DNA of 64,000 nt from a virus. Taxonomy: Duplodnaviria; Heunggongvirae; Uroviricota; Caudoviricetes. The stretch lies in IMG/VR virus record IMGVR_UViG_2529292852_000001, positions 32,714 through 96,713 of that record; one strand, given 5' to 3'. The notes below the pieces were generated by a model. The model was not told where the DNA came from, did no database searches, and saw nothing but the letters and a program-made list of their open reading frames with translations. The position numbers and the translations under genes were made by a program. Positions within the stretch are counted from its first letter, which is position 1, and every line of letters begins with the position of its first letter. This document shows, one piece after another, positions 1 to 64,000 of this stretch.

Positions 1-3000
1 TTGATATATGTCTTGTCATCAACTACTTGGCTACCTTCTACCCAATGCTTACTTGTATCTTGCTTGAAGGTAACGATTTGTGGAGTGTTTGTATCAACTG
101 TATGGTTGTTGATACGACCAGAACCACGGTTTGTGAAGGTTGTGCCAGACTTAACGTCATGGTTAACTTCAAAAGTAGCAATTAAGGAAACTTTACCACC
201 TGGAGTTGTAGCTGCATTCTTACGTATAGCTTGGAGTAAGCCACCGAAGTTTATAACCGTATATTGAGATGTTACATCAGTACCATTTTCAAGCACCTTG
301 TAAGATTGTAAAACAGCTTTATCTTTAAAGTCACGATAATCATCAGTAACTGAAACGTAAGATAAAGTCTTAGCTAATTGACTAGGATTAGGTAAGTCCA
401 TATCAACCTTAGTTGTGACAATATCATTGTTGATGTAAGTCTTGCCATCAACAACTTGACTACCTTCAATCCAATGCTTAGTTGGCTTTTGAGTAAATGT
501 TACAATTTGTGCATCAGGAGTTGGTACAGTTTGAGTATTGATTGTACCTGAACCTGAGTTCACAAGTTTAGTTCCTGAAGGTACATTAGGGTTAACCTTA
601 AAGTCAACTACCAATGATACAGTTCCACCGTTAACTGTAGCTGGGTTCTTACGTGTAGCTGTAACAGCGTTATTTGCGTTAGTGATTGCATAATCAGCTG
701 TCGCATTACGTTCGTTTTCATAAACGTTAGCTCCTGTTACAGTTACAAACTTAGCAAATCTACTATAGTTATCAGTTAATGAAACATGAGTTAATTTACC
801 GTTTACAGTTGATGGGCTTGGAACCGTCATATCAACTTTGGCATGAGCTATATCTTCATTAATTTCCATCTTACCATTTACAGTTTGACTACCTTCCTTC
901 CAATTCTTATCGGAAGTTGCTTGATAGACAATGTTGTAGTTGGTGTAGGAAGTGGATAAATATCTTTTTTTAGGTGGTGTCGGTGGAGTATCAGGCATTT
1001 TCATTTGGTACTCCGTATAGTTGGCTTTAAGCGGAGTTGGTGGTTGCAAAGCAACATTAGTACGATGATAGTGGATTGTTGGTGGAGTTGGTGGAGTTGG
1101 TGGAACTAATGTCTTAGCCATACCATATAAATCTGTCGACATTGCCCATTGGTAATAACTATTAACATCGTTTCCTGCACTTGTAAATTCAGTATTATCA
1201 TAGCCAGTTTTTGATGGTAGATAAATTTTTTTACTTTCATCCCAATGGAAATTGCCAGCATTATTGTAGCCATTTTTAGACCATCTAAAAGTTGCACCAT
1301 TTGAAATTTTTGCTACTGCAAAACCAGAGTAATCAGTACCATTAACTCCATAGAATCCGTTACCTAAATCATGTGCTGGAAGTTGATCTTCGTGAGTTTT
1401 GCCATCATCACCTAAAGTAATATTACCTCTAGGGGTATAAATTTTAGCTCCTGATAGAGCTTTAACAGTTTCAGTTACTTCTTTTTGCGTATACCAATCC
1501 CACATAGAAGAATTAAAATGATTTAGTGAGGCTATTCCAAACCAAGCTGTACCGTCCTTAAAGTTAATTAATTTACCAGTATCGTCATAGAAATAGAAAG
1601 TTTCGTCTACTGAATTAGCAAAGGCTGAGAAAGCGTGCATAATTGGATTATTGAAGAATCCAAGAATTACCCTATTACTATTATCTCCGCTGGCTACAAC
1701 ATTGCTAAGAACACCAACAACTTTAGCAATTCTAACCTTAGTGCCATCTAAATTTTTATAGTAAGCACCGTCAGGCATAAGCCATGTAGCTGTGGCAACC
1801 GTTCCACTGTGAGAACCTTGGAAGACTGCACTATATTCTAAAGATTTTGCAAAGTCTTGTTTATAATCATCATCACCACTTGTTTGATTTTGATGTGTCT
1901 CAATAGGTTTAGCATTCCATTGAACTGATAGCTTGGCTCCTTGGCCAAAATTTAAGAATAAATTCTGCCAAATAACTTTAGAATCAATGGAATCTTTTCC
2001 TTGAATACTAGCTAAGTAATCGTTATATTCTTTTTCATATTTAGCCAAGTTATTTTTGTATTCATCTAACTTGTGTTTGTATTGTTGTACTTGAGAATTA
2101 ATACTATCCGCCTGTTGCCTGTTATCACGCTCAATTTCAGCTTTTTTAGAGTTGTAATTATTTACATCAACAGTAACATTACGTGTACCATCATCTATAA
2201 ATTTTACACCATTAGTTGATTTGGCATTTCTTATAGCTGAATCAAGTGAATTACGAGTTGAGTTACTATCTGAGTTAAGATTTTGTGCATCAGTTCTTGC
2301 ACTATTATACCTGTTATTAAGGTCTTTTTGTGCATCTGTAATACTCTTCAAACTTGAAACTTGTTGGTTGTACTTATTATTAACGTCTTGTTTAACTCTA
2401 TTATAAGTAGAGTTGTCTGTAGCCATTACAGTTTGTGTTTGATTTTGAGTAACTTGAACTCCAGCAGCTTTTGCAGCTTGAACTGCAGCTTGCAACTTGT
2501 CTGAATTTTGCTTGTTGACTGTTGTTGAATCTTTACTATTAGCTTGCGAAGTATCGTAGTCAGCCTTAGCATTAGCATATTGATTGTTTAGTTGCTTTTG
2601 TTGTTGAGCTACAGCATTAATCTTATCAGCTTGTTGTTGGTTAGCTTGGCTAACTCGTTGTTGAGCTTGTTGTACTTCTGTTGTATTATGAGCAACAATT
2701 GTTTGACTGTTGTTTTGAGTAACTTGTACCCCTTGCTTTACAGCATTGTTAACAGCATTTTGTACGTCTTGGCTCTTTGGAGATTGAATTGGTACTGAAG
2801 CATTTTGCGTTGTTGAAGAAACACTATTTGTATTACTTTGAGTGCCTACAGTATCAGCACTTGCTTCTTCATGATTAGCCATCATCATCACTGTTCCAGC
2901 AACGGTAAAGCCTAACAATACACTAGCGGTACCAGAAGAAAACTTACGAATACCGTAACGCATATTCTTACGGTTCTGCTTGTTTTCCAACAGCATCATA

Positions 3001-3017
3001 TTGTTTTTTGAAACCAT
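1..3017 (-). CDS. AgI/II-family cell-surface adhesin, N-terminal ~1000 aa (partial, continues past window start): YSIRK-type signal peptide, Gln/Ala-rich coiled-coil A-region, lectin-like V-region, Pro-rich P-region, then repeated Ig-like C-terminal domains
   Basis: Continuous minus-strand frame from ATG at 3017-3015 (RBS AGGAGG at 3021-3030) to the window edge. N-terminus MVSKNNMMLLENKQNRKNMRYGIRKFSSGTASVLLG is a YSIRK-type signal. Coiled-coil QVQQYKHKLDEYKNNLAKYEKEY, and PPTPPTPPTIHYHRTNVALQPPTP. Tandem ~150-aa repeats (KHWIEGSQVVDGKTYINNDI...) visible at 60-130 and 440-540. Not in the ORF track because no stop falls inside the window. Confidence 0.75.
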   Translation of the reverse strand, partial: MVSKNNMMLLENKQNRKNMRYGIRKFSSGTASVLLGFTVAGTVMMMANHEEASADTVGTQSNTNSVSSTTQNASVPIQSPKSQDVQNAVNNAVKQGVQVTQNNSQTIVAHNTTEVQQAQQRVSQANQQQADKINAVAQQQKQLNNQYANAKADYDTSQANSKDSTTVNKQNSDKLQAAVQAAKAAGVQVTQNQTQTVMATDNSTYNRVKQDVNNKYNQQVSSLKSITDAQKDLNNRYNSARTDAQNLNSDSNSTRNSLDSAIRNAKSTNGVKFIDDGTRNVTVDVNNYNSKKAEIERDNRQQADSINSQVQQYKHKLDEYKNNLAKYEKEYNDYLASIQGKDSIDSKVIWQNLFLNFGQGAKLSVQWNAKPIETHQNQTSGDDDYKQDFAKSLEYSAVFQGSHSGTVATATWLMPDGAYYKNLDGTKVRIAKVVGVLSNVVASGDNSNRVILGFFNNPIMHAFSAFANSVDETFYFYDDTGKLINFKDGTAWFGIASLNHFNSSMWDWYTQKEVTETVKALSGAKIYTPRGNITLGDDGKTHEDQLPAHDLGNGFYGVNGTDYSGFAVAKISNGATFRWSKNGYNNAGNFHWDESKKIYLPSKTGYDNTEFTSAGNDVNSYYQWAMSTDLYGMAKTLVPPTPPTPPTIHYHRTNVALQPPTPLKANYTEYQMKMPDTPPTPPKKRYLSTSYTNYNIVYQATSDKNWKEGSQTVNGKMEINEDIAHAKVDMTVPSPSTVNGKLTHVSLTDNYSRFAKFVTVTGANVYENERNATADYAITNANNAVTATRKNPATVNGGTVSLVVDFKVNPNVPSGTKLVNSGSGTINTQTVPTPDAQIVTFTQKPTKHWIEGSQVVDGKTYINNDIVTTKVDMDLPNPSQLAKTLSYVSVTDDYRDFKDKAVLQSYKVLENGTDVTSQYTVINFGGLLQAIRKNAATTPGGKVSLIATFEVNHDVKSGTTFTNRGSGRINNHTVDTNTPQIVTFKQDTSKHWVEGSQVVDDKTYI

Positions 3018-3181
3018 TTAAATTCCTCCTTATAGTAAGTTAATGGTTATATTTACATGATACATTAAAGGTTTATCGAAGTGTTACAAAATATAATTCT
3101 TTGTTTACGAAAATATTTTAAATTTTAGCATTAAATACAGTTATTTTAAGAAGTTAGATTGATAATTTTATGTAGTTTTAA

Positions 3182-4183
3182 AAAGCAATTTACGTTCAAG
3201 TACAACAATACAAGAAGGATTTAGACAACTATAATCAAAAACTCCATCAAGCTGGAAAGAATGTGGTTGATTCACGTTCGCTAATCCAAAAGTTGACTAT
3301 TGAAAGTGAGCCTAATGCTAAGTTGGCTATTAGTAATATTAATAACGTCAATGTAACTCCAGGAGAACATTTGAAATTTAATAATCTTGACGATATGGGG
3401 AATGGTTATTTTGTTGATATAAAAGATAGTAGTAAAGCTGCAAGCTTTGATGCAACCTATACTAATCTACAGAAATTAACTTATAAAGGTAAGAAAATTA
3501 CCAAAGTTATTATGCACTTTTCTACTGCATCTGGATATTGGCATGACCAATACTGGCACGCAGAACTTGCTAATAATATCTACTATGGTTTTCGTTCTTG
3601 GGGCGGAGCTAAAAATATTAGATTTGAATGGTTTTATGAAGACGGATCTAAAGTTAATTTTGAAAATGGAACAGCTTATTTAACTGTTGCTTCGTTAAAT
3701 ACCTATCTTCAAAAAAATCAATGGGGACATGAAAGAACAACTGTTATTTCAGGTGGGAAAGGATTAGCCTTATATGGATCATCTGTATCACTTCATAATG
3801 GCAATGAATTGTATTCGTCTAAAGCTAATAGTATTGATATAAGCGGGAGAGCTAGAGCAACAGATGGGCCAGATTCTAAACCAGATCAAAAATTGATTGA
3901 TAATTTTTTCCCTAATCAAAAAGATATTACTAATACTAACATGCCTTACAAATGGGATACTGCCAGTTCCCCAGATCGCTATTATGGAGCAGGCTTAATC
4001 GCCTTAAATGGTAGTGATTTAGCAGTTATAATTGACGTTAAAAATGATGATAGACCTAATGGTACAGAACCTTGGAACGCTCAATGGGCTAACTTTGGAA
4101 CAATCATTCCAGAGACTCCTAATATTAACAGACCAGAGCTAACAGTCCACTATCATCATACGAACGTTGCTTTGCAACATTAA
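3182..4183 (+). pseudogene. Promoterless adhesin V-region cassette (end of A-region coiled coil + lectin-like V domain + start of P-region). No signal peptide or N-terminus
   Basis: The frame opens right after an in-frame stop at 3179-3181 and the listed ORF starts with GTG. Upstream in-frame residues LQQYKKDLDNYNQKL match the adhesin A-region. Domain motifs are shared with the big adhesin and with 7947-8900 (YYGAGL..NG, HNGN.LYS.KAN, C-terminal TVHYHHTNVALQH). Confidence 0.55.
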
Positions 4184-4337
4184 TAACGCAAATAAACCTT
4201 GATATAACAACACTTTAAATTTTATTACGAGTCACTTTTGGTAAAATAATACTTGAAATTAGCTTTGATTTGCAGCTTTAATGATAAGTAAAATTTACAA
4301 TATAATATAATTTTTTGTTAATGGAAAGGATTTAAAA

Positions 4338-5273
4338 ATGACACAAAGAGTAAGTAAAAAATTAGTACATAAGTATTACAAGGAATGGATTGAATTGTAT
4401 AAGAAAGGAGCTGTTAGACATTCTACCTACCTCAAGTACGAGCTTGCATACCAGCACTTAAAACGACTATGCCCTAACTTGCATATGAACGAATTGAATA
4501 GAAAAAGATATCAACTGTTATTAAACGAGTATGCTGAAGACCATGTTAGAGAAACTACTATGGACTTTCATCATCATCTAAAAGCAGCTTTTGTCGATGC
4601 CTATGAAGATGGTTTAATCAAACAAGACCCTACTAGAAAAGCGATTATCAAAGGTAAACCTAAAGCTGATAAAAAGAAAAAATTCTTGGACTTGTTTGAA
4701 CTTAAGGCTTTAATGAAACAGTTGAATTTGCCTGAAAATGAAATTAACTGGGATTGGTTTATTTATTTGATTAGCAAAACTGGACTAAGATTTGCCGAAG
4801 CTTTGGCTTTAACTCCAAACGACTTTGATTTTAAAGGTAAGCAAATAATTATTAATAAATCTTGGAATTATAAGTTCGGCGGTGGTTTTCAACCTACTAA
4901 AAACGAAAGTTCTAATCGTAAAGTCATCGTTGATCCAAGCTTACTAAGAAACTTCAAAGGACTATTAAAAGGACTGGATCCAAACGCACCTATCTTTGTT
5001 AAAGAAAATCAAAAGATATTTAACTCAACGATTAACAGTCGTTTAAACACACTATGCAAACGAGCTAAAATCTCCCCTATTACTATCCATGGGCTAAGGC
5101 ATACTCATGCGTCCCTATTGCTATTTAGTGGAGTGTCGATTTTAAGCGTATCTAAGCGTTTAGGACATGCAAGTACCCTAACTACTCAAAAGACTTATTT
5201 ACATATTATTCAAGAGCTTGAAAATAAAGATAATAATAAAGTGCTAAAACACCTTAGAGAACTAGAAAATTAA
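4338..5273 (+). CDS. Tyrosine site-specific recombinase / integrase (phage integrase family)
   Basis: C-terminal catalytic region HGLRHTHAS...RLGH...TYLH (R-H-R-Y type motifs). N-terminal SAM-like core-binding region. Confidence 0.85.
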   Translation: MTQRVSKKLVHKYYKEWIELYKKGAVRHSTYLKYELAYQHLKRLCPNLHMNELNRKRYQLLLNEYAEDHVRETTMDFHHHLKAAFVDAYEDGLIKQDPTRKAIIKGKPKADKKKKFLDLFELKALMKQLNLPENEINWDWFIYLISKTGLRFAEALALTPNDFDFKGKQIIINKSWNYKFGGGFQPTKNESSNRKVIVDPSLLRNFKGLLKGLDPNAPIFVKENQKIFNSTINSRLNTLCKRAKISPITIHGLRHTHASLLLFSGVSILSVSKRLGHASTLTTQKTYLHIIQELENKDNNKVLKHLRELEN

Positions 5274-5280
5274 TCTAAGA

Positions 5281-5320
5281 AAAGAGGCTAGGAAAACTAA
5301 TTCCTAACCTCTTTTTTTGT
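5281..5320. terminator. Bidirectional rho-independent terminator between the integrase and the wzx-like gene
   Basis: Hairpin GAGGCTAGGAAAACTAATTCCTAACCTC followed by TTTTTTT, with an A-run on the 5' side. A similar sequence recurs at 8950-8980. Confidence 0.5.
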
Positions 5321-6746
5321 TTCTAATCAGCTTTATCTTATCTAAAATTGTAGGTTTTAAGACTAAAAGTACTAAAATGTAAATTGCTATTCCTATTATC
5401 ACTTCTAGCCCTGTATACATAATTCCTTGTAGGTTCATGTCTTTTGGCTTCCAAAGCAACTCTAGGTAGTAAACAGGAACAAACATTACGATGCCTGCTA
5501 TTAGATATTTAATAAAGTTTTCAAACATCTTCTTTAAATCAACGCTGTATCTAACTACCCATAATTGATAAGCTGTAACAGCTAGTTCTGATAACACTGT
5601 TGCCCAAACGGCTCCATATAAGCCCCATAAATAGATAAATGGGAAGTTAAGTACAATATTAACAACTGCCCCAAATACTACTGATATTGTAAAAGACCTA
5701 ACTTTATTTGTAGGTAAAAGATACTGAGTCCCAACAACGTTGCTCCAACCAATTAGAACAATTACTATTGATTCAATCATTAAAGCTAATCCCACTGGGT
5801 CAAAACCTGGGCCATAAAACATTGTACCTAGATATTTTGATACAGCAGCTAGTCCAAACATCATCGCAATAGCTAAACAGGACACGAAATCAAACGAATT
5901 ATATAACAGTTCATTTACTTTCTTAGTTTCTCCTTTAGCAAAAGCATTAGATACATGAGGTAACATAACTGTTCCAGTTGCTGTTACTAGACCTAAAACA
6001 ACCTTAACAAGAGCGTCAGATTGATTATAAAATCCAGCAGAAGTTGATCCAGCAAAAATACCTAACATGTTTTTGTTTAAGATTAAATAAATTTGTGTCG
6101 CAATTTGTGGAACAAACAATGATACAGTTGGAACAAAGTGCCTTAATGGTTGTAATTCTTTAATACTTATCTTGGTTAATAAAACCCTTAGATGGGGCCA
6201 TAGGGTTAAATTACCACCAATTAAAGACAAAGCTAGAATTACAATGTATACACCTACGTCACTAGCATCTCTAACAAACATAAAAATCATTACTAAAGAC
6301 GCTAGTTTAACCATTGTATTTCTAACAACTGTTCGTTTGAAGTCTTCAATTCCCATATATAGCCAAGAAATATCTATCGCAGCTGCGACAATGTTTAAAG
6401 ATTGTAATATCATGTACCAGTAATACTTACGGTAAACTTGGATAAATAGTGCAAATAAGAAAAAAGCTACAACCGTCATTATTACTTTAAGGATCTGAAT
6501 TTCCCAAAAAGTTTGAGTCATTTTCTTCTTATTTTCACGCACATACGCTATCTCACGATTACCATAATAAGAAATACCAATACCAGCAATTAAAACAAAC
6601 CATTGAATTAAAGAGTTCGTGTAAGAATTAATTCCAACTCCCTCAGGCTTTAAAACACGTCCAATATAAGGGCCTGTTATTAATGGTAAGATCAACGCTA
6701 AGATATTATACCCTGCATTGTAAAGATAATTTTTGATTACCCTCAT
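5304..6746 (-). CDS. Wzx-like oligosaccharide flippase / polysaccharide biosynthesis membrane protein
   Basis: 480-aa polytopic membrane protein. N-terminus MRVIKNYLYNAGYNILALILPLITGPYIGRVL is typical of the Wzx/RfbX (Polysacc_synt) family. Confidence 0.7.
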   Translation of the reverse strand: MRVIKNYLYNAGYNILALILPLITGPYIGRVLKPEGVGINSYTNSLIQWFVLIAGIGISYYGNREIAYVRENKKKMTQTFWEIQILKVIMTVVAFFLFALFIQVYRKYYWYMILQSLNIVAAAIDISWLYMGIEDFKRTVVRNTMVKLASLVMIFMFVRDASDVGVYIVILALSLIGGNLTLWPHLRVLLTKISIKELQPLRHFVPTVSLFVPQIATQIYLILNKNMLGIFAGSTSAGFYNQSDALVKVVLGLVTATGTVMLPHVSNAFAKGETKKVNELLYNSFDFVSCLAIAMMFGLAAVSKYLGTMFYGPGFDPVGLALMIESIVIVLIGWSNVVGTQYLLPTNKVRSFTISVVFGAVVNIVLNFPFIYLWGLYGAVWATVLSELAVTAYQLWVVRYSVDLKKMFENFIKYLIAGIVMFVPVYYLELLWKPKDMNLQGIMYTGLEVIIGIAIYILVLLVLKPTILDKIKLIRNKKRG

Positions 6747-6748
6747 AA

Positions 6749-7864
6749 CTATCCCTCAAATTCATTCTTGACAGTTATTAAAGCAGCTCCTATAACTTGA
6801 TCCATATTGTAGTAACGATATTGACCTAAACGTCCACCAAAGATTACATTTTCAGTTTCTTTACTGGCCAGTTCTTGATATCGCTTGTAAAGGCTGTTGT
6901 TTTTACTGTCATTCACTGGATAATAAGGTTCATCGCCACGTTTCCAATCAGCTGGATATTCACGAGTGATAACAGTTTTACCTTTTTCACCTTTACCAAA
7001 TTCAAAATGTTTATGTTCAATTACTCTAGTATAAGGTGTTTCAGCGTCTGTATAGTTCACCACAGCATTACCTTGATGATTATCTTCATCTAACACTTCT
7101 GTTTCAAAGCGTAAACTTCTATATTCTAATTCTCCAAGTTTGTAATCGAAGAATTGATCAATCATACCTGTGAAGATAACTTTATCGTATTCTTTTAGAT
7201 ATTCTTCTTTACGGTCGAAGAAATCTACCCCTGTTTCTACAGTGATATTATCATGATCTAACATTTTTTCGACAATTTGTGTATAACCGCCGATTGGAAT
7301 ACCTTGATATGTATCATTGAAATAGTTGTTATCATAAGTTAAACGTACTGGTAAACGACGAATAATAAAAGCTGGTAATTCTGTAGCTTTACGTCCCCAC
7401 TGTTTTTCTGTATAACCCTTGATTAATTTTTCATAAATGTCTGTTCCAATTAATGAAATAGCTTGTTCTTCAAGGTTTTCTGGTTTCTTACCATTAAGAA
7501 CTGCACGTTGTTCTTCAATTTTAGCCATAGCTTCTTTAGGAGTTGCAACTCCCCAAAGTTTATTAAATGTGTTCATGTTAAAAGGCAAGTTATAAATTTC
7601 ACCATTATAATTAGCTACTGGACTATTAGTATAACGATTAAATTCAGCAAATTGGTTTACATATTCCCAAATTTCTTTCTTAGAAGTATGAAAGATATGT
7701 GCGCCAAATTGATGAACTTGAATACCGTGTACTTCTTTTGTATAAATATTTCCAGCAACGTGTTCTCTTTTTTCAATAACTTTTACTTTATGTCCTCTTT
7801 GAGCAGCTTCGTGTGCAAATACTGCACCAAAAAGACCTGCACCTACTACTAAATAATTTGTCAC
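6749..7864 (-). CDS. glf: UDP-galactopyranose mutase
   Basis: FAD-binding N-terminus VVGAGLFGAVFAHEAAQRGHKVKVIEKR..AGN.YT, HIFHT, and a conserved C-terminus GRLGQYRYYNMDQVI. Length 371 aa. Confidence 0.9.
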   Translation of the reverse strand: MTNYLVVGAGLFGAVFAHEAAQRGHKVKVIEKREHVAGNIYTKEVHGIQVHQFGAHIFHTSKKEIWEYVNQFAEFNRYTNSPVANYNGEIYNLPFNMNTFNKLWGVATPKEAMAKIEEQRAVLNGKKPENLEEQAISLIGTDIYEKLIKGYTEKQWGRKATELPAFIIRRLPVRLTYDNNYFNDTYQGIPIGGYTQIVEKMLDHDNITVETGVDFFDRKEEYLKEYDKVIFTGMIDQFFDYKLGELEYRSLRFETEVLDEDNHQGNAVVNYTDAETPYTRVIEHKHFEFGKGEKGKTVITREYPADWKRGDEPYYPVNDSKNNSLYKRYQELASKETENVIFGGRLGQYRYYNMDQVIGAALITVKNEFEG

Positions 7865-7946
7865 TTTATAGTTCCTCCAAATTTTATATATTACTTTTAC
7901 TAACAGAACGTATTAATCTTATCATTAAAATCTCTTAATTGGTAGC

Positions 7947-8900
7947 TTATAACAGTTTTAGCAAAGCAACATTCGTACGATGATAGTGGATTGTTGGTGG
8001 AATAATGCCACTGCTTGACTTAGGAATAGTCGTTGATATTGTTGCCCACGTTCCAGGGTTTACAAATACAGCTCTCTTAGTTCCATAAGTAACGTTTAAG
8101 CCGTTTCCGTTAACTTTAAAAATTCCTGCTCCATAATAAGCATGTGGATCATCTAAACCTTTATCCCAACTATTTGTACCCCATGGATAATTTGATGTTA
8201 CATCAGATGAATATGTGGTTTGCCAATTATCACCAATCCTTGATCCTATATCATTAGCTTTATCTGAATAAAGAGTATTTCCATTATGAATGGTAACACT
8301 AGAATCTTTAAAGCCATAAACCCTACCTGAACTGTTTAATTTAACTGATTCATACCGACCTTTTCCTGAATTTAAAGAACCAATTGTAATCCATGAATTA
8401 TCTGTATTATCAAAGCTAATCAAATGATTATTTTCGTCATAGAATTTGTAATTTACTGTAATTTTGGAAGATTGCCAATACCAAAAGCCATAGTAAGGAT
8501 TTGAATATATTGCAAATGAAATACCGTAAGGAGAAAGATTCTCTTGAGTTACATTAGAAAAAGTGGCAATGATTTTTGAAATTTTTTTGCCTCTATAGCT
8601 ACTTCTGCTAAGGTTCGTATACGTAACTTCAATAATATCTCCTGTTAGGTTACCTCTGTTATGAGCATCTACTATAACAGTATGTTTATAATTATCGCGA
8701 CTTACACCTCCTTCAAACCATTTATCGTAAGAAGCATCAACATCTTTTGATAACAATTTATAACTAAGTTCAGCATCTTTTTCACTACCCAACATTAATT
8801 CTTGCTTGATTAAGTCAGGATTAATTTGATCTGAGTTAAGATTTTTTTGATATGCGTCTAGCTTTTGCTTGTATTGTTGTACTTGAGTGTTATTTAGCCT
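7947..8900 (-). pseudogene. Second promoterless adhesin V-region cassette (A-region end + V domain + P-region start), same orientation as the expressed adhesin
   Basis: In-frame upstream residues QVQQYKQKLDAYQKNLNSDQINPDL match the adhesin A-region, and stops occur immediately 5' (about 8903). The C-terminus PPTIHYHRTNVALLKLL matches the P-region start of the big adhesin. Confidence 0.55.
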
Positions 8901-9075
8901 TAACTTACACTAATTAGCATACCTTAACTCTAGCAAATAACTCAACTATTTTATTAACTTTCACGATAAAAAAAGAGCTAGGATTTCTCCTAACTCTTGT
9001 CATCATCACAGGTTTTTCCGTTGCCTGCCAACCGACCAGCCCATACGTCTGGCATTGTTATAAGTTTATCACACT

Positions 9076-9861
9076 CTAATTACCTTGTCTAAGTGTATAA
9101 GCGTAATAGAACATGTTGTACTTGTTTAGTATTGTTTTATCCATCGAAACGTTAAAGTAATCTTTACGGTGAAATACCTTAGAGGCATAGTATTTAAGTG
9201 TAGTTTCGTCAATGTCTTGAATAAACTCTTTTAGCTCATCTTCACTAAGTGGTTTGATATTGTTCACTCTACTAGCGTAAATAACACATTTATCAAAGCT
9301 GTGAGTAGTTCTACTATCGTGAATAAAATCTTTTTTACTTTTACGAAATTCTTGACTAGCTTTTTCGCTCATGCCAATTAGCCTTAAAAAGACCATATCG
9401 CTAATGCTTTCATCACGCTTTAAAAATTCGTTATAAATATACTTAGACTTAGCATAAACTAAAGCGTTGCCTATAATGCGATTACCTTTAATAATATCGT
9501 ACATATCATAATAATCTGCCTTTTCGTGTAACTGCATCGCAATCTCTAAAATATCATCAAGTCCACTAGCTTGCTTTAAGAGTTTTTGATAAAGTTCACC
9601 CTTGTCTTTAATAATATCGTCAATTAAAACGTAAAGTTCGCCTATTTTAGGATAGTTATCAAGCTTATTTTTATAGCCTGGATAAATTGTGCTATTCCAT
9701 GATTTCAAAAACTCAGGAGAAGGTTCTGACGTACCATGTAGATAACTGATAACTTTTTTCTTATTACGATCGACAATATTAAGACTCTTAATAAATATTC
9801 TATCGTCAATTCTAGGATCTAATTTACATAGTTCTTGATATTGTTCTTGCACCGTTGTCAT
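9076..9861 (-). CDS. Hypothetical protein
   Basis: 261-aa ORF co-oriented and abutting 9862-10593. No recognisable motif. Confidence 0.4.
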   Translation of the reverse strand: MTTVQEQYQELCKLDPRIDDRIFIKSLNIVDRNKKKVISYLHGTSEPSPEFLKSWNSTIYPGYKNKLDNYPKIGELYVLIDDIIKDKGELYQKLLKQASGLDDILEIAMQLHEKADYYDMYDIIKGNRIIGNALVYAKSKYIYNEFLKRDESISDMVFLRLIGMSEKASQEFRKSKKDFIHDSRTTHSFDKCVIYASRVNNIKPLSEDELKEFIQDIDETTLKYYASKVFHRKDYFNVSMDKTILNKYNMFYYAYTLRQGN

Positions 9862-10593
9862 TTAAATCAACCCCATGTAAGTTGTATCTTGATCTTTACG
9901 CTTAGAAAAATCAAATGAATAGTTAGGTAATAATCTGTAAAGTGTATTAGCGACTTCGTTATAAGTACGAGCATCTTTACAGATTTTTTCTGGGTGTTCA
10001 AACAAATCTACGTCAAAATTTAACTTTTTAGCAAGATCCGTATTAGATAAAACGTTAAATCCATCGCCTAATCTGGAGCGGAAAATAAGATCACGAATTT
10101 GGCGATAGTTTTGGATCGTATTAGTAAAGTTATAATCTAACTTATATGACGGAACTAAGTCTAAGCGTAGCAATTCGTATACATCAATGGCCGCAAGAGT
10201 TGGTTTACTTTCAAGATTACCATTGAATATTTTAGATATAGCACCATCACTTAAATCTGCTAATACTGCTAGTTGAGATCTGGAAATATTTTGTTTATAC
10301 AAGCTATATTCAGAATAGGCATCAACTATATCCTGAACGATTAAATCACTGTAATCAGGTAAAGACTCATCAAGAATTGTCAATGCGTCAAATATAACAT
10401 CGTATGTTCTAGGATCATCAGAATATTTATCAAATCTAATGAATGACCCCATTGCTGACGTTGAATAGTAATTGAAAAAGCCAAAGATTGTGTTGAAATA
10501 CTTTACGGTTATTCTAGGGTCTTTTTTAGATACTTTTTCAAATAGTTTAGGAACTTGTTTAATTCTTTCTGGACTTGCCATATTAATTACCAC
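9862..10593 (-). CDS. Hypothetical protein with a possible HTH segment
   Basis: 243-aa ORF. ISRSQLAVLADLSDGAISKI resembles an XRE-type helix-turn-helix. Confidence 0.4.
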   Translation of the reverse strand: MVINMASPERIKQVPKLFEKVSKKDPRITVKYFNTIFGFFNYYSTSAMGSFIRFDKYSDDPRTYDVIFDALTILDESLPDYSDLIVQDIVDAYSEYSLYKQNISRSQLAVLADLSDGAISKIFNGNLESKPTLAAIDVYELLRLDLVPSYKLDYNFTNTIQNYRQIRDLIFRSRLGDGFNVLSNTDLAKKLNFDVDLFEHPEKICKDARTYNEVANTLYRLLPNYSFDFSKRKDQDTTYMGLI

Positions 10594-10740
10594 CTTTATA
10601 TGTTGATTTTATACATTAAAAAGAAATTCAATATGAATTACTCATATTACACCATCAGTTTAAAGAAAAAATAAGTTCAAATCAAATCAAAATTAATCGT
10701 TATTTGCGATTTCAAGCGTTTTCTTTACTTTTTGTTACAT

Positions 10741-10775
10741 AAAAAAAGCCCCATAAACGTTGATTTACAGGGCTT
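10741..10775. terminator. Bidirectional terminator hairpin downstream of the FtsK-like gene
   Basis: AGCCCCATAAACGTTGATTTACAGGGCT flanked by an A7 run (5') and TTTAAAG (3'). Confidence 0.45.
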
Positions 10776-10859
10776 TTAAAGTAAAAGCAAATATTTTTAT
10801 TAACTTTTTGTTACAAGGGTCATTTTGACCCTCATTAAGAGTTGATATTTTGTTAATTT

Positions 10860-13712
10860 TTAAATTTGACCTTTATCGTTGCCTTCAGTCACATCTTTAA
10901 CCTTATCTCTTGAAGTTGCGACAATACTTCCAGTAGATCTATGTGCATCTACGTTCTCAGCATCTTTTTGAGCCTTATACCACTCTTCAAGTTCTTTTTT
11001 GAAAGAATTGTAAGGTGAATTTGATTTACGCATAAGCTTAAATGTATTTTCCCCTTTACTTTTATCTTTATCTTCACCTATATCTTGCTTTTTATCTTCG
11101 CTATCATCTTCAGGTTTATCAAACTTAGGTATATCTTTATTTGTATTATTAACAAGCAGTTCTTCACGGTGATTGTATAAGTAGAACCAGTACTTTTTAT
11201 CTAAAGCTTTAAGTCGATCCAAAGTCCAATCTGGTGTTGGTTTAGGGTCTGGAATATCAACGTCTTCTGTATCTATAACGTCAACGTTGCTACCATCGCC
11301 ATCAGAAACTGTGGTATTCATTTCTGCTAAAATTTCTTCACGACTGATTACATATTCGTTTCTACCAAACTTCTTAGTCAAACTATCATTTAAAGCGTTC
11401 ATCGTATCTTCAGAAAGATATGGTGAGTTACCATGTTCAAAGTTAGAAACACCATTCATGATAGAGTAGAACTCACCAGGTTGTGAGATGAAGTGAGCTT
11501 TAATACCAGTGTCTGGTAAAGCAATGTCAGATTCGATTGCTTCACTAAGTCCTAACGATACACGACCTGTGATGTTAGCGGTAATGTTACCTCTAATCTT
11601 ATCTTTACGTGCTGTTTGGTTAGCGAATAACAAACGTATACCTGTAGAACGAGCCATCTTAGCTAAGTATTCAAACCTATCAGCTGTTCCTAACTTACTC
11701 ATTTCAGATGGGTTTAGATCGTTATCTTTATCCATGATTGCAGAAAATTCGTCAACGATTACCAAAAGTTCTGGCATCTTTTGATCTGGGAATTTTTTAT
11801 TAAATTCGGCCAACTTTTGAACCGAGTTTTCTTTAAAGATAGCAATTCTTCTTCTAACTTCGTTTTCAAGATGTTTGATTAAAGCTCTGGCATACTCAAT
11901 ATCTCCTGAAGCATCAGCTGGTTGAGCATAAACATATGGATTAGGGTGTCCTTTATCGTTACGCATAAATTCAAAGGAGTTACCTTTACCATCAATGAAT
12001 ACCATTTTAACTTGGCTAGGATCAACAGCTGCCATAACCGAATAAACAATTGTCATGATTGTAACTGTCTTACCTGTACCAGTCTTACCAAACAAGATAG
12101 CGTGAGGATTGCTGTCACCTAGTTCAAAGTAGATAGGGTTGCCTAATTCGTCAACACCTAACATACCTGAGATAAGAGTTGGTACACCCTTCTTACGAGC
12201 TAAGATCATATCGCTAAATGAAGCTGGCACGTTTACACCATTATCAATCGAAAGTTTTAAAATACCAGCAGATAACGTAATAATTGGTGTTGCTTTAATA
12301 CGTAGGTAGTTAGCAATTTGTTTTTGAATACGATCAAAGTTATCAGGTAAGTTTGGATCTTGTGGTAATACGTATTCGTAAATAGCGTTGTTACCGCCAA
12401 CTTCAACTTTCTTGAATTGACCGTTAATCTTAACAGCGTTTAAAGCCATAGTTACATCAGGAATACGAGCTTTGGCTTTACGCATAGCAATTGTACGTTG
12501 AGTTTTTGCATCATTTTTAGTTTTAGGATCAATAGCAGGTGGAATTACGCTTAGGTCAAGATTTTGTTGAACCTTGAAGTTAGCTACTTCTGCACTTTCA
12601 TCAATCGCATATCTATATTCAGATAATTTAACAAAACGCTTGTAAATAGCATAAGGTGTTAAATGACCGATATAATTAAAGATTGAACCAATTTTTTCAA
12701 AATATGAAATTAAGTAACCTTTGCCACCTCGACTAGTGCTATTGTCAGGATTAAATGGATTAGTAAAAATATCCTTCCATGCGCCTAGTTGTTCATCAGC
12801 CTCATAACTAACCGAAGAATTAAAAGTATAACCTTTTAGCTTAGAGTTATATGTAGGGTCTGATGGAAAGAAGATTGAATTACCAGAAATACGATCGCCT
12901 AAACCTTTAAGCGCATTTTCAATTGAACGGTCTGTTTCTGTTTCTCTTGACTGTCTAATTAAGATTTTAGCTTCTCTAATCCCATTAGCGGTAGTTTTGA
13001 CCTTAATCTTAGTTCTTCTCATCGCTACAGCCGTAGCTTTTTTAGTTTGCGTAGCAGCAGTTCCTCCTGCCCCATCTTTAAACGGTTGACCGTTGTCTTG
13101 GTAGCCTTGAACAGCAGCTTCATAACTGTCGTTTAGGTTTTCTTTGATTTTAGCTCTTAGTTTACCAGCTAGAATAAAGTCTTCAATCGGTGTTTGTCTG
13201 CCAACTAAATACAAGAATATTCTAGGGAATGTTAAGTAAGCTGGAACAATTACATTAGCTGTTCGTGGGAATGACACTCTCCAAACTAAAGCAATACTGT
13301 CGATGATTGCTCCAAATAAGAAAGTAACCACAAATGCTTGCCAGTAATACCAACGATAATCACCAATTTTAGCGTTGATCCAGTGAGAGATTAGAAGATA
13401 CTTTTGATGAATTGTTTGCATAATTGGTGATTGCATAAGCATTTGCCAAACAGCATTTATTCTACTTGCTATCATGACCCAGATTGTCTGTTTTAATAAC
13501 CATGGGTGAACCGTCCAATGCCAGAAAGCCCAAATTACAGCTAAAAGTCCAATTACAACTGCCCAAGTAATAACCTTGCTCCAAGCAATATCCAAGTTAG
13601 CTTTAATCCAAGCTCTAAAACTAAATTCAATCAACCAAAACAAGATTGCAAAGGCAATACCATAAGGCAAGACGTAGTGTAGGATAAACCAAATAATTGA
13701 TTCAAAATTCAC
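10860..13712 (-). CDS. FtsK/SpoIIIE-family DNA translocase, membrane-anchored (conjugative coupling-protein-like, TcpA-type)
   Basis: N-terminal TM helices. Walker A GKTGTGKTVTIMT, Walker B LLVIVDEFSAIM. A single FtsK-type ATPase domain, 950 aa. Confidence 0.8.
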   Translation of the reverse strand: MNFESIIWFILHYVLPYGIAFAILFWLIEFSFRAWIKANLDIAWSKVITWAVVIGLLAVIWAFWHWTVHPWLLKQTIWVMIASRINAVWQMLMQSPIMQTIHQKYLLISHWINAKIGDYRWYYWQAFVVTFLFGAIIDSIALVWRVSFPRTANVIVPAYLTFPRIFLYLVGRQTPIEDFILAGKLRAKIKENLNDSYEAAVQGYQDNGQPFKDGAGGTAATQTKKATAVAMRRTKIKVKTTANGIREAKILIRQSRETETDRSIENALKGLGDRISGNSIFFPSDPTYNSKLKGYTFNSSVSYEADEQLGAWKDIFTNPFNPDNSTSRGGKGYLISYFEKIGSIFNYIGHLTPYAIYKRFVKLSEYRYAIDESAEVANFKVQQNLDLSVIPPAIDPKTKNDAKTQRTIAMRKAKARIPDVTMALNAVKINGQFKKVEVGGNNAIYEYVLPQDPNLPDNFDRIQKQIANYLRIKATPIITLSAGILKLSIDNGVNVPASFSDMILARKKGVPTLISGMLGVDELGNPIYFELGDSNPHAILFGKTGTGKTVTIMTIVYSVMAAVDPSQVKMVFIDGKGNSFEFMRNDKGHPNPYVYAQPADASGDIEYARALIKHLENEVRRRIAIFKENSVQKLAEFNKKFPDQKMPELLVIVDEFSAIMDKDNDLNPSEMSKLGTADRFEYLAKMARSTGIRLLFANQTARKDKIRGNITANITGRVSLGLSEAIESDIALPDTGIKAHFISQPGEFYSIMNGVSNFEHGNSPYLSEDTMNALNDSLTKKFGRNEYVISREEILAEMNTTVSDGDGSNVDVIDTEDVDIPDPKPTPDWTLDRLKALDKKYWFYLYNHREELLVNNTNKDIPKFDKPEDDSEDKKQDIGEDKDKSKGENTFKLMRKSNSPYNSFKKELEEWYKAQKDAENVDAHRSTGSIVATSRDKVKDVTEGNDKGQI

Positions 13713-14455
13713 TTCATACCACCGTCCTTAACAATTTTGATGGCTTGACTTGGTGAAACAACATTAGCTTTATCCTTGTTTAACATTAAGATACAAGGAT
13801 ATTTATCAACCATAATGTTTAAGCTTGGCTTAGCTTTTTTAACTCTAGCTAATTGTTCTTCATTAGATAATTGGAACCATGTTTCATCTTTAAACTTAGC
13901 TCCAGCTAAATCTTTATTACGCTTAAAAAGTAAGAATGAATTTACATCATTAATAGTTATGTTAGACATTGGTAATGCTGATTTAGCCTTTTCTTCTTTC
14001 TTTTTTGCTTGTTCTTTCTTCCAAGCTTCAAAACTAGCCTTTTTCTTACGATAAGCTCTGATGCCTAACGTAATATAAATTGCATATAAAATGATTAGTG
14101 GAACCATTACATACAGTAATAAAGCCGTTAGCGGCAAAGCGTTTAAAGCACCGTTAATTGCTTTATTTATAAAGTCAAATAGCTTATGAAACCACCCATA
14201 TTTAAGGAAATACCACAAGCCAAACACAAGGATAAATTCAACCAATGTGATTGCTACATAAACAGCAATGATCTTAACTTTATTTGATTTTTTAGTAAAA
14301 ACTTTTTGAAAAAGTCCTTTAAACCCACCGTCTAAATTAATTGCTTCATCGCTACTCGGACTTGTGTAAACCATTAAATTAATATTTGCGATTAACATTA
14401 AAGCGAACATTATCCAAGGCAATAAATAAATCCAAGGTACGTTGATACTATTCAT
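13709..14455 (-). CDS. Membrane protein, hypothetical (transfer-region associated)
   Basis: Several hydrophobic helices. Translationally coupled to the neighbouring genes. Confidence 0.4.
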   Translation of the reverse strand: MNSINVPWIYLLPWIMFALMLIANINLMVYTSPSSDEAINLDGGFKGLFQKVFTKKSNKVKIIAVYVAITLVEFILVFGLWYFLKYGWFHKLFDFINKAINGALNALPLTALLLYVMVPLIILYAIYITLGIRAYRKKKASFEAWKKEQAKKKEEKAKSALPMSNITINDVNSFLLFKRNKDLAGAKFKDETWFQLSNEEQLARVKKAKPSLNIMVDKYPCILMLNKDKANVVSPSQAIKIVKDGGMK

Positions 14456-14938
14456 TTATTTCAGCACCTCACTTATGTTAGCTTTGGAGTTAGTGTTATC
14501 GAATTTAACTACTAACCAATGGTTGCCTAAAGACGTAATCTTAGCTACAGTTGGTGTTTTAATACGGTTTTGATCGACTAGTAAAACAGGGAAACTCTTA
14601 GCGATATACGATAGTTGTTTCTTATCCATCTTAGCTAGGTCTAACACATATACCCTTTTACCCTTCTTTCTTAATTGCTTAACTTTAGGTACAATGGTTG
14701 ATTCCATCTGTTCGCAATGCTTGCAACCAGTTCGTCTTAATACTAGATAAGCCTCGCCTTGATGTTTGTTTAGTTGGCTTATACTTAAGTTGATTGGTGT
14801 ATCAATTTCTTGATACGAACTTTCATTATTTCTATGTGTAATTCCTAAAATAGCTCCTACAATAATGGCGATTGTAATAAGACCAGTAATAGTTATAGCT
14901 ATTGTTTGAAAGTATGACTTTAACTTCAATAAAACCAC
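14456..14938 (-). CDS. Membrane-anchored thioredoxin-like protein (CxxC)
   Basis: N-terminal TM helix, then LRRTGCKHCEQMESTIVP with a CxxC motif in thioredoxin-fold context. Confidence 0.5.
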   Translation of the reverse strand: MVLLKLKSYFQTIAITITGLITIAIIVGAILGITHRNNESSYQEIDTPINLSISQLNKHQGEAYLVLRRTGCKHCEQMESTIVPKVKQLRKKGKRVYVLDLAKMDKKQLSYIAKSFPVLLVDQNRIKTPTVAKITSLGNHWLVVKFDNTNSKANISEVLK

Positions 14939-14948
14939 CTACTTCTTA

Positions 14949-15773
14949 TTAGTACCAACCATGGCTTTGCCAGAATTGTTGTGCGCCAGTCCATGAACCA
15001 TAACGACTAGCTACATACTGGTCGGCTACACGTTCTTGATTAGCTGGTGAGTAATCTCCATTTAAATATGAAGATGAAAGTTGGTACTTACCGATGTATT
15101 GACCGTTTCTTGCGTTGTAGTTATTGCTAGATTCACGTTGAGCAATCCACGCTTTAGCGGCTTGGTCTGAGCCTGATACATTAGATGTATAGCCAGTGTT
15201 AGCACTAGCTTGCACATTATTAGAACTTTGCTTAGCTTGCCAGTTGTACAAGTTTTGACGATTTTGAATTTGTTGTTGTGTTTGTTGCACTTGCTGATAT
15301 GGTGTTTGAGCTTGTGCTTGTGTAGAACTTTGTGCGTTGGCTTGTGCATCGCTTTGTGCTTGCACTTGAGTTTGCGTGTTATCTTGGCTTTGACCTTTTT
15401 CTAAATTCAAGACCTGTCCTACTAGAATTAAATTGCTAGTTAAGTTATTAGCTGACTTTAATTCATCAACACTTAAACCATTAGCTTGGGCAATCTTCCA
15501 AAGTGAGTCCCCTGCCTTAACTGTGTAAGTCTTAGCACTGGTTTGAACATTACCGTCAACTTTTAGTTCTTGTCCTGGATAAATTTTATTTACATCTTGT
15601 AAGTTATTGTTAATCTTTAAGCTCTCAACCGTTGTTCCAGCCTTATTTGCAATTTGTGATAAAGTATCTCCACTTTTGACTGTAACTTGATCGGCATTAG
15701 CCTTAGAACTTACTGAAATAGCAGCACCTACCATAGCACTAGACATTAATAAACCTTTATAAATATTCTTCAT
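14949..15773 (-). CDS. Secreted protein with 2 LysM domains and an Apf-like (aggregation-promoting factor-type) C-terminal domain. Candidate transfer-associated cell-wall hydrolase
   Basis: Signal peptide. Two LysM repeats (TVKSGDTLSQIA..., TVKAGDSLWKIA...), a Q-rich linker, and a C-terminus AWIAQRESSNNYNARNGQYIGKYQLSSSYL...QYVASRYGSWTGAQQFWQSHGWY. Confidence 0.6.
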   Translation of the reverse strand: MKNIYKGLLMSSAMVGAAISVSSKANADQVTVKSGDTLSQIANKAGTTVESLKINNNLQDVNKIYPGQELKVDGNVQTSAKTYTVKAGDSLWKIAQANGLSVDELKSANNLTSNLILVGQVLNLEKGQSQDNTQTQVQAQSDAQANAQSSTQAQAQTPYQQVQQTQQQIQNRQNLYNWQAKQSSNNVQASANTGYTSNVSGSDQAAKAWIAQRESSNNYNARNGQYIGKYQLSSSYLNGDYSPANQERVADQYVASRYGSWTGAQQFWQSHGWY

Positions 15774-15958
15774 AAAATACCTCCATTGAATTATTGCAAA
15801 ATGTATATAATGACTGTTGTAATCAATATCTTGTCCCAGCTTACGTCAATCACTCCAAACAACCTTAGAAATATGATTAGTAAAATCGTTAGGTAAGCGA
15901 TGATGTGACAAAGCTCCTTAATGAAATAAATTTTCTTATTACTCATAAGCAACATGGC

Positions 15959-16198
15959 TTACTCTAAGTTTTCAGCTGGCACTTGAAGTTGTCTGTTTGT
16001 ATAAAGTGGCACTACACCTTTCTTAGATAAAGTAAAGGCCACTGCTCGAATGTTATGTGCTTCAATGTGTTGTACCATTTGAATACCTTGTTCTGTTTTA
16101 GGAGCTTCTGGATCTACAAAGTTAGAACCTAGGCTTGCTCCTTCTTCAGCTGTTAATAAGTATTCTCCATCGTTAATATCTCTTTTAAGTAAAATCAT
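15959..16198 (-). CDS. Hypothetical small protein
   Basis: 79-aa ORF next to the IS right end. Confidence 0.3.
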   Translation of the reverse strand: MILLKRDINDGEYLLTAEEGASLGSNFVDPEAPKTEQGIQMVQHIEAHNIRAVAFTLSKKGVVPLYTNRQLQVPAENLE

Positions 16199-16327
16199 GT
16201 TTTATCCTTCTTTCTTGTTGTTATATTTTTGTTGATAAAGAAAATTAAAATACGACTCTTTATTACAAATGGACGTCAAGCCTACGACTTTAGTCGTGGG
16301 ATATAAGCCCTAGTTTGCCTAAACAAA

Positions 16328-17704
16328 CTAAATATTTTCCATTTTCGTTTCTAGCATTCCATTTACATGATATAAGCTAACAATGTTTTTAACTGTGCTA
16401 GATTTACCACTTTGAAGAATAACGCTTTTCCCTCTACTAATAACACTTTTAACTCTTTCAATTCTGTTAGTTTTGGTATTTAGCACAACATCATGTGGTC
16501 TTAATTGGTAGTGATTTCGTCTAATCGAAACACGCCCCTTTTTAACTTTTTCTTTTCTAAATTGTCTTAAATTGGTGTAATTAAGCTCTCTTGAACGTCT
16601 AGTTCTACCTGAACTTAACTCTTTACCAGCTTTTTGCTTACCATCACGGCTATCAATATATTTAGCGTCATAAAATAATTGCAACACTCGGTTATTATTC
16701 CTTAACTTTTGTCTTGAATAAATATTATTTGTTCTAAAAGTTGTATCAGTCCCACCAGCGATCACAAAAGCGTCATTTAAATGTGATTTTTCAATCTCAT
16801 ACTTTTGTCTTAAGTTAGCGGTTAGATAACCTTGGGTTGTCGTATATTCATCAAAATAATCACTTAATCTTGCTGCTAAAATACTCATAAAGTAAGCACC
16901 ACGATAATCAAGCATCTTTTGTCGATTTTCTCTCAACTTAGCTAAGATACCGTTATTATGGTTAGCTTGATTATGATTAATATCTGACAGTAAAACTAAA
17001 TTATCTGGCTGATTAGATCCACCATCTTTTCTTTGAACTAAGTGATGGACTCTTAATTGACTAGCTGGATATTGTTTACCATCTAAAGCATCACGATAAT
17101 TATCTCTAGCTAGGAGATAATCTTTAATCGTCTTAAAACCATACATTTTGCCTTTTTGATATTGCCACCCTTTAATGTTTGGGTTTAATAATTTTTGATT
17201 GTCGAATGGTGTAACTTCAACGACTAAATTAGTAATTGGCAAAAACGTATATAAGCGTTTGATTTCTTTAATTGTAAAATCTAATCTATGTTGAATACTA
17301 GGAGCTAACCAACCGTCTTTGTGTCTGCGATTATCAAATCTAGCCTTACGGTATCTTAAACGATTTCTTCTAGTTCGTCTTGATTCACGTCTACTAGTAA
17401 TCCTATCTTTTTCTGATTTTCTTAGACTTTCTGACACATAATATTCACGGTTGTTACCCACAACTGATAAACCTAAGTGGAAACCAGCGTCTACTCCTAG
17501 TGTTAAATCTTGAGTATTTGTAGTAACAGGTCTAACAAATTGGATAGTATTTCTACTATTTCCGTACCATTTTGCTTGACCTGTTTTTAACCAACGGCGA
17601 ACCATACCTAATCTTGAAGTTGGCATGAGTGGTGTACCGTTGGAGTCTACTACATAAATATAATCAACTTTTTTAATTTTTGACATCATGTCAACTCCTT
17701 TCAA
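16328..17704 (-). CDS. iscB: IscB RNA-guided nuclease (PLMP domain, RuvC-I, Arg-rich bridge helix, HNH, RuvC-III). True start probably MMSKIKK at ~17689
   Basis: PLMP motif (NGTPLMPTSR), RuvC-I GVDAGFHLGLSVV, bridge RRESRRTRRNRLRYRKARFDNRR, HNH LRVHHLVQRKDGGSNQPDNLVLLSDINHNQ. The RBS AAAGGAG lies inside the annotated 5' end. Confidence 0.8.
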   Translation of the reverse strand: MKGVDMMSKIKKVDYIYVVDSNGTPLMPTSRLGMVRRWLKTGQAKWYGNSRNTIQFVRPVTTNTQDLTLGVDAGFHLGLSVVGNNREYYVSESLRKSEKDRITSRRESRRTRRNRLRYRKARFDNRRHKDGWLAPSIQHRLDFTIKEIKRLYTFLPITNLVVEVTPFDNQKLLNPNIKGWQYQKGKMYGFKTIKDYLLARDNYRDALDGKQYPASQLRVHHLVQRKDGGSNQPDNLVLLSDINHNQANHNNGILAKLRENRQKMLDYRGAYFMSILAARLSDYFDEYTTTQGYLTANLRQKYEIEKSHLNDAFVIAGGTDTTFRTNNIYSRQKLRNNNRVLQLFYDAKYIDSRDGKQKAGKELSSGRTRRSRELNYTNLRQFRKEKVKKGRVSIRRNHYQLRPHDVVLNTKTNRIERVKSVISRGKSVILQSGKSSTVKNIVSLYHVNGMLETKMENI

Positions 17705-17949
17705 TCATAATTCGCACCTAACATAAAGTTGGTACGTGTGTACCCTTCGCCAATGTTATAGGTTGGTTTAATGTTAATTACACTAAGCCTGAACTCAGCT
17801 TTGTTTAATAATCAACCGTAGTGTTTGAAACTAGGGTGGCATTCCAAAGTACCTATTTATTCAACCCTAACGTAGTTATTTAAAACTTAGGCTAATCAAC
17901 CAGCTTGTATTTCTACAAGCCACCTACCTTAGTCGGCGGTTCTGTTGAC
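17705..17949 (-). ncRNA. Putative IscB omega-RNA scaffold (upstream of iscB, guide expected at the LE junction)
   Basis: ~240 nt immediately 5' of iscB, near-identical to 36947-37194 in copy 2. IscB omega-RNAs are known to be encoded at this position. Confidence 0.5.
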
Positions 17950-18385
17950 GATAGGCTTGGTCGTACCATGTTATTAAATCAATTTGCATACTCTCTTCAT
18001 GGCTAACTTTTCTTAGATTTCCTTTGTATTTAACTTGTAGATAATAGATGAATGTTTCACCATCTTCTACAAACTTCCAGCCTTGCATTTTTTCTAATTT
18101 GGCTGTATCTACTGCGTCCCACATTTTCTTAATGCGTTTATCATTGTTTTGATTAATAAAGATATACAGTTTGGCTTGCGTTGACTCAGATTGGTCTTTT
18201 AAGTTCTTAACCAACGAATTTACAATCGTGGCATAATGCTTAGCTATTCTCAAATGGACTTCAACTGCTTTTGACTTTTGATAGTTGTTTTCTTCCATGA
18301 TTTTGTCGAACCAACGCTCGGTTGTCATGTAATAATAGTCTGGTTTATCCATTTTTTTCTGCCTATTATATTGGGTATTTATCAA
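17924..18385 (-). CDS. Hypothetical protein whose 3' end is replaced by the IscB IS insertion
   Basis: The last 8 codons and the stop lie inside the IS left end (…QAYRQQNRRLR*). Confidence 0.4.
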   Translation of the reverse strand: MINTQYNRQKKMDKPDYYYMTTERWFDKIMEENNYQKSKAVEVHLRIAKHYATIVNSLVKNLKDQSESTQAKLYIFINQNNDKRIKKMWDAVDTAKLEKMQGWKFVEDGETFIYYLQVKYKGNLRKVSHEESMQIDLITWYDQAYRQQNRRLR

Positions 18386-18836
18386 GCAATTTTCTAACGT
18401 CCTTTGGAGTGCTTTTGACTAGCTCTTTAGAACCTAAATCAACCTTTTGACCCTTCTTGAATCCTTGCTTTTTACTTAAATTTCTTGCAGCGTCATAATC
18501 AATTTTTTTAACTTTGCCTGTATCACTTTTTACAACAATGTTATCCTTATTAACTTCTTTAACCGTATATACGACTGGCTTACTGTAAGCTGAAGCAAAC
18601 GCTGAACTTACTCCTAAATAAAACCCAGTTGCTAATCCTGATAAAACCATGATAATTAACACAAGTGCCTTAATTGGTTTTACCGTGTATTTAACAATCG
18701 GTCTAGCCTTACGCTTATCAAACTTTTGAAAAAGCAATAACGCAAATGCTAGTACCAATAACCCACAAGATATGTAGGTCAAAATGTAAACCAAATTGTG
18801 TGCCTGACTCGCTAGTTGGGCTACGCTGTTGGGCAT
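18366..18836 (-). CDS. Hypothetical membrane protein
   Basis: N-terminal TM helices, K-rich C-terminus. Confidence 0.4.
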   Translation of the reverse strand: MPNSVAQLASQAHNLVYILTYISCGLLVLAFALLLFQKFDKRKARPIVKYTVKPIKALVLIIMVLSGLATGFYLGVSSAFASAYSKPVVYTVKEVNKDNIVVKSDTGKVKKIDYDAARNLSKKQGFKKGQKVDLGSKELVKSTPKDVRKLLDKYPI

Positions 18837-18842
18837 AACTCA

Positions 18843-18983
18843 CCACCACCTTCCTAAAATTTCTTGATGTAGTTCATCAAGCTTTTCGTTTAGCTCTTTC
18901 CAAGCTTGCTTTAGCTCAGAAAATGCTTTTCGCAACTCTTTTAAGCTTTGTTTGAATAACGCTTTTGGATCTTGGTCTGGCAT
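18843..18983 (-). CDS. Small coiled-coil protein (46 aa), paralog of 18988-19125
   Basis: MPDQDPKALFKQSLKELRKAFSELKQAWKELNEKLDELHQEILGRWW. Not in the ORF track (<60 aa). Tandem paralog of the next gene. Confidence 0.4.
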
Positions 18984-18987
18984 AAGT

Positions 18988-19125
18988 TCACCTGCTTTCT
19001 AAAATCTTATTTAGCTCATCGAGCCGTTTATTCAGCTCTTTGATAGATTGGTTCAACTCAACAGCTGCTTCTTCCAAGCTTTCTAAACCTTGTATAAATT
19101 CTTTTCTTGGGTTTTGATCTTGCAT
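18988..19125 (-). CDS. Small coiled-coil protein (45 aa). The listed 70-aa ORF is probably over-extended at its 5' end
   Basis: Alignment with the paralog starts at MQDQNPRKEFIQGLESLEEAAVELNQSIKELNKRLDELNKILESR. The longer start would overlap the flotillin gene. Confidence 0.4.
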   Translation of the reverse strand: MQDQNPRKEFIQGLESLEEAAVELNQSIKELNKRLDELNKILESR

Positions 19126-19141
19126 GAGTCCACGTCCTTTC

Positions 19142-20542
19142 TTACTTTCGGCTTGGCTCTTCTGTAACTGGAACTTGGCCTTCAATTGTGGTTGTTCCAA
19201 CTGCTTGTTTTTGTATATAATCAGCTAGATCAATACCTGTTGCTTGCTTAACAAAACTTAGAGTTTCACTTAGTCCAGCTACACTTTGACGTCCAACACC
19301 ATCAGCTCCATCAAATACAGTTAGACTATCAATGTTAGCAACTGATTGAGCAAAACTATCAGCAATTTGTGGCAAAGCGTCAATAATCGCCTTTTGTAAA
19401 GCGTATTGTCCGTTCTTTTCTAATGCTTCTGCCAAAGCTTTTTGTGCGTCAGCTTGAGCCTTACCTTCTTTAGTAATCTTTTCAGAATTAGCGTCAGCCA
19501 ATAACTTAGTTTGATTAGCTTGAGCTTCAGTTTCAATTTGGATTTGTTCTGCTTTTGCTTTACTGTCGATAACCAAAGCTTGAGCGTCTGCCTTTTGTTT
19601 AGTGATAATCGTAGCTTGATATTGAGTTTCGTTAGTTTTAACCAACTTTTCGTTAACGTATTGTTGTTGTTCTACTTCAGCAATTTTATAAGCATTGTCA
19701 GCTACAGCTTGTTGTTTCTTAACTTCAGCCGTATATTCAGCCTTAGCCAAATCTGTATCACGTTGATTTTGAGCAATTAATTTATCAGCTTCTAACTTAG
19801 CCTTTTGTGCTTCTTGAGTATTTCGAGCTTCAACCAAAGTTGCTTCCTTGTCAGCTACAGCTTGAGCTTGACGTGCTTTAGACTTTTTATCAGCTACTTC
19901 TTGTGCAGACAACGATTCAAAGTAACCTTCATCATCGTTAATATCCTTAATTTGAAATGCTGTAATCTCTAATCCCATATTAGAAAATGTTTCTTCAATG
20001 CCAGCCACAACTTCTTCTCTAAACTTGGCTCTATCGTTAGCTTCTTGTGGAGTTAATCCTGAAAGCACTTCACGTACACCACCGTAAACAACTTGTTTCA
20101 TTTGGTTCTCACGTTCTTCTTCGTCTAAACCTAAAATCTTTTCTGACGCTGTCGCAATCATCTTAGGTGTAGAACCAACTCTTAATACAGCATTGGCAGA
20201 AGCGTTAACCTTAACCATTCCTTTTGTCATCACGTTCCTTACATCGACATCAACATTAAATGTATCTAAACTTTGTACAAATCCTTGTTGGACGATTGGA
20301 ATAACAAAAGTTCCACCGCCCTTAACAACTTTAATTCTAGTATTTGTGTCTTTGTTTTCTTGGACATAAGGGCCTGTTAGCAACGCACCTGTAACTAACA
20401 AGACTTCGTTTGGAGCTACTTTTTTATAAGAATTAAGTATAAGAATAACTATTCCAACTACTAAAATGACCAATAATCCTAAACTTATCATATGTAACAT
20501 TAAATCAAATCCTTTCTTATATAACACGAATGCAATAGCCAA
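19142..20542 (-). CDS. Flotillin-like SPFH/Band-7 protein with a long EA-rich coiled coil
   Basis: N-terminal TM helix, SPFH domain (VVKGGGTFVIPIVQ...), then ~200 aa of AQ/EA-rich coiled coil (FloT/YuaG-like). Confidence 0.75.
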   Translation of the reverse strand: MAIAFVLYKKGFDLMLHMISLGLLVILVVGIVILILNSYKKVAPNEVLLVTGALLTGPYVQENKDTNTRIKVVKGGGTFVIPIVQQGFVQSLDTFNVDVDVRNVMTKGMVKVNASANAVLRVGSTPKMIATASEKILGLDEEERENQMKQVVYGGVREVLSGLTPQEANDRAKFREEVVAGIEETFSNMGLEITAFQIKDINDDEGYFESLSAQEVADKKSKARQAQAVADKEATLVEARNTQEAQKAKLEADKLIAQNQRDTDLAKAEYTAEVKKQQAVADNAYKIAEVEQQQYVNEKLVKTNETQYQATIITKQKADAQALVIDSKAKAEQIQIETEAQANQTKLLADANSEKITKEGKAQADAQKALAEALEKNGQYALQKAIIDALPQIADSFAQSVANIDSLTVFDGADGVGRQSVAGLSETLSFVKQATGIDLADYIQKQAVGTTTIEGQVPVTEEPSRK

Positions 20543-20834
20543 CGCTTGTCCCAGCCCATTTAGCTTTTTCTAACAACTGTTTTTCAGACAATTTACGCAC
20601 GGAAGCGATAAAATATGAACCAACATTATAATCTATCCTAGCGTATTTTGATAACTGACGTGCTAACCATCGGTATTTCCTAACAGTTAGTATTTCGTAT
20701 CGCCAGTTAGTTACGTCTATACTATCGTCCACTCTTGGTGTGAGATCGACATAATATTCTATTTTTTTGGTTAACCTATGTCTTGTGCCAACATAGATAT
20801 ACTTACTCCCTCCATAAGTAATACTTGTCATCAC
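20517..20834 (-). CDS. Hypothetical protein
   Basis: 105-aa ORF. Confidence 0.3.
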   Translation of the reverse strand: MMTSITYGGSKYIYVGTRHRLTKKIEYYVDLTPRVDDSIDVTNWRYEILTVRKYRWLARQLSKYARIDYNVGSYFIASVRKLSEKQLLEKAKWAGTSVGYCIRVI

Positions 20835-20912
20835 TTGACCTTCCTTTCAACCTGCATTAGACCAGCTTGTTGACGCGTACCATAACGCTCTAGCAAATCT
20901 CTGTACGTCACT

Positions 20913-21182
20913 CTATTTGCCATCAGTTACAACCTTTTGCAAAAAAATGAAAGTAACTGTCGAAGCAAAGATAACAATCCACATACTAGGCAAAAGCAAA
21001 GCTGGGCCGAAGATTAAAGCAAAAATGATTTTTCCTATATAATTCCATTCAACAGCGATGAAAGCTACAAATCCTGCTAGAATCCCCACTACTATTAACG
21101 TTTGGACTATCCTATCTTTCATTGTTAACCCCTTCTTTCTAATCATCTGTATATCTAACTTCAACCAATTCATTATCTTCAA
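20913..21182 (-). CDS. Small membrane protein
   Basis: Two hydrophobic helices. Confidence 0.3.
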   Translation of the reverse strand: MKIMNWLKLDIQMIRKKGLTMKDRIVQTLIVVGILAGFVAFIAVEWNYIGKIIFALIFGPALLLPSMWIVIFASTVTFIFLQKVVTDGK

Positions 21183-21768
21183 CGCTAATGTCTAGGTTAT
21201 CTTCATATTTTTTGATGTAACGGTAGAGTGGGTGTCTAACCACACTACTCTCATCGGTTGCACCATCAAAATAATCAAAGTGCAAGGTTACCGAAATTTC
21301 GCCTTGATCGACTAAGGCAAAGTCAATGAACTTTTGGTTCAACTCATTAACCAGCTTTTGTCTACCCTTGTTTTTATCAGCCGTTTCCTTGATTTTCAAA
21401 GCTGGAACGAAAACACCAACCCTAACTAGTTCTTTAGGCTCTTTCCAGCTGACAACAAAAGTTTGCTTACCACCTACAAACGAACTTTGTGTAAAACTCA
21501 TAGTAAAACCTCTTGAAATAACTTCGGCATACAATGGTTCGACAAAAGAATCTAAGTCTAGTTCGTATAAGTCGATTCTTTGTTTTCCTAAACTATAATC
21601 ATCAATGCTAAACCAAAGTTTGTGATAGTTGATCTCAATTTCATATAAACCTAACTCAGAAGCTAGTTTAGCTTGATCAGTGATTTTATTAGCCAATGTT
21701 TCAACAATGAAACGACTTCTAGCCACGTCTGAATTTTTTGTAATGTCATCTAAATTAAAAATACTCAT
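21139..21768 (-). CDS. Hypothetical protein
   Basis: 209-aa ORF downstream of the replication genes. Confidence 0.35.
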   Translation of the reverse strand: MSIFNLDDITKNSDVARSRFIVETLANKITDQAKLASELGLYEIEINYHKLWFSIDDYSLGKQRIDLYELDLDSFVEPLYAEVISRGFTMSFTQSSFVGGKQTFVVSWKEPKELVRVGVFVPALKIKETADKNKGRQKLVNELNQKFIDFALVDQGEISVTLHFDYFDGATDESSVVRHPLYRYIKKYEDNLDISVEDNELVEVRYTDD

Positions 21769-21782
21769 CTAATCCCTCTTTC

Positions 21783-23024
21783 TTATTCAGCATCTACTTC
21801 TTTAAACAACATATATTGCCCTTCAAAGTAATAACTAATGTCTCCGAGTTGACCTTCACGGTTCTTTTTAATGGATAATTTAACTACTGACCTATCGTCT
21901 TCGTCAGGTCGATACAAGAAGGCAACTACGTTACTATCCTGTTCAATTGAGCCTGATTCTCTAAGGTCAGATAACATTGGTTCTTTGACTTGCCTACTCT
22001 CTACCCCACGGTTTAATTGAGCCAAAGCCACAATCGGTATGTTATACTCGTTAGCCAGGATCTTAAGTTCTCGTGTAATCTGCCCTACTTGAATCCATCT
22101 ATCCTGGCGACTGTTAACTTTAACTAAACCAATATAATCAACGATTGCTACATATTTATTAGGCTTAGACTTAGCAGCATTTTTTCTAATTACATTAACA
22201 ATTCCACTAAGGTTTAAGATACGGTCATAAATTCTTAGTTTGTGGTTTCTAACCCAGTTAATTCCATCGGATATAAGCCTAGTAATTGCTAAGGTTAGTT
22301 CATTGGAAGGATTTTTCAATCTCATGCTTGATACCTTAGCCTGACGTGAAATGAAACGATTGAGCATCTCACGCTTGTTCATTTCTAGGGTAAAAAAGTC
22401 AACTTGAACTTCTGGATCTCGCTCTAAAATCTGGTAAGCAAGATTCACTGCGTAAGCTGTCTTACCAACACTTGGTCTAGCTCCGATTGTGAAAAGCATA
22501 GATCCATATAAGCCGCCAGCTAAAAGTTCATCTAACTTAGGGTAACTCTTGATACCAACTGGTTGATTAGTAGTTAGGCGAACTTTCAATTCTTCAATGG
22601 CTTCATCTAATTCACCAGTATCTTCTTCTTCATCAACTCTAGTTAGCTCTGTAATTGCGTTTGATAAATTGTCTAACTCTTGTTTAGTTTTTGAGTTTTG
22701 ATAGGCTTGCATACCAAGTTCTAAGTTTCGCTCAGCGTAAGCTTTATGTATGGACTTAAGATCACTGCTTAAATTAGCGCTGGTAATAGACATGCCTTGT
22801 AGTTTAATCAAGTCAGAATATTTAATTGCACTTTTATTTTGAACTTCATTAAAAACGTTAAGCAATGAGCGTTCGTTAGGGTCTAGCGTACATAAAGCGT
22901 CTATCACACACCTTATGTTAAAGTTCTCAAACCAGTTAGGATCAACGTAGTTTGCTTCTAATAAATTAGGCTGATTTAATAGTACTGCTGCGACTCTTAG
23001 CTCTAGTTCTTTCAATCCTTTCAA
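21783..23024 (-). CDS. DnaB-like replicative DNA helicase
   Basis: Walker A GARPSVGKTAYA, and SDLRESGSIEQDSNVVAFLYRPDED (RecA-fold helicase motifs H3/H4). N-terminal DnaB-type domain. Confidence 0.85.
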   Translation of the reverse strand: MKGLKELELRVAAVLLNQPNLLEANYVDPNWFENFNIRCVIDALCTLDPNERSLLNVFNEVQNKSAIKYSDLIKLQGMSITSANLSSDLKSIHKAYAERNLELGMQAYQNSKTKQELDNLSNAITELTRVDEEEDTGELDEAIEELKVRLTTNQPVGIKSYPKLDELLAGGLYGSMLFTIGARPSVGKTAYAVNLAYQILERDPEVQVDFFTLEMNKREMLNRFISRQAKVSSMRLKNPSNELTLAITRLISDGINWVRNHKLRIYDRILNLSGIVNVIRKNAAKSKPNKYVAIVDYIGLVKVNSRQDRWIQVGQITRELKILANEYNIPIVALAQLNRGVESRQVKEPMLSDLRESGSIEQDSNVVAFLYRPDEDDRSVVKLSIKKNREGQLGDISYYFEGQYMLFKEVDAE

Positions 23025-23925
23025 CCTCTTTTCTAATTATCTCGTCAGTTTTTAGCACATCTGGGTTTTCTTCAACGTAAGCTAAAATACTTCGATCGTT
23101 TTCGCTAATCTCTGGTTCATCGTTTTTCTTAGGTTTTGACTTAACCTTTTTCCTAGACTGCTTTTTAGCTTGTTTTTCTTCCCAGTCTTTAGCGTCTTGC
23201 AAGTAGTTATCAAAATGCTTAGGTATAAATAAGGTATCAGGTCTCAAATAGCGTTTCATCTTATCGTTATCCTTCCACTCATTTACCTTGAACCTAGTAA
23301 TTAAGTAAAAGTCATCTTCTTTAAACCCTTCGTTTAACCTAGCTCTAATTAACTTGCGCTTATCTTCTGTATTACGGAATTTTTTACCTGTAATCTCGTT
23401 AAACCAATCAATAAACTTAGCGTAATCGAAGTTATACTTATCTTTTGAATTATTGTTTGGTTTATCTTGAGCTTTAGTCTCAGTCTTGGCCGTAGCTGAA
23501 GTTTTAACTTGATTATCTTTAGTTTCAGCTTTTGCTTCAGTTTGGACTTCAGGTTTAGCTTCAGCAGCTGGATTAACACTACTAACTGCCATAGAACTAC
23601 TTAGTTTACTTAATTCTTCGTAGTTTATTCGATACCAGTTAGTCTTATCAAACTTCTTTTTGTTATGGTTCTCGATTACAAGCAAGTTTTTGTCTTTGAG
23701 TTTCTTAAACTTTCGATCTAAGCTTCGTTTTGACAACCATGGAAACTGTTTTTGCCACTCTTCCATACTGTTATAAACCCAGCTATAACCGTCAACTACA
23801 TTCATATTCTTTTGCGTCCAATAGTGAATTTGCTGTAAAATTGCAGCTTCATCTAAATCACCTAAAGCTACAGCTAAAGATGGCAAAATCACTAAGGGTC
23901 GTTCATCAAAAAGTAAATTGTTCAT
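22966..23925 (-). CDS. Replication initiator / replisome-organizer-like protein (winged-helix N-terminal domain)
   Basis: The N-terminus LPSLAVALGDLDEAAILQQIHYWTQ...WLSKRSLDRKFKKLKDKNLL resembles phage replisome organizer / DnaD-like initiators. Overlaps and precedes the helicase gene. Confidence 0.5.
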   Translation of the reverse strand: MNNLLFDERPLVILPSLAVALGDLDEAAILQQIHYWTQKNMNVVDGYSWVYNSMEEWQKQFPWLSKRSLDRKFKKLKDKNLLVIENHNKKKFDKTNWYRINYEELSKLSSSMAVSSVNPAAEAKPEVQTEAKAETKDNQVKTSATAKTETKAQDKPNNNSKDKYNFDYAKFIDWFNEITGKKFRNTEDKRKLIRARLNEGFKEDDFYLITRFKVNEWKDNDKMKRYLRPDTLFIPKHFDNYLQDAKDWEEKQAKKQSRKKVKSKPKKNDEPEISENDRSILAYVEENPDVLKTDEIIRKEVERIERTRAKSRSSTIKSA

Positions 23926-23930
23926 TGCAT

Positions 23931-24203
23931 CTAACTTCCCTCCTTTTTATGTTTACAAACAGTTGCATTTTGTATCTCTTTTCTAAAATAAGGGGTCGCA
24001 CTAATCCTTATTTTAGAGCCATTAGCAAGCTTTTTTAGCCTGAGTTTACCTAACATTCCTAAATATACAATCTCACCATTTAACACACCCTTTTGGATAT
24101 GCTTGTCGTAAGACTGTAGGATTGTTGCAACAATATCAGGATCAAGCCCAGTATCTTTGCTTACATCTTTGATTAGCTTTTCTCGTGATAACAGTCTTAT
24201 CAC
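23931..24203 (-). CDS. HU/IHF-like DNA-binding protein
   Basis: 90 aa with a bacterial histone-like fold signature (…GEIVYLGMLGKLRLKKL…). Confidence 0.5.
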   Translation of the reverse strand: MIRLLSREKLIKDVSKDTGLDPDIVATILQSYDKHIQKGVLNGEIVYLGMLGKLRLKKLANGSKIRISATPYFRKEIQNATVCKHKKEGS

Positions 24204-24454
24204 CTTCGTTCTTGAAGAAATCTATAATACAATTCTATCATGAAGAGGAGCTTAAGGGTTGGAAAATTTCGTTAAAAATAGTTTACAAAAAGTATGTTAA
24301 ATCAAGTGCTTAATATTTAGAGTAACTTAGCTCCAAATGTTTTTGTAGCTTAATCCATTTAGATATGTATATAAAAAGTAGCATTTTTCCATTGTATCTT
24401 ATGCCATAAGTTGCTAAAATGTATTGTAGAGAAAATAATTTTGAGGTAATAAAA

Positions 24455-25336
24455 ATGAATAAAAATGACAAGAAGTTATCAGCTTTAATTAAAAACCGCA
24501 AGCAAGCTTTTAGCCTCACAATTGGTAACCAAAAAGGTGGAGTTGGTAAAACCGCTAGTTCCGTTATCTTGGCTTACCTGTTAGCTAAAAAAGGTTTTAA
24601 AGTCTTAGTCGTTGACCTTGACCCTCAAGCTAATGCAACCAAAATGCTTATTAATACTGGTATGCGTCAAGCACAAGAACAAGGAGTTGAAAAAGACTTT
24701 AGCTTTAATAAGACCTTGCTTGATGCTATTTTAGAAAAAAACATTGACAATACAATTATCAATATTATCGACAACCTTGATATTGTGCCTTCTGATGATT
24801 CGTTTGAAGACTTTGCTCGATATGTTTATTTAAACTCTGGAGCTAAAGATGATTATAGCTTCGATCATATCTTAGAACCATTGTTTGCAGATATTAAGCC
24901 AAAGTATGATTTCATCGTTTTAGATACTCCCCCTTCTAACAAGGAAATTAGATCTAATGCGGTTGTAATGACTGACTACGTTTTAATCAGCTTACAAACT
25001 CAAGATGATTCACTAGCTGGGGCTAACCTTTATATCTCAGCTTTAGTTGACCTAAAGCAAAAATATGATTTACCTGTTGAAGTCGTTGGTGTACTCGCCA
25101 CTTTAAACGATCCTAGAAACACGGTAGACAAGCTCGTGCTTAAACGTGCAATTGAACTATTTAGCGATGAAGTTGTCTTTAAGCACGTCTTACCTAATAT
25201 GTCACGTATGAAACGGTTCCCTATTCAAGGGGTAGGTACATCAGATCGTTTTGACAAGTATGTTTTAGATGAATACGAAGTTGTGGCCAACGAATTGATT
25301 AGCAAGATATTATTCTACGAAGAAGGGAAAGATTAA
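24455..25336 (+). CDS. parA: ParA/Soj-family partition ATPase
   Basis: Deviant Walker A GNQKGGVGKTAS. Start taken at ATGAATAAAAATGAC (24455, after GAGGT) rather than the longer listed ORF. Confidence 0.85.
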   Translation: MNKNDKKLSALIKNRKQAFSLTIGNQKGGVGKTASSVILAYLLAKKGFKVLVVDLDPQANATKMLINTGMRQAQEQGVEKDFSFNKTLLDAILEKNIDNTIINIIDNLDIVPSDDSFEDFARYVYLNSGAKDDYSFDHILEPLFADIKPKYDFIVLDTPPSNKEIRSNAVVMTDYVLISLQTQDDSLAGANLYISALVDLKQKYDLPVEVVGVLATLNDPRNTVDKLVLKRAIELFSDEVVFKHVLPNMSRMKRFPIQGVGTSDRFDKYVLDEYEVVANELISKILFYEEGKD

Positions 25337-25338
25337 CT

Positions 25339-25599
25339 ATGGCTGGAATCCTAGAATCAAAAATTGGTAATAACTACCAATCTAAAAAAAATAATATTGA
25401 TGAAAAAATCGCTAAGTCTAAGGAAAAACAAAAGCTTATAAATACTAAAATCAGTACCAATACCCTAAGAGAAGTTAAGTTCTTGAAACAAATCTGGGGA
25501 TTAAAGTTTAATTACGAAGTCCTAGATGAACTAGTAAAAAGAGTTCAACTCAGCGATGAAGAAAAGAAAAAGTACGAAATTTTAAAAGAACTATTATAA
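25339..25599 (+). CDS. Small ParB/ParG-like partner protein (centromere-binding candidate)
   Basis: 86-aa basic protein immediately after parA, followed by a repeat array. Confidence 0.45.
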   Translation: MAGILESKIGNNYQSKKNNIDEKIAKSKEKQKLINTKISTNTLREVKFLKQIWGLKFNYEVLDELVKRVQLSDEEKKKYEILKELL

Positions 25600-25605
25600 A
25601 AAAAT

Positions 25606-25638
25606 TAAGCCACACCTAAATCAGATGTGGCTTTTTCG
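25606..25638 (+). terminator. Rho-independent terminator of the par operon
   Basis: GCCACACCTAAATCAGATGTGGC followed by TTTTTCG. Confidence 0.6.
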
Positions 25639-25640
25639 TT

Positions 25641-25945
25641 TGTCCCATGCACGCATAGATATCATCCAGATAACAATATTGTATCATTTATGGCTCCAGT
25701 CTGTCCCATGCACGCATAGATAGCGGTCTGTCCCATGTACACATGGGTAGTACAATAACGATTTCTCAACTGCAATGGCTCTTAGAGTCTATCCCATGTA
25801 CGCATGGGTAGCACTGCCTAATTCTTCTAGTTCTTCTTCATTTTTTAGTCTATCCCATGTACGCATGGGTAGTACCGAATAACTTTAACTGGAAGATCCG
25901 CATCTGTAGTCTATCCCATCGTACTAGGGTTTTGAGAACTCCTAA
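25641..25945. repeat. Six imperfect ~22-27-bp direct repeats with an internal CCCATG..CATGGG palindrome (centromere-like parS/iteron array)
   Basis: TGTCCCATGCACGCATAGATA (x2) and GTCTATCCCATGTACGCATGGGTAG (x3, plus one degenerate). Spacings are 61, 26, 59, 71 and 60 bp. Confidence 0.5.
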
Positions 25946-26074
25946 TTTTTTAGGGTTGTCAAAATTTCATTAGATACACCGTTGCCTTTGTATCAGAAAA
26001 ATCTGAAATAAAGGTCTTACATGGTAATTACCAAATGCTTTAGAGTCCGCAACAGACAAACGGACTACCTATTT

Positions 26075-27328
26075 CTAGGCTAATTGTTCTAATCCTTTGT
26101 CTAGGATATTCTTTGCTGCGTTTATATCACGTATGTGGTAAGTGTTGCATACAGGACAAGTCCAACTCCTATCTTTTAGCGTTAGTTTATCAGTATCTTT
26201 TGTTCCCATAACATGCCCACATTTATTACATGTTTGTGTAGTATTTTTAGGGTTTATGGTAACAAAAGTTTTACCATATAATTCAGCTTTGTATTCTAAC
26301 TTCTGTAGGAATATTCTCCAACCCACATCAGAAATTGACATAGCTAAAGCGTGATTTTTCAACAAATTCTTACTTCTTAGATTTTCAGCCACAACCAAAT
26401 CGTGGTTCTTGATAAGTGTTATTGACATCTCGTCTAAGAATTTATTACGCTGATTACGCACTCTATTCATGAGTTTTGATACCACCATACGTTGTTTTTG
26501 ATAATTTTTGCTATCACGTAAAGAACGTCCCTCTTTCTTGGCTCTGACTTGTCTACGTGATAACTTGCGTTGTGCTTTGGCTAACCTACCCTTGATTGTT
26601 CTATAAAATCTTGGGTTAGCTACAACATTGCCTTCACTTGTTGTTAAGAAGTTATCTGTGTTTAAGTCAATTCCAACTTGAGAGTTAGTTTTAGACAGTT
26701 CCTTAACAAATGGTGTATTAGAACCTAACTGCATAGAAACGTAATAGATACCAAAAGCATTCTTAGAAATAGTAGTTGTACCAATTCTAATATCGTCTTT
26801 ATTATCTAGTAGCTTTCTATAAGAACCACTTACACGAATAATGCCCAGCTTAGGAATATTGATATGTTTATTGTCTACAAATCTAATTGAGCCAGTCCAC
26901 ATATTAACTGGTTTCTTGTTTTTATAAGTCCCACTTGTCTGATACTTTTCTTCATAAGTCTTCTTATGAAAGTTTGGTGTACCAGCATTGTGTACTTTTC
27001 TAAACATGTTCCACGCAGCTTTATATGAACGCATTGCCATATTGCGACAATAACTATCAATATAAGGGTGGTTCATATAGTAATAATGGTTTGCTAAATG
27101 GTTTTGAGCTTTCTTGCGTTGTTCTAATTCTTTAATACGATCTTGAACCATATCAATAGGTAACTTAACTTGTTTAAGTTGATATAACTCTTTATCAATT
27201 GCAACCATAGCGTTGTATACAGCCCTAGATACATCACTGTTCATCTTGATGATTTGTTTTTGCTTTGTACTAGGGTGAATACACATTTTTAAACCATAGT
27301 GATATTTCAACTCACTCATCGTTTTCAT
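26075..27328 (-). CDS. tnpB: TnpB (IS605 OrfB-type RNA-guided nuclease), 417 aa
   Basis: RuvC-I GIDLNTDN, RuvC-II LVVAENL, zinc finger CNKCG...CPVCN, RuvC-III RDINAAKNI. Confidence 0.85.
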   Translation of the reverse strand: MKTMSELKYHYGLKMCIHPSTKQKQIIKMNSDVSRAVYNAMVAIDKELYQLKQVKLPIDMVQDRIKELEQRKKAQNHLANHYYYMNHPYIDSYCRNMAMRSYKAAWNMFRKVHNAGTPNFHKKTYEEKYQTSGTYKNKKPVNMWTGSIRFVDNKHINIPKLGIIRVSGSYRKLLDNKDDIRIGTTTISKNAFGIYYVSMQLGSNTPFVKELSKTNSQVGIDLNTDNFLTTSEGNVVANPRFYRTIKGRLAKAQRKLSRRQVRAKKEGRSLRDSKNYQKQRMVVSKLMNRVRNQRNKFLDEMSITLIKNHDLVVAENLRSKNLLKNHALAMSISDVGWRIFLQKLEYKAELYGKTFVTINPKNTTQTCNKCGHVMGTKDTDKLTLKDRSWTCPVCNTYHIRDINAAKNILDKGLEQLA

Positions 27329-27420
27329 TTTCTCACCTTCTTTCTAATTAATTTTTTGAGGCTTGTTTCAACCTCTATTAGCACTAACGGAATCGAACCG
27401 CCATAAAACAACCATGTGTA

Positions 27421-27589
27421 GTCTTATACCTATGTCATTTAACTTAGGTTCAGAACAAAGTATGACTTAAAAGTCCCTTATTTAAAGTCTTGCACCTATG
27501 CCATTTAACCTAGGTTCAGAACGTGGCGGTAGCGAAAGCAACTCATACCAAGGTCTTGCACCTACATCAATTCAACTTAGGTTCAGAAC
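27421..27589 (-). CRISPR. CRISPR-like mini-array A: 3 repeats (36-37 nt), 2 spacers (30 nt)
   Basis: Plus-strand repeat GTCTT(A/G)CACCTATG(T/C)CATTTAAC(C/T)TAGGTTCAGAAC at 27421, 27487 and 27553. Unique spacers. Confidence 0.6.
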
Positions 27590-27730
27590 CGTTGTTTTCT
27601 AACCTATATTTAATTGTGACATAAGCTTCTTGGGAACTCTCCATACTTGCGATGTACTATTGTTAGATTAACTAACTAACACCGTAGAGGTTAGAGATAT
27701 TAACCAAGCTGAAAAGAACAAGCGCCCTCC
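27590..27730 (-). ncRNA. Conserved scaffold A (~140 nt) with an anti-repeat at the array-proximal end. tracrRNA/omega-RNA-like
   Basis: One of 8-9 homologous copies. The array-proximal 30 nt (minus strand CTTATGTCACAATTAAATATAGGTTAGAA) is complementary to the repeat. Confidence 0.5.
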
Positions 27731-27783
27731 TACTAGCACTAGTGGAATCGAACCACTATTGTAGCAACCATGCGTGCCAAATT
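27731..27783 (-). ncRNA. tRNA-like mini-element (acceptor-like stem + T-arm mimic, no anticodon arm)
   Basis: Minus strand GGCACGCATGGTTGC...AGTGGTTCGATTCCACTAGTGCT. T-loop GTTCGATTC. Confidence 0.45.
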
Positions 27784-27831
27784 GTATATTATTTTCAAAC
27801 AAAAACATTAGTGAAACACACGTCAAACTCT

Positions 27832-28057
27832 GTCTTATACTATGTCTTTTTAGCTAGGTTCAGAACATATTGATTCGTACATAAAATTATAACTATGTCT
27901 TACACCTATGCCATTTAACCTAGACTAAGAACTCTAATCAAGTAGCAACTTCAACAGGTGCTGTCTTGCGCCTATGTCATTTAACCTAGGTTCAGAATAT
28001 TATCTAATATACTAAGAGTGTGTCTTGTACCTATGTCATTTAACTTAGGTTCAAAAC
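27832..28057 (-). CRISPR. CRISPR-like mini-array B: 4 repeats (first is degenerate), spacers of 29, 30 and 23 nt
   Basis: Repeats at 27832, 27897, 27963 and 28022. Confidence 0.55.
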
Positions 28058-28197
28058 CGTTGTTTTCTAACCTATATTTAATTGTGACATAAGTTTCTTG
28101 GGAACTCTCCATACTTGCGATGTTTTACCGTTAGATTAACCAACAACACCGTAGAGGTTAGAGATATTAACCAAGCTGTCGAGAACAAGCGTCCTCC
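28058..28197 (-). ncRNA. Conserved scaffold B with anti-repeat
   Basis: Homologous to scaffold A (CGTTGTTTTCTAACCTATATTTAATTGTGACATAAG...GAGAACAAGCGTCCTCC). Confidence 0.5.
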
Positions 28198-28862
28198 AAA
28201 TTTTATTATCTAACGCTCAAATAACACTTCAAACATGAGCTTTCACTCTGCTTATAATGTGCTACCGTTTATTATGTGAACGTCCCACAAGGTCTGAGCA
28301 ATAAGGAGCTACCCTATTACTTCCTCGTGCTATTTAACGACGTGGCTACTATGATAAGTACCAACTTTCAGGCGATCATTCAGAACTTTGTTTTTATTTT
28401 AATCTTAATTGTTGTATGTGGATTTTAAGTCCAAGACAACAATTACTGTCTGTAATCTTGATGCCATTGCCCTACTTGTTCTTGTTTCCGTTGTTATAGC
28501 TCAGTTTCCTAAGCGTCAAGGCAAACACTGTCTTTGGTTATTCCCATCGCATCACTTAGCTACCACACTAAGCTGCCAATGGGTTATTCCCACACCGTGA
28601 GCGTCTATTTTATCCAGTGCCAACGGTCAACAAAGCACTAACGTCACACACTTCCACATACGTACCAAACGTCCTAGCTTTTACCAGGTTTGATAGTTAT
28701 TGCTAACAATCTCTCGACTTATCTAAGCTATCACTCAGACTACATCTACTACGAATTACAGGTACATATCCGACAAGATTTGACTAAAACCCTTATGCAA
28801 TCGGTTATGCTTGAAGCGTTATTTGAACGGTAAATAATTTCTGATTCTGGATCCTCTATATA
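28198..28862. other. Unassigned ~665-nt noncoding segment, higher GC than its surroundings. Possible structured RNA
   Basis: No convincing ORF (the only listed one, 63 aa, looks spurious). Sits between array C and scaffold B. Partial resemblance to 40965-41221. Confidence 0.2.
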
Positions 28863-29228
28863 GCCTTACACCTATGTCATTTAACATAGGTTCAGAACAG
28901 AAAACATTCTTTTCTTTTATAGAATATTGTCTTCAACCTATGTCATTTAGCCTAGGTTCAGAACTAAAAACGATGAAAGCGATAGATGATTTTGGTCTTA
29001 TACCTATGTCATTTAACTTAGATTCAGAACCCCACCACAGTTGCAAAACAAACTCAAATAGTCTTACACCTATGCCATTTTACTTAGGCTCAGAACCAAT
29101 CTCGCTATTATCCAAGAATGTAATTAGTCTTACACCTATGTCATTTAACCTAGGTTCAGAACCATCATGAAAGGAGGTGAGATTGTGGCAGAGTCTTGCA
29201 CCTATGCCATTTAACTTAGGTTCAGAAC
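28863..29228 (-). CRISPR. CRISPR-like mini-array C: 6 repeats (36 nt), 5 spacers (29-30 nt)
   Basis: Repeats at 28863, 28929, 28995, 29061, 29127 and 29193. On the minus strand it lies directly downstream of the scaffold, which lies directly downstream of the tnpB stop. Confidence 0.65.
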
Positions 29229-29369
29229 CGTTGTTTTCTAACCTATATTTAATTGTGACATAAGCTTCTTGGAAACTCTTCGGACTTGCAATATCTCTCT
29301 GTTAGATTAACTAACTGATACTGTAGAGGTTAAAGATATTTACCAAGCTGTCGAGAACAAGCGTCCTCC
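29229..29369 (-). ncRNA. Conserved scaffold C with anti-repeat, in the position expected for a TnpB omega/reRNA (immediately 3' of tnpB)
   Basis: Homologous to the other scaffolds. Begins (minus) GGAGGACGCTTGTTCTCGACAGCTTGG right after the tRNA-like element that overlaps the tnpB stop. Confidence 0.5.
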
Positions 29370-29370
29370 T

Positions 29371-29436
29371 ATAACGATGGCAGGAATCGAACCTGCATCT
29401 GTTACCTTGCCTTACCGTTAGGCTACATCGCTACTT
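29371..29436 (-). ncRNA. tRNA-like element with acceptor stem, D-arm (GCCTAACGGTAAGGC) and T-arm but no anticodon arm. Overlaps the tnpB stop codon
   Basis: Minus strand AGCGATGTAGCCTAACGGTAAGGCAAGGTAACAGATGCAGGTTCGATTCCTGCCATCGTT. Only 13 nt lie between the D- and T-arms. Confidence 0.5.
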
Positions 29437-30873
29437 GTTTCTTCTTTAGGTGTGGTTTTATTTTTAGCTCCACACTTAGTACATGTCCACTTTTCATCTT
29501 GCGTGATAACCGTACGTTCATGCCCACATTTCTTGCAAGTATCATTCATCTTATCTAGTAAATCCAAGCCTTCATCTAAGATGTTTTTAGCTGCGTTTAT
29601 GTCTTGATCATGGTGAGAATTACATACAGGACAAGTCCAATTACGATCCTTTAATTTAAGGTTGTGCTTAATGTAACCACAAGTATGGCAACGCTTTGAA
29701 GTTGGTGACCAACGATCAATAAACACAATCTTTTTATCAGCCCAGTCCATCATGTAAGTGAGCGTATCTCTAATTTCACGAAAGTTTGATCTAGTGATTG
29801 CTCTAGCACGGTATTTGTTCTTTTCCATGTCTGAAACAGCTAGGTCTTCCATAACGATTACATCATATTCATTAGCAAGCTTTGAACATGTCTTTTTAAT
29901 ATAGTCTTTTTTCAAGTTCTTAATACGTAAGTGTAACTTAGCAATTTTCTTTTTGTTCTTTTGGTAATTGCTACGTTCAGCTAAAGTAGGAACATGCTTT
30001 GGAATTAAGGCTTTTTTATTATCTTCTTCAATAATTGCGACCTCTTTTTTCCATTGTTCATACTTACGACTACGCTTTATGTTTTCTTTTTCAATCTTTT
30101 GTTCTAATTTTCTGATTTTGTCATATGGTAATTGATACCTTGTGCCATCTTGTAAAACAATATGACTATTACCTGTTACGTTTAAGTCAATGCCAGCTGC
30201 TAAACCAGTTCTAGGACGATCTACAGTATGTTCAGCTTGTTCAAACACAATTGACGCATACCAAGTATCGCTAGATTCATGCTTAATTGTTACTTTATAC
30301 AAACGACCATCACTAGGATAATGGTTAGCAATTTCAATTAAGCCTAACTTAAACTTCTTTAATTTACCTACTCTAAGGTAATTTCCATCTTCGCTTATAC
30401 CACAAACTTGAGCGCCTGAAGTATAGCTTCCGTTATTGTCAACGTCCATCGTTGTTTTAAATCTAGGAATACCAAAGTGTCTAGGGTTTTTCAAATGGTT
30501 GCTCATCGCTGTTTTTAAAGTACGTAAAGTGTAACTATACATACTAGTGTCAGCATCTTTCAAAGTCCAACCACTTTTAAATACAGTTTCATCAGCATCG
30601 TAAATTGCCTTAGTTGATAATTCACGTACACCTTTGAACAAATCACGTTGTTCTTCCCATGACATTCTTTCAATACGTTTGTAAACTTCTTTGCTTTGTT
30701 TATTTTTAGGTAAAGCTTGAACTTCATCTAATTCACTAACTGGCTTATAAACTTCAGCTAGTAACGCATTCCACATTTTGATGTTAGCAAACATATTAAA
30801 CGTTAAGTATGCTTGTTGTTCTTTAGTAGGATAAATTCTAATTCTACGACTTTCTAAAACTTTTTCTTCCATT
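29418..30873 (-). CDS. tnpB: TnpB paralog (~485 aa) with an extra C-terminal zinc ribbon. The annotated 551-aa ORF is probably over-extended at the 5' end
   Basis: RuvC-I GIDLNVTGN, RuvC-II VIVMEDL, ZnF CHTCG...CPVCN, RuvC-III QDINAAKNI, then a second ribbon CKKCG...CTKCG. The first 67 codons of the listed ORF are homologous to the noncoding scaffold. The internal Met (MEEKVLESRR) has RBS AAGGAG 9 nt upstream. Confidence 0.75.
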
Positions 30874-30879
30874 TTTTCC

Positions 30880-31073
30880 AACTCCTTTTTTGAGTTAACA
30901 TGTAATTTACGCATAGTCTTTTGGCTGACTACACCTAACGCTAACCCTTCCACAATGGACGTCTTTATTTGTGCCATCAGCACTTTTTGGGAACTCTTCA
31001 ACAAAGAAATGCAATTAGCAACACTTTGTTTGCGAAGATGTTTACCAAACTGTGAAGAGCAAGCACCCTCCAA
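30880..31073 (-). ncRNA. Decayed scaffold copy (5' leader of tnpB) without an adjoining repeat
   Basis: Minus strand GGAGGGTGCTTGCTCTTCACAGTTTGGTAAACATCTT...GAAGAGTTCCCAAAAAGTGCTGATGGCACAAATAAAG aligns with the scaffold 5' and 3' blocks. Confidence 0.45.
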
Positions 31074-31074
31074 T

Positions 31075-31138
31075 AACGATGGTAGGAATCGAACCTACGT
31101 CGCCTCGCTTTGCTCTACCATTGAGCTACATCGTTGTT
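31075..31138 (-). ncRNA. tRNA-like element (7-bp acceptor, canonical D-arm TAGCTCAATGGTAGAGCA, T-arm, no anticodon arm), immediately upstream of the tnpB leader
   Basis: Minus strand AACGATGTAGCTCAATGGTAGAGCAAAGCGAGGCGACGTAGGTTCGATTCCTACCATCGTTA. Confidence 0.5.
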
Positions 31139-31165
31139 TTGACTTTAATTAAGCCCATGATTTCA

Positions 31166-31399
31166 TTCTTACACCTATGTCAATTCAACTAGGTTCAGAA
31201 CATTTGATTGCACTATCGAACTCATCACGTCGTCTTACACCTATGTCAATTCAACTAGGTTCAGAACTATCCTAAGAGTAATTGGAGTCCACTCGAAGTC
31301 TTACACCTATGTCAATTTAACTAGGTTCAGAACGGATCTCCCAAGCGAAGGAATCGAAGGCACGTCTTGCGCCTATGTCAATTTAACTAGGCTCAGAAC
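31166..31399 (-). CRISPR. CRISPR-like mini-array D: 4 repeats (variant GTCTTACACCTATGTCAATTCAACTAGGTTCAGAAC), 3 spacers of 30 nt
   Basis: Repeats at 31166 (5' end degenerate), 31232, 31298 and 31364. Confidence 0.6.
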
Positions 31400-31539
31400 C
31401 ATTGTTTTCTAACCTATATTTAATTGTGACATAAGCTTCTTGGGAACTCCCCATGCTTGCGATGCCTTACTGTTAGTTTAACCAACAACACCGTAGAGGC
31501 TAGAGATATTAGCCAAGCTGTCGAGAACAAGCGTCCTCC
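31400..31539 (-). ncRNA. Conserved scaffold D with anti-repeat
   Basis: Homologous to scaffolds A-C. Confidence 0.5.
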
Positions 31540-31592
31540 TATTAGCATTAGCGGAGTCGAACCACTATTAAAGTAACCGTACATGCCAACCT
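31540..31592 (-). ncRNA. tRNA-like mini-element
   Basis: TATTAGCATTAGCGGAGTCGAACCACTATTAAAGTAACCGTACATGCCAACC (plus strand). Confidence 0.4.
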
Positions 31593-31669
31593 ACAATAAA
31601 CATAAAGGAGATGCAGGCTAAATTCCTGCGATAGACACAATGTACGCAGGGGTTAAGAAGAAACCCCCT

Positions 31670-31720
31670 ATTAGCACTGGTAGAATCGAACCACCATTAA
31701 GCAACCATACGTGCCAACCT
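31670..31720 (-). ncRNA. tRNA-like mini-element preceded by a GGGG..CCCC hairpin
   Basis: TTAGCACTGGTAGAATCGAACCACCATTAAGCAACCATACGTGCCAACC. Confidence 0.4.
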
Positions 31721-31774
31721 TGAGTAAATCATTCAGTACAATCACACCGCCGCCACGAACCCTAGATGGCGGCA

Positions 31775-31945
31775 GTCTTACACCTATGTCAATTCAACTA
31801 GGTTCAGAACCCTAACCTATATTTAATTGTGACACAAGTTTCTTGGGAACTCTTCTTACTTACAATGTTGCTAACTAAGTAATCTAAGTTGCAACACTGT
31901 AGAGGCTAAAAATATTAACCAAGCTGTCGAGAACAAGCGTCCTCC
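31775..31945 (-). ncRNA. Solo repeat (31775-31810) fused to a scaffold copy (31811-31945)
   Basis: One perfect D-type repeat followed directly by CCTAACCTATATTTAATTGTGACACAAG...GCGTCCTCC. Confidence 0.5.
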
Positions 31946-31996
31946 TATTAGCACTAGTGGAATCGAACCACTACAAGATAACCGTATGTACTAGCC
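31946..31996 (-). ncRNA. tRNA-like mini-element
   Basis: TATTAGCACTAGTGGAATCGAACCACTACAAGATAACCGTATGTACTAGCC. Confidence 0.4.
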
Positions 31997-32067
31997 TCAT
32001 AAGTAACTTTATAGAAAAGGAGTTTGTTACATAACCACTCATACATGGGAGTATTATTACACTCCCT

Positions 32068-32123
32068 ATTAGCATAGCTAGAATCGAACTAACTTTTATT
32101 CCAAAATGCTTATATTTGCTAAG
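32068..32123 (-). ncRNA. tRNA-like mini-element (variant type, as at 40806-40860) preceded by a GGGAGT..ACTCCC hairpin
   Basis: ATTAGCATAGCTAGAATCGAACTAACTTTTATTCCAAAATGCTT. Confidence 0.35.
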
Positions 32124-32132
32124 TTATGATAA

Positions 32133-32432
32133 GTCTTACACCTATGTCAATTCAACTAGGCTCAGAACCTCGTCTAAGGCTTTTTAATTGTTCTTCTGGT
32201 CTTACACCTATGTCATTTAACCTAGGTTCAGAACTGAAAGGAGATGATTAAATTGAGCAATATAGTCTTACACCTATGTCAATTCAACTAGGTTCAGAAC
32301 CTACTTTGAAATCACTACATCATAACCACGGTCTTACACCTATGTCAATTCAACTAGGTTCAGAACCCTTGACTAATAGTGATAAACGTATCAGATGTCT
32401 TACACCTATGTCAATTCAACTAGGTTCAGAAC
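32133..32432 (-). CRISPR. CRISPR-like mini-array E: 5 repeats (36 nt), 4 spacers (30 nt)
   Basis: Repeats at 32133, 32199, 32265, 32331 and 32397. Confidence 0.65.
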
Positions 32433-32575
32433 CGTTATTTTCTAACCTATATTTAATTGTGACATAAGTTTCTTGGGAACTCTTCTTACTTGCAATGGCG
32501 CTAACTAAGTAATTTTAATTGCGACACTGTAGAGGCTAAAGATATTAACCAAGCTGTCGAGAACAAGCGTCCTCC
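32433..32575 (-). ncRNA. Conserved scaffold E with anti-repeat (middle section is of the variant family)
   Basis: CGTTATTTTCTAACCTATATTTAATTGTGACATAAG...CTGTAGAGGCTAAAGATATTAACCAAGCTGTCGAGAACAAGCGTCCTCC. Confidence 0.5.
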
Positions 32576-32640
32576 AATAGCGATGGCAGGAGTCGAACCC
32601 ACTTGATTGCTCTACCGTTGAGCTACACCGCTACACCAAA
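32576..32640 (-). ncRNA. tRNA-like element with a canonical D-arm (TAGCTCAACGGTAGAGCA) and T-arm, no anticodon arm
   Basis: Minus strand GTAGCGGTGTAGCTCAACGGTAGAGCAATCAAGTGGGTTCGACTCCTGCCATCGCTATT. Confidence 0.45.
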
Positions 32641-32981
32641 ATGTACATAACGAATAAAGATAAAGTTAAGATTATAAGGGTTGTGCTAATGCTTACAGGA
32701 ACGATAGAGGCTTACATGTAGTTTACTGATGTCCCTGTAGGCTTAACCCTTTGCCTTACGTTTATTATGATACACTATCTCGCACCCTAAGTCAAATGTT
32801 TTTGTATACTTTTTTAAAATAAAATTCAAAAAAGTTGAAAAATAAAAAAAGCCACAAGCCTAGGTAACCCTAAGTGTAGCTTTCTTTTACACAGCAAAAC
32901 AAACATTAAGGAGCCTTAACTGTTTTTCGCTAGTTTTATTCTAGCATAAACATTAGTGTTTTCCCAGCGGTTGTAGCTGAG

Positions 32982-33173
32982 TTAATAACGTTCTTTCAAT
33001 TGCTCGTTAGCAAACTCTATAATAGCTTGTATATCTTCTTTTGTAGCAACTCTTAGAAAACTCTTTGCCGTACTTCTTTTGCTTAGGTATCGCTTATGCT
33101 CTCGGTTTTGCTCGTTCCATTTTCTGTTATAAGCTACTTGCTTTTTTATTTTATCATTAGTTTCTTTTGCCAT
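32982..33173 (-). CDS. Hypothetical small basic protein
   Basis: 63-aa ORF flanked by ~30-bp direct repeats (32851-32885 and 33351-33385). Confidence 0.3.
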   Translation of the reverse strand: MAKETNDKIKKQVAYNRKWNEQNREHKRYLSKRSTAKSFLRVATKEDIQAIIEFANEQLKERY

Positions 33174-33425
33174 TTTGTAACGCTTCTTTCAATTGTTTTT
33201 CTTTACTTTTGAGTCTATGCCATGTATTATTGTATATGAAAAGAGAGCAAACAGTTGCGACCTGCTTGCCCTCAAGCGTGAATGTTTAAGACTATTGTGG
33301 TGTATAAGCTGGTTACGATTATTTAAAATCGTGATTAGCTTTTTTTATAAACTAGGTAACCCTAGATGCAGCTTTCTTTTATTGTATGTGATATAATGTA
33401 TTTGCAGCATTACATATGACTGACT

Positions 33426-33468
33426 TAAAAACTCCACCCAATCATGAGTGGAGTTCTTTTATTTTTTG
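33426..33468. terminator. Bidirectional terminator
   Basis: AACTCCACCCAATCATGAGTGGAGTT followed by a T-run. Confidence 0.5.
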
Positions 33469-33505
33469 GCAAAGACTAACGATAACGTAGTTTTTGCCGT
33501 TTTTC

Positions 33506-34162
33506 TTATCTTTGATACACCTTTCCATTAATCTTTATATGCCTATCGTCCACAAGCTTTACCTTATCGCCTTTATTAACCTTTTTCCAAATGTTTTCAG
33601 GCACGAAGATTACTTTGTCACCAACTTTGATCCAACGTCTAGGCTTACCTTGATTGTCAGTTGGAATGTTTGCTGGTGCAACGTTGTTTCTATTTTGGCT
33701 ATTAAGCAAGATCCAGTAAGGAATCCAATAGTAGTAACTACTGTAGATGCTGTTTGCAGAACGTCCTGGGTAGTTTCTTGCATAATAGTTAGACCATCTG
33801 CTGTAACTAGATCTTTGATTACTGTCAGTCAAACTCTTATACTCACTCATGCTGCCAATGCTTCTACGAACGTTACTACCAGCCTGCAATCCATTTTTCG
33901 ATCCAGTGCTTGTTATAGGCGATGTCCTAACTGGAGAAGTTGGCCCTTTATTAATGTTAGCCTTAGGTGATGTACGTGGAGTAGTCCGTGCGCTTATTCG
34001 TGGTGACGTTCTTCTAGGACTAACTCTCGGTGTTGATCTAACCGTTACGTGTGGGGTTGTAGCACGTGATGTACTTACTGCTTGACCGTTAGCTGGGAGC
34101 AAGCTCAAAGTTAAGCCACAAACAACGAGGCTCAATAAAAGTTTTCTATTCACCTTTGTCAC
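33506..34162 (-). CDS. Secreted protein with SPR/TSPR-rich repeats
   Basis: Signal peptide. TPRVSPRRTSPRISARTTPRTSPK repeats. Locally GC-rich. Confidence 0.45.
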   Translation of the reverse strand: MTKVNRKLLLSLVVCGLTLSLLPANGQAVSTSRATTPHVTVRSTPRVSPRRTSPRISARTTPRTSPKANINKGPTSPVRTSPITSTGSKNGLQAGSNVRRSIGSMSEYKSLTDSNQRSSYSRWSNYYARNYPGRSANSIYSSYYYWIPYWILLNSQNRNNVAPANIPTDNQGKPRRWIKVGDKVIFVPENIWKKVNKGDKVKLVDDRHIKINGKVYQR

Positions 34163-34581
34163 TCACTTTCCCACTAATGTTAGTATCTTGCAAATTGTAC
34201 ATCTGGCTATAAGGTGAACGATGAATGTACCAGCCATTATCAGTTTTAACAACATATGGTGTATCTAGGTCTGCCTGGATAACTTCAGCAAACTTGTCGC
34301 CAAAAGTTTCAGTAGAAACGTTCTTATAAGCTATTTTCCCATGCGAATAATAACCAATAGTATAAGTTATCGCTATCGTGGGTTGTACGGCTTTCAAAAA
34401 ATGCTAACTTATACACCTTACTATGAGTATTTTCTTTCTTGGCTTTCTGATAACTCAAGCGAGAACTAGCAATGGTATCAGGGTCACTGTTAGCAGAAAC
34501 TCCACTATCCAAACAACCAGTTAGCGTAACCCCAGCCATCATTGTAATCCCAGCAACTAACAACTTCTTGTATAAACTCAT
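34146..34581 (-). pseudogene. Lipoprotein gene apparently split by a frameshift (ORFs 34324-34656 and 34146-34397 overlap)
   Basis: Lipobox LTGC after MSLYKKLLVAGITMMAGV. The downstream ORF continues a plausible mature domain in another frame. Confidence 0.3.
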
Positions 34582-34649
34582 ATTCAGTCCTTCTTTTCTA
34601 CTTTTCTTCCTGCATTTTAGCAACTTTTGCTTCAGCTTCTTCGATGGAA

Positions 34650-35474
34650 TTAGCATTGACTATAATGTTCCCATGCACTTTTCCGTCTACCACGTCGATT
34701 TGGTACCAACCCATATTTCTTCACTCCTTCCAAGCCGTTTTCAAAGTATTTAAAGCGTTCGTAATAGCTTAAGTATCGGCTCTTTTTAACTTCTAAATTC
34801 CTAGGGTTAACTTTTAGTTTAGCTACCCAATCACCCTTACGTTGATAGTTGCTACAGATGAGTATGTTCTCTTGTGGATCGTCATCTTTAACGTAAGGCA
34901 TACCTACTTGTTCAATCGTGATGTCTTTTAAACCAAACTTAGTAGCGTAGAATCCATGTTCAATTCGGCCACGATAAGTGCCAACCATCGCTGTGAAATG
35001 AATTGTATCGCCAACTGAGATATAAATAGTTTGATCATCGCTATTTTCAAAGTTAGTAATATCAGAAAACCTAATCCATAAATGAGTGGCTAGTTTCCTG
35101 AACATATCAACTCTAGTTGCACCTTGAGTGTACTTGTATTCACTGAAATAAGATTGTTCAACTAACAGTTGACTATTCCATGGATCCTCAGGGTCGATTT
35201 TAATGTCAGATACGATTGCAAATACGTCTAATTTAGTGTTGACGTAATCTTGTAAAACAAAGCGACTAGAGCTTTTTTCAGGCTTTGTTTGTAGTAAGAG
35301 TGCAGCTGTAGCTATTCTAGCTTGATTAGCGTTTTGTTTAACTTCCTTGTAACCACTTAGGATAAAGCCAAACGGTGAATGATGTTTATCAGCCGTTGGA
35401 ATTTTAGGTACAGTTTGTTTTTGCTCTTGTTTTTTGTTTTTCTTTAAGCGTTTAGCATACTTCTTTTTATCCAT
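34650..35474 (-). CDS. Hypothetical protein
   Basis: 274-aa ORF with a basic N-terminus. Confidence 0.35.
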   Translation of the reverse strand: MDKKKYAKRLKKNKKQEQKQTVPKIPTADKHHSPFGFILSGYKEVKQNANQARIATAALLLQTKPEKSSSRFVLQDYVNTKLDVFAIVSDIKIDPEDPWNSQLLVEQSYFSEYKYTQGATRVDMFRKLATHLWIRFSDITNFENSDDQTIYISVGDTIHFTAMVGTYRGRIEHGFYATKFGLKDITIEQVGMPYVKDDDPQENILICSNYQRKGDWVAKLKVNPRNLEVKKSRYLSYYERFKYFENGLEGVKKYGLVPNRRGRRKSAWEHYSQC

Positions 35475-35569
35475 AATTCATCAACCCCTTTTGATTAATT
35501 TTTATTACAAACGGACGTAAAACCTATGATTTTAGTCGTGGAATATAAGCTCTAGTTTGCCTAAACAAA

Positions 35570-36946
35570 CTAAATATTTTCCATTTTCTTTTCCAACATT
35601 CCATTTACATGATATAAGCTAATTACATTTTTAACTGTGCCATATTTACCGTTTTGGAAAACAATGCCCTTTCCTCTACTATTAACTCCTTTGACTCTTT
35701 CAATCCTGTTAGTTCTGGTATTTAACACAACATCATGTGGTCTTAATTGATAATGACCTCTTCTAATCGAAACACGACCCTTTTTAACTTTTTCTTTTCT
35801 AAATTGTCTTAAATTGTCATAATTAAGCTCTTGGGATCGTCTAGTTCTCCCTGAACTTAACTCTTTACCAGCTTTTTGTTTACCATCGCGACAATCAATA
35901 TACTTAGCGTCATAAAACAACTGTAATATACGATTATTATTCCTTAACTTTTGTCTCGAATAAACATTGTTTGTTCTAAGGGTTGTATCAGTTCCACCAG
36001 CAATCACAAAAGCGTCATTTAAGTGAGATTTTTCAATCTTATACTTTTGTCTTAGGTTAGCGGTTAGATAACCTTGAGTTGTCGTATATTCATCAAAATA
36101 ATTGCTTAATCTTGTTGCTAAAATGCTCATAAAATAAGCTCCACGATAATCAATCGTCTTTTGCCGATTTTGTCTTAATTTAGCTAAGACACCATTATTG
36201 TGATTAGCTTGATTATGGTTAATATCTGACAATAAAACTAAGTTATCTGGCTGATTAGAACCACCATCTTTTCGCTGCACTAAGTGATGAACTCTTAATT
36301 GACTAGCTGGATATTGTTTACCATCTAAAGCATCACGATAGTTATCTCTAGCTAGTAGATAATCCTTAATCGTCTTAAAACCATACATCTTACCTTTTTG
36401 ATACTGCCAGGCTTTAATATTTGGATTAGCTAGTTTTTGATTATCAAATGGTGTAACTTCAACGACTAAATTAGTAATGGGTAAAAACGTATATAAACGT
36501 TTGATTTCTTTAATTGTAAAATCTAATCTGTGTTGAATACTAGGAGCTAACCAGCCGTCTTTACGTCTACGATTATCAAATCTAGCTTGACGGTATCTTA
36601 AATGTCCTCTTCGAGTACGTCTTAATTCTCTTCGACTAGTAATTCGATCTTTTTCTGACTTTCTTAAGCTTTCTGACGCATAATATTCACGTTGGTTTCC
36701 AACAACAGATAATCCTAAGTGAAAACCAGCATCTACTCCTAAAGTTAAATTTTGTGTATTTGTAGTAACAGGTCTGACAAATTGGATAGTCTTACGACTA
36801 TTTCCGAACCATCTTGCTTGACCTGTTTTTAACCAACGACGCACCATGCCTAATCTTGAAGTTGGCATGAGTGGTGTGCCGTTGGAGTCTACTACATAGA
36901 TATAATTAAATTTTTTGATTTCTGACATCATGCCAACTCCTTTCAA
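35570..36946 (-). CDS. iscB: IscB RNA-guided nuclease, copy 2
   Basis: Same motifs as copy 1 (PLMP, RuvC, HNH), with a handful of substitutions. Confidence 0.8.
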   Translation of the reverse strand: MKGVGMMSEIKKFNYIYVVDSNGTPLMPTSRLGMVRRWLKTGQARWFGNSRKTIQFVRPVTTNTQNLTLGVDAGFHLGLSVVGNQREYYASESLRKSEKDRITSRRELRRTRRGHLRYRQARFDNRRRKDGWLAPSIQHRLDFTIKEIKRLYTFLPITNLVVEVTPFDNQKLANPNIKAWQYQKGKMYGFKTIKDYLLARDNYRDALDGKQYPASQLRVHHLVQRKDGGSNQPDNLVLLSDINHNQANHNNGVLAKLRQNRQKTIDYRGAYFMSILATRLSNYFDEYTTTQGYLTANLRQKYKIEKSHLNDAFVIAGGTDTTLRTNNVYSRQKLRNNNRILQLFYDAKYIDCRDGKQKAGKELSSGRTRRSQELNYDNLRQFRKEKVKKGRVSIRRGHYQLRPHDVVLNTRTNRIERVKGVNSRGKGIVFQNGKYGTVKNVISLYHVNGMLEKKMENI

Positions 36947-37194
36947 TAATTGTAATTCGCACCTAACATAAAGTTGGTACGTGTGTACCCTTCGCCAATG
37001 TTATAGGTTGGTTTAATGTTAATTACACTGAGCCTGAACTCAACTCTGTTTAATAATTAACCGTAGAGTCTAAGACTAGGGTGGCATCTTAGAGTACCTA
37101 TCTATTCAACCCTAACGTAGTTACTTAAAACTTAGGCTAATCAACCAGCTTGCATTTCTACAAGCCACCTACTTTAGTCGGTGGTTCTGTTGAC
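36947..37194 (-). ncRNA. Putative IscB omega-RNA scaffold, copy 2
   Basis: Conserved with 17705-17949. Confidence 0.5.
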
Positions 37195-37389
37195 CTACTT
37201 TGCCAAATAGTCTTTTACGCTGTCACTAGCAGCTTGGTCTAACTTACGTCTGTGATATAGTCGATTACCCATGCACCAAGGACAAGTTCCATGGTTACGG
37301 CAAGTTTGGTCTACAGCTTTTGAGCCGTAATAAGGTTTGCGATGTTCTTTTCCATGTTTGATTGCTTTTTCTAAGCCCATATAAATCAC
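37195..37389 (-). CDS. Small Cys-rich (zinc-ribbon-like) protein
   Basis: CRNHGTCPWC motif. 64 aa. Confidence 0.35.
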   Translation of the reverse strand: MIYMGLEKAIKHGKEHRKPYYGSKAVDQTCRNHGTCPWCMGNRLYHRRKLDQAASDSVKDYLAK

Positions 37390-37409
37390 CTCTTTTTGAC
37401 AACACTAAC

Positions 37410-38477
37410 CTAAGCCACAGCGTATTGAGGTTTAGTTCCAAAGCTAGTTAAGCTATTGACTTCAATTAGTTCATCTTGAGCTAATTCAAAGTTGTCAGAC
37501 AAGTATGTCTTAATGCTATTAGCGATGTTGTTACGAATGTAAGAATACATAAAGCTTTCAGTGTTTCTAACCTTTTCTTGACCTTTGTAAATAATTTCAG
37601 TCATTCTAATTAATGCAGACTCTAAGCCTTTGATTAACAAGCTGTTAGTTTCAAATCTTGTAGCTTCTTGACTTGCAGGATTGTATAACCAATTAGAACT
37701 AGACAATAACTTATTAGTTACTTGGCTTTTAGCTTTAAAGATAGTATTAACAATAAACTTAGCTTGTTTGTAATCACCTTGAGCTAAGATTTTAACTCTA
37801 CCCCATACAGCAGGAGTTAAAACGTTAGATATTCTGTTTTTCAAAGCTAACATAGCTGTTCTATTAACGTTGTAGTCTACCTTTGAGTCGATAGAAGAAG
37901 GAGATGGTTGATTGCTAACTTTTTGTAAGTTAGGATCTGATTCATATGTTTCATTTGTATTATTATATATATCTCTCTTAGAGTCTTTCTCACTTATAGG
38001 ATTATTTTTCATGCCTGTAGCTGAATTATCTTCACTCACGTACTGGTCAATTATTCTAACAAGGTCTTCATTAACGTTATTACTATCGTTGATACTATTA
38101 CTTTTATCAGTACTTTGAACCTTTTTTTGAACACTCGCTTGTGGTTCATGCACGTAGATTTTATAATGCTTTAAACCAAGTCTTTTTACGCTAATTAAAC
38201 CATGGTTAACTAACTCTTTACGTAACTTAGATACAGTTCTGCTAGTTGTACGTACTTTTTCAGCTGCTTCTTCATTAGTGAAGATAATGTATGGATTACC
38301 TTTTTCATCAACAAAATCTTTATTACCTTTTTTAGCACTATTGATAGAGCAAGTTAAACGTCTTGCATAAAATGAATACAGTAAGATTGATAAACCACTT
38401 AAGTCCTTGTATTTTTCATCTTCAATTAATGTATCTGATACTTTTGTGAATGTTCCTTCAACGTTGGTTTTAGTCAT
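37410..38477 (-). CDS. RepA_N-family plasmid replication initiator
   Basis: N-terminus FTKVSDTLIEDEKYKDLSGLSILLYSFYARRL...NPYIIFTNEEAAEKVRTTSRTVSKLRKELVNHGLISVKRLG matches the RepA_N winged-helix pattern of Firmicute theta plasmids. Confidence 0.6.
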   Translation of the reverse strand: MTKTNVEGTFTKVSDTLIEDEKYKDLSGLSILLYSFYARRLTCSINSAKKGNKDFVDEKGNPYIIFTNEEAAEKVRTTSRTVSKLRKELVNHGLISVKRLGLKHYKIYVHEPQASVQKKVQSTDKSNSINDSNNVNEDLVRIIDQYVSEDNSATGMKNNPISEKDSKRDIYNNTNETYESDPNLQKVSNQPSPSSIDSKVDYNVNRTAMLALKNRISNVLTPAVWGRVKILAQGDYKQAKFIVNTIFKAKSQVTNKLLSSSNWLYNPASQEATRFETNSLLIKGLESALIRMTEIIYKGQEKVRNTESFMYSYIRNNIANSIKTYLSDNFELAQDELIEVNSLTSFGTKPQYAVA

Positions 38478-38492
38478 AATAAAATTTCCTTT

Positions 38493-38765
38493 CTAGTATT
38501 CGTCCTCGTCTTCGTCATCATCTTCATCAAATAAGTCATGAATGCCTAAGTTATCGAGCAGTAAGCTTACGATTAAGATTTTTACATCTTCGTGTAATGG
38601 TTCAAACAAAGATGTGATAACCTTAATAGCTGTTTCAGAGCCTAGTTGACCCTCCATCATAGTTCTTTCATCTTTTCTAAGTACCATCAAAGTTTCGTTA
38701 TAACCTGCGTCTTGCAGTAATTTAGTAGTTTCATCAGCAATTTTTTTAATTTCGCTTGAACTCAT
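38493..38765 (-). CDS. Small acidic protein (poly-D/E tail)
   Basis: 90 aa, C-terminus DEDDDEDEDEY. Confidence 0.35.
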   Translation of the reverse strand: MSSSEIKKIADETTKLLQDAGYNETLMVLRKDERTMMEGQLGSETAIKVITSLFEPLHEDVKILIVSLLLDNLGIHDLFDEDDDEDEDEY

Positions 38766-38781
38766 CTATAAGCCTTCTTTC

Positions 38782-39537
38782 TTAGTCTATATTTTCTTGG
38801 TATGGATCGTATTTCCAAATATAAGTCCAACGATCGTCTATCCATTCTCGTTTACTTAAAATCGTGCCTTGGTTATCAAGCATGGTGTACTTCCAGTGCA
38901 AACCGTCGCTTTCTTGCCAAACAAACGCTAACCAAATAATGTCTTGCTTGTTTGACATACGTAAGATGTAAGTTTCAAACGTGTTCATTGGTGTACGGTT
39001 TAGCCAACTGTCAAAATCAATAAGTAAACCCTTGTGTCTTTCAATGCCTGTAATCTGCGATGAAATTAAGTGTGTTCTATCAACGTGATTAGGACTTAGG
39101 CTACCTGTAATCTTAGAGTTAGGATTTTCTGAATTTAAGTCAGCAACAATGTAAGACTCATGCTTAACTCTTTGACTTTTAGTAGCACTTTTTTCAATTG
39201 CAGGAAAATGTCCCCTCGTATTTTTGCCATTTCTTTGTCGCCAAGCTTCTCTAAACTTTTCTTCACTGTCGATACCGTTAGCAATCAAGTCTAAATAATC
39301 TCGGTTATAAGCAAAGCCAGTATTTTGTTTTACGTACACACAAGCAACGTGATGTGTTGGTGTGTGTTGCCACAAAACCGTGTTAGGATCTACTTGATTA
39401 ATGTATTTTAAAGCCTTAGATAAGCTAAAAATATTGGCACTGGTTACTTCATAAACATCAGTGCCGCCATTGTTAACATTATCTAAAATCGTATTAAACT
39501 TTTTTATTGCATAATCTCGAGTAATGATTTTAACCAC
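38782..39537 (-). CDS. Hypothetical protein, possible DNA/RNA non-specific endonuclease (weak)
   Basis: NHVDRTHLISS loosely resembles the DRGH motif of beta-beta-alpha-Me nucleases. Sits directly downstream (minus strand) of a scaffold plus solo repeat. Confidence 0.3.
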   Translation of the reverse strand: MVKIITRDYAIKKFNTILDNVNNGGTDVYEVTSANIFSLSKALKYINQVDPNTVLWQHTPTHHVACVYVKQNTGFAYNRDYLDLIANGIDSEEKFREAWRQRNGKNTRGHFPAIEKSATKSQRVKHESYIVADLNSENPNSKITGSLSPNHVDRTHLISSQITGIERHKGLLIDFDSWLNRTPMNTFETYILRMSNKQDIIWLAFVWQESDGLHWKYTMLDNQGTILSKREWIDDRWTYIWKYDPYQENID

Positions 39538-39557
39538 CTCCTTGATATAATCATTTA

Positions 39558-39719
39558 GTCTTAGCTTATGCTTTCAACTAGGATCAGAACCTATATCCAA
39601 TTGTGACATAAGCTTCCTGGGAACTCTTTGTACTTGCAATGCCGCTAACTAAGTAATCTAAATTGTAGCACTGTAGAGGTTGAAGATATTAACCAAGCTG
39701 AAAAGAACAAGCGTCCTTC
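39558..39719 (-). ncRNA. Degenerate solo repeat (39558-39590) + scaffold copy (39591-39719), directly upstream of gene 38782-39537
   Basis: ...TTCAACTAGGATCAGAAC then CTATATCCAATTGTGACATAAGCTTCCTGGGAACTC...GAAAAGAACAAGCGTCCTTC. Confidence 0.45.
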
Positions 39720-39786
39720 AAATAGCGATGGCAGGAGTCGAACCTGTATCTCATGCCTTGCTCTACCGTTGAGCTACATCGCTACG
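39720..39786 (-). ncRNA. tRNA-like element with a canonical D-arm and T-arm, no anticodon arm
   Basis: Minus strand GCGATGTAGCTCAACGGTAGAGCAAGGCATGAGATACAGGTTCGACTCCTGCCATCGCT. Confidence 0.45.
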
Positions 39787-39869
39787 CTTACACTTTTTAT
39801 TTTAGGGAGGAAAAAGTGTAGCCCCATACACATTCCGATTAGTTGGCTCGCCCTTGTTTTTCAACAAGG

Positions 39870-40860
39870 ACAATTGGCACTGGTAGGATCGAACTACCAT
39901 TAAGCAACCGTGCGTGCCAACCGTGAATTAATGTTATGATTTATTTAGGGCTTATTTTTGCCCTATTGGCAAACAAGGAGTCGAACCTTGACGTCACAAC
40001 CGTGTTACCAACTGTATTTCCAAAGGTGAACTAACGAAATACAAGGAACTGTCTTGCAAACACCCACTCTTGTCAGATGTACAGTCTTAGTTTGTTTAAC
40101 AGTTCGTTTTGACTTTTTTCATGGCCCTGTACAGGAGGCAAAGCCCAGCACCAAAAACAACATAAGGTAGGTAGTTAGGATTAACCTTAACCTATTGGCA
40201 CTAGCAGAGTCGAACCGCTATGAAAGCAACCGTGCGTGCCAACTTATTGAGAGAAAAAACTTTAAAGGAAAGATATTTTTGTTGTCCCACTAGGGTTATT
40301 TTCGCCTTCGTTTTACCAAAGGCAATTAGCACCAGTGGAGTCGAACCACTGTAAAAGCAACCGTACGTGCCAACCAAATCATAAATATTAAATCAAGGAG
40401 TTATGTTAGTTAGAGTAATTTTTTTATTACTCTAAAGAGAAAAAGTTTTGAGTTTGTAGCTTAATGCTACAATTGGCACTAACAGAATCGAACTGTTACA
40501 AGACAACCATGCGTGCCAGCCGATAAGTAACTTTTAAAAAAGGAGTAATATACAACCATCTTAGGGTTTATTCAAGCCCTATTGGTGTTAGCGGAATCGA
40601 ACCGATATACAGCAACCATGCACACCAACCAATATTTTAAGAGTTTATATAATAAGGCATTTAAGCCTAAATAAGAGGAAATAGTTTTAGGGTTGTTACA
40701 CCCTATTGGTAGCCAAGGAATCGAACCTTGATACAACCACTCTACCAACCTATAAGTAATAGTTTAAGTGCAAGTGTGAATGCCACTGTGAAGCTTGTCA
40801 GTGGCAATAAGCATAGCTAGAGTCGAACTAGCTTTTATTCCAAAATGCTTGTTAGATAAA
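39870..40860 (-). repeat. Tandem array of 8 tRNA-like mini-elements (~48 nt each: 5-bp acceptor-like stem, 3-bp mini D-hairpin with a YGGT loop, T-arm with a GTTCGAYTC loop), spaced 60-120 nt apart, each followed on the minus strand by an AGGGTT..AACCCT hairpin
   Basis: Units at ~39873, 39962, 40193, 40323, 40468, 40573, 40697 and 40806. Stems covary while loops are conserved. Confidence 0.55.
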
Positions 40861-40870
40861 CCTGTGATAT

Positions 40871-40964
40871 GTCTTATCTTATGTTTGTTTTAGCTAAGTT
40901 CAGAACATAACTCTCTACACAGTATTCTGTCTTATACTTACGTCATTTTAACTAGGTTCAAAAT
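40871..40964 (-). CRISPR. Two degenerate repeats with a 22-nt spacer (array remnant)
   Basis: GTCTTATCTTATGTTTGTTTTAGCTAAGTTCAGAAC and GTCTTATACTTACGTCATTTTAACTAGGTTCAAAAT. Confidence 0.35.
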
Positions 40965-41221
40965 GTCAAGAAATATATATATCCTATGTCAACTGCCCCA
41001 GTCTAAAGACATGGAGCTTGTAACTCACGACCTTACGGTCAGTGGTAATAACGCAACTTCGTTGCTCCCACACTATACATGGCTACATCATTGGGTGGTT
41101 GACAACACCCACTTAACTAACACGTTTACGCATTAGTTGTTAATTCAAATTTAGGTTGTTCTTGTCCACTAATATACTGAGTTCCAAGTAATTGGATATT
41201 CATTGATATGGTGGTCTTTTA
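40965..41221. other. Unassigned ~260-nt noncoding segment, relatively GC-rich. Possible structured RNA
   Basis: No ORF. Lies between a scaffold and the repeat remnant. Weak similarity to part of 28198-28862. Confidence 0.2.
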
Positions 41222-41377
41222 CCTATAATAATTCAATTAGGATCAGAACCTATATTTAATTGTGACACAAGCTTCTTGGGAACTTTCCATGCTTGCGATG
41301 TTTTACCGTTAGATTAACCAACGTTACACCGTAGAGGCTAGAAATATTTACCAAGCTGTCAAGAACAAGCGTCCTCC
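41222..41377 (-). ncRNA. Degenerate solo repeat + scaffold copy
   Basis: ...AATTAGGATCAGAAC then CTATATTTAATTGTGACACAAGCTTCTTGGGAACT...GTCAAGAACAAGCGTCCTCC. Confidence 0.45.
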
Positions 41378-41900
41378 AATTAGCACTAACGGAATTGAAC
41401 CGTTATTACAGCAACCATGCGTGCCAACTCAATAATTACTATAGAAAGGTTTTACTATGGCAAAACACTAGCATTACCATCTTTTAGGGTTTATCCAACC
41501 CTATTGGCACTAGCGGAGTCGAACCGCTATGAAAGTAACCGTACGTGCCAGCCGTAAGTCGAATCGAATATATAAAGGAGTAAAGAGATGCGAGTATTCG
41601 CAATCTTTTAGGGTCTGTTTCAACCCTATTGGCAGCCAAGGACTTGAACCTTGATGCAACCATTCTGCCAACCAATTTAATTAATTCAATAAAATAAAGG
41701 AGAATAGGGTCTATGGCAACCCTATTGGCACTGGTAGAATCGAACCACCATAAAAGCAACCATGCGTGCCACACCCAGTTAGTAAGTAACATATAATAAA
41801 AGGAGCGATGCAAACAATGTTTGCAGCCTAGAGCTAAGCTTAACCTAGCTCTAATTAGCAGGTAGGGAATCGAACCCTAGCTTAAGCAACCATGCCTGCT
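41378..41900 (-). repeat. Tandem array of 5 more tRNA-like mini-elements with preceding AGGGTT..AACCCT hairpins
   Basis: Units at ~41385, 41498, 41617, 41716 and 41846 (e.g. GGCACTAGCGGAGTCGAACCGCTATGAAAGTAACCGTACGTGCCAGCC). Confidence 0.55.
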
Positions 41901-41909
41901 AGAAGATGA

Positions 41910-42971
41910 CTAAAATGGTAAGTCATCGTTACTGATAAAATCATCTTTTGGTTTATTGTCAGTATAGTTATCTAAAAAGCTTGAATAATCTTCTTTTTTT
42001 GTTTCATTTTCTGTAGCTGTAGAATTAGTATCAACTACTGGTTGATCGTTTAGAACTGATACAATCTTGCTCCAGTCTTCTGGTTGACCTAAGAATTTAG
42101 TTAATGTTTTGTTATCAACTACTCCTAAATTGCCTAATCTTTTAATTGTATTTGCTTTTACCACATTATGAGCAAGTAGTTTAGCTAACATTTGATCGTT
42201 TTCTTCAATTTCATTTTTATAATCAGCAATCAAATCAAGAATTTTCTTAGCTTTAACATTCATTCTCTCTTTTTTTTCTTCTGATAATTCTTTCAATGAA
42301 AATTTAGGAATAAAAGATCCACCGTTGGAATTAGGTGCAAAGTATTGTTCATCACTGTTTGAAGTAAATTCTTCAACCTTTAATAACTTACCTTTAATAA
42401 GTTCAGGTGCATTTCTAAAATCAAGATGTAATTGATTTAATAATCCAAAATACTTTTTGGGTGTAAGTTCTAAATAAGCTAAAACAATATTATTATTGAC
42501 TTTAGAAAAACTGGCTAAGTCTTCGTCTGTATTAATTAGTTTGTTATCTTTTTTAGTTAACAAACCAAAAATTCTACGTCGTTCTTTAACCTCTTCATTA
42601 GGGAAATTTTCCTTAAAGTTGTTACTACCACCTGGGTAAATACCTAAACTAGAACTTGTGCGTCCTTGAGCAGTATCTTTGTAGCGGTATAAATCATATA
42701 CACCTAGCAAAGATGGATTTGAAGAAATTCCTTTATCGCTTTTAGCAACTTTAGTCATAAATAATGGAATAAATTCATACGATTTAGCTTGAAGCATTTG
42801 TCCACGTTCTTTGTTATTTTCAGGAAATTGGATAGTTAACATACCTGATTGCCCATTATGGCGAAGATTTAAAATATCTACACCATTAGGTCTTAAAGGC
42901 ACTCCTGTTCGTGTTCCTTCATCTACATTTACCATTAAAGAGTCTAGTGTGTTCATAATAAAGTCCTCCAA
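41910..42971 (-). CDS. Hypothetical protein. Its stop directly abuts the tRNA-like array
   Basis: 353-aa ORF with RBS GGAGG. No recognised motif. Confidence 0.45.
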   Translation of the reverse strand: MEDFIMNTLDSLMVNVDEGTRTGVPLRPNGVDILNLRHNGQSGMLTIQFPENNKERGQMLQAKSYEFIPLFMTKVAKSDKGISSNPSLLGVYDLYRYKDTAQGRTSSSLGIYPGGSNNFKENFPNEEVKERRRIFGLLTKKDNKLINTDEDLASFSKVNNNIVLAYLELTPKKYFGLLNQLHLDFRNAPELIKGKLLKVEEFTSNSDEQYFAPNSNGGSFIPKFSLKELSEEKKERMNVKAKKILDLIADYKNEIEENDQMLAKLLAHNVVKANTIKRLGNLGVVDNKTLTKFLGQPEDWSKIVSVLNDQPVVDTNSTATENETKKEDYSSFLDNYTDNKPKDDFISNDDLPF

Positions 42972-43429
42972 ATTTTATATTAAATTGTTTAAAAAGTTTT
43001 TGTAGGCTTGAAATAAAGTGATTTAAATTGCAATTCTATAATAACACATTTCCTTATCTACGGTTATAATAATACACCTATTTTTCATTAAAAGCAATAC
43101 TTTTAATGAACTTTTTTAAAACAAATTAGTATACTTTTTATGCAATGAAAATTCCCTTCCTATATAAAAGTTAACAAAAAGTTCTTATTTTTATTAACTC
43201 TAAAATAAATTAAAAAGCCTATATCTTCGCTGTTATAGGGTTTATGTTGTAATTTAATTGCATCAAAATTACGTTTATTATAATTATGGTATTTTTTATT
43301 AACTTTTATTATTTACAAATGTATATAAAAATGTTAGTATTACATTGTAAATTTCTTTGGCACACATTCTACAACTAAATTAGTAGAAGGGTAGGCCTAA
43401 TCTTTTAATAAAGGAAGGTATAATAAATT

Positions 43430-44536
43430 ATGACTCAAAAGAAAAATCAACCAACAAACTTTTTTGCATTAGATATTGGTAACAAGCAAAGCAAACTTAA
43501 AAATAGTAAAGACAGTTATGTATTTCCATCATCTTTAATTAATCAAAGAGATGTAGCATCAGTTTTTTCAACATCTAAACCAGACGGTGTAATCGACTTA
43601 TCTTTAAATGGTGATACACAAAAATATTACTGGGGAGCTGGCATCTTAAATTACTCTCAAGATAAGATCCAAGACTCACTTGGTTTTGAAGGTAGATACC
43701 AACGTAATATCTATCGCTTGTTAAACGAATTTGCTTTAGCCTTTTTAGCAAAGGATTATATTGAAAGTGAATTAACAGCTGTATCAGTTATCGCAGGTGT
43801 TCCTACAGGCGATTATAATAAAGAAACAGTTGATGAAATTAAGAGCATCTTTTTAGAAAAAGACGGACAAGACTTTAAGCCACGTAGACATTTAGTTACG
43901 GTTGACGGCAAAGAAATAATTGTACGTGTGGTTCAAGTTTTGGTAGTACCACAGCCAATTGGAACATTCTATGATGTTGTTTTAAACGATGAATTAAAAC
44001 CTAATAGTAACAATGTAGCTTTAAATCGTGTTGGTATTATTGACGTTGGTGGTGGAACATTATTGTTAGATCAAATTATCAACGCTAATTTAGACCGTCA
44101 AGCACGCTTGCAACTACCAACTGGAGCAGATACTTTATACAATTCAGTTAAGTCTTTGATTGAACTTGAATTAGGCATCAGTCCTGACGTGCATAAAATT
44201 GAAGCAATGGTAAGAGATGGATTAGAACGTGGTTTTGATAATGCTAAGTTTGTCTATAAGCAATCAGCTAATAACATCTTTGATATTACAGAGTTAGTTT
44301 TAGGTGAAATCGACCACTATACTTCAAATGTAATTGACAAGGTTTATGGTGCATTTAAAAATATTGCTGAAATTGATACCTTATTAGTTACTGGTGGCAC
44401 ATCTAACATCTTAAATCACGATATGTTTGAAAAAGCTTTTGCTAAACAAGCTGCCGTAGTGTTTGTTGATAATGCTGAATATGCTAACGTTAACGGTTTT
44501 TTGAAGTATGACAAATACCTTAATAGTAACATGTAG
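43430..44536 (+). CDS. parM: ParM/StbA-type actin-like segregation ATPase
   Basis: Phosphate-1 ALDIGNKQSK and phosphate-2 IIDVGGGTLLLD motifs. 368 aa. Confidence 0.7.
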   Translation: MTQKKNQPTNFFALDIGNKQSKLKNSKDSYVFPSSLINQRDVASVFSTSKPDGVIDLSLNGDTQKYYWGAGILNYSQDKIQDSLGFEGRYQRNIYRLLNEFALAFLAKDYIESELTAVSVIAGVPTGDYNKETVDEIKSIFLEKDGQDFKPRRHLVTVDGKEIIVRVVQVLVVPQPIGTFYDVVLNDELKPNSNNVALNRVGIIDVGGGTLLLDQIINANLDRQARLQLPTGADTLYNSVKSLIELELGISPDVHKIEAMVRDGLERGFDNAKFVYKQSANNIFDITELVLGEIDHYTSNVIDKVYGAFKNIAEIDTLLVTGGTSNILNHDMFEKAFAKQAAVVFVDNAEYANVNGFLKYDKYLNSNM

Positions 44537-44643
44537 CATAATAGCTTAAGCTACTAAGACACTAATGTTAGAATATACGAATATACTAAGGCATAAGTAA
44601 ACAAATAGCTTTATGTTTTAGTTAACGAAAGGGTGTGAGGTGA

Positions 44644-45075
44644 TTGCCTGAGAAAAGAAAAGTTGGTCGTCCAGCTAAGAAAAACAAAAAGACTAAGCGT
44701 TTAGTAACTTTGATTGATCCGATCGAAGACGCTGATATTGTTGCTTTGTTGATTAAAGAAAAGAACAGAGGCGAAAACACATCTAATATCGTGCGTAGAG
44801 CCTTACGCTTTTACGCACATCAAGAGTTCTTAAATCAACATGAATACTTTGTTGAAAGACAAGCTAATTTAAACAATAATATGATTGCTAAAGATACAAG
44901 TGGATATAGCAATATAGATACTAGTGAACAAGAGAATAAATCTACTAGTGAATTTGTAGCTAAAGATACAAATAGCGCAAATAATAAACCAAAGCCAAAA
45001 ATTACTAAAATTAAAGCAGAAAACAATGATGATAATGTCTTGGATATATTAAACCAAGGATTCAAGCCTCTCTAA
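44644..45075 (+). CDS. ParR-like DNA-binding adaptor (RHH-like N-terminus), TTG start
   Basis: Basic N-terminus KVGRPAKKNKKTKRLVTLIDPIE. Immediately downstream of parM. Confidence 0.45.
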   Translation: MPEKRKVGRPAKKNKKTKRLVTLIDPIEDADIVALLIKEKNRGENTSNIVRRALRFYAHQEFLNQHEYFVERQANLNNNMIAKDTSGYSNIDTSEQENKSTSEFVAKDTNSANNKPKPKITKIKAENNDDNVLDILNQGFKPL

Positions 45076-45221
45076 TGTTTTCTTTCACTTTGCCACTGGT
45101 AGTTAATGCTACTGGTGGCTTTGTTAGTTTAGATATTTATATATTTGTAGCTTAGTATCTTAGTTGATAAATAACTTAAGATATACATGGCAAAAACAAT
45201 CAAGAAAAAGGAAGTGATAAA

Positions 45222-46469
45222 GTGAAAAAAGCAATTCATCTAACGTCAAAAGAACGTCAAATCTACTTAGCCTTATTATCGCCAGAACAACGTAAAACAC
45301 TGAATGAATACCGTAAATATAAGTATAATTCAGAAGTTCTAACAGAGTTCAGTCAAAGTGGTGGCGACTGGAAGTTCCTAGAAATGCAAATCAACTATAA
45401 TTACGATCCATCGCACCCACAAGACTCAACATTAAAATGTAGTTGTGGCAAAGGTGTTAAGTACCTGTATTATTGTCAGTCTAACATCACTAGTGAGGTC
45501 TTAGGTTTTGGTAGCGAACATCTCAAACAAGAAGCAGGCATCAGTAACGCTGTAGTTAGAGAAATTCTTAACGGTCAACATAGAATAGATCGAGGGTTAG
45601 ACGAAATCCTGTATTGGTACGCTAGAGGTTATACTTTTCCTAAGTTGATGTACGAGTTTGTCCAAGAGTTTGCTTATGATTGTGAAGTTGACGAATATTT
45701 CAAGGCTAAGGATCTAAAATTTCTAGCAGCGTTTGAAGAGCAAAATCTACCTATATACAACCGTGATTACAAGAAGTTAGAAAAGCTAGTTCAAGACGTA
45801 AACTCACGTAAAAGCAGCGAAGAATATGAACGCAAGCTTGAAGAAGAAGAAAAACTTAGAAAAGAACGTGAGGAAAAAGAACGTCAAGAAAGGAAAAAAC
45901 GTGAGCAAGAAGAGGCTGAAAGAAGAGCTGAAGAAGAACGTAAAGCAAGGATTGAAAAAGCTAAAAAAGAAGCTGAAATCAAAAGACTTAAAGAAAAGTT
46001 CAAGTACTATTTAGATGAGCAAGCTAACTGGGAAGAAAAGCATCAAACAAAGCTAGAAGAAAAAGCTAATCAAATTGATAGTTCCAAACGAAAACAAACT
46101 CTACGCAAAGACTTTTCAGGGCTTGCTAATAAACGAAAAGAAGTCACACGTAGAGCTAGACTATTGTTTGACAAGTTGTTTGATGAAGAAACAAGTGAAA
46201 TGTATGCTTTAGATCCAGATAATTACGGCTTAATCCTTGTTTTGTATGGAATCTTAGGGCAAGGTAAAACTAAAGCTAACGAAAGCGTCAATATCGCTAA
46301 TGTGGCCGTAGGTTTTGTCACACGCTTAGCTAAGAAGTTTGAGTACCCAGTCGAGCAAACAGATCAAGAGTTGTACCAACTTTATGACAAGCTTGTTGGT
46401 ATTTTGTTGTCTAAGGGTGTACTCAGAAGGCAAGGCAATAGGGTCGTGTATGGTGTAAATATACGGTAG
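45222..46469 (+). CDS. Hypothetical protein with a central KE-rich coiled coil
   Basis: 415 aa. An RKEREEKERQERKKREQEEAERRAEEERKAR stretch. Confidence 0.4.
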   Translation: MKKAIHLTSKERQIYLALLSPEQRKTLNEYRKYKYNSEVLTEFSQSGGDWKFLEMQINYNYDPSHPQDSTLKCSCGKGVKYLYYCQSNITSEVLGFGSEHLKQEAGISNAVVREILNGQHRIDRGLDEILYWYARGYTFPKLMYEFVQEFAYDCEVDEYFKAKDLKFLAAFEEQNLPIYNRDYKKLEKLVQDVNSRKSSEEYERKLEEEEKLRKEREEKERQERKKREQEEAERRAEEERKARIEKAKKEAEIKRLKEKFKYYLDEQANWEEKHQTKLEEKANQIDSSKRKQTLRKDFSGLANKRKEVTRRARLLFDKLFDEETSEMYALDPDNYGLILVLYGILGQGKTKANESVNIANVAVGFVTRLAKKFEYPVEQTDQELYQLYDKLVGILLSKGVLRRQGNRVVYGVNIR

Positions 46470-46707
46470 AATAATATCCAAGTATACAAGTAGCTTAATA
46501 TCTTAGTACATTATAGATATAAATATCTTAGTAGCTTATTTTCTACGAAAAATACACGATGTCGATAAGCTTTGTTATATCAGCGATATTTTATTTTCTC
46601 TGAAAAATACATTTCAATTTTTTATGTATTTTAGATATAAGTATACAAGTAGCTTAATATCTTAGTATCTTAAGACATAAAAATACAGTTAGAAAGGACG
46701 TGGTTAT

Positions 46708-48291
46708 TTGGCTTATGAATTATACGGTTATCAAAAAGAAATAATCTATAAGGTTTGGCATGAGTTTGCTCATGGAAAAAAGGCAGTTATGGTTGTTTCC
46801 CCAGCTGGTTCAGGTAAATCAGTGATTATTTCTGATATTATCAAAACATTAACTGACGAGAAAAAATATGTTTATTTTATGGTTCATCGGAAGGAATTAG
46901 TCGAGCAAATACGAGCTGACTTAATTGCATCTGATGTTAACATGGATTACGTAACGGTAACATCAGTAATTAAGCTTAAAAACAGGTTAGGTAAGTTGCC
47001 AGACCCTTATATGATTGTAACCGATGAAACACATCATTCTAAGGCTAACTCCTACATGGAAATATATAAATATTATGATAAAGCGTTAAGATTAGGTTTT
47101 ACCGCAACTCCAGTCAGACTTAGTGGCGAAGGCTTTAAAGACGTATATGATACGATGGTTGAGGGTAAGAGCGTCAAATGGTTGATCGAAAACCACTATC
47201 TAGCTCCATTCAAGTATTACTCATTGTCGGTTTTAAATAGAAAGAAGCTTAAGAAAAATCGTGGTGAATACACGAATAAATCAATTTCATCAGCCTTAGA
47301 TCAAGCCGATATTTTTGGCAAAGTAGTTGATACTTACCTTGATAAAGCTAAGGGTCAACAGGCTATTTTATATGCTCATAGCGTCGAGTTTTCCAAAAAG
47401 TATGCTAAGGAGTTCCAAGAAGCTGGCATTAGCGCTATTCATGTTGATAGCGAAACTCCAGCCGAAGAACGAGAAAGAATTATGACTGGGTTCAAAAACA
47501 AGGAATACCAGATTTTGTGCAACGTTGACCTAGTGTCAGAAGGGTTCAATGTTCCAGACTGTAACACGGTTATTCTCATGCGTCCAACTGAGTCGCTAAC
47601 AGTGTTTATTCAACAATCCATGCGAGGTATGCGATACCGTCCTAATAAACAGTCAATTATTATAGATCATGTCGGTAACTACTTAAAGCATGGTTTGCCT
47701 ACAACTGAGCATTTCTGGTCGTTAGAGAAAAGCAAAGACGAAGGTCAAGTCGAAAGCTGTTGTTGTAAAATCTGCAAAGGAGTTTTTGAAAACTGGTTAA
47801 CCAAAAAAGAAGATGGCATTGAGTATCGTGTTTGTCCTAACTGCGGTCATAGATTCATGGTATTTGAAAAAGAAGTAGAACCAAACACAGATAAAGTTGA
47901 AGACAAAGACGCTAAATTAGAAGAAATAACAGCAGAGGATCAAGAGTATTTGGAACTTAGAAAACTGGCTAATTCCAGTGTTAATTTCAAATGGAATATC
48001 AAACGCATTGTGGCAATCTTTGTTGCAAAGCATAAATTAAGCTTAATGGAAGGGGAAGTTCCAAAAATAAAATCACCTATCTATTTTGCAATAAGAAAGT
48101 TCTTAGAAATAAACGATTTGGAAACCTTGAATAAAGGCTGGTTATTCAACCAGTTAAAAGAAATATCAAACCATTATAATGATGAATACAAGGTTAATTA
48201 CAATTTTTTGGTGCAATACACAGAAAAGTTGATTCCAGAGTACCTTAACAAGCAAAGACAAGCTAAAAGAAGATACGGTTATCGCTGTTAA
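46708..48291 (+). CDS. SF2 DEAD/DEAH-box helicase (phage-type) with a C-terminal Cys4 ribbon
   Basis: Walker A SPAGSGKS, DEAH-like VTDETHHS, motif VI QQSMRGMR. CCKICK...CPNCGH. Confidence 0.75.
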   Translation: MAYELYGYQKEIIYKVWHEFAHGKKAVMVVSPAGSGKSVIISDIIKTLTDEKKYVYFMVHRKELVEQIRADLIASDVNMDYVTVTSVIKLKNRLGKLPDPYMIVTDETHHSKANSYMEIYKYYDKALRLGFTATPVRLSGEGFKDVYDTMVEGKSVKWLIENHYLAPFKYYSLSVLNRKKLKKNRGEYTNKSISSALDQADIFGKVVDTYLDKAKGQQAILYAHSVEFSKKYAKEFQEAGISAIHVDSETPAEERERIMTGFKNKEYQILCNVDLVSEGFNVPDCNTVILMRPTESLTVFIQQSMRGMRYRPNKQSIIIDHVGNYLKHGLPTTEHFWSLEKSKDEGQVESCCCKICKGVFENWLTKKEDGIEYRVCPNCGHRFMVFEKEVEPNTDKVEDKDAKLEEITAEDQEYLELRKLANSSVNFKWNIKRIVAIFVAKHKLSLMEGEVPKIKSPIYFAIRKFLEINDLETLNKGWLFNQLKEISNHYNDEYKVNYNFLVQYTEKLIPEYLNKQRQAKRRYGYRC

Positions 48292-48449
48292 TATCTAAGT
48301 ATCTAAATGTATAAGTGTCTTAAGATACTTATATACTAAGTCATTAATAAATGTAGTCGCAAAGCTATAAATAACGTAAGCCATAACGCTATATTTTGTT
48401 TTAATTATTTATTTTATATCAAACTATGTTATATGATATAATTTATAGT

Positions 48450-49056
48450 ATGAAAGCAAATGAAGTAATGAAATTATTACAAATTAGTCGTTCCACTTTA
48501 CTAAGATGGCGAAAAGATGGCATTTTAAAAGCTACTAAATTGCCTTCTGGGCAATATGATTGGGACGCTAATTCTGTTTTTAAAATATTAAATAAAGGTG
48601 AAATTCGTGGTGTTTATTTATATGCTAGAGTAGTCTACACCTAAACAAAAACAAGACCTTGAAAACCAAATTGAAAACCTGCAAAGTTTTGCGATGAAAA
48701 ATGGTTATCAAGTTAAAGGTCTATACAAAGATATAGCTAGTGGAATTTCTTTTGAAAGAAGAAAGGAGTTTTTTGAATTATTAGACCTTGTAATTGGTGG
48801 TAAAGTATCAAAGGTTATTATCACCTACAAGGATAGATTAAGTCGTGTTGGTTTCGATCTGTTTAAATACTTATTTTCCAAGTATCATACCGAGATAATT
48901 GTGATGTCAGAATTAACCGATAAAAAGGCAGACCAACAAGAAATATTTGAAGAAATCATTAGCTTGTTGCACGCATTTTCAATGAGAATGTACTCGAGTA
49001 GAAGAAAGAAAATTAAAGAAGCTTTGGAAGATAAGGAGGTGAACAAGGATGGTTAA
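48450..49056 (+). pseudogene. tnpA: IS607-type TnpA serine recombinase, disrupted by a +1 frameshift at the catalytic-Ser codon (~48633)
   Basis: ORF1 ends ...LYARVVYT*, and the next frame reads STPKQKQDLENQ...MKNGYQV. Deleting G48633 restores YARVSTPKQ. Confidence 0.55.
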
Positions 49057-50392
49057 AAAGCAAAAATCAAAGAAGAAAGTCATAAAAACTTTTAAAGAAG
49101 TAAGAGCAGAGAAAACGGAAGTTCAATATGAGTATTTGGTGGAAAAGCATATTATTAAATCTAATGATGCACGTTATGCTATTTTAGATAAATACGCTCA
49201 TCTATCCAATAATGTCTACAACCAAGCTCTATATCGTTTTAGACAGGCTTTCTTTAAGGGTAAGTGGCTGAGTTACGAAAAACTAGACAAATCATTTAAA
49301 CAATCTTTTAATCAAAAGGACTGTATGCTGTATCGTTCTATGAAAAGTGTACATTTAGCTCAACAAATTTTAAAGTTAGTCAATCAAAATATGACTTCTT
49401 GGAATAAAGCTCGTAAAGCATATTTAAAGGCACCGCAAAAGTTCACTGGCAAGCCTAAAATACCCAAATATAAACCCAAAGGCGGTAAAAATATTGTTAT
49501 CGTAGATAACCAAACTGCTAAATTAAGAGCTAATGGAATTGTAGAAATACCAGTGATGGATAGCTTGAAAATTAAGTTACAACACAAAGAAACTAATAAA
49601 ATTCAACAAGTTAGAGTCATTCCTAAAAATAATACTTTTGTAATTGAAATAGTTTATAAAACTAACAAGGTTATTGACTACAAAGAAGATAATGGACGCT
49701 ATTTAACGATTGACCCAGGACTTGATAATGCCTTTACGTTGGCATCTAATGTTAAAGGATTTAAACCTGTCATTATTAATGGACGTCCTTTAAAGTCAGT
49801 CAATCAATACTATAACAAGCAAAAAGCTAGATTAACTAGAATTTATGACTTGTCAAAACAAAATCGTAATACTAAACGTTTAAATAAACTTGATTTTTAT
49901 CGTAATCAAAAAATGTTAAAATTCGCTCATGAAGCAAGCAAACGCATTGTTGAGATAGCGTTAAGCCATGAGTTAAACACGATTGTTATTGGTAAAAATA
50001 AAGGACAAAAACGTTCTAGTAATATGGGAAAACGAATAAACCAAAACTTTATTGGAATTCCACATCAAAAAATGATTGAGATGATTGAATATAAAGCTAA
50101 TTTAGCAGGGATAGTCGTAATTCAAGCTAACGAAGCTTATACAAGTCAAACTTCATTTTTAGATAATGAAATACCAATTAACCAAAATGGTGATAAAGCT
50201 CGTAAACGTAAAGGGTTAAGTCCTGTCAAAAGACGCGTTAAACGTGGTTTATTTAAATCAAATAAAGGTATCTTAATTAACGCTGATGTTAATGGAGCGT
50301 TACAGATATTAAGAAAAGTAGTACCAAATGCTTTTGCTGACGGTATAGATGGAATCGGATTAGTTCCAGTTAAGCTAAACTTAAATTTCTAA
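49049..50392 (+). CDS. tnpB: TnpB (IS607/IS1341-type, no zinc finger)
   Basis: RuvC-I TIDPGLDN, RuvC-II IVIGKNKG, EAYTSQTSFLD, RuvC-III NADVNGALQI. Confidence 0.75.
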   Translation: MVKKQKSKKKVIKTFKEVRAEKTEVQYEYLVEKHIIKSNDARYAILDKYAHLSNNVYNQALYRFRQAFFKGKWLSYEKLDKSFKQSFNQKDCMLYRSMKSVHLAQQILKLVNQNMTSWNKARKAYLKAPQKFTGKPKIPKYKPKGGKNIVIVDNQTAKLRANGIVEIPVMDSLKIKLQHKETNKIQQVRVIPKNNTFVIEIVYKTNKVIDYKEDNGRYLTIDPGLDNAFTLASNVKGFKPVIINGRPLKSVNQYYNKQKARLTRIYDLSKQNRNTKRLNKLDFYRNQKMLKFAHEASKRIVEIALSHELNTIVIGKNKGQKRSSNMGKRINQNFIGIPHQKMIEMIEYKANLAGIVVIQANEAYTSQTSFLDNEIPINQNGDKARKRKGLSPVKRRVKRGLFKSNKGILINADVNGALQILRKVVPNAFADGIDGIGLVPVKLNLNF

Positions 50393-50693
50393 TTTAGGAA
50401 GCTTACGAACAATTTTTGAAACAAAACATGACTGCCAAACGAGTTGTAAAGTTGTCCACGAGAGTTTTTAGAATTAATTCTAAAAGTTTGTTGACTGGTT
50501 AATTCTATTAGGTTGAGTGAAGTGTCTTTTTAATTAGTATCATTTGATATGATTTATTTAAAAAGACTAGAAAATTATTAATCTAAAGAACCAAATAGGC
50601 GAACACAAAGTCAATTCTTTTTGTTAACAAAGAATTGACTTTTATACTACTTTAATAACAAATTAAGGTATTATATAAGTATATAGAAAGTAG

Positions 50694-50951
50694 GTGATTT
50701 TATTGTCAACTTTAGATAATTTAGCTAATGCAAGTTACGAACGCAGACAACAACGTATTATGAAGTTGCGCCGAGATTTCAATGATATGAAGTATATAAC
50801 GGTTGACAGTGTGGTTAAACTAACTGGTTACACCGAAGCTACTGTTATTAAGTGGGCAAAGGACGGCAATATACCATTGTTAATTGACAATGGAACAACG
50901 GTTGTGCCAGTTACAGATGAAAATCGCCCTACCTGGATGGGGGGATCTTAA
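50694..50951 (+). CDS. Hypothetical small protein
   Basis: 85-aa ORF translationally coupled to the next gene. Confidence 0.3.
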   Translation: MILLSTLDNLANASYERRQQRIMKLRRDFNDMKYITVDSVVKLTGYTEATVIKWAKDGNIPLLIDNGTTVVPVTDENRPTWMGGS

Positions 50952-51695
50952 ATGAAAAAACTTCCAGACATCATGTTAACCATGGGTATTGTTTCTTTGA
51001 TATTCTTTGGTGGCTATTACATCTATTCTGCCAACCTTTTTAATAGCACTCAAGCTGTAGCTAGTTCCAGCCATAAGCCTTTAGTTGTATCAGACTCTGA
51101 GATAACAAATAACCACATCGAAGACATTAAGCAAAACGTCGTTAAAAACGATCAAGAAGGTTTAAACAGGGTTGGTACAGTAGCTATTCCAGACTTAGGA
51201 ATTTTACTTCCTATATACAATAAACCTTATGATGAACAGGCTTTGTTAGTAGGTGCGCAACAGCTAGAAGCTAAGGGTAAAGATGCCGATCGAGCAGGCA
51301 TAGGTCAAGGTAATTTCTTACTTGTAGCTCACAATTATACTGACGGTAAGAAGATGTTTAGCCCACTCCAACAAAACGTAGGGCTTAACGCTCCTTATTT
51401 AGTTAATCGACACGCACAAGACAACCATTGGTTAGACGGTAAAAAGATCTATTTAGCCAATGATAAAGGTTTATATGAATATACAATTGACGTTCAGCAT
51501 ACAATTCCTGAATACAAAACAGATATTCAAAACAACACTGATAAACCTGAAATTAACGTGATTACTTGCCTTGAGCCTGACGATAGTTGGAGAATTGATA
51601 CTCACGGTAATTTAAGTCAAAAATGGAGCTGGAATCAAGCACCTAGCGACATTGTTAATTACTTTAACTTAAGCAAGCAACAATTCAATAAGTAA
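50952..51695 (+). CDS. Secreted/anchored protein, possibly sortase-like (weak)
   Basis: N-terminal TM helix. VAHNYTDG and INVITCLEPDDSWR are loosely reminiscent of the sortase His and TLxTC..R motifs. Confidence 0.25.
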   Translation: MKKLPDIMLTMGIVSLIFFGGYYIYSANLFNSTQAVASSSHKPLVVSDSEITNNHIEDIKQNVVKNDQEGLNRVGTVAIPDLGILLPIYNKPYDEQALLVGAQQLEAKGKDADRAGIGQGNFLLVAHNYTDGKKMFSPLQQNVGLNAPYLVNRHAQDNHWLDGKKIYLANDKGLYEYTIDVQHTIPEYKTDIQNNTDKPEINVITCLEPDDSWRIDTHGNLSQKWSWNQAPSDIVNYFNLSKQQFNK

Positions 51696-51699
51696 GGAA

Positions 51700-52485
51700 G
51701 TGATTTGTGTGAAAGTCAAAAAAGATAAGCAGGAACGTTTAAACCTTGTTAAAAAGATTGCTAGAAACACCTTTTGGGGATTGATGGTAACGCTGGTTAT
51801 AACTTTGATGATGGTAGTTGTTGCTACTATTACTCAACCTAAATACTTACCAGTAATGTCTAACAATATTTTTGAGTTGAAGTATGTTGCTGACTGGGTA
51901 TTTTTGATGGGCATTGTTTTACTTATTGTTTTAGGCGGATTTATTTTGTATAAGACCGTAAATAAGCAAAGCAGATGGAACTTTATTTTTAGTAACCTAG
52001 CTTTAATAATGACGTCAAGTGGTTTAGGCTTTATAATTTTGTCTTTTCTTTTACCTAGAAATACTAAACTTACAGTAAAAACTGTTAGTCAAGCTGTTAA
52101 ATTGGTTAACATTAGCTATTTTCTTACTTTTATTATTATCGCAATTACTACCATACTTGCGGTTCATATAAGTAGAAAATACATTGATAAAAACAATTGG
52201 TACTTATACTTTACGTTGCTACCATATATCATTTGGGCAGGTTGGACGTATCAACAATACCAACATTGGCAAAATTTCTTGGCAACTAGGAATTTTAATA
52301 TTGAAAAATTAACAGCTATGTTTATCTATTATCAATCGCACATGACAAAGATAGACATGAATTTGATGTTTGAAGGCTATAAGAGTTGTGCTTTTATAGC
52401 TTTACTAGCTTTTATTTATCTATTAACAGTAGGAGGGGTATATCTTGTTTTTAAAGTCAAAGAAAAAGTCCAAAGAAAAGCCTAA
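51700..52485 (+). CDS. Polytopic membrane protein
   Basis: Multiple TM helices. Confidence 0.4.
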   Translation: MICVKVKKDKQERLNLVKKIARNTFWGLMVTLVITLMMVVVATITQPKYLPVMSNNIFELKYVADWVFLMGIVLLIVLGGFILYKTVNKQSRWNFIFSNLALIMTSSGLGFIILSFLLPRNTKLTVKTVSQAVKLVNISYFLTFIIIAITTILAVHISRKYIDKNNWYLYFTLLPYIIWAGWTYQQYQHWQNFLATRNFNIEKLTAMFIYYQSHMTKIDMNLMFEGYKSCAFIALLAFIYLLTVGGVYLVFKVKEKVQRKA

Positions 52486-53554
52486 AAAAGAAAAGAAGAA
52501 AAAGAAAGTAGATAAAGTAGATAAAGTTGATAAGGTTAATGAAAAAGTAGCTGAAAAAGAGCATACTTTTGCTGATGTAAAGATGTATCGAATTATGCCT
52601 TTGATAGCATTAGTAGGTTTTATAATCATGGCTTTTAGTTTTGGTACTATTATAAAAAATAATCATGATTATAAAGTTATGTTGTCAAGAATAACCATGA
52701 AAAAGGGTACAAACCTACCATTATTCCAAGGTGGGTCTAAGGGTAATTTAACGGTTGGAAATGTTATTGTTTCTAAAGATAAAAAGCATTTAGCTGCTGA
52801 AATTAAATACGATGATACAGCTCATCAACAACTATCAGCTTTTGGTAAGAAATACAAATTGTATATTGTTACTAGCAAAGGTTATCGTATTGAAAACTTA
52901 TCTGCTAAATACGGATTTTTCGGTACTGATGGTAATGGTGTTTTAACGGTAGCTAGTAAGGTGCCATTTCCTGATGAAGCATTTGTTGTAATGTTGTACG
53001 ATAAAGGACAATTAATTTCAACTCAAGATATTCAAGCACAAGCTGTACAAGATGATACGTTAGATAAATCAATCACTAAACAATTAGCTGGTGCAAGTTC
53101 TTCAAGTACAATAGATCCAAGCAGTAATTCTAATTCAGATACACGTCCACCAGTTTATTATGTACGGTTAAATCCAGTTTCATCTAAACATGTAGACTAC
53201 AACTGGGGTGATAATGAACGTAAGCTAGTTGATAATTTATTTATAAAGCAAAACATTGCTAAATATAAAAAACAAGTTAAAGATGCTAATAAAAAAATTA
53301 AGTTAGCACAAAATACACTAAATGAATATAACAAGCGTTTAAAAGAAAACCCAGAAGATGATACAGCTCAAAGTGGAAAAGAACAAATTGAACAATCAAT
53401 TGATAGTCTAAAGCATCAAGCACAAGTAGCTACTAAAAACTATAAGCGTATGGAAGCTTACCGAATTAAAAAAGATGCTTTAGGTGAAGAACAAACTAAC
53501 TTCAAGCGTTTAACAACTAATAATATGCAAGCTTTTAGTGGTTCAACTAATTAA
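52445..53554 (+). CDS. Membrane-anchored protein with a Lys-rich N-terminus
   Basis: KKKSKEKPKKEKKKKK then a TM helix then a soluble domain. Confidence 0.4.
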   Translation: MFLKSKKKSKEKPKKEKKKKKVDKVDKVDKVNEKVAEKEHTFADVKMYRIMPLIALVGFIIMAFSFGTIIKNNHDYKVMLSRITMKKGTNLPLFQGGSKGNLTVGNVIVSKDKKHLAAEIKYDDTAHQQLSAFGKKYKLYIVTSKGYRIENLSAKYGFFGTDGNGVLTVASKVPFPDEAFVVMLYDKGQLISTQDIQAQAVQDDTLDKSITKQLAGASSSSTIDPSSNSNSDTRPPVYYVRLNPVSSKHVDYNWGDNERKLVDNLFIKQNIAKYKKQVKDANKKIKLAQNTLNEYNKRLKENPEDDTAQSGKEQIEQSIDSLKHQAQVATKNYKRMEAYRIKKDALGEEQTNFKRLTTNNMQAFSGSTN

Positions 53555-53567
53555 TAATAGAAAGGAT

Positions 53568-53813
53568 ATGATGATGTTGACAAAAACAGAACTTTTACTA
53601 GCGGTAACTAAATACTGTGAACAATATCCTGAAACATCGCTAGAAAGTATTATCAAAGATGTTTCAGACGTTTATCATGAAGTTCAAGCTAAAACAATTA
53701 ACCCTTACGATCCTGAAGAACTGACAGGGCTTGATTTAGATAGGGCTGATAGTTATGAAAGTGATATCTCCAAGAATGCTCTTGATGGAACTAATAATGA
53801 CGATGCTTTATAG
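53568..53813 (+). CDS. Small hypothetical protein
   Basis: Start at one of three tandem ATGs after AAAGGA. Confidence 0.3.
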   Translation: MMMLTKTELLLAVTKYCEQYPETSLESIIKDVSDVYHEVQAKTINPYDPEELTGLDLDRADSYESDISKNALDGTNNDDAL

Positions 53814-53834
53814 GAAGGGGGTGCTTTTGTTTTA

Positions 53835-56702
53835 ATGTTAGGTTTAGAAAATAAACTAAAATTAGTTATACCAGAAGAAATAGCTAAAGAGTATAACTAT
53901 TCTTTAGAAGAAATTCAAACTAATGATAAAGAAATTTTAGGCTACGACAAGCAAATCAGTGATTTAAACGCAGTCTTATATAACCCTAAAGCACCAACTG
54001 GAATGTTGCTAGGTATGCAAGGTTCAGGTAAAACTTCTCTAGTTAGATACTGGGTTAAGACACGAGCTAAAACTTCTATTCCATTAATTGTAGTACAGCT
54101 TGATATTGAACGTTTAGGCGAACTTGGATCAGACGTTATGGTTTCAAGAATGCGTAAGCTTTTAACTAACATGCAAATAATCAAGAATGCTACTCAAGAA
54201 GCAAACCCTGGAATTAACTTTCAGATGGCTTTGTTTATAGATGAAATTCATAAGTTAAACAACTATGGTGAAGCTACTAAAGGAATTGGTGAGAAGGCTG
54301 GTTCTAGTGGTGCGATGAATGCTTTTAAAGAAGAAACAGCTGAAGGTGTATTTCCAGTAATTGCTGCAACAACTGATTATGAATATCGCATTAATATCAA
54401 GCCTGACGGAGCGTTTGATAGACGTTTTGCTAAGATTTATATCACACAACCAGCTAAGTCAATTGTATTTAAAATCTTAAAGACTAGCTTAAATACTTGG
54501 TTGAATGCAGGTAAGTTTATACCAGAAATATCAGATAAGACGCTAAGTGATTTAATTGATTACACTAACGCTTATATCTACAATCAGGCTAACCCTGGTA
54601 AATCACTTGATATTTTAGCTTCGGCTGTAGGGTTATGTACTAATAGACACTTAGAAAATCCTAATGATGGCTGGGAGATTACGCACGAAGTCTTAGAACA
54701 AGTCTTTTTAGCTAATGGTTTTAGGATTGGTTCATATGATGAACGAGATATTAACCTAGTTATTCCTCCAGATATTCAGAAGAATTATAACGACTCTTTA
54801 TCTAAGATGGAAAAGGGTAAGAATACCTTGATAGGTTATAAAGAAGAGATTATTAAACTTGATTCAACCATGTATCGACCAGAAAAACCGTCTGCCTTAC
54901 TTTTAGGTAAGCAAGGTATTGGTAAAACAGCTTTGGTTGAACAATGGATTTACAATCGTTCACTGACAACAATGCCAGTAGTGGTTGTAGAGTTAAACGT
55001 TGAAAAATTAGGGACTTTAAATGAAAATGATATGATTTCTAAGATGAAAGACCTACTTCCAACTTTAAACGAAATAAAAAAAGCAACTATTGAAGCCAAT
55101 CCAGATAAAAAATTTCAGATGGTTTTATTCATAGATGAAATTCATAAGTTGTATAATTATGGTAAGCCAGATAGCGATAAAGCTGGTTCTTCGGCAGCAA
55201 TGAACGCTTTAAAAGAAGGGCTTGCTAGAGCTAAGTTTCCATTGATTGGAGCTACAACTGACTATGAATACCGTGATTATATCGTTAATGATGCTGCTTT
55301 TGATAGACGTTTAGGTAAAGTTATTATGACTCCGCCTAGCTTAGATACAACTGTTAAGATCTTACGTAGACGTGTTGATTCATGGGAAGGTAAGTTAGAT
55401 TTTGTTCCAGAATGTTCAGACGATATTTTACGTGAAATTGTAAAATACGCTGATGCCTTCATTCAAAACCAAGTTAACCCAGACAAATCTTTAACAATTT
55501 TAGATAGTTGTGTAGGAATTGCTAGAAGGGTGCATGTTTTAGATGAAAATAAAGGTAATAAAATTACACACGAAATTGTAAGACAAGCGTTTTTGGCTGA
55601 AGATTATGAGATTGACACAGACGTTCCTCCAGAACATATCATTAAAGTTGTTAATGAGTCTGTTTTAGGTCAACCATTAGCCTTATACCAACTAGCTGAT
55701 GTTGTTAATACTGCTTTTTATTCCGAACGTAATTTCAAACGACCTTTATTTACAGCCTTCTTTGTAGGTTCAACTGGGGTAGGTAAATCAGAAACAGCTA
55801 AGGCTTTAGCTCAAGCATTTTACGGACGTAGAGATGCAATTTTAACACTTAACGGTGGTGATTACGCAACTCCAGAAAGTTCAATTAAGGCTCAACGTTT
55901 TATTGCGGCTCAAATGACAGTAAATAAGCGTCAAGTCATCTTACTAGATGAAATTGAAAAGTCACATAAATCGGTGATGGATATGTATATGCGAATGATT
56001 GATGAAGGTATCGTTGTAGATAAATATGGCAATCAACGTTCTTTGAACTCTACTGTTATTATTGCTACATCTAACTTAGGAGCTGATATCTTTAGTGACT
56101 TATCGGAAGTTATGCACTTAAATCAACAAGCAAACCCTAATAAGTTAGATCCACGACTAGAAGAAGCGTGGTGGAGAAGAGAATCGTCAGTACGTAAGGC
56201 TTTACAAAACGGAGATGCTGGTTTAAACAATGGTATTAAACCTGAATTTTTGGAAAGATTTAGTCTATTTGTACCATTCTTGCCATTAGCTAGAAAAACT
56301 ATGGCTATGATTGCAAGAATGCAATTAGAAAAGTTTAAGCAAAACATGACTCACGCTAGATATGGAATAGATATTATGTTACCTAAGAAAATGAGTCATG
56401 AATGGTGGCAAAATCAAATGTCATTTGTTGATACTCCTTATGGTAACGATGATGCAATTTCAGTAATGATTGCTGAAGACTTAGTCGGAAGTGAAGCAAA
56501 AACTTCAGGGGCAAGATCCATTACACGTTATATTGATGGTTCAATTAAAACTAAAGTTACACGTTTATTAGCACAAAGATTAAGGCATAATCAACCAATT
56601 GATGGAGCATTTAAGCTTGAAGCTAAAAATGCCAGCTTTACAACTAATACTGGTGATAGACCAACGGTTGAAGTAAGCTATATTCCTGTTGAGAAATTAT
56701 AA
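53835..56702 (+). CDS. Clp/Hsp100-family AAA+ ATPase with three ATPase modules (duplicated D1-like + D2)
   Basis: Two D1-like units (GMQGSGKT...ALFIDEIHKL and LGKQGIGKT...VLFIDEIHKL), then a D2-like unit (VGSTGVGKSETAKALA...LLDEIEKSH...ATSNLG). Confidence 0.6.
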   Translation: MLGLENKLKLVIPEEIAKEYNYSLEEIQTNDKEILGYDKQISDLNAVLYNPKAPTGMLLGMQGSGKTSLVRYWVKTRAKTSIPLIVVQLDIERLGELGSDVMVSRMRKLLTNMQIIKNATQEANPGINFQMALFIDEIHKLNNYGEATKGIGEKAGSSGAMNAFKEETAEGVFPVIAATTDYEYRINIKPDGAFDRRFAKIYITQPAKSIVFKILKTSLNTWLNAGKFIPEISDKTLSDLIDYTNAYIYNQANPGKSLDILASAVGLCTNRHLENPNDGWEITHEVLEQVFLANGFRIGSYDERDINLVIPPDIQKNYNDSLSKMEKGKNTLIGYKEEIIKLDSTMYRPEKPSALLLGKQGIGKTALVEQWIYNRSLTTMPVVVVELNVEKLGTLNENDMISKMKDLLPTLNEIKKATIEANPDKKFQMVLFIDEIHKLYNYGKPDSDKAGSSAAMNALKEGLARAKFPLIGATTDYEYRDYIVNDAAFDRRLGKVIMTPPSLDTTVKILRRRVDSWEGKLDFVPECSDDILREIVKYADAFIQNQVNPDKSLTILDSCVGIARRVHVLDENKGNKITHEIVRQAFLAEDYEIDTDVPPEHIIKVVNESVLGQPLALYQLADVVNTAFYSERNFKRPLFTAFFVGSTGVGKSETAKALAQAFYGRRDAILTLNGGDYATPESSIKAQRFIAAQMTVNKRQVILLDEIEKSHKSVMDMYMRMIDEGIVVDKYGNQRSLNSTVIIATSNLGADIFSDLSEVMHLNQQANPNKLDPRLEEAWWRRESSVRKALQNGDAGLNNGIKPEFLERFSLFVPFLPLARKTMAMIARMQLEKFKQNMTHARYGIDIMLPKKMSHEWWQNQMSFVDTPYGNDDAISVMIAEDLVGSEAKTSGARSITRYIDGSIKTKVTRLLAQRLRHNQPIDGAFKLEAKNASFTTNTGDRPTVEVSYIPVEKL

Positions 56703-56741
56703 GCTTAAAGAGTTGTATTTTATATTACTTTATTAACGAAA

Positions 56742-59700
56742 ATGGAGGCGATTTTCTTGGATTATGTAAAAAGTGTTAGGCCTTCTCTTAAAAAACAAAG
56801 CTTACTTAAGTTTTTAAAAAGTAAATTTGTTGTTTTAGGTGTTTTGCTCCTAACAATCTTTGGTAGCTTTGGTATGTTGTCACAAACTACCAAAGCTGAT
56901 GATAGTGATAACATCGCTACAGTTTATCAATACTTCCTATTAAAAAACCGTTCGTCAACAAGTAAACAAAGCTTTACGGATAAAATGATGAAAGGCATTT
57001 TAGGACAAACGGATAAAAGTGGTATTTTAGGTTCTGGTGGGGCTAGTGGTACTTTTGGTTATCAAGAATTAATTGATAACTCTAAAGATAAAACACAAGC
57101 CAAGCGTTTTTCAGAGTTGATGGCAACTTTATCCTACTATAATTATATTTCTACACAAGGTAATGGTTTTGCTTTACTTTTATCGTATGTAGGTAGATTT
57201 TTTGTAGGTTTAATTTTAACTATACTAGGAGCAGTCATGGATATTATGATTAACTCTTGGTATTTGATTATTAATTTCTTGGCTAAATGGAATGTATTTA
57301 ATCTAATTGGTGGAACGTTAGCCAAAAGTAAAACTTCAACAGAAATTGTTCAAGCTTTAGGATTAAATGCTGATTCTGTACAATGGTTTATTACTACCTT
57401 TCTGGTATTAGGTGTAACAACTTTAGTTGCAACTTTTGCTTTTGCTGTTATGAAACGTGGCATGAAAGATGCAGATTACTCAAAAGTTAAAGGTAGAATT
57501 ATAGGTTTGTTGTTAGTTCCTATTTCAATGATGGCTGGCTTTGAACTATTATCAGATATTACAAGCTATACCAGCAAAGACGATGCAGGTAATACACCTT
57601 TTGCTAGTTATCTAATGGACGTTAAAACTTGGGCAGAAAAGTACAATTTTGACTTAACTGTAGCTAATGTTAAAACGGACGGTAAGACTAAAGGTTTTGT
57701 TATGACGAAGTACAACCCATATTCAGGGTTTAATCCTGTTACAGGACAAAGTGCTTCTGACTCATTAACACAAACTATTTTCCATTCATCGGATATGTCT
57801 AAAGGATTGTTTCCAAATACTAATTTAGCGATTGATTATTTGTCGAGTAAAGTATTTGATGGATATAGTTACATTAGTTATTTACAAGGTGAACAATCTA
57901 AAAAAGATGGAGCCTATGGTTCGATTTCATCTTTAATTGATTCTAAGGGTGGTAAATGGATTTATGATTTTGATAAGCCTTATTCATCAACAGGTATTAA
58001 ACTAGACGATGATTATTTAAAGCAAAATCCAATGAGTAAAGCAAAAGATGATTACGTAGGTAAGATTGACGATGAAGAAAAGAATGTTAAATCACTTGCC
58101 TCAATTTGGACTGACCGTTACATCTACGGTTATAAAAATGAAGGTTCTAAAATTGAAGACTACTATAAGGAAGGCCCTTCAGGAGAACAAATCTCGGCTG
58201 CATACGGACGTAACGATAAAGCTGATGGTACAGCTTTAAGTGTTCCTTCCATGTTTTATGTTTTAAATACACATTGGAATGAACAAGGTGGAACGTTCTC
58301 AATTGCTTCACCACCTACAGGAGCATTTAAAGACATCGCAAAATTTGCTGATGACCGAGCTATTTATTATGATGTTTCTATGGTTGGTGTACCATTCTTT
58401 AGCGTTTGCGGTTTAATTGCTATTCCGTTGTTTACAGTATTGGTATTTGTCGCTGCTATTGAAGCATTTTTAGCAATGGGTGTACTAGATATGAACATTC
58501 GCCCACTTAGAGCCTGGATGCTGGCTATTATCAAAGGTGATTATGAATACTCAGTTGCTGTTTTAGTTTACGGATTAGGTCTTGTAGGTTCAATTATTAT
58601 GGCTACAGTTGTACCTAATATGTTAATTAAATTCTTTACTGGTTCTTTAAGTGGAATATTTAGTCGTTTAAGTAATTCTGCCGATAATGGTTCGATGTCA
58701 GGTGGAATTGGGCTATTCTTTACAGCATTCTTAGCAATTATATTTTGGGTTGCTTACGTCAAGAATGCTTCTGGTATAAGAGATAAATTAACTGGCTTTA
58801 TTATGCTACCTTGGACATGGGCTTCTTCTACAGGTCAATCATTAGAAGATCAAGCTAACGGTGGAGCAAAAGGTCTTATCGGTAAAGGTGCTGCTTTACG
58901 TAATCAAAAACGTGAACGAGCTGCACAAAGAAATAGAAATATGATGGACACTGCTGAAACTTGGGCTGCTGGTGGTGGCATGAAGAAGACTAGATTTGGA
59001 AGAAAGCTTGATGATTTAACTGGTAATCGTATTAGTGGAGCGCAAGGAAAGCTTAGTCGAGCTGCATTATTAGCTCAACATGCGATGGGTAATTATGCAG
59101 AGGGTGTAACTGGTGACGATACACATACAGCTGGTGAAAACAACTTAGAACGTATCAAACGTTTAGGTTTAGCTCAACGTCAAGCTCAAAAACTTGCTCA
59201 ATTATCACGTAATGCTAAAAACGGTAAGTTAGGTGTTGATGATAAGGCTAGTGAGCAAATTGATGATAAGATCAAAAACAAGATTCACCCTAACGATCTA
59301 TCTAACTTAGAAAATGGCGATGCTTTAGCTAATGCGTATAATCAAATTGGTAAAGCTGATGAAAAGATTAACAAAGATGACGATCGTATCAAAGATCTTA
59401 AAAAGAAAATTGCATTCCAAGATGATATTGCTACTAACCCTAACAGTGATCCTAAAACAGTTGAAAAAGCATTTGCTAAGAAACGTAAACTCATGCAAGA
59501 ACTTGATAAAGTACAACAAGATAAGAAAGAACATCAAAATCAAAAAGCAAATCTTCAACAAATTGCTGATGAAACTGCTGGTAAGATTAAGTTTAACGAT
59601 AATGTTGAAGGCTTGAGTAAAGCTGATACTAAATATCGTCAAGATCTTAACAAAGAAGTTGATCGTATCAATGCTAAACAAGCTGATATTGATAAGAGTA

Positions 59701-60611
59701 GGGCTGTTCTTAATGAAGGATTGGAAGATCCTAATATTAGCGATGCAAACAAGGCTAAGTTAAGAGAACAACTTCAAGACTTAGACAAACAACAAGAAGT
59801 GTTAGATAATGCTAAAGCTATTCATACTAAGAAGGCTAAAACTTATGCAAGTAGCTCTATCAAACGTGCTGCAAAGATGAATGATCCAGCTAAAGTTAGA
59901 GCAAGTATGCAAAAACTTGCTCAACAAGCTACGAACCAACTTAATGAATTTGTTGATAATCCTGATGAAAAGAAAGTTAAAGTCATTGCAGAAGACTTTA
60001 GAAACCTTAAAGCACAAATGCAACGTTATAACATTACTCCAGAAGAAATTGGCTTTAACCCAGACGAGGCTTTGGTTGACTTAGAGCAAAATAGTAGTAA
60101 CTTGCCAGATAGTGTATTTGATGAAAATGCCTTAGCTATTGATGAAAACGGCTTGACTGATTATGCTGCTGATTACGGACGTAGAAATATGATTCGTAGA
60201 AAGGGTAGCATTGATTCAAATCCAACTCCAGACGGTTCAACTTTAGGCGATGTTATGAAGAGTAAGGTAAGCTTTGAAACTAAAGCTCCAAAAGAATTTA
60301 ACAATGCTGATAAGTTAGCTCAACAAGTTCAACAAATGAGAAAAGCAACTCCTAAGTCAGGTAATGGAATTGGTGGATCTGATGGCAAGACAATTATTCA
60401 AAATAACCCTGCCAATAATGGTGAAACAAAGGTAGTTCAAGATACTGTTAGTGGAGGAAACAATCCTTCTCAAACAGTAGTTCAAGGACAAAACAACCCA
60501 GAACAAACTATCCTTAGACGTAATGCTAACAACGGTGAAACAAAGGTAGTTCAAGATGTAGTTAGTGGTGGGAACAATCCTACGCAAACAAGTACAAGGA
60601 CAATAATGTAA
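56742..60611 (+). CDS. Large polytopic membrane protein with a C-terminal coiled coil (VirB6/TcpH-like candidate)
   Basis: ~10 TM helices in the first 700 aa, then ~500 aa of coiled coil. Terminal NANNGETKVVQDVVSGGNNP repeats. Confidence 0.35.
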   Translation: MEAIFLDYVKSVRPSLKKQSLLKFLKSKFVVLGVLLLTIFGSFGMLSQTTKADDSDNIATVYQYFLLKNRSSTSKQSFTDKMMKGILGQTDKSGILGSGGASGTFGYQELIDNSKDKTQAKRFSELMATLSYYNYISTQGNGFALLLSYVGRFFVGLILTILGAVMDIMINSWYLIINFLAKWNVFNLIGGTLAKSKTSTEIVQALGLNADSVQWFITTFLVLGVTTLVATFAFAVMKRGMKDADYSKVKGRIIGLLLVPISMMAGFELLSDITSYTSKDDAGNTPFASYLMDVKTWAEKYNFDLTVANVKTDGKTKGFVMTKYNPYSGFNPVTGQSASDSLTQTIFHSSDMSKGLFPNTNLAIDYLSSKVFDGYSYISYLQGEQSKKDGAYGSISSLIDSKGGKWIYDFDKPYSSTGIKLDDDYLKQNPMSKAKDDYVGKIDDEEKNVKSLASIWTDRYIYGYKNEGSKIEDYYKEGPSGEQISAAYGRNDKADGTALSVPSMFYVLNTHWNEQGGTFSIASPPTGAFKDIAKFADDRAIYYDVSMVGVPFFSVCGLIAIPLFTVLVFVAAIEAFLAMGVLDMNIRPLRAWMLAIIKGDYEYSVAVLVYGLGLVGSIIMATVVPNMLIKFFTGSLSGIFSRLSNSADNGSMSGGIGLFFTAFLAIIFWVAYVKNASGIRDKLTGFIMLPWTWASSTGQSLEDQANGGAKGLIGKGAALRNQKRERAAQRNRNMMDTAETWAAGGGMKKTRFGRKLDDLTGNRISGAQGKLSRAALLAQHAMGNYAEGVTGDDTHTAGENNLERIKRLGLAQRQAQKLAQLSRNAKNGKLGVDDKASEQIDDKIKNKIHPNDLSNLENGDALANAYNQIGKADEKINKDDDRIKDLKKKIAFQDDIATNPNSDPKTVEKAFAKKRKLMQELDKVQQDKKEHQNQKANLQQIADETAGKIKFNDNVEGLSKADTKYRQDLNKEVDRINAKQADIDKSRAVLNEGLEDPNISDANKAKLREQLQDLDKQQEVLDNAKAIHTKKAKTYASSSIKRAAKMNDPAKVRASMQKLAQQATNQLNEFVDNPDEKKVKVIAEDFRNLKAQMQRYNITPEEIGFNPDEALVDLEQNSSNLPDSVFDENALAIDENGLTDYAADYGRRNMIRRKGSIDSNPTPDGSTLGDVMKSKVSFETKAPKEFNNADKLAQQVQQMRKATPKSGNGIGGSDGKTIIQNNPANNGETKVVQDTVSGGNNPSQTVVQGQNNPEQTILRRNANNGETKVVQDVVSGGNNPTQTSTRTIM

Positions 60612-60689
60612 CGTCCTATGCCTTATAAGGAATAGGACGTTACATTATTGTCCTTGTACTCGGACGCTCTCCCTCGCTCCCTTATGTCT

Positions 60690-60830
60690 ATATATTTATT
60701 TATATTTTTGATGATTTTGTTCTCTTTGTCCTTTTATTCGGACACTTATATTATTTTATATATTTTATATTCTTTTTGTTTTTGTCCTTTTGTTAGGACA
60801 CTTATATTATTTTATATATTTATGTACATG
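60690..60830. repeat. AT-rich direct repeats (~38 bp, 2 copies) downstream of the membrane-protein gene
   Basis: TTTTATTCGGACACTTATATTATTTTATATATTTTA and TTTTGTTAGGACACTTATATTATTTTATATATTTA. Confidence 0.5.
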
Positions 60831-61109
60831 GTTATTTTTGTATACCTTTTTTGAAATAAATTTGTTTATATTTTTTATGGCTTTGTGGAGTTGTAGCAAA
60901 GTAGCTTTTTATCTTTTGAATCTAAAATGATCTGAATAAGTTGGATAAATGTTACTTAGGCAAGCAATAGAGGGATATTAGTTTACAAATGTGTTATAGG
61001 AACTTAAAAAGGCAACTTCGGAAAAGCCCTGAACTTTAGTTGCATCAAGGGTTTTAGCCTCTAAGTTACCTTTGTTATATATATTTGTAATTATCATGAA
61101 AGCCTAAAC

Positions 61110-61160
61110 GGCCCATAACGACAAAATGGCGCAATCCATTACGACAAAATGGCGCAACCT
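61110..61160. repeat. Iteron-like direct repeat ACGACAAAATGGCGCAA, 2 copies
   Basis: 61120-61136 and 61143-61159. Confidence 0.5.
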
Positions 61161-61399
61161 ATACCATAGACTACCAGAGATTAACTATATAGTGTCTCGG
61201 TACTAAGTTAGTTTTGATACGAAATAATAGTCTTTGCTATGTAGTCTATGACTGTTATTTAGTTCTTTATTTTTTTTTTTTTGAAAACTAAAAATAGTTA
61301 TTCTCTTACTTAGTTTTTATGATTTAGAGATCTGTTATGCAACTAAGTTAGTTTTGATTGCTATGTTAGTTAAGCAAGTTTTATTTGCTTTAGCTGCTA

Positions 61400-61545
61400 T
61401 GTTAGATATACAAGTTATTTTGGCTTTGATTGCTATATAGCTATGCAAGTTATTTTGGTTTTTCGCTTTTTTGTATTTTGGTTTTGATTGCTAAGTTAGT
61501 ATGCTCAACTAGGTTAGTGTGTTTGGCTATGTTAGATATACAAGT
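61400..61545. repeat. Direct repeats GCTATGTTAGATATACAAGTTATTT (2 copies) plus multiple GATTGCTA motifs. Origin-like region
   Basis: Copies near 61403 and 61516. Confidence 0.45.
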
Positions 61546-61844
61546 TATTTGAGTTTGAGATTGCTTGTTAGCAATGCAAATAGTTTTTATAGTGATGATC
61601 TTTGAAAAGTGGTAGTTAACTGCATAGATTTTGCTCTGTTTAGTTATATTTGCGATAAAGGGGATAGTGTTTAATTGCAGCATTAGTGTTCCTAGCCCAA
61701 TGTTTTCCTGAACCACAATGAGTCTATAAGGCAATAGAGGTGAATACATTCAGTTATTCGCTATCATAGTGGTTGAAAACCAAGTAATGTGTGCCGCCGC
61801 CGCCCCGCCCGCCGAGTGACACCCTGTCATAATTAGGGTAAAGA

Positions 61845-61892
61845 AAAAGTAGCCTAACCACGCAGACTAGAGTGGGGCTACTTTCTTGTTTT
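61845..61892. terminator. Terminator hairpin downstream of gene 61878-63353
   Basis: AGTAGCC...GGCTACT with a T-run after it on the minus strand. Confidence 0.4.
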
Positions 61893-63353
61893 AAGCGAAG
61901 GTAGGCTAGTTGTACGACCTTTTTTAGGACTCCAGACACGTTTGTCACGTTCCCCTTGACCGCCAAATTGCCACCAAGCAGTTTTTATCCAGTTTTCAAG
62001 GTTATTACTAGCACGTTCAAATTCCGAGTAAGCATTGTTAAAGGCGACAACCTGTTTGTCAGTAGCACTTATAAGCCTTTCAGTTTTAACTTTGAATTGC
62101 ATGATGTATCTCAGTCCTCTAATGCTGTTTCTTTGTCCTTGTCCGACTTGGTTAGCAAGGTCTAAGAGTTGTGTTACTTTCCTGTTGAAGTCAGCACTCA
62201 AAGCAACTGTTTCTGTTTCTAACTCTATGTCAGGTAGGTTGAACTGACTAGCTATTTCATTGATTCGATCCGTGTTTTCAGAAGTCCTGTTGTATGCTCC
62301 AGATGAAAAGTGATTTAATTCAGCTAAAACATCTTCAGGTATTCCGTCCTCAACGTCATGAACATCAACATCTCTAATATCAGGGTAAGTACTGATTAAA
62401 AGTGGCTCAATGTCTTTAGCTTTCCTAACTCTTTTAGTTGTTTTGTGGAGTTTAAAGGGAAGTGGGTTAAGGTATCTACTTTCCAGTTCGGCTAACTTGC
62501 TATCGCCTTTTTTTAGGGGTTCATTAGCAAGGTAAGCCTGATAAGCCTCTTCGGAGTAATCAAGGCTGCCAAACATTAGAACCATGCCTAAAGCCCTTTT
62601 GAAATCAGCAAAACTAACTTTTTCGTAGCTCATGTAACTCCTGTTTTCAAGGTCATGTAGCTTGTAGTTAAGTCGGCTTAGCCATCTTTGATACTGGGCG
62701 TATGCGTCAGCAGTAGCCACTACATTAAGTTGATTTCTAGTAGTTTGAGCTTTATATAAAGTCAGCCCAACTCTGTTATTCAAAACACTAACTATGTTAT
62801 CGACACGTTCTTTGAGCTGTTGATTTAAAGCTAGTTTATCTTCGTCAACTACTTGAACCACCTCAAAACTCTTGTCTTTTTTAGCGATCCACTCTTGAGT
62901 TTCAGTGTAGTTACGCAAAAGGTTGCTTTTATAGTAATCGACTTCTTCTAACAAGACTTCAGCAGCCTCAGGACTAACTTTTGATGCAAGTTCTTCAAGC
63001 CTGGACTTGCTATTTTCAGCTTGTTGCATTAACTGAGTTAGCGTGTTTAAAGTCCGTTTTGCTGTTTGCTTACTGTCAACTTGGATTCCGATAGCTAATA
63101 CATCGTTTAGTTTTTCCGTGTATCTGTTTAAAGCAAGTTCATAAGTCTGTTTTTCGATGCTATGGAGTCGGCTTTCTTCTTGTTTTTGCAAAGCCATTTT
63201 AACGTTGATTCTCCAAGCTCTAATCTTGTTTGTATTTTTCTTGTGAGTATTCTTTTCAGCGTGTGCCTCTTGAGCCATCGCCTTGACTTCTTTAATCAAA
63301 GCAAGTTCTTCTTCAATTTGTTGAGTTATTTTGTAACCAGAACCATCTGCCAT
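61878..63353 (-). CDS. Hypothetical coiled-coil protein (491 aa)
   Basis: Long helical protein. No catalytic motif recognised. Confidence 0.45.
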   Translation of the reverse strand: MADGSGYKITQQIEEELALIKEVKAMAQEAHAEKNTHKKNTNKIRAWRINVKMALQKQEESRLHSIEKQTYELALNRYTEKLNDVLAIGIQVDSKQTAKRTLNTLTQLMQQAENSKSRLEELASKVSPEAAEVLLEEVDYYKSNLLRNYTETQEWIAKKDKSFEVVQVVDEDKLALNQQLKERVDNIVSVLNNRVGLTLYKAQTTRNQLNVVATADAYAQYQRWLSRLNYKLHDLENRSYMSYEKVSFADFKRALGMVLMFGSLDYSEEAYQAYLANEPLKKGDSKLAELESRYLNPLPFKLHKTTKRVRKAKDIEPLLISTYPDIRDVDVHDVEDGIPEDVLAELNHFSSGAYNRTSENTDRINEIASQFNLPDIELETETVALSADFNRKVTQLLDLANQVGQGQRNSIRGLRYIMQFKVKTERLISATDKQVVAFNNAYSEFERASNNLENWIKTAWWQFGGQGERDKRVWSPKKGRTTSLPSLKTRK

Positions 63354-63417
63354 TTTTATCCACCACCTTTAAGTTTAATTCGACACTAGAATGTGCCTGA
63401 GAGCCAAAATTTTGCAC

Positions 63418-63610
63418 GTAGAGCAATTTTAAGTCTTTTTGAGTATAATTATACCCTTTTAGTCTAAACGATCTTAAAAGAGCTTATATTAAATTTTAAG
63501 GGTATATATTAAATAGCTTCTCTTATTTGCTACCTAAGAGCTACGTAGAACGATTTTAAGACTATTTTAGTGTAATTATATCCGTCAGCATCTAAACGTC
63601 CTTAGAAGAG
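63418..63610. repeat. Two imperfect ~65-bp direct repeats upstream of gene 61878-63353
   Basis: GTAGAGCAATTTTAAGTCTTTTTGAGTATAATTATACCC... and GTAGAACGATTTTAAGACTATTTTAGTGTAATTATATCC... Confidence 0.4.
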
Positions 63611-64000
63611 CTGTGAGAGCCTCAAAAAACTATCTAAGATATTTCAGATTGCTCGAAGAGCAATTCCTTGTTCTAACTCTTAGAAACATCGCTAGACCTA
63701 TCTTTCTTCAAACTCCAAAGTCAACTTTCCTAACTTCCAAAAACCAACTTCTGTTTTTCCTGTACCAAAATGTCGCAACGAAGATCAAAAACCAGTTTTT
63801 TCTGTTTTATTCCTGAACCCTGTGAGCCACAAGAGTTTGAGCCTTGTTTCTGTTCTTTATAACTGAGCAAAAACTAGCTTAAAAAGCACGCTAGAAACGT
63901 TGTTATGCCAAAGCAAAACACACTTTTGCAATTAACTTTTGTTTTTTCTGAGTCAAAACGGAACTTCTAAAAGTCAAAAAGTTAGTTTTACATATGCTTC

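Follow-up and report, generated by a model that had tools for sequence, protein, structure and literature searches.

A tracrRNA-like scaffold copy stranded in the untranslated leader of a TnpB-like nuclease gene on a Ligilactobacillus salivarius-type megaplasmid

Introduction

The minus strand of the 64-kb stretch of DNA analysed here (hereafter the window) carries a program-made open reading frame of 551 aa (29418-31073) for a TnpB-like nuclease, and its TTG start at 31073 lies 2 bases from the 5′ end, at 31071, of a copy of the RNA scaffold that elsewhere in the locus stands directly before short CRISPR-like arrays. This raises the question of where the nuclease begins, and of what a guide-RNA scaffold that is followed by a reading frame rather than by repeats might be or do. 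An earlier note on this DNA, made from its letters, had proposed that the long frame is read-through of a noncoding leader and that the true start is an internal methionine, a proposal that every test run here supported.

Taken together, our analysis makes it likely that the gene has an untranslated leader and starts at ATG 30872, that this leader contains a collapsed guide module, that the transcript is cleaved at tRNA-like elements, and that the module has some role in cis, although this last part is weakly favoured.

The nuclease starts at an internal ATG

It is strongly supported that the 201 nt from TTG 31073 to ATG 30872 are an untranslated leader, and that the nuclease starts at that ATG, 67 codons later, as a protein of 484 aa. 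The two features concerned are as follows.

29418..30872, minus strand: true coding sequence of the TnpB-like nuclease, 484 aa, starting MEEKVLESRR (Pfam, NCBIfam, homologue P0001)
30873..31073, minus strand: spurious 67-codon N-terminal extension of the 551-aa frame (codon score, no Shine-Dalgarno sequence, frame broken in orthologs)

The competing possibility is that the 551-aa frame is real, starting at TTG 31073 with a scaffold-derived, strain-specific N-terminal extension, and the open frame in the window speaks for it. The signals for initiation, however, are found at the internal site. The AAGGAG that had been noted nine bases before the ATG is exactly there, at 30887-30882 with the ATG at 30872-30870, and this Shine-Dalgarno (SD) sequence and its spacing are kept in all orthologs. 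By contrast, the TTG comes directly after a tRNA-like element, at the 3′ side of its acceptor stem, and no SD is present in the 25 nt 5′ of it, which are the T arm and acceptor strand of that element. The extension also has poor codon statistics: with codon log-odds trained on the long ORFs of the window and evaluated in 67-codon windows, a comparison that the earlier note had suggested, it scores 0.07 per codon against 0.54 ± 0.16 for the coding sequence, below 99.5% of 184 ORF windows.

Protein comparisons give the same start. The 417-aa TnpB paralogue in the window aligns from the internal methionine on, as had been claimed, with its residue 17 corresponding to residue 80 of the 551-aa frame in BLASTP; the Pfam HTH_OrfB_IS605 match runs from residue 72 of the long form, and the NCBIfam guided_TnpB match from residue 10 of the 484-aa form. 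The 22 closest homologues (48–97% identity) are 440–509 aa long, except for one among them that is a 315-aa fragment. The 14 of them that were aligned all begin close to M68, within a few residues of it; the longest N-terminus among these aligned proteins adds about 11 residues that are unrelated to the extension. P0001, the nearest homologue cluster, has 248 member sequences, 97% identity, and a length of exactly 484 aa, and the 64–73%-identical relatives are 440–492 aa, while PGAP gives 484 aa for the ortholog on L. salivarius plasmid NZ_CP123973, in agreement with metagenomic gene calls.

Homologs that conserve the 67 N-terminal residues, which the earlier note had named as the finding that would speak against an internal start, were looked for, and the outcome was the opposite. 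The extension residues have no protein family match, none of 288 database homologues covers residues 1–67 of the long frame, and stops or frame-shifting indels break the extension frame in all six orthologous leaders (L001, L091, L092, L093, L094, and L097), with TAG in place of the extension's TTG in L097. We therefore regard a genuine 551-aa protein as extremely improbable, a reading already close to refuted; the open long frame is an accident of this allele, which happens to be without stops there. As a gene-model correction from 551 to 484 aa this is ordinary, although it matters for the cloning and classification of a compact effector.

The leader contains a copy of the system's scaffold

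The leader divides into the following parts.

30958..31071, minus strand: leader copy of the tracr-like scaffold, 114 nt (covariance model R1, 61 bits)
31071-31033, minus strand: its 5′ block with the P1 hairpin
31032-31000, minus strand: its own short P4 hairpin
30999-30984, minus strand: its 3′ block, closing P3 and P2
30983-30958, minus strand: its degenerate anti-repeat
30873..30957, minus strand: variable 5′ UTR linker of 85 nt, with a local hairpin (GUAGUC...GACUAU) and the SD AAGGAG at 30887-30882

The leader was aligned by MAFFT with eight scaffolds of the window and three of a related plasmid. It matches these array-associated scaffolds in its 5′ block (31071-31033) and its 3′ block (30999-30963), and a shorter hairpin stands in place of the middle one. 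A covariance model (R1), with a P1–P4 consensus structure and derived from 19 distinct bona fide scaffolds (from the window, L001, L091, and L092) with the leader excluded, gives the window leader 61.0 bits (E = 6e-14 for the 192 kb searched, 1e-16 locally). The same model gives 136–156 bits to array-linked scaffolds, 82–87 bits to scaffolds beside the 64–69%-identical effectors of metagenomic relatives, and 59.8 and 52.5 bits to the orthologous leader copies of L001 and L091, respectively. It is certain, then, that the leader from 31071 to 30958 is homologous to the scaffold of this system. The match of both blocks on the minus strand that had been described from the letters is thus borne out, but its extent is not: of the roughly 200 nt (31073-30880) that had been taken as a scaffold copy, 114 nt belong to it, and 30957-30873 gives no reliable alignment. 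A possible remnant of the 3′ end of the repeat, TTAGGTGTAGTCAG, in 30957-30920 was also considered, and was rejected as too short and too variable among orthologs to claim.

A locus of scaffold and array modules

The minus strand around tnpB is a dense run of RNA modules. A scaffold of about 130 nt with the 5′ end GGAGGACGCTTGTTCT occurs nine times on this strand in the 64-kb window, starting at 41377, 39719, 32575, 31945, 31539, 31071, 29369, 28197, and 27730. Eight of the nine are followed by at least one 36-nt repeat, six of these eight by arrays with 30-nt spacers, and the 5′ neighbour of each scaffold is a tRNA-like element or, for the copy at 28197, a ROOL RNA. The copy at 31071 is the sole exception, being followed downstream by the tnpB reading frame, without repeats. 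The elements around the gene are listed below.

31166..31399, minus strand: upstream mini array of four repeats
31074..31135, minus strand: tRNA-like element with acceptor, D and T arms and discriminator, without CCA, ending 2 nt before the leader scaffold (Rfam tRNA, 52 bits)
29372..29432, minus strand: second tRNA-like element, leading into a functional scaffold (Rfam tRNA, 49 bits; anticodon arm replaced by 7 nt)
29240..29369, minus strand: bona fide tracr-like scaffold with 3′ anti-repeat, used as reference (model R1, 152 bits)
28863..29228, minus strand: mini CRISPR array 3′ of tnpB, with six 36-nt repeats and 30-nt spacers
28218-28828, minus strand: ROOL RNA (Rfam RF03087)
28069-28197, minus strand: scaffold downstream of the ROOL RNA
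32578-32632 and 39723-39783, minus strand: further tRNA-like elements

More elements containing a T arm are seen at about 27370-27800, 31540-32111, and 39850-41800. In the region 31136-31201 (minus strand), exactly 30 nt, the length of one spacer, separate the end of the final repeat of the upstream array from the 5′ end of the tRNA-like element 31074..31135, and an RNase P cut at the latter would leave a full-length terminal crRNA. The corresponding gaps of other arrays are about 21 and about 34 nt, and a 30-nt gap is not a rule.

The core fold is kept and the anti-repeat is lost

The consensus structure of the scaffold consists of a P1 hairpin, P2 (CUUGG:CCAAG), P3, and a variable P4. Covariation supports this structure well: among array-linked scaffolds 97.6% of the cells are paired and 15 of 27 pairs are changed on both sides, which none of 500 shuffles reaches; slid controls are 42–54% paired. 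In the window leader all 27 modelled pairs are canonical, 17 of them unchanged, five with one-sided, wobble-compatible changes, and five with two-sided changes, although the counts for P4 come from a model-fitted alignment and carry less weight. The clear compensatory changes, from A-U to G-C in P1 and from C-G to U-A in P2, lie in unambiguously aligned blocks. The P1 variant of the leader also occurs in the scaffold of the distant relative L088, which suggests an old scaffold lineage.

The anti-repeat has fared differently from the core. In array-linked scaffolds its duplex with the repeat extends along the whole repeat length at −21 kcal/mol (shuffled, −10 ± 2.8), whereas for the leader versions the energy is −10 to −13 kcal/mol, which equals the mean of shuffled controls (−12 to −13), and the 64-kb window contains no repeat complementary to the altered anti-repeat of the leader. 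Since its anti-repeat pairs with no repeat and no array follows, the leader copy cannot be a working tracrRNA for these arrays. The description of the copy as decayed, given in the earlier note, therefore holds for the anti-repeat, which is dead, and for the array, which is missing, but not for the scaffold core. The leader copy is a collapsed guide module in which the P1–P4 core fold is kept, or, put in terms of descent, a tracrRNA-like paralogue stranded in the 5′ UTR of tnpB.

An intact core fold might also be put to use in another way, with the leader copy acting as a tracrRNA in trans, or as a re-fused, omega-RNA-like single guide whose fixed guide would follow a half-repeat remnant and serve regulation instead of defence. 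The candidate TTAGGTGTAGTCAG remnant after the degenerate anti-repeat, together with the intact core, would fit such a guide, and in Sigma-TnpB lineages a tracrRNA has been re-fused with a half repeat (PMC10691335). However, repeat pairing is no better than shuffled, the window holds neither a cognate repeat nor a second copy of the putative guide, and no 3′ end or terminator precedes the ORF. Moreover, the putative half repeat and guide form the least conserved part of the leader, which is partly deleted in L092–L094. We consider a guide function of this kind very unlikely.

tRNA-like elements, ROOL, and the 5′ end of the mRNA

The tRNA-like elements keep the acceptor, D and T arms and the discriminator, have their anticodon arm replaced by 1–8 nt, lack CCA, and end 2–3 nt 5′ of the scaffolds. 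In the element in front of the leader (31074..31135) the Rfam alignment shows 8 nt in place of the model's 17-nt anticodon arm, and the element 29372..29432 overlaps the last five codons and the stop codon of the 484-aa coding sequence. Both elements, which have no anticodon arm, fall short of a complete cloverleaf, and ARAGORN found no genuine tRNA in the 64-kb window. Minimal tRNA-like elements of this kind are adequate substrates for RNase P and RNase Z and are useless for decoding.

We hypothesize that transcription of the minus strand yields long precursors spanning about 32650 to 26000, which RNase P and RNase Z would cut at the CCA-less tRNA-like elements. Such cleavage would free the upstream pre-crRNA and give the tnpB mRNA a 5′ end near U31073, with the P1 hairpin of the scaffold foremost. 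With tRNA-like processing, the leader scaffold would probably become the 5′ end of that mRNA. A promoter and terminator scan performed at chance level (30 promoters found, 27 expected), with no credible candidate of either kind within the leader; its best promoter matches arise from TTGACA motifs inside the repeats. As no promoter stands out, the structure of the transcript is assumed.

In one module of the window ROOL occupies the place that tRNA-like elements hold in the others, and this arrangement recurs. In each of the six loci examined, among them relatives whose effectors are only 64–69% identical, a tracr-like scaffold begins 14–30 nt 3′ of ROOL on the same strand. Besides the window, these are the following (ROOL, then scaffold).

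L001: 5300-5900, 5286
L091: 6914-7522, 7543
L092: 6914-7519, 7540
L083: 4743-5308, 5338
L085: 5072-5639, 5668

A CRISPR-like array follows ROOL and scaffold in the loci read downstream (window, L001, L091, L092, and L083). This pairing with scaffolds is a possible lead to the function of ROOL.

Constraint, history, and a possible role in cis

Whether the retained fold still serves the gene was approached through the orthologs, with the following pairwise divergences.

Window and L001: third codon positions 19.2%; leader scaffold 5.3% (6 of 114; p = 1e-4); tRNA-like element 0/62; linker 32%
Window and L091: third codon positions 16.9%; leader scaffold 7.8% (p = 0.014); tRNA-like element 1/62; linker 33%
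L001 and L091: third codon positions 6.8%; leader scaffold 8.7%; tRNA-like element 1/62; linker 16%

The linker differs from that of the orthologs by indels as well as substitutions. As the pair L001 and L091 shows no deficit of substitutions in the leader, mosaic recombination could explain the low leader divergence of the window, and the idea of uniform purifying selection on the leader was dropped for the same reason.

We weakly favour a reading in which the surviving core still works in cis, by shielding the mRNA as a 5′ structure or by offering the effector a feedback site on its own message, and we place it ahead of the alternative that the copy is a pure relic, that is, a dead duplicate of a tracr module with a collapsed array that came to lie in the 5′ UTR by chance. 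Under the latter, which we consider a serious possibility, the intact stems would reflect past selection as a working tracr and too little time since. The loss of the anti-repeat fits a relic, as do the R1 scores of the leader copies, which at 52–61 bits have fallen below those of the scaffolds of 64–69%-identity relatives, and the leader divergence between L001 and L091, which is about the synonymous rate. A relic would further agree with L092–L094, in which the gene is intact and 97% identical, but the tRNA-like element, P1, and P4 are deleted, removing the 5′ half to two-thirds of the leader copy. Less easily reconciled with a relic is that none of the 27 pairs is broken despite changes in ten of them, and that, next to a linker diverging by 32%, the four leader-bearing alleles differ mostly in the apical loop of P4, with few stem changes, all wobble-compatible.

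In favour of the cis reading, 5′-proximal structure is a known stabiliser against 5′-exonucleolytic decay in Firmicutes. Binding of the effector to its own leader is plausible because the part retained is the core that the effector presumably recognises, and such binding may act as feedback. A more specific version, in which the scaffold is kept as a mimic of the tracrRNA core, so that surplus effector would bind its own mRNA after release by RNase Z and throttle its translation or stability, appears doubtful to us. If true, it would be analogous to the autoregulation of ribosomal proteins by rRNA mimics, and would offer a simple, testable case of RNA-mimic autoregulation in a type V-like system.

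With regard to history, it is reasonable to suppose that an upstream scaffold-plus-array module lost its repeats. In the deletion allele (about 4830-5000 in L092, and the equivalent regions of L093 and L094), a TTG is all that separates the last array repeat from the leader's 3′ block, which here occupies the position of a spacer; these three alleles also have a 19-nt deletion in the linker. The distant relatives L083 and L088 have no leader scaffold: in L083 the order is ROOL, scaffold, array, and gene, and in L088 a SIR2 gene lies immediately upstream of the nuclease gene and the scaffold lies downstream. Another distant relative, L085, scores like L083 with R1 and has the ROOL-to-scaffold order in common with it. 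It had been suggested that scaffold copies may occur without arrays and act as leaders; one array-less copy does lie in this leader, but L092–L094, L083, and L088 show that this is not a general rule.

The leader documents that guide-RNA modules of a TnpB-derived CRISPR-like system duplicate, lose their arrays, and become untranslated leaders, and that in this case the protein-facing core fold outlives the part that pairs with the repeat, which is modest new biology.

The effector and its relation to known systems

The 484-aa protein has matches to Pfam HTH_OrfB_IS605, OrfB_IS605, and Cas12f1-like_TNB and to NCBIfam guided_TnpB, and the RuvC-motif residues D229, E342, and D424 are invariant in the family alignment. 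With HTH/WED, RuvC, and zinc-finger TNB domains and an intact D-E-D triad, it is a TnpB by domain content, and the nearest solved structures are ISDra2 TnpB (8bf8, E = 6e-28) and LaTranC (9jfo, E = 2.5e-15). The effector and its close relatives have an extra C-terminal CxxC...CxxC zinc-ribbon segment (29418-29560, minus strand) that the 417-aa paralogue and relative P0022 lack. A profile scan of genome contigs with the family alignment was dominated by the generic TnpB motif, with relatives of at most 36% identity and one short segment of 46%, and was uninformative on the leader; a protein scan of viral contigs found a single ortholog, L091.

Judged by the ORFs screened and by the sequence 3′ of the gene, tnpB does not appear to reside in an IS200-IS605 transposon: no Y1 or serine transposase is present among the neighbouring ORFs screened, and the 3′ end of tnpB leads, instead of to a single guide, to a tRNA-like element with a tracr-like scaffold and an array behind it. 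The locus has the arrangement of a type V system: a RuvC effector adjoins a repeat-spacer array, a tracrRNA pairs with the repeat, and the ORFs screened nearby include no cas1 or cas2. With an effector compared by PDB and HMM similarity, tracr-like scaffolds, and short arrays, the system appears to correspond to the V-U/TranC-type grade (PMC10691335).

The array-linked scaffolds resemble the tracrRNAs of type V (and II) systems in that they are about 130 nt long and carry at the 3′ end an anti-repeat whose pairing spans all of the 36-nt repeat; each lies immediately 5′ of its array, in the same orientation, and follows a tRNA-like element or ROOL. The leader copy differs from a tracrRNA: its anti-repeat does not work, it lacks an array and a defined 3′ end, and it is fused to the effector mRNA.

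Three natural systems invite comparison. Tracr-L is a natural single guide with which Cas9 represses its own operon, through a short guide segment directed to promoter DNA (bioRxiv 10.1101/2020.05.21.102756; PMC11417352). In both cases a variant scaffold RNA adjoins the effector gene and could feed back on its expression, but no guide or target was found for the leader copy in the window, and any feedback here would need to act through RNA binding in cis. The omega-RNA of TnpB, which is carved from the tnpB mRNA and contains the guide, overlaps the gene at its 3′ end (PMC10278001). Here, too, a scaffold RNA and the mRNA of a TnpB-family effector would share one transcript; unlike omega-RNA, the leader element lies at the 5′ end and is guideless, the working guides being supplied by CRISPR-like arrays. 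With TranC and V-U systems, which are intermediates between TnpB and Cas12 (PMC10691335; LaTranC structures 9jfo/9jfq), the locus shares a TnpB-sized effector (484 aa here), short arrays, an array 3′ of the gene, and, among the ORFs screened here, the lack of cas1 and cas2. The present locus differs from them in having several tracr-plus-array modules on one strand, punctuated by anticodon-less tRNA-like elements and ROOL.

Engineered polycistronic tRNA-gRNA arrays were reportedly described by Xie et al. in PNAS in 2015. As in those constructs, tRNA-shaped elements stand immediately 5′ of scaffolds, where they would allow release by RNase P and RNase Z, whereas the arrangement here is natural, its elements have no anticodon arms, and its processing is inferred. 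Our literature search, which was incomplete and is no proof of novelty, found no description of the L. salivarius system, of natural tRNA-like/tracrRNA fusions, or of ROOL beside CRISPR-like arrays.

Plasmid context and spacer targets

Wider interest may lie less in the leader than in the surrounding locus, with its tracr-plus-array modules punctuated by tRNA-like elements and ROOL, its location on an L. salivarius-type megaplasmid, and a spacer that matches plasmids. The window has RepA_N and ParA genes and resembles L. salivarius megaplasmids (88% DNA identity to NZ_CP123973 and NZ_CP007648). One ortholog of the effector lies on an IMG/VR contig, and a megablast of the locus against phages gave no match.

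Of 20 spacers queried, one, CGTGGTTATGATGTAGTGATTTCAAAGTAG (32301-32330, minus strand), has a full match, 30 of 30 positions, to an intergenic site of at least eight small L. salivarius plasmids (6.9–37 kb). In the two loci read, the 5′ flank of the protospacer is TTTTTA or TTTTTT, and the PAM rests on these two related protospacers. Spacers compared with a phage collection gave only chance-level matches. The plasmid matches suggest that the system may target competing plasmids, with a T-rich TAM/PAM.

The window holds further RNA-guided nucleases. The 417-aa TnpB paralogue (26075-27328) has its own non-coding region downstream and, after it, a different mini array (both within 25640-26074, minus strand) of palindromic repeats of about 25 nt, TACCCATGCGTACATGGGATAGAC, with spacers of about 33–37 nt, which ends in a terminator at 25633-25607; paralogue and array would together form a second TnpB-plus-array system of this plasmid, unrelated to the first. 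There are also, at 16328-17949 and 35570-37194 (both minus strand), two copies of a 458-aa IscB-like protein with an RRXRR domain, each with a HEARO/omega RNA immediately upstream of its gene (130–135 bits). With two TnpB-like and two IscB-like genes, the plasmid carries four RNA-guided nuclease genes of three kinds.

What the first reader, a model, noticed from the sequence alone, without database searches (positions are those of the whole stretch)
39870..41900. More than 20 anticodon-arm-less tRNA-like mini-elements with covarying stems, tandemly arrayed and punctuating genes, scaffolds and arrays
On the minus strand each unit has a 5-7-bp acceptor-like stem and a T-arm whose loop is the canonical GTTCGAYTC (T54-C61). 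Between them lies either a full D-arm (TAGCTCAAYGGTAGAGCA) or a 3-bp mini-hairpin with a YGGT loop. None has an anticodon arm: only 10-17 nt separate the D- and T-arms, for a total of 48-62 nt. Stem sequences differ between copies but remain complementary (for example GGTAG/CTACC, GCGGAG/CTCCGC, AACAG/CTGTT, TAGCTAG/CTAGCTA), which argues for selection on structure. The units sit before and after tnpB-485, before tnpB-417, after every scaffold, and in a 13-unit tandem run at 39.87-41.9 kb. In that run each unit is followed (minus strand) by an AGGGTT..AACCCT hairpin. An obvious hypothesis is that they act as RNase P/RNase Z processing signals (tRNA punctuation, as in engineered tRNA-gRNA arrays or MALAT1-mascRNA). 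That would release the tnpB mRNA, scaffold-array RNAs and short intervening RNAs from long transcripts. An alternative is tRNA-mimic att-like or replication elements. I do not recognise this arrangement from described systems.
Basis: seen in the sequence. Interest (0 to 1): 0.88.

Follow-up and report, generated by a model that had tools for sequence, protein, structure and literature searches.

The report
Anticodon-less mini-tRNA punctuation marks
A Ligilactobacillus salivarius plasmid carries 23 stripped-down tRNA look-alikes (no anticodon arm) at the borders of guide-RNA scaffolds, CRISPR-like arrays and TnpB genes. They look like natural cut-here signals for the cell's tRNA-processing enzymes, a design known so far mainly from mitochondria and from engineered tRNA-guide-RNA arrays.

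Summary
The window holds 23 co-oriented minus-strand units of 42-62 nt between 27.4 and 41.9 kb, and 13 of them lie in the flagged run. Each has an acceptor stem, a T arm with a UUCRANY loop, and a GG-containing D-arm or 3-bp mini-hairpin. None has an anticodon arm.

The structure covaries strongly: 98.7% of cells are paired and 11 of 15 pairs show double changes. In most units the acceptor and T helices sum to about 12 bp. That is 6+6 in the mini units and 7+5 in the D-arm units.

No unit encodes CCA. All 23 have U after the discriminator, and 22 of 23 have a pyrimidine at -1. All 23 are followed within 1-4 nt by a stable hairpin. Eight of nine guide-RNA scaffold copies start 2-3 nt after a unit.

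The locus is a TnpB-derived (TranC-like) multi-array system that also contains a ROOL RNA. One spacer matches rival L. salivarius plasmids. Phage relatives carry the same module with pseudo-tRNAs at equivalent positions.

The best reading is RNase P/RNase Z punctuation of long transcripts, but cleavage itself is untested. What the 13-unit run delivers remains unclear. I found no prior description.

The parts
41855..41901 (-). mini tRNA-like unit 1 (7-bp acceptor, 5-bp T stem); starts 8 nt after the stop codon of ORF 41910-42971
   Evidence: (57.7 bits)
41725..41771 (-). mini unit 2 (6/6), followed by an AGGGTTGCCATAGACCCT hairpin
   Evidence: (69.3 bits)
41629..41670 (-). mini unit 3, short 42-nt variant
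41504..41550 (-). mini unit 4
41380..41426 (-). mini unit 5; the scaffold copy begins 3 nt after its last base
41247..41377 (-). guide-RNA scaffold copy. It is followed by a degenerate repeat (41214-41249), an IS605-type tnpB 3' fragment (about 41213-40975), and repeats at 40929-40964 and 40871-40906
40808..40850 (-). class C unit (AAGCAU..AUGCUU, 6/6), 20 nt after the last repeat
40706..40747 (-). mini unit, short variant
40582..40627 (-). mini unit (acceptor GGUGU/ACACC; one T-stem mismatch)
40473..40518 (-). mini unit
40326..40372 (-). mini unit
40195..40241 (-). mini unit; followed by the longest inter-unit segment (184 nt)
39966..40010 (-). mini unit (acceptor GGUAA/UUGCC)
39874..39919 (-). 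mini unit 13, the last of the flagged run
39723..39783 (-). D-arm class unit (anticodon arm replaced by 7 nt); a scaffold follows
   Evidence: RF00005, 45.2 bits
39558..39719 (-). scaffold copy plus a single repeat, immediately upstream of ORF 38782-39537
32578..32632 (-). D-arm class unit, first element after the promoter-like site at 32795-32767
   Evidence: (38.1 bits)
32133..32575 (-). scaffold (32575-32444) plus an array of 5 repeats and 4 spacers. Spacer 32301-32330 matches rival plasmids
32069..32111 (-). class C unit, 21 nt after the last repeat
31948..31993 (-). mini unit; a scaffold follows
31775..31945 (-). scaffold plus a single repeat
31671..31716 (-). mini unit
31542..31588 (-). 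mini unit; a scaffold follows
31166..31539 (-). scaffold plus a 4-repeat array; a 30-nt terminal spacer ends at the next unit
31074..31135 (-). D-arm class unit in front of the tnpB-485 leader
   Evidence: 52 bits
29418..31071 (-). scaffold-like 5' leader (31071-30873) and the tnpB-485 CDS (30872-29418, 484 aa, TnpB/TranC-like)
29372..29432 (-). D-arm class unit overlapping the last 15 nt of tnpB-485 (stop codon lies in the D-arm); a scaffold follows
   Evidence: (49.2 bits)
28863..29369 (-). scaffold plus a 6-repeat array
28218..28828 (-). ROOL RNA embedded in the same co-oriented block
   Evidence: 231 bits
27832..28197 (-). scaffold that follows ROOL directly (no unit) plus a 4-repeat array
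27733..27779 (-). mini unit (discriminator G); a scaffold follows
27421..27730 (-). scaffold plus a 3-repeat array
27378..27420 (-). mini unit with a degenerate 5' acceptor strand, fused to the last repeat. A hairpin and the tnpB-417 ribosome-binding site follow
   Evidence: (47.8 bits)
26075..27328 (-). tnpB-417 (TnpB family)

Best explanation
The units are RNA-level mimics of the 'top half' of a tRNA: acceptor stem, T arm and the D/T-loop elbow. They are embedded in long minus-strand transcripts of a plasmid-borne, TnpB-derived (TranC-like) multi-array guide-RNA locus.

Proposed mechanism. Host RNase P cuts at the 5' edge of each unit. Because no CCA is encoded, RNase Z cuts just after the discriminator. 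The precursor is thereby chopped into separate functional RNAs:
- tracr-like scaffolds, whose 5' end lies 2-3 nt after a unit;
- repeat-spacer arrays, whose last guide is trimmed at the next unit;
- the two tnpB mRNAs;
- in the 39.9-41.9 kb run, short RNAs that begin with a hairpin.

The hairpin placed 1-4 nt after every unit would shield the new 5'-monophosphate end from 5'-exonuclease attack. The excised 42-62 nt mini-tRNAs are by-products, possibly CCA-tailed.

Origin. The units probably descend from phage tRNA-island genes that lost the anticodon arm once decoding was dispensable.

Shown here: the structure, its covariation, the helix lengths, the junction geometry, the conserved position in relatives, and that at least one spacer matches other plasmids. 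Inferred: transcription as polycistrons, cleavage by RNase P and RNase Z, and the protective role of the hairpins.
For: - Covariation. 98.7% of cells are paired and 11/15 pairs have double changes on 36 distinct units. Shifted registers give 20-55%.
- Strand. About 33 G.U cells fit only the minus-strand RNA.
- Helix length. The acceptor and T helices stack to 12 bp or slightly more in most units: 6+6 in mini and class C units, 7+5 in D-arm units. By established knowledge this is the length measured by RNase P, RNase Z and the CCA-adding enzyme.
- Elbow. The U-U-C of the T loop is invariant and the GG of the D-like loop is near-invariant.
- Ends. Discriminator is A in 22/23, +1 is U in 23/23, none encodes CCA, and -1 is a pyrimidine in 22/23. 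In Bacillus subtilis, RNase Z acts only on CCA-less precursors and cuts 3' of the discriminator. RNase P cleaves CCA-less precursors in vivo and precedes RNase Z on long leaders. A native example has U74-A75 (PMC1874595).
- Junctions. Eight of nine scaffold copies begin 2-3 nt after a unit. Six of the eight scaffold-array modules end at a unit, four of them after 20, 21, 30 or 0 nt.
- Hairpins. All 23 units are followed at +1 to +4 by a stem-loop. Mean energy is -8.8 kcal/mol against -3.5 for random 34-mers (p = 9e-12). The hairpins are followed by A-rich, not U-rich, sequence.
- Orientation. All units share the orientation of the flanking genes. Promoter-like sites are no more frequent than in shuffled sequence across 26-43.5 kb, and I saw no convincing promoter in front of individual units.
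- Relatives. SPbeta-like phage contigs with 64-70% identical TnpB have a non-decoding cloverleaf (6-nt anticodon loop) 8 nt after the TnpB stop codon and a 50-nt mini unit plus hairpin before an mRNA. A 50% relative has a 56-nt mini unit plus hairpin just before scaffold, array and TnpB.
- The arrays look functional. Spacers are exactly 30 nt, and one matches at least seven small L. salivarius plasmids at 30/30.
Against: - There are no RNA-end or cleavage data.
- An RNase P cut at unit 29432 would remove the tnpB-485 stop codon and create a non-stop mRNA.
- The 13-unit run has no recognisable cargo between its units: no scaffold, no repeat, no ORF. Punctuation alone does not explain why the run exists.
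- The ROOL-adjacent scaffold, and the scaffold of the 48% relative L007, do without a unit. The units are therefore accessory.
- Covariation is counted among paralogues that exchange T stems by gene conversion. The number of independent compensatory events is smaller than the cell counts suggest.
- A 6/6 acceptor/T split and a 3-bp D-like hairpin are untested as RNase P or RNase Z substrates.
- A hairpin abutting the discriminator could hinder RNase Z.
Confidence: 0.55

Rival explanations
1. The mini-tRNAs themselves are the product. They would be abundant trans-acting tRNA mimics, made in 13 or more copies. They could titrate or decoy a factor that recognises the tRNA elbow and acceptor end, such as a tRNA-targeting toxin or defence nuclease, the CCA-adding enzyme, or a modification enzyme. 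They could also serve as substrates for a plasmid function. Processing would be only the way they are released.
For: The 13-unit run has no obvious cargo, and copy number varies between plasmids. The elbow and acceptor features are kept while stem sequences are free to vary. Phage relatives carry a tRNA-repair-type kinase-phosphatase-ligase nearby, which hints at conflict over tRNAs.
Against: No candidate partner gene is identifiable. The neighbouring ORFs have no family hits. The exact abutment to scaffold 5' ends and to array ends is not needed for a decoy. No acceptor identity set for a synthetase is recognisable, since the units have U1-A72 and G3-C70 rather than G3.U70 (sequence plus general knowledge).
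Confidence: 0.2
2. The unit is a structural 5' domain of the scaffold (tracr-like) RNA. It would stay attached and stabilise the RNA or be bound within the TnpB-like ribonucleoprotein.
For: Eight of nine scaffold copies are separated from a unit by only 2-3 nt.
Against: Most units (15 of 23) have no scaffold behind them. The ROOL-adjacent scaffold, the phage L002-type scaffolds and the L007 scaffold lack a unit. Three different unit classes precede near-identical scaffolds.
Confidence: 0.08
3. The units are DNA-level elements: recombination or att-like sites, cassette boundaries comparable to integron attC sites, or origin-associated repeats next to the RepA_N/ParM region.
For: Structure is conserved while sequence varies, and the units punctuate modules. 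The run lies 1-3 kb from the GC-skew switch and upstream of the repA operon. T stems are exchanged between paralogues.
Against: About 33 G.U cells would be A.C mismatches on the other strand. The conserved nucleotides are exactly the tRNA tertiary-contact positions, UUC in the T loop and GG in the D-like loop. No recombinase is adjacent; the nearest integrase gene is at 4338-5273. Spacing is irregular, 46-184 nt.
Confidence: 0.06
4. The units are decaying pseudogenes of a phage tRNA array with no present function. The structure would appear conserved only through recent duplication and gene conversion.
For: The family is confined to one plasmid lineage. Units and spacers are equally similar (about 90%) between the two plasmids.
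Against: The anticodon arm is cleanly absent from all 23 units, whereas most keep a continuous acceptor/T stack. Compensatory changes occur in all three helices. All 23 units have an adjacent hairpin, U at +1 and no CCA. Registration with scaffold starts is exact.
Confidence: 0.08

Closest known systems
Mitochondrial tRNA punctuation and plant-mitochondrial 't-elements' (from my knowledge: Ojala et al. 1981; Forner et al. 2007)
   Same: tRNAs or tRNA-like structures sit between co-transcribed RNAs, and RNase P and RNase Z cuts at their edges create the mature ends. t-elements are non-decoding tRNA mimics used only as processing signals.
   Different: Here the setting is a bacterial plasmid and phage. 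The cargo is guide-RNA scaffolds, CRISPR-like arrays, tnpB mRNAs and possibly ROOL. The units are much smaller, with a 6/6 acceptor/T split, and each is followed by a hairpin.
MALAT1 mascRNA / MEN-beta menRNA (Rfam RF01684)
   Same: A tRNA-like element with a reduced anticodon arm, used to form the end of a long non-coding RNA by RNase P. It is then released by RNase Z and CCA-tailed, and the neighbouring RNA end is protected by a structure.
   Different: It is eukaryotic, single-copy, and protects an upstream 3' end with a triple helix. The Rfam model scores only 18.5 bits against its 42.5-bit threshold on one unit, so the units are not members.
Engineered polycistronic tRNA-gRNA (PTG) arrays for Cas9/Cas12 (from my knowledge: Xie et al. 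2015)
   Same: The logic is the same: tRNA, guide RNA, tRNA and so on, relying on host RNase P and RNase Z to release many guides from one transcript.
   Different: PTG arrays are synthetic and use full tRNA genes. I found no natural counterpart in the literature searched.
Phage tRNA islands next to ROOL or GOLLD RNAs
   Same: ROOL and GOLLD are reported to lie within or near tRNA arrays in phages and prophages, with co-transcription suggested (PMC5737381, PMC12286853, PMC12990946). The phage relatives found here are exactly such islands.
   Different: Those reports concern ordinary tRNA genes. None of the three papers, searched for these terms, mentions anticodon-less units, and the 2026 review does not mention TnpB or CRISPR.
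TranC / early type V systems (TnpB-CRISPR intermediates; Jin et al., Cell 2025, as summarised in PMC13565253 and bioRxiv 10.64898/2026.03.27.714800)
   Same: A compact TnpB-like effector, an omega-RNA-derived scaffold acting like a tracrRNA, short arrays of about 36-nt repeats, and no adaptation genes.
   Different: Clade membership was not tested. The preprint I could search does not contain the word tRNA. Multiple scaffold copies, each preceded by a tRNA-like unit, are not described there.
tmRNA tRNA-like domain and bacterial Y RNA (YrlA) tRNA-like domain
   Same: Bacterial RNAs that mimic the acceptor, T arm and D loop without an anticodon arm.
   Different: Those are single domains of larger RNAs with their own functions. 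Neither Rfam search returned a significant tmRNA hit (7 bits) or any Y RNA hit.

Membership tests
canonical tRNA (RF00005) | four-arm cloverleaf including a 5-bp anticodon stem and a 7-nt loop | tested here: not met
   In the D-arm units the 17-nt arm is replaced by about 7 nt. Mini units have only 5-6 nt between the D-like hairpin and the T stem. ARAGORN finds 0 genes.
canonical tRNA (RF00005) | covariance-model score above the gathering threshold (29 bits) | tested here: inconclusive
   The four D-arm units score 38-52 bits, because the model tolerates the deletion. The other 19 units are not reported even at E<=10.
canonical tRNA (RF00005) | T loop U54-U55-C56-R57-A58 and D-loop G18-G19 (the elbow) | tested here: met
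   The U-U-C and the A of the T loop are invariant, and the GG is at least 90% conserved in the mini-hairpin loop. GG is also present in class C and D-arm units.
tRNA-like processing signals (mitochondrial punctuation, t-elements, mascRNA type) | acceptor and T helices stacked to about 12 bp, the length read by RNase P and RNase Z | tested here: met
   The split is 6+6 or 7+5, and some units can extend by 1-2 leader-trailer pairs. The strict no-mismatch count falls short in five units: 40627, 40010, 39783, 32111 and 27420.
tRNA-like processing signals (mitochondrial punctuation, t-elements, mascRNA type) | placed exactly at the borders of co-transcribed functional RNAs, on the same strand | tested here: met
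   Eight of nine scaffold copies start 2-3 nt after a unit. Six of the eight scaffold-array modules end at a unit. Units flank tnpB-485 and precede tnpB-417. All 23 are on the minus strand.
tRNA-like processing signals (mitochondrial punctuation, t-elements, mascRNA type) | 3' end suited to RNase Z: no encoded CCA and U after the discriminator | tested here: met
   0/23 encode CCA and 23/23 have U at +1. The enzymology is taken from PMC1874595.
tRNA-like processing signals (mitochondrial punctuation, t-elements, mascRNA type) | actual cleavage by RNase P and RNase Z in vivo or in vitro | not testable with these tools
   No transcript-end data or enzyme assays were available. The ends of a Logan contig turned out to be assembly breaks in repeats.
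mascRNA-menRNA (RF01684) | score at or above the gathering threshold of 42.5 bits | tested here: not met
   The best hit is 18.5 bits, E = 2, on unit 41855-41901 only.
integron attC-like recombination sites | adjacent integron-type integrase, with folding of either DNA strand | tested here: not met
   There is no recombinase in or next to the locus. Strand-specific G.U pairs are frequent.
TranC / type V-like guide system (context of the units) | TnpB-like RuvC effector plus a tracr-like scaffold plus a repeat-spacer array | tested here: met
   TnpB models hit both ORFs. There are 8 scaffold copies and 36-nt repeats with exact 30-nt spacers. The scaffold 3' end pairs with the repeat 5' end. One spacer has a 30/30 target. 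Assignment to a published TranC clade was not tested.

The most novel reading that the evidence does not exclude
This is a natural, host-RNase-P/Z-driven multiplex guide-RNA factory. A plasmid and phage lineage has whittled phage tRNA genes down to 42-62-nt anticodon-less 'punctuation marks'. Each is paired with a 5'-protective hairpin. Together they release tracr-like scaffolds, guide arrays, tnpB mRNAs and ROOL from single transcripts.

In addition, the 13-unit run would produce a battery of mini tRNA mimics and hairpin-capped small RNAs carrying an anti-Shine-Dalgarno-like CUCCUU motif. These would act in trans, for example on plasmid replication genes, host translation or tRNA-directed defences.
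Probability: 0.3. Interest if true: 0.9.

Novelty: new variant of a known kind. Interest (0 to 1): 0.78.

Why it matters
If the units are cut as predicted, this is the first natural counterpart of the tRNA-gRNA arrays that genome engineers invented. It would show that mobile elements solved guide-RNA multiplexing by borrowing tRNA maturation instead of a Cas nuclease or RNase III.

It would define a minimal bacterial RNase P/RNase Z substrate: a 6/6 acceptor/T helix plus a 3-bp D-like hairpin, about 46 nt. That element would be directly useful as a compact processing signal.

It would also give the long-unexplained neighbourhood of ROOL RNA ('near tRNA arrays') a concrete and testable context, namely a TnpB-derived inter-plasmid and phage warfare locus.

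Finally, it documents how tRNA genes can be stripped to their processing-relevant half.

Tried and rejected
- ARAGORN on the window found no tRNA.
- Rfam at E<=10 over 39.5-42 kb gave only the D-arm unit plus chance-level snoRNA, miRNA, mascRNA and tmRNA hits.
- Small ORFs on either strand of the run show no shared frame, start or spacing. Plus-strand AAGGAG sites have starts at 2-12 nt and give ORFs of 4-27 aa, so peptide genes are rejected.
- Promoter-like sites are no more frequent than in shuffles across 26-43.5 kb, and the hairpins after units lack U tracts. Separate promoter-terminator genes are therefore unlikely.
- 'Fragments of one tRNA left by integrations' is rejected. Both acceptor strands are present and covary, and there are three structural classes.
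- Searches for the run elsewhere gave one other plasmid (CP123973), no phage record, one IMG/VR contig of the same plasmid family, and only unrelated JGI metagenome hits.
- The TnpB-485 clade is absent from the 185,579 species-representative genomes apart from about 30%-identical generic TnpBs.
- Spacers against phage genomes gave nothing significant.
- Neighbouring ORFs (353 aa, 251 aa and others) have no hit in Pfam, PHROGs or NCBIfam.
- I checked whether a Logan contig's ends marked RNA ends. They are assembly breaks inside repeats.
- Leader CUCCUU pairing with the trailer AGGAGG could apply to only two units, so I dropped it as a general rule.
Full report
**What is there**

The window is a roughly 35% GC plasmid segment. 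It carries a RepA_N initiator, a ParM/Alp7A-type actin, an FtsK/SpoIIIE ATPase, ParA and a replicative helicase, and GC skew switches near 43 kb. Its only close public relative is Ligilactobacillus salivarius ZSA5 plasmid NZ_CP123973.1, at 91.5% identity over half of 39.6-42.0 kb. An IMG/VR contig and two ENA metagenome contigs belong to the same plasmid family.

A scan for a 5-bp stem around a TTCRANN loop, followed by an acceptor strand that pairs upstream, finds 23 units. All are on the minus strand, between 27378 and 41901. A stricter version gives 20 hits against 2.0 in shuffled sequence. Thirteen units lie in the flagged interval 39874-41901.

**Anatomy of the units**

Four units keep a full D-arm. 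Rfam's tRNA model aligns them end to end at 38-52 bits, with the anticodon arm replaced by about 7 nt. ARAGORN calls nothing in the window.

Seventeen 'mini' units read U-GGCAC / GCA-YGGU-UGC / 5-nt linker / 6-bp T stem / UUCGAYU / acceptor 3' strand / A. Two 'class C' units have an unstructured UUUGGAAUAAA in place of the hairpin.

On 25 mini units from the window and the sister plasmid, 98.1% of cells pair and 11 of 15 pairs show changes on both sides. Registers slid by 1-3 columns give 21-53%. With 36 distinct sequences from four replicons the figure is 98.7%.

Position 7 pairs with 16 (GC, AU or GU). The nucleotide before the classical T stem pairs with the nucleotide after it (UA, CG or UG). 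The mini units therefore have a 6-bp acceptor and a 6-bp T stem, while the D-arm units have the canonical 7+5. In most units the stack is 12 bp, or one to two more through leader-trailer pairs. Five units fall short in the strict no-mismatch count.

The U-U-C of the T loop and the GG of the D-like loop are essentially invariant. These are the nucleotides that build the tRNA elbow. About 33 G.U cells fit only the minus-strand RNA.

A caveat on covariation. Orthologous units in the two plasmids have nearly identical flanks but wholesale-swapped T stems. Gene conversion among paralogues therefore inflates the number of apparently independent compensations.

**Surroundings**

The units belong to a co-oriented block that forms a TnpB-derived, TranC-like guide system. 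It contains:
- two TnpB-family ORFs of 484 and 417 aa;
- eight copies of a roughly 130-nt scaffold, plus a diverged ninth copy that forms the tnpB-485 leader;
- arrays of a 36-nt repeat with exact 30-nt spacers.

The scaffold 3' end pairs with the repeat 5' end. One spacer (32301-32330) matches at least seven small L. salivarius plasmids at 30/30, so the arrays are plausibly used against rival plasmids. No phage target was found. A ROOL RNA (28218-28828) sits inside the block.

**Geometry that bears on mechanism**

- Eight of nine scaffold copies start 2-3 nt after a unit's discriminator. The ninth follows ROOL.
- Six of the eight scaffold-array modules end at a unit. The terminal segments are 0, 20, 21, 30, 51 and 58 nt.
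- Units bracket tnpB-485 and precede tnpB-417.
- No unit encodes CCA. The discriminator is A in 22/23, the next base is U in 23/23, and position -1 is a pyrimidine in 22/23.
- Every unit is followed, starting 1-4 nt after the discriminator, by a stable stem-loop. Mean energy is -8.8 kcal/mol against -3.5 for random 34-mers of the region (Mann-Whitney p = 9e-12). These hairpins are followed by A-rich rather than U-rich sequence, so they are not terminators.
- Promoter-like sites are no more frequent than in shuffled sequence across 26-43.5 kb. A good promoter-like site lies upstream of the first unit of the 32.6-kb block.

**Relatives**

TnpB-485 belongs to a small clade at 48-97% identity. All other hits are about 30% generic TnpBs.

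Members at 64-70% identity lie in SPbeta-like phage contigs with the same module. The order there is:
- a tRNA-Arg;
- ROOL;
- scaffold;
- a 36-nt-repeat array;
- the TnpB-like gene;
- a conserved cloverleaf 8 nt after the stop codon.

That cloverleaf has a 6-nt anticodon loop, so it cannot decode, and its acceptor stem covaries among phages. These contigs also carry a 'tRNA' lacking U33 and a 50-nt anticodon-less mini unit plus hairpin in front of an mRNA.

A 50% relative has a 35-nt minihelix. It also has a 56-nt mini unit plus hairpin directly before scaffold, array and TnpB. A 48% relative next to a SIR2 gene has scaffold and array but no tRNA-like unit.

The units are therefore an accessory feature of the multi-part, polycistronic versions of this system. 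They appear to derive from phage tRNA-island genes.

**How it most likely works**

The features kept are the top half of a tRNA with its elbow, a continuous acceptor/T stack, a CCA-less 3' side with U74, and a pyrimidine at -1. From established enzymology these are what RNase P, RNase Z and the CCA-adding enzyme read. The feature lost, the anticodon arm, is the one needed only for decoding.

In Bacillus subtilis, RNase Z acts specifically on CCA-less precursors and cuts 3' of the discriminator. RNase P cleaves such precursors in vivo and acts first when leaders are long (PMC1874595).

I therefore infer that long minus-strand transcripts are cut at both edges of each unit. This would release scaffolds with defined 5' ends, arrays with a trimmed last guide, the tnpB mRNAs, and short hairpin-capped RNAs. 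The hairpin at the new 5' end would protect the 5'-monophosphate product from 5'-exonucleolytic decay. That protective role rests on general knowledge of Firmicute RNA decay and is not tested here. I put this explanation at about 0.55.

**What does not fit or stays open**

- A cut at unit 29432 would remove the tnpB-485 stop codon, which lies in the unit's D-arm.
- The 13-unit run has no recognisable cargo. Seven of its fourteen comparable inter-unit segments carry CTCCTT 22-34 nt before the next unit, against 0.24 expected. I cannot explain this motif.
- The run may exist to make the mini-tRNAs themselves, as decoys or mimics. It may instead make anti-Shine-Dalgarno-like small RNAs.

Rival readings are listed separately with their evidence: a 5' domain of the scaffold, DNA-level recombination or origin elements, and decaying pseudogenes.

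**Comparison and novelty**

Functionally this resembles mitochondrial tRNA punctuation and plant t-elements, MALAT1/mascRNA, and engineered polycistronic tRNA-gRNA arrays. It is not a member of any Rfam family apart from the tolerant tRNA hits on four units. The mascRNA model gives 18.5 bits against its 42.5-bit threshold.

ROOL and GOLLD are known to lie in or near tRNA arrays. TranC systems are known as TnpB-to-Cas12 intermediates. My full-text searches found no description of anticodon-less tRNA-like units, of natural tRNA-punctuated guide arrays, or of a ROOL-TnpB link. The original TranC paper (Cell 2025) could not be read. I class the finding as a new variant of a known kind of mechanism, confined so far to one plasmid lineage plus related phages.

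Noticed in passing
window 28218-28828 (-); L002 8743-9308; L004 9072-9639; L012 6914-7522: ROOL RNA is embedded in the TnpB/TranC-like guide locus: array, then ROOL, then scaffold on the plasmid; tRNA-Arg, then ROOL, then scaffold, array and TnpB in SPbeta-like phages. The synteny is conserved across relatives whose TnpB is about 64-97% identical. None of the papers I searched mentions such a link.
   Followed up: partly
window 30873-31071 (-): The 5' leader of tnpB-485 is a diverged copy of the guide-RNA scaffold (GGAGGGTGCTTGCTCTTCACAG...GAGTTCCCAAAAAG). This suggests the effector could bind its own mRNA leader and autoregulate.
   Followed up: no
window 29418-29432 (-): The tnpB-485 reading frame runs 15 nt into the downstream tRNA-like unit, and its TAA stop lies in the D-arm. 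Phage homologues stop 8 nt before their tRNA-like element.
   Followed up: partly
window 32301-32330 (-): The spacer CGTGGTTATGATGTAGTGATTTCAAAGTAG matches at least seven small (7-37 kb) L. salivarius plasmids at 30/30 and seven more at 28/30. This points to plasmid-against-plasmid targeting.
   Followed up: partly
window 29163-29192 and 32235-32264 (-): Two spacers contain CTCCTTTC, the antisense of a Shine-Dalgarno sequence. Their protospacers would span ribosome-binding-site and start-codon regions.
   Followed up: no
window inter-unit segments in 39784-41854 and 31589-32068 (-): CTCCTT occurs 7 times, always 22-34 nt upstream of the next unit, against 0.24 expected from shuffles. AAGGAG never occurs on that strand. 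Function unknown.
   Followed up: partly
window ~40975-41213 (-); L001 15846-17102: A 3' fragment of an ordinary L. salivarius IS605-type tnpB interrupts the scaffold-array inside the run. In the sister plasmid, a complete TnpB IS sits between the orthologues of units 40627 and 40518.
   Followed up: partly
window 41247-41377 and 39588-39719 (-): These two scaffold copies lack the 14-nt GGTTAGAAAACAAC segment that forms the long anti-repeat:repeat stem in the other six. Two scaffold-repeat junction forms therefore coexist on one replicon.
   Followed up: partly
window vs L001 (alignment): Orthologous units have near-identical flanks but wholly different, still complementary, T stems (for example GGUGG/CUACC against AACGG/CCGUU). 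This indicates gene conversion among paralogous units.
   Followed up: partly
L002 17165-19474; L004 17343-19667; L011 6505-8640: The phage relatives encode a fused kinase (AAA_33), phosphatase (Metallophos) and T4-type RNA ligase 1 protein a few kb from the module. That domain set resembles the T4 tRNA-repair enzymes.
   Followed up: no
L007 3784-8760: A prophage carries a 1066-aa SIR2-domain gene immediately upstream of a 440-aa TnpB-like gene (48% identical to TnpB-485). A scaffold and a 28-nt-repeat array follow, with no tRNA-like units.
   Followed up: no
window 16328-17949 and 35570-37194 (-); 49049-50392 (+): There are two IscB genes, each with a HEARO (omega RNA) element, and a further 447-aa TnpB. 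The replicon is unusually rich in RNA-guided nuclease genes.
   Followed up: no
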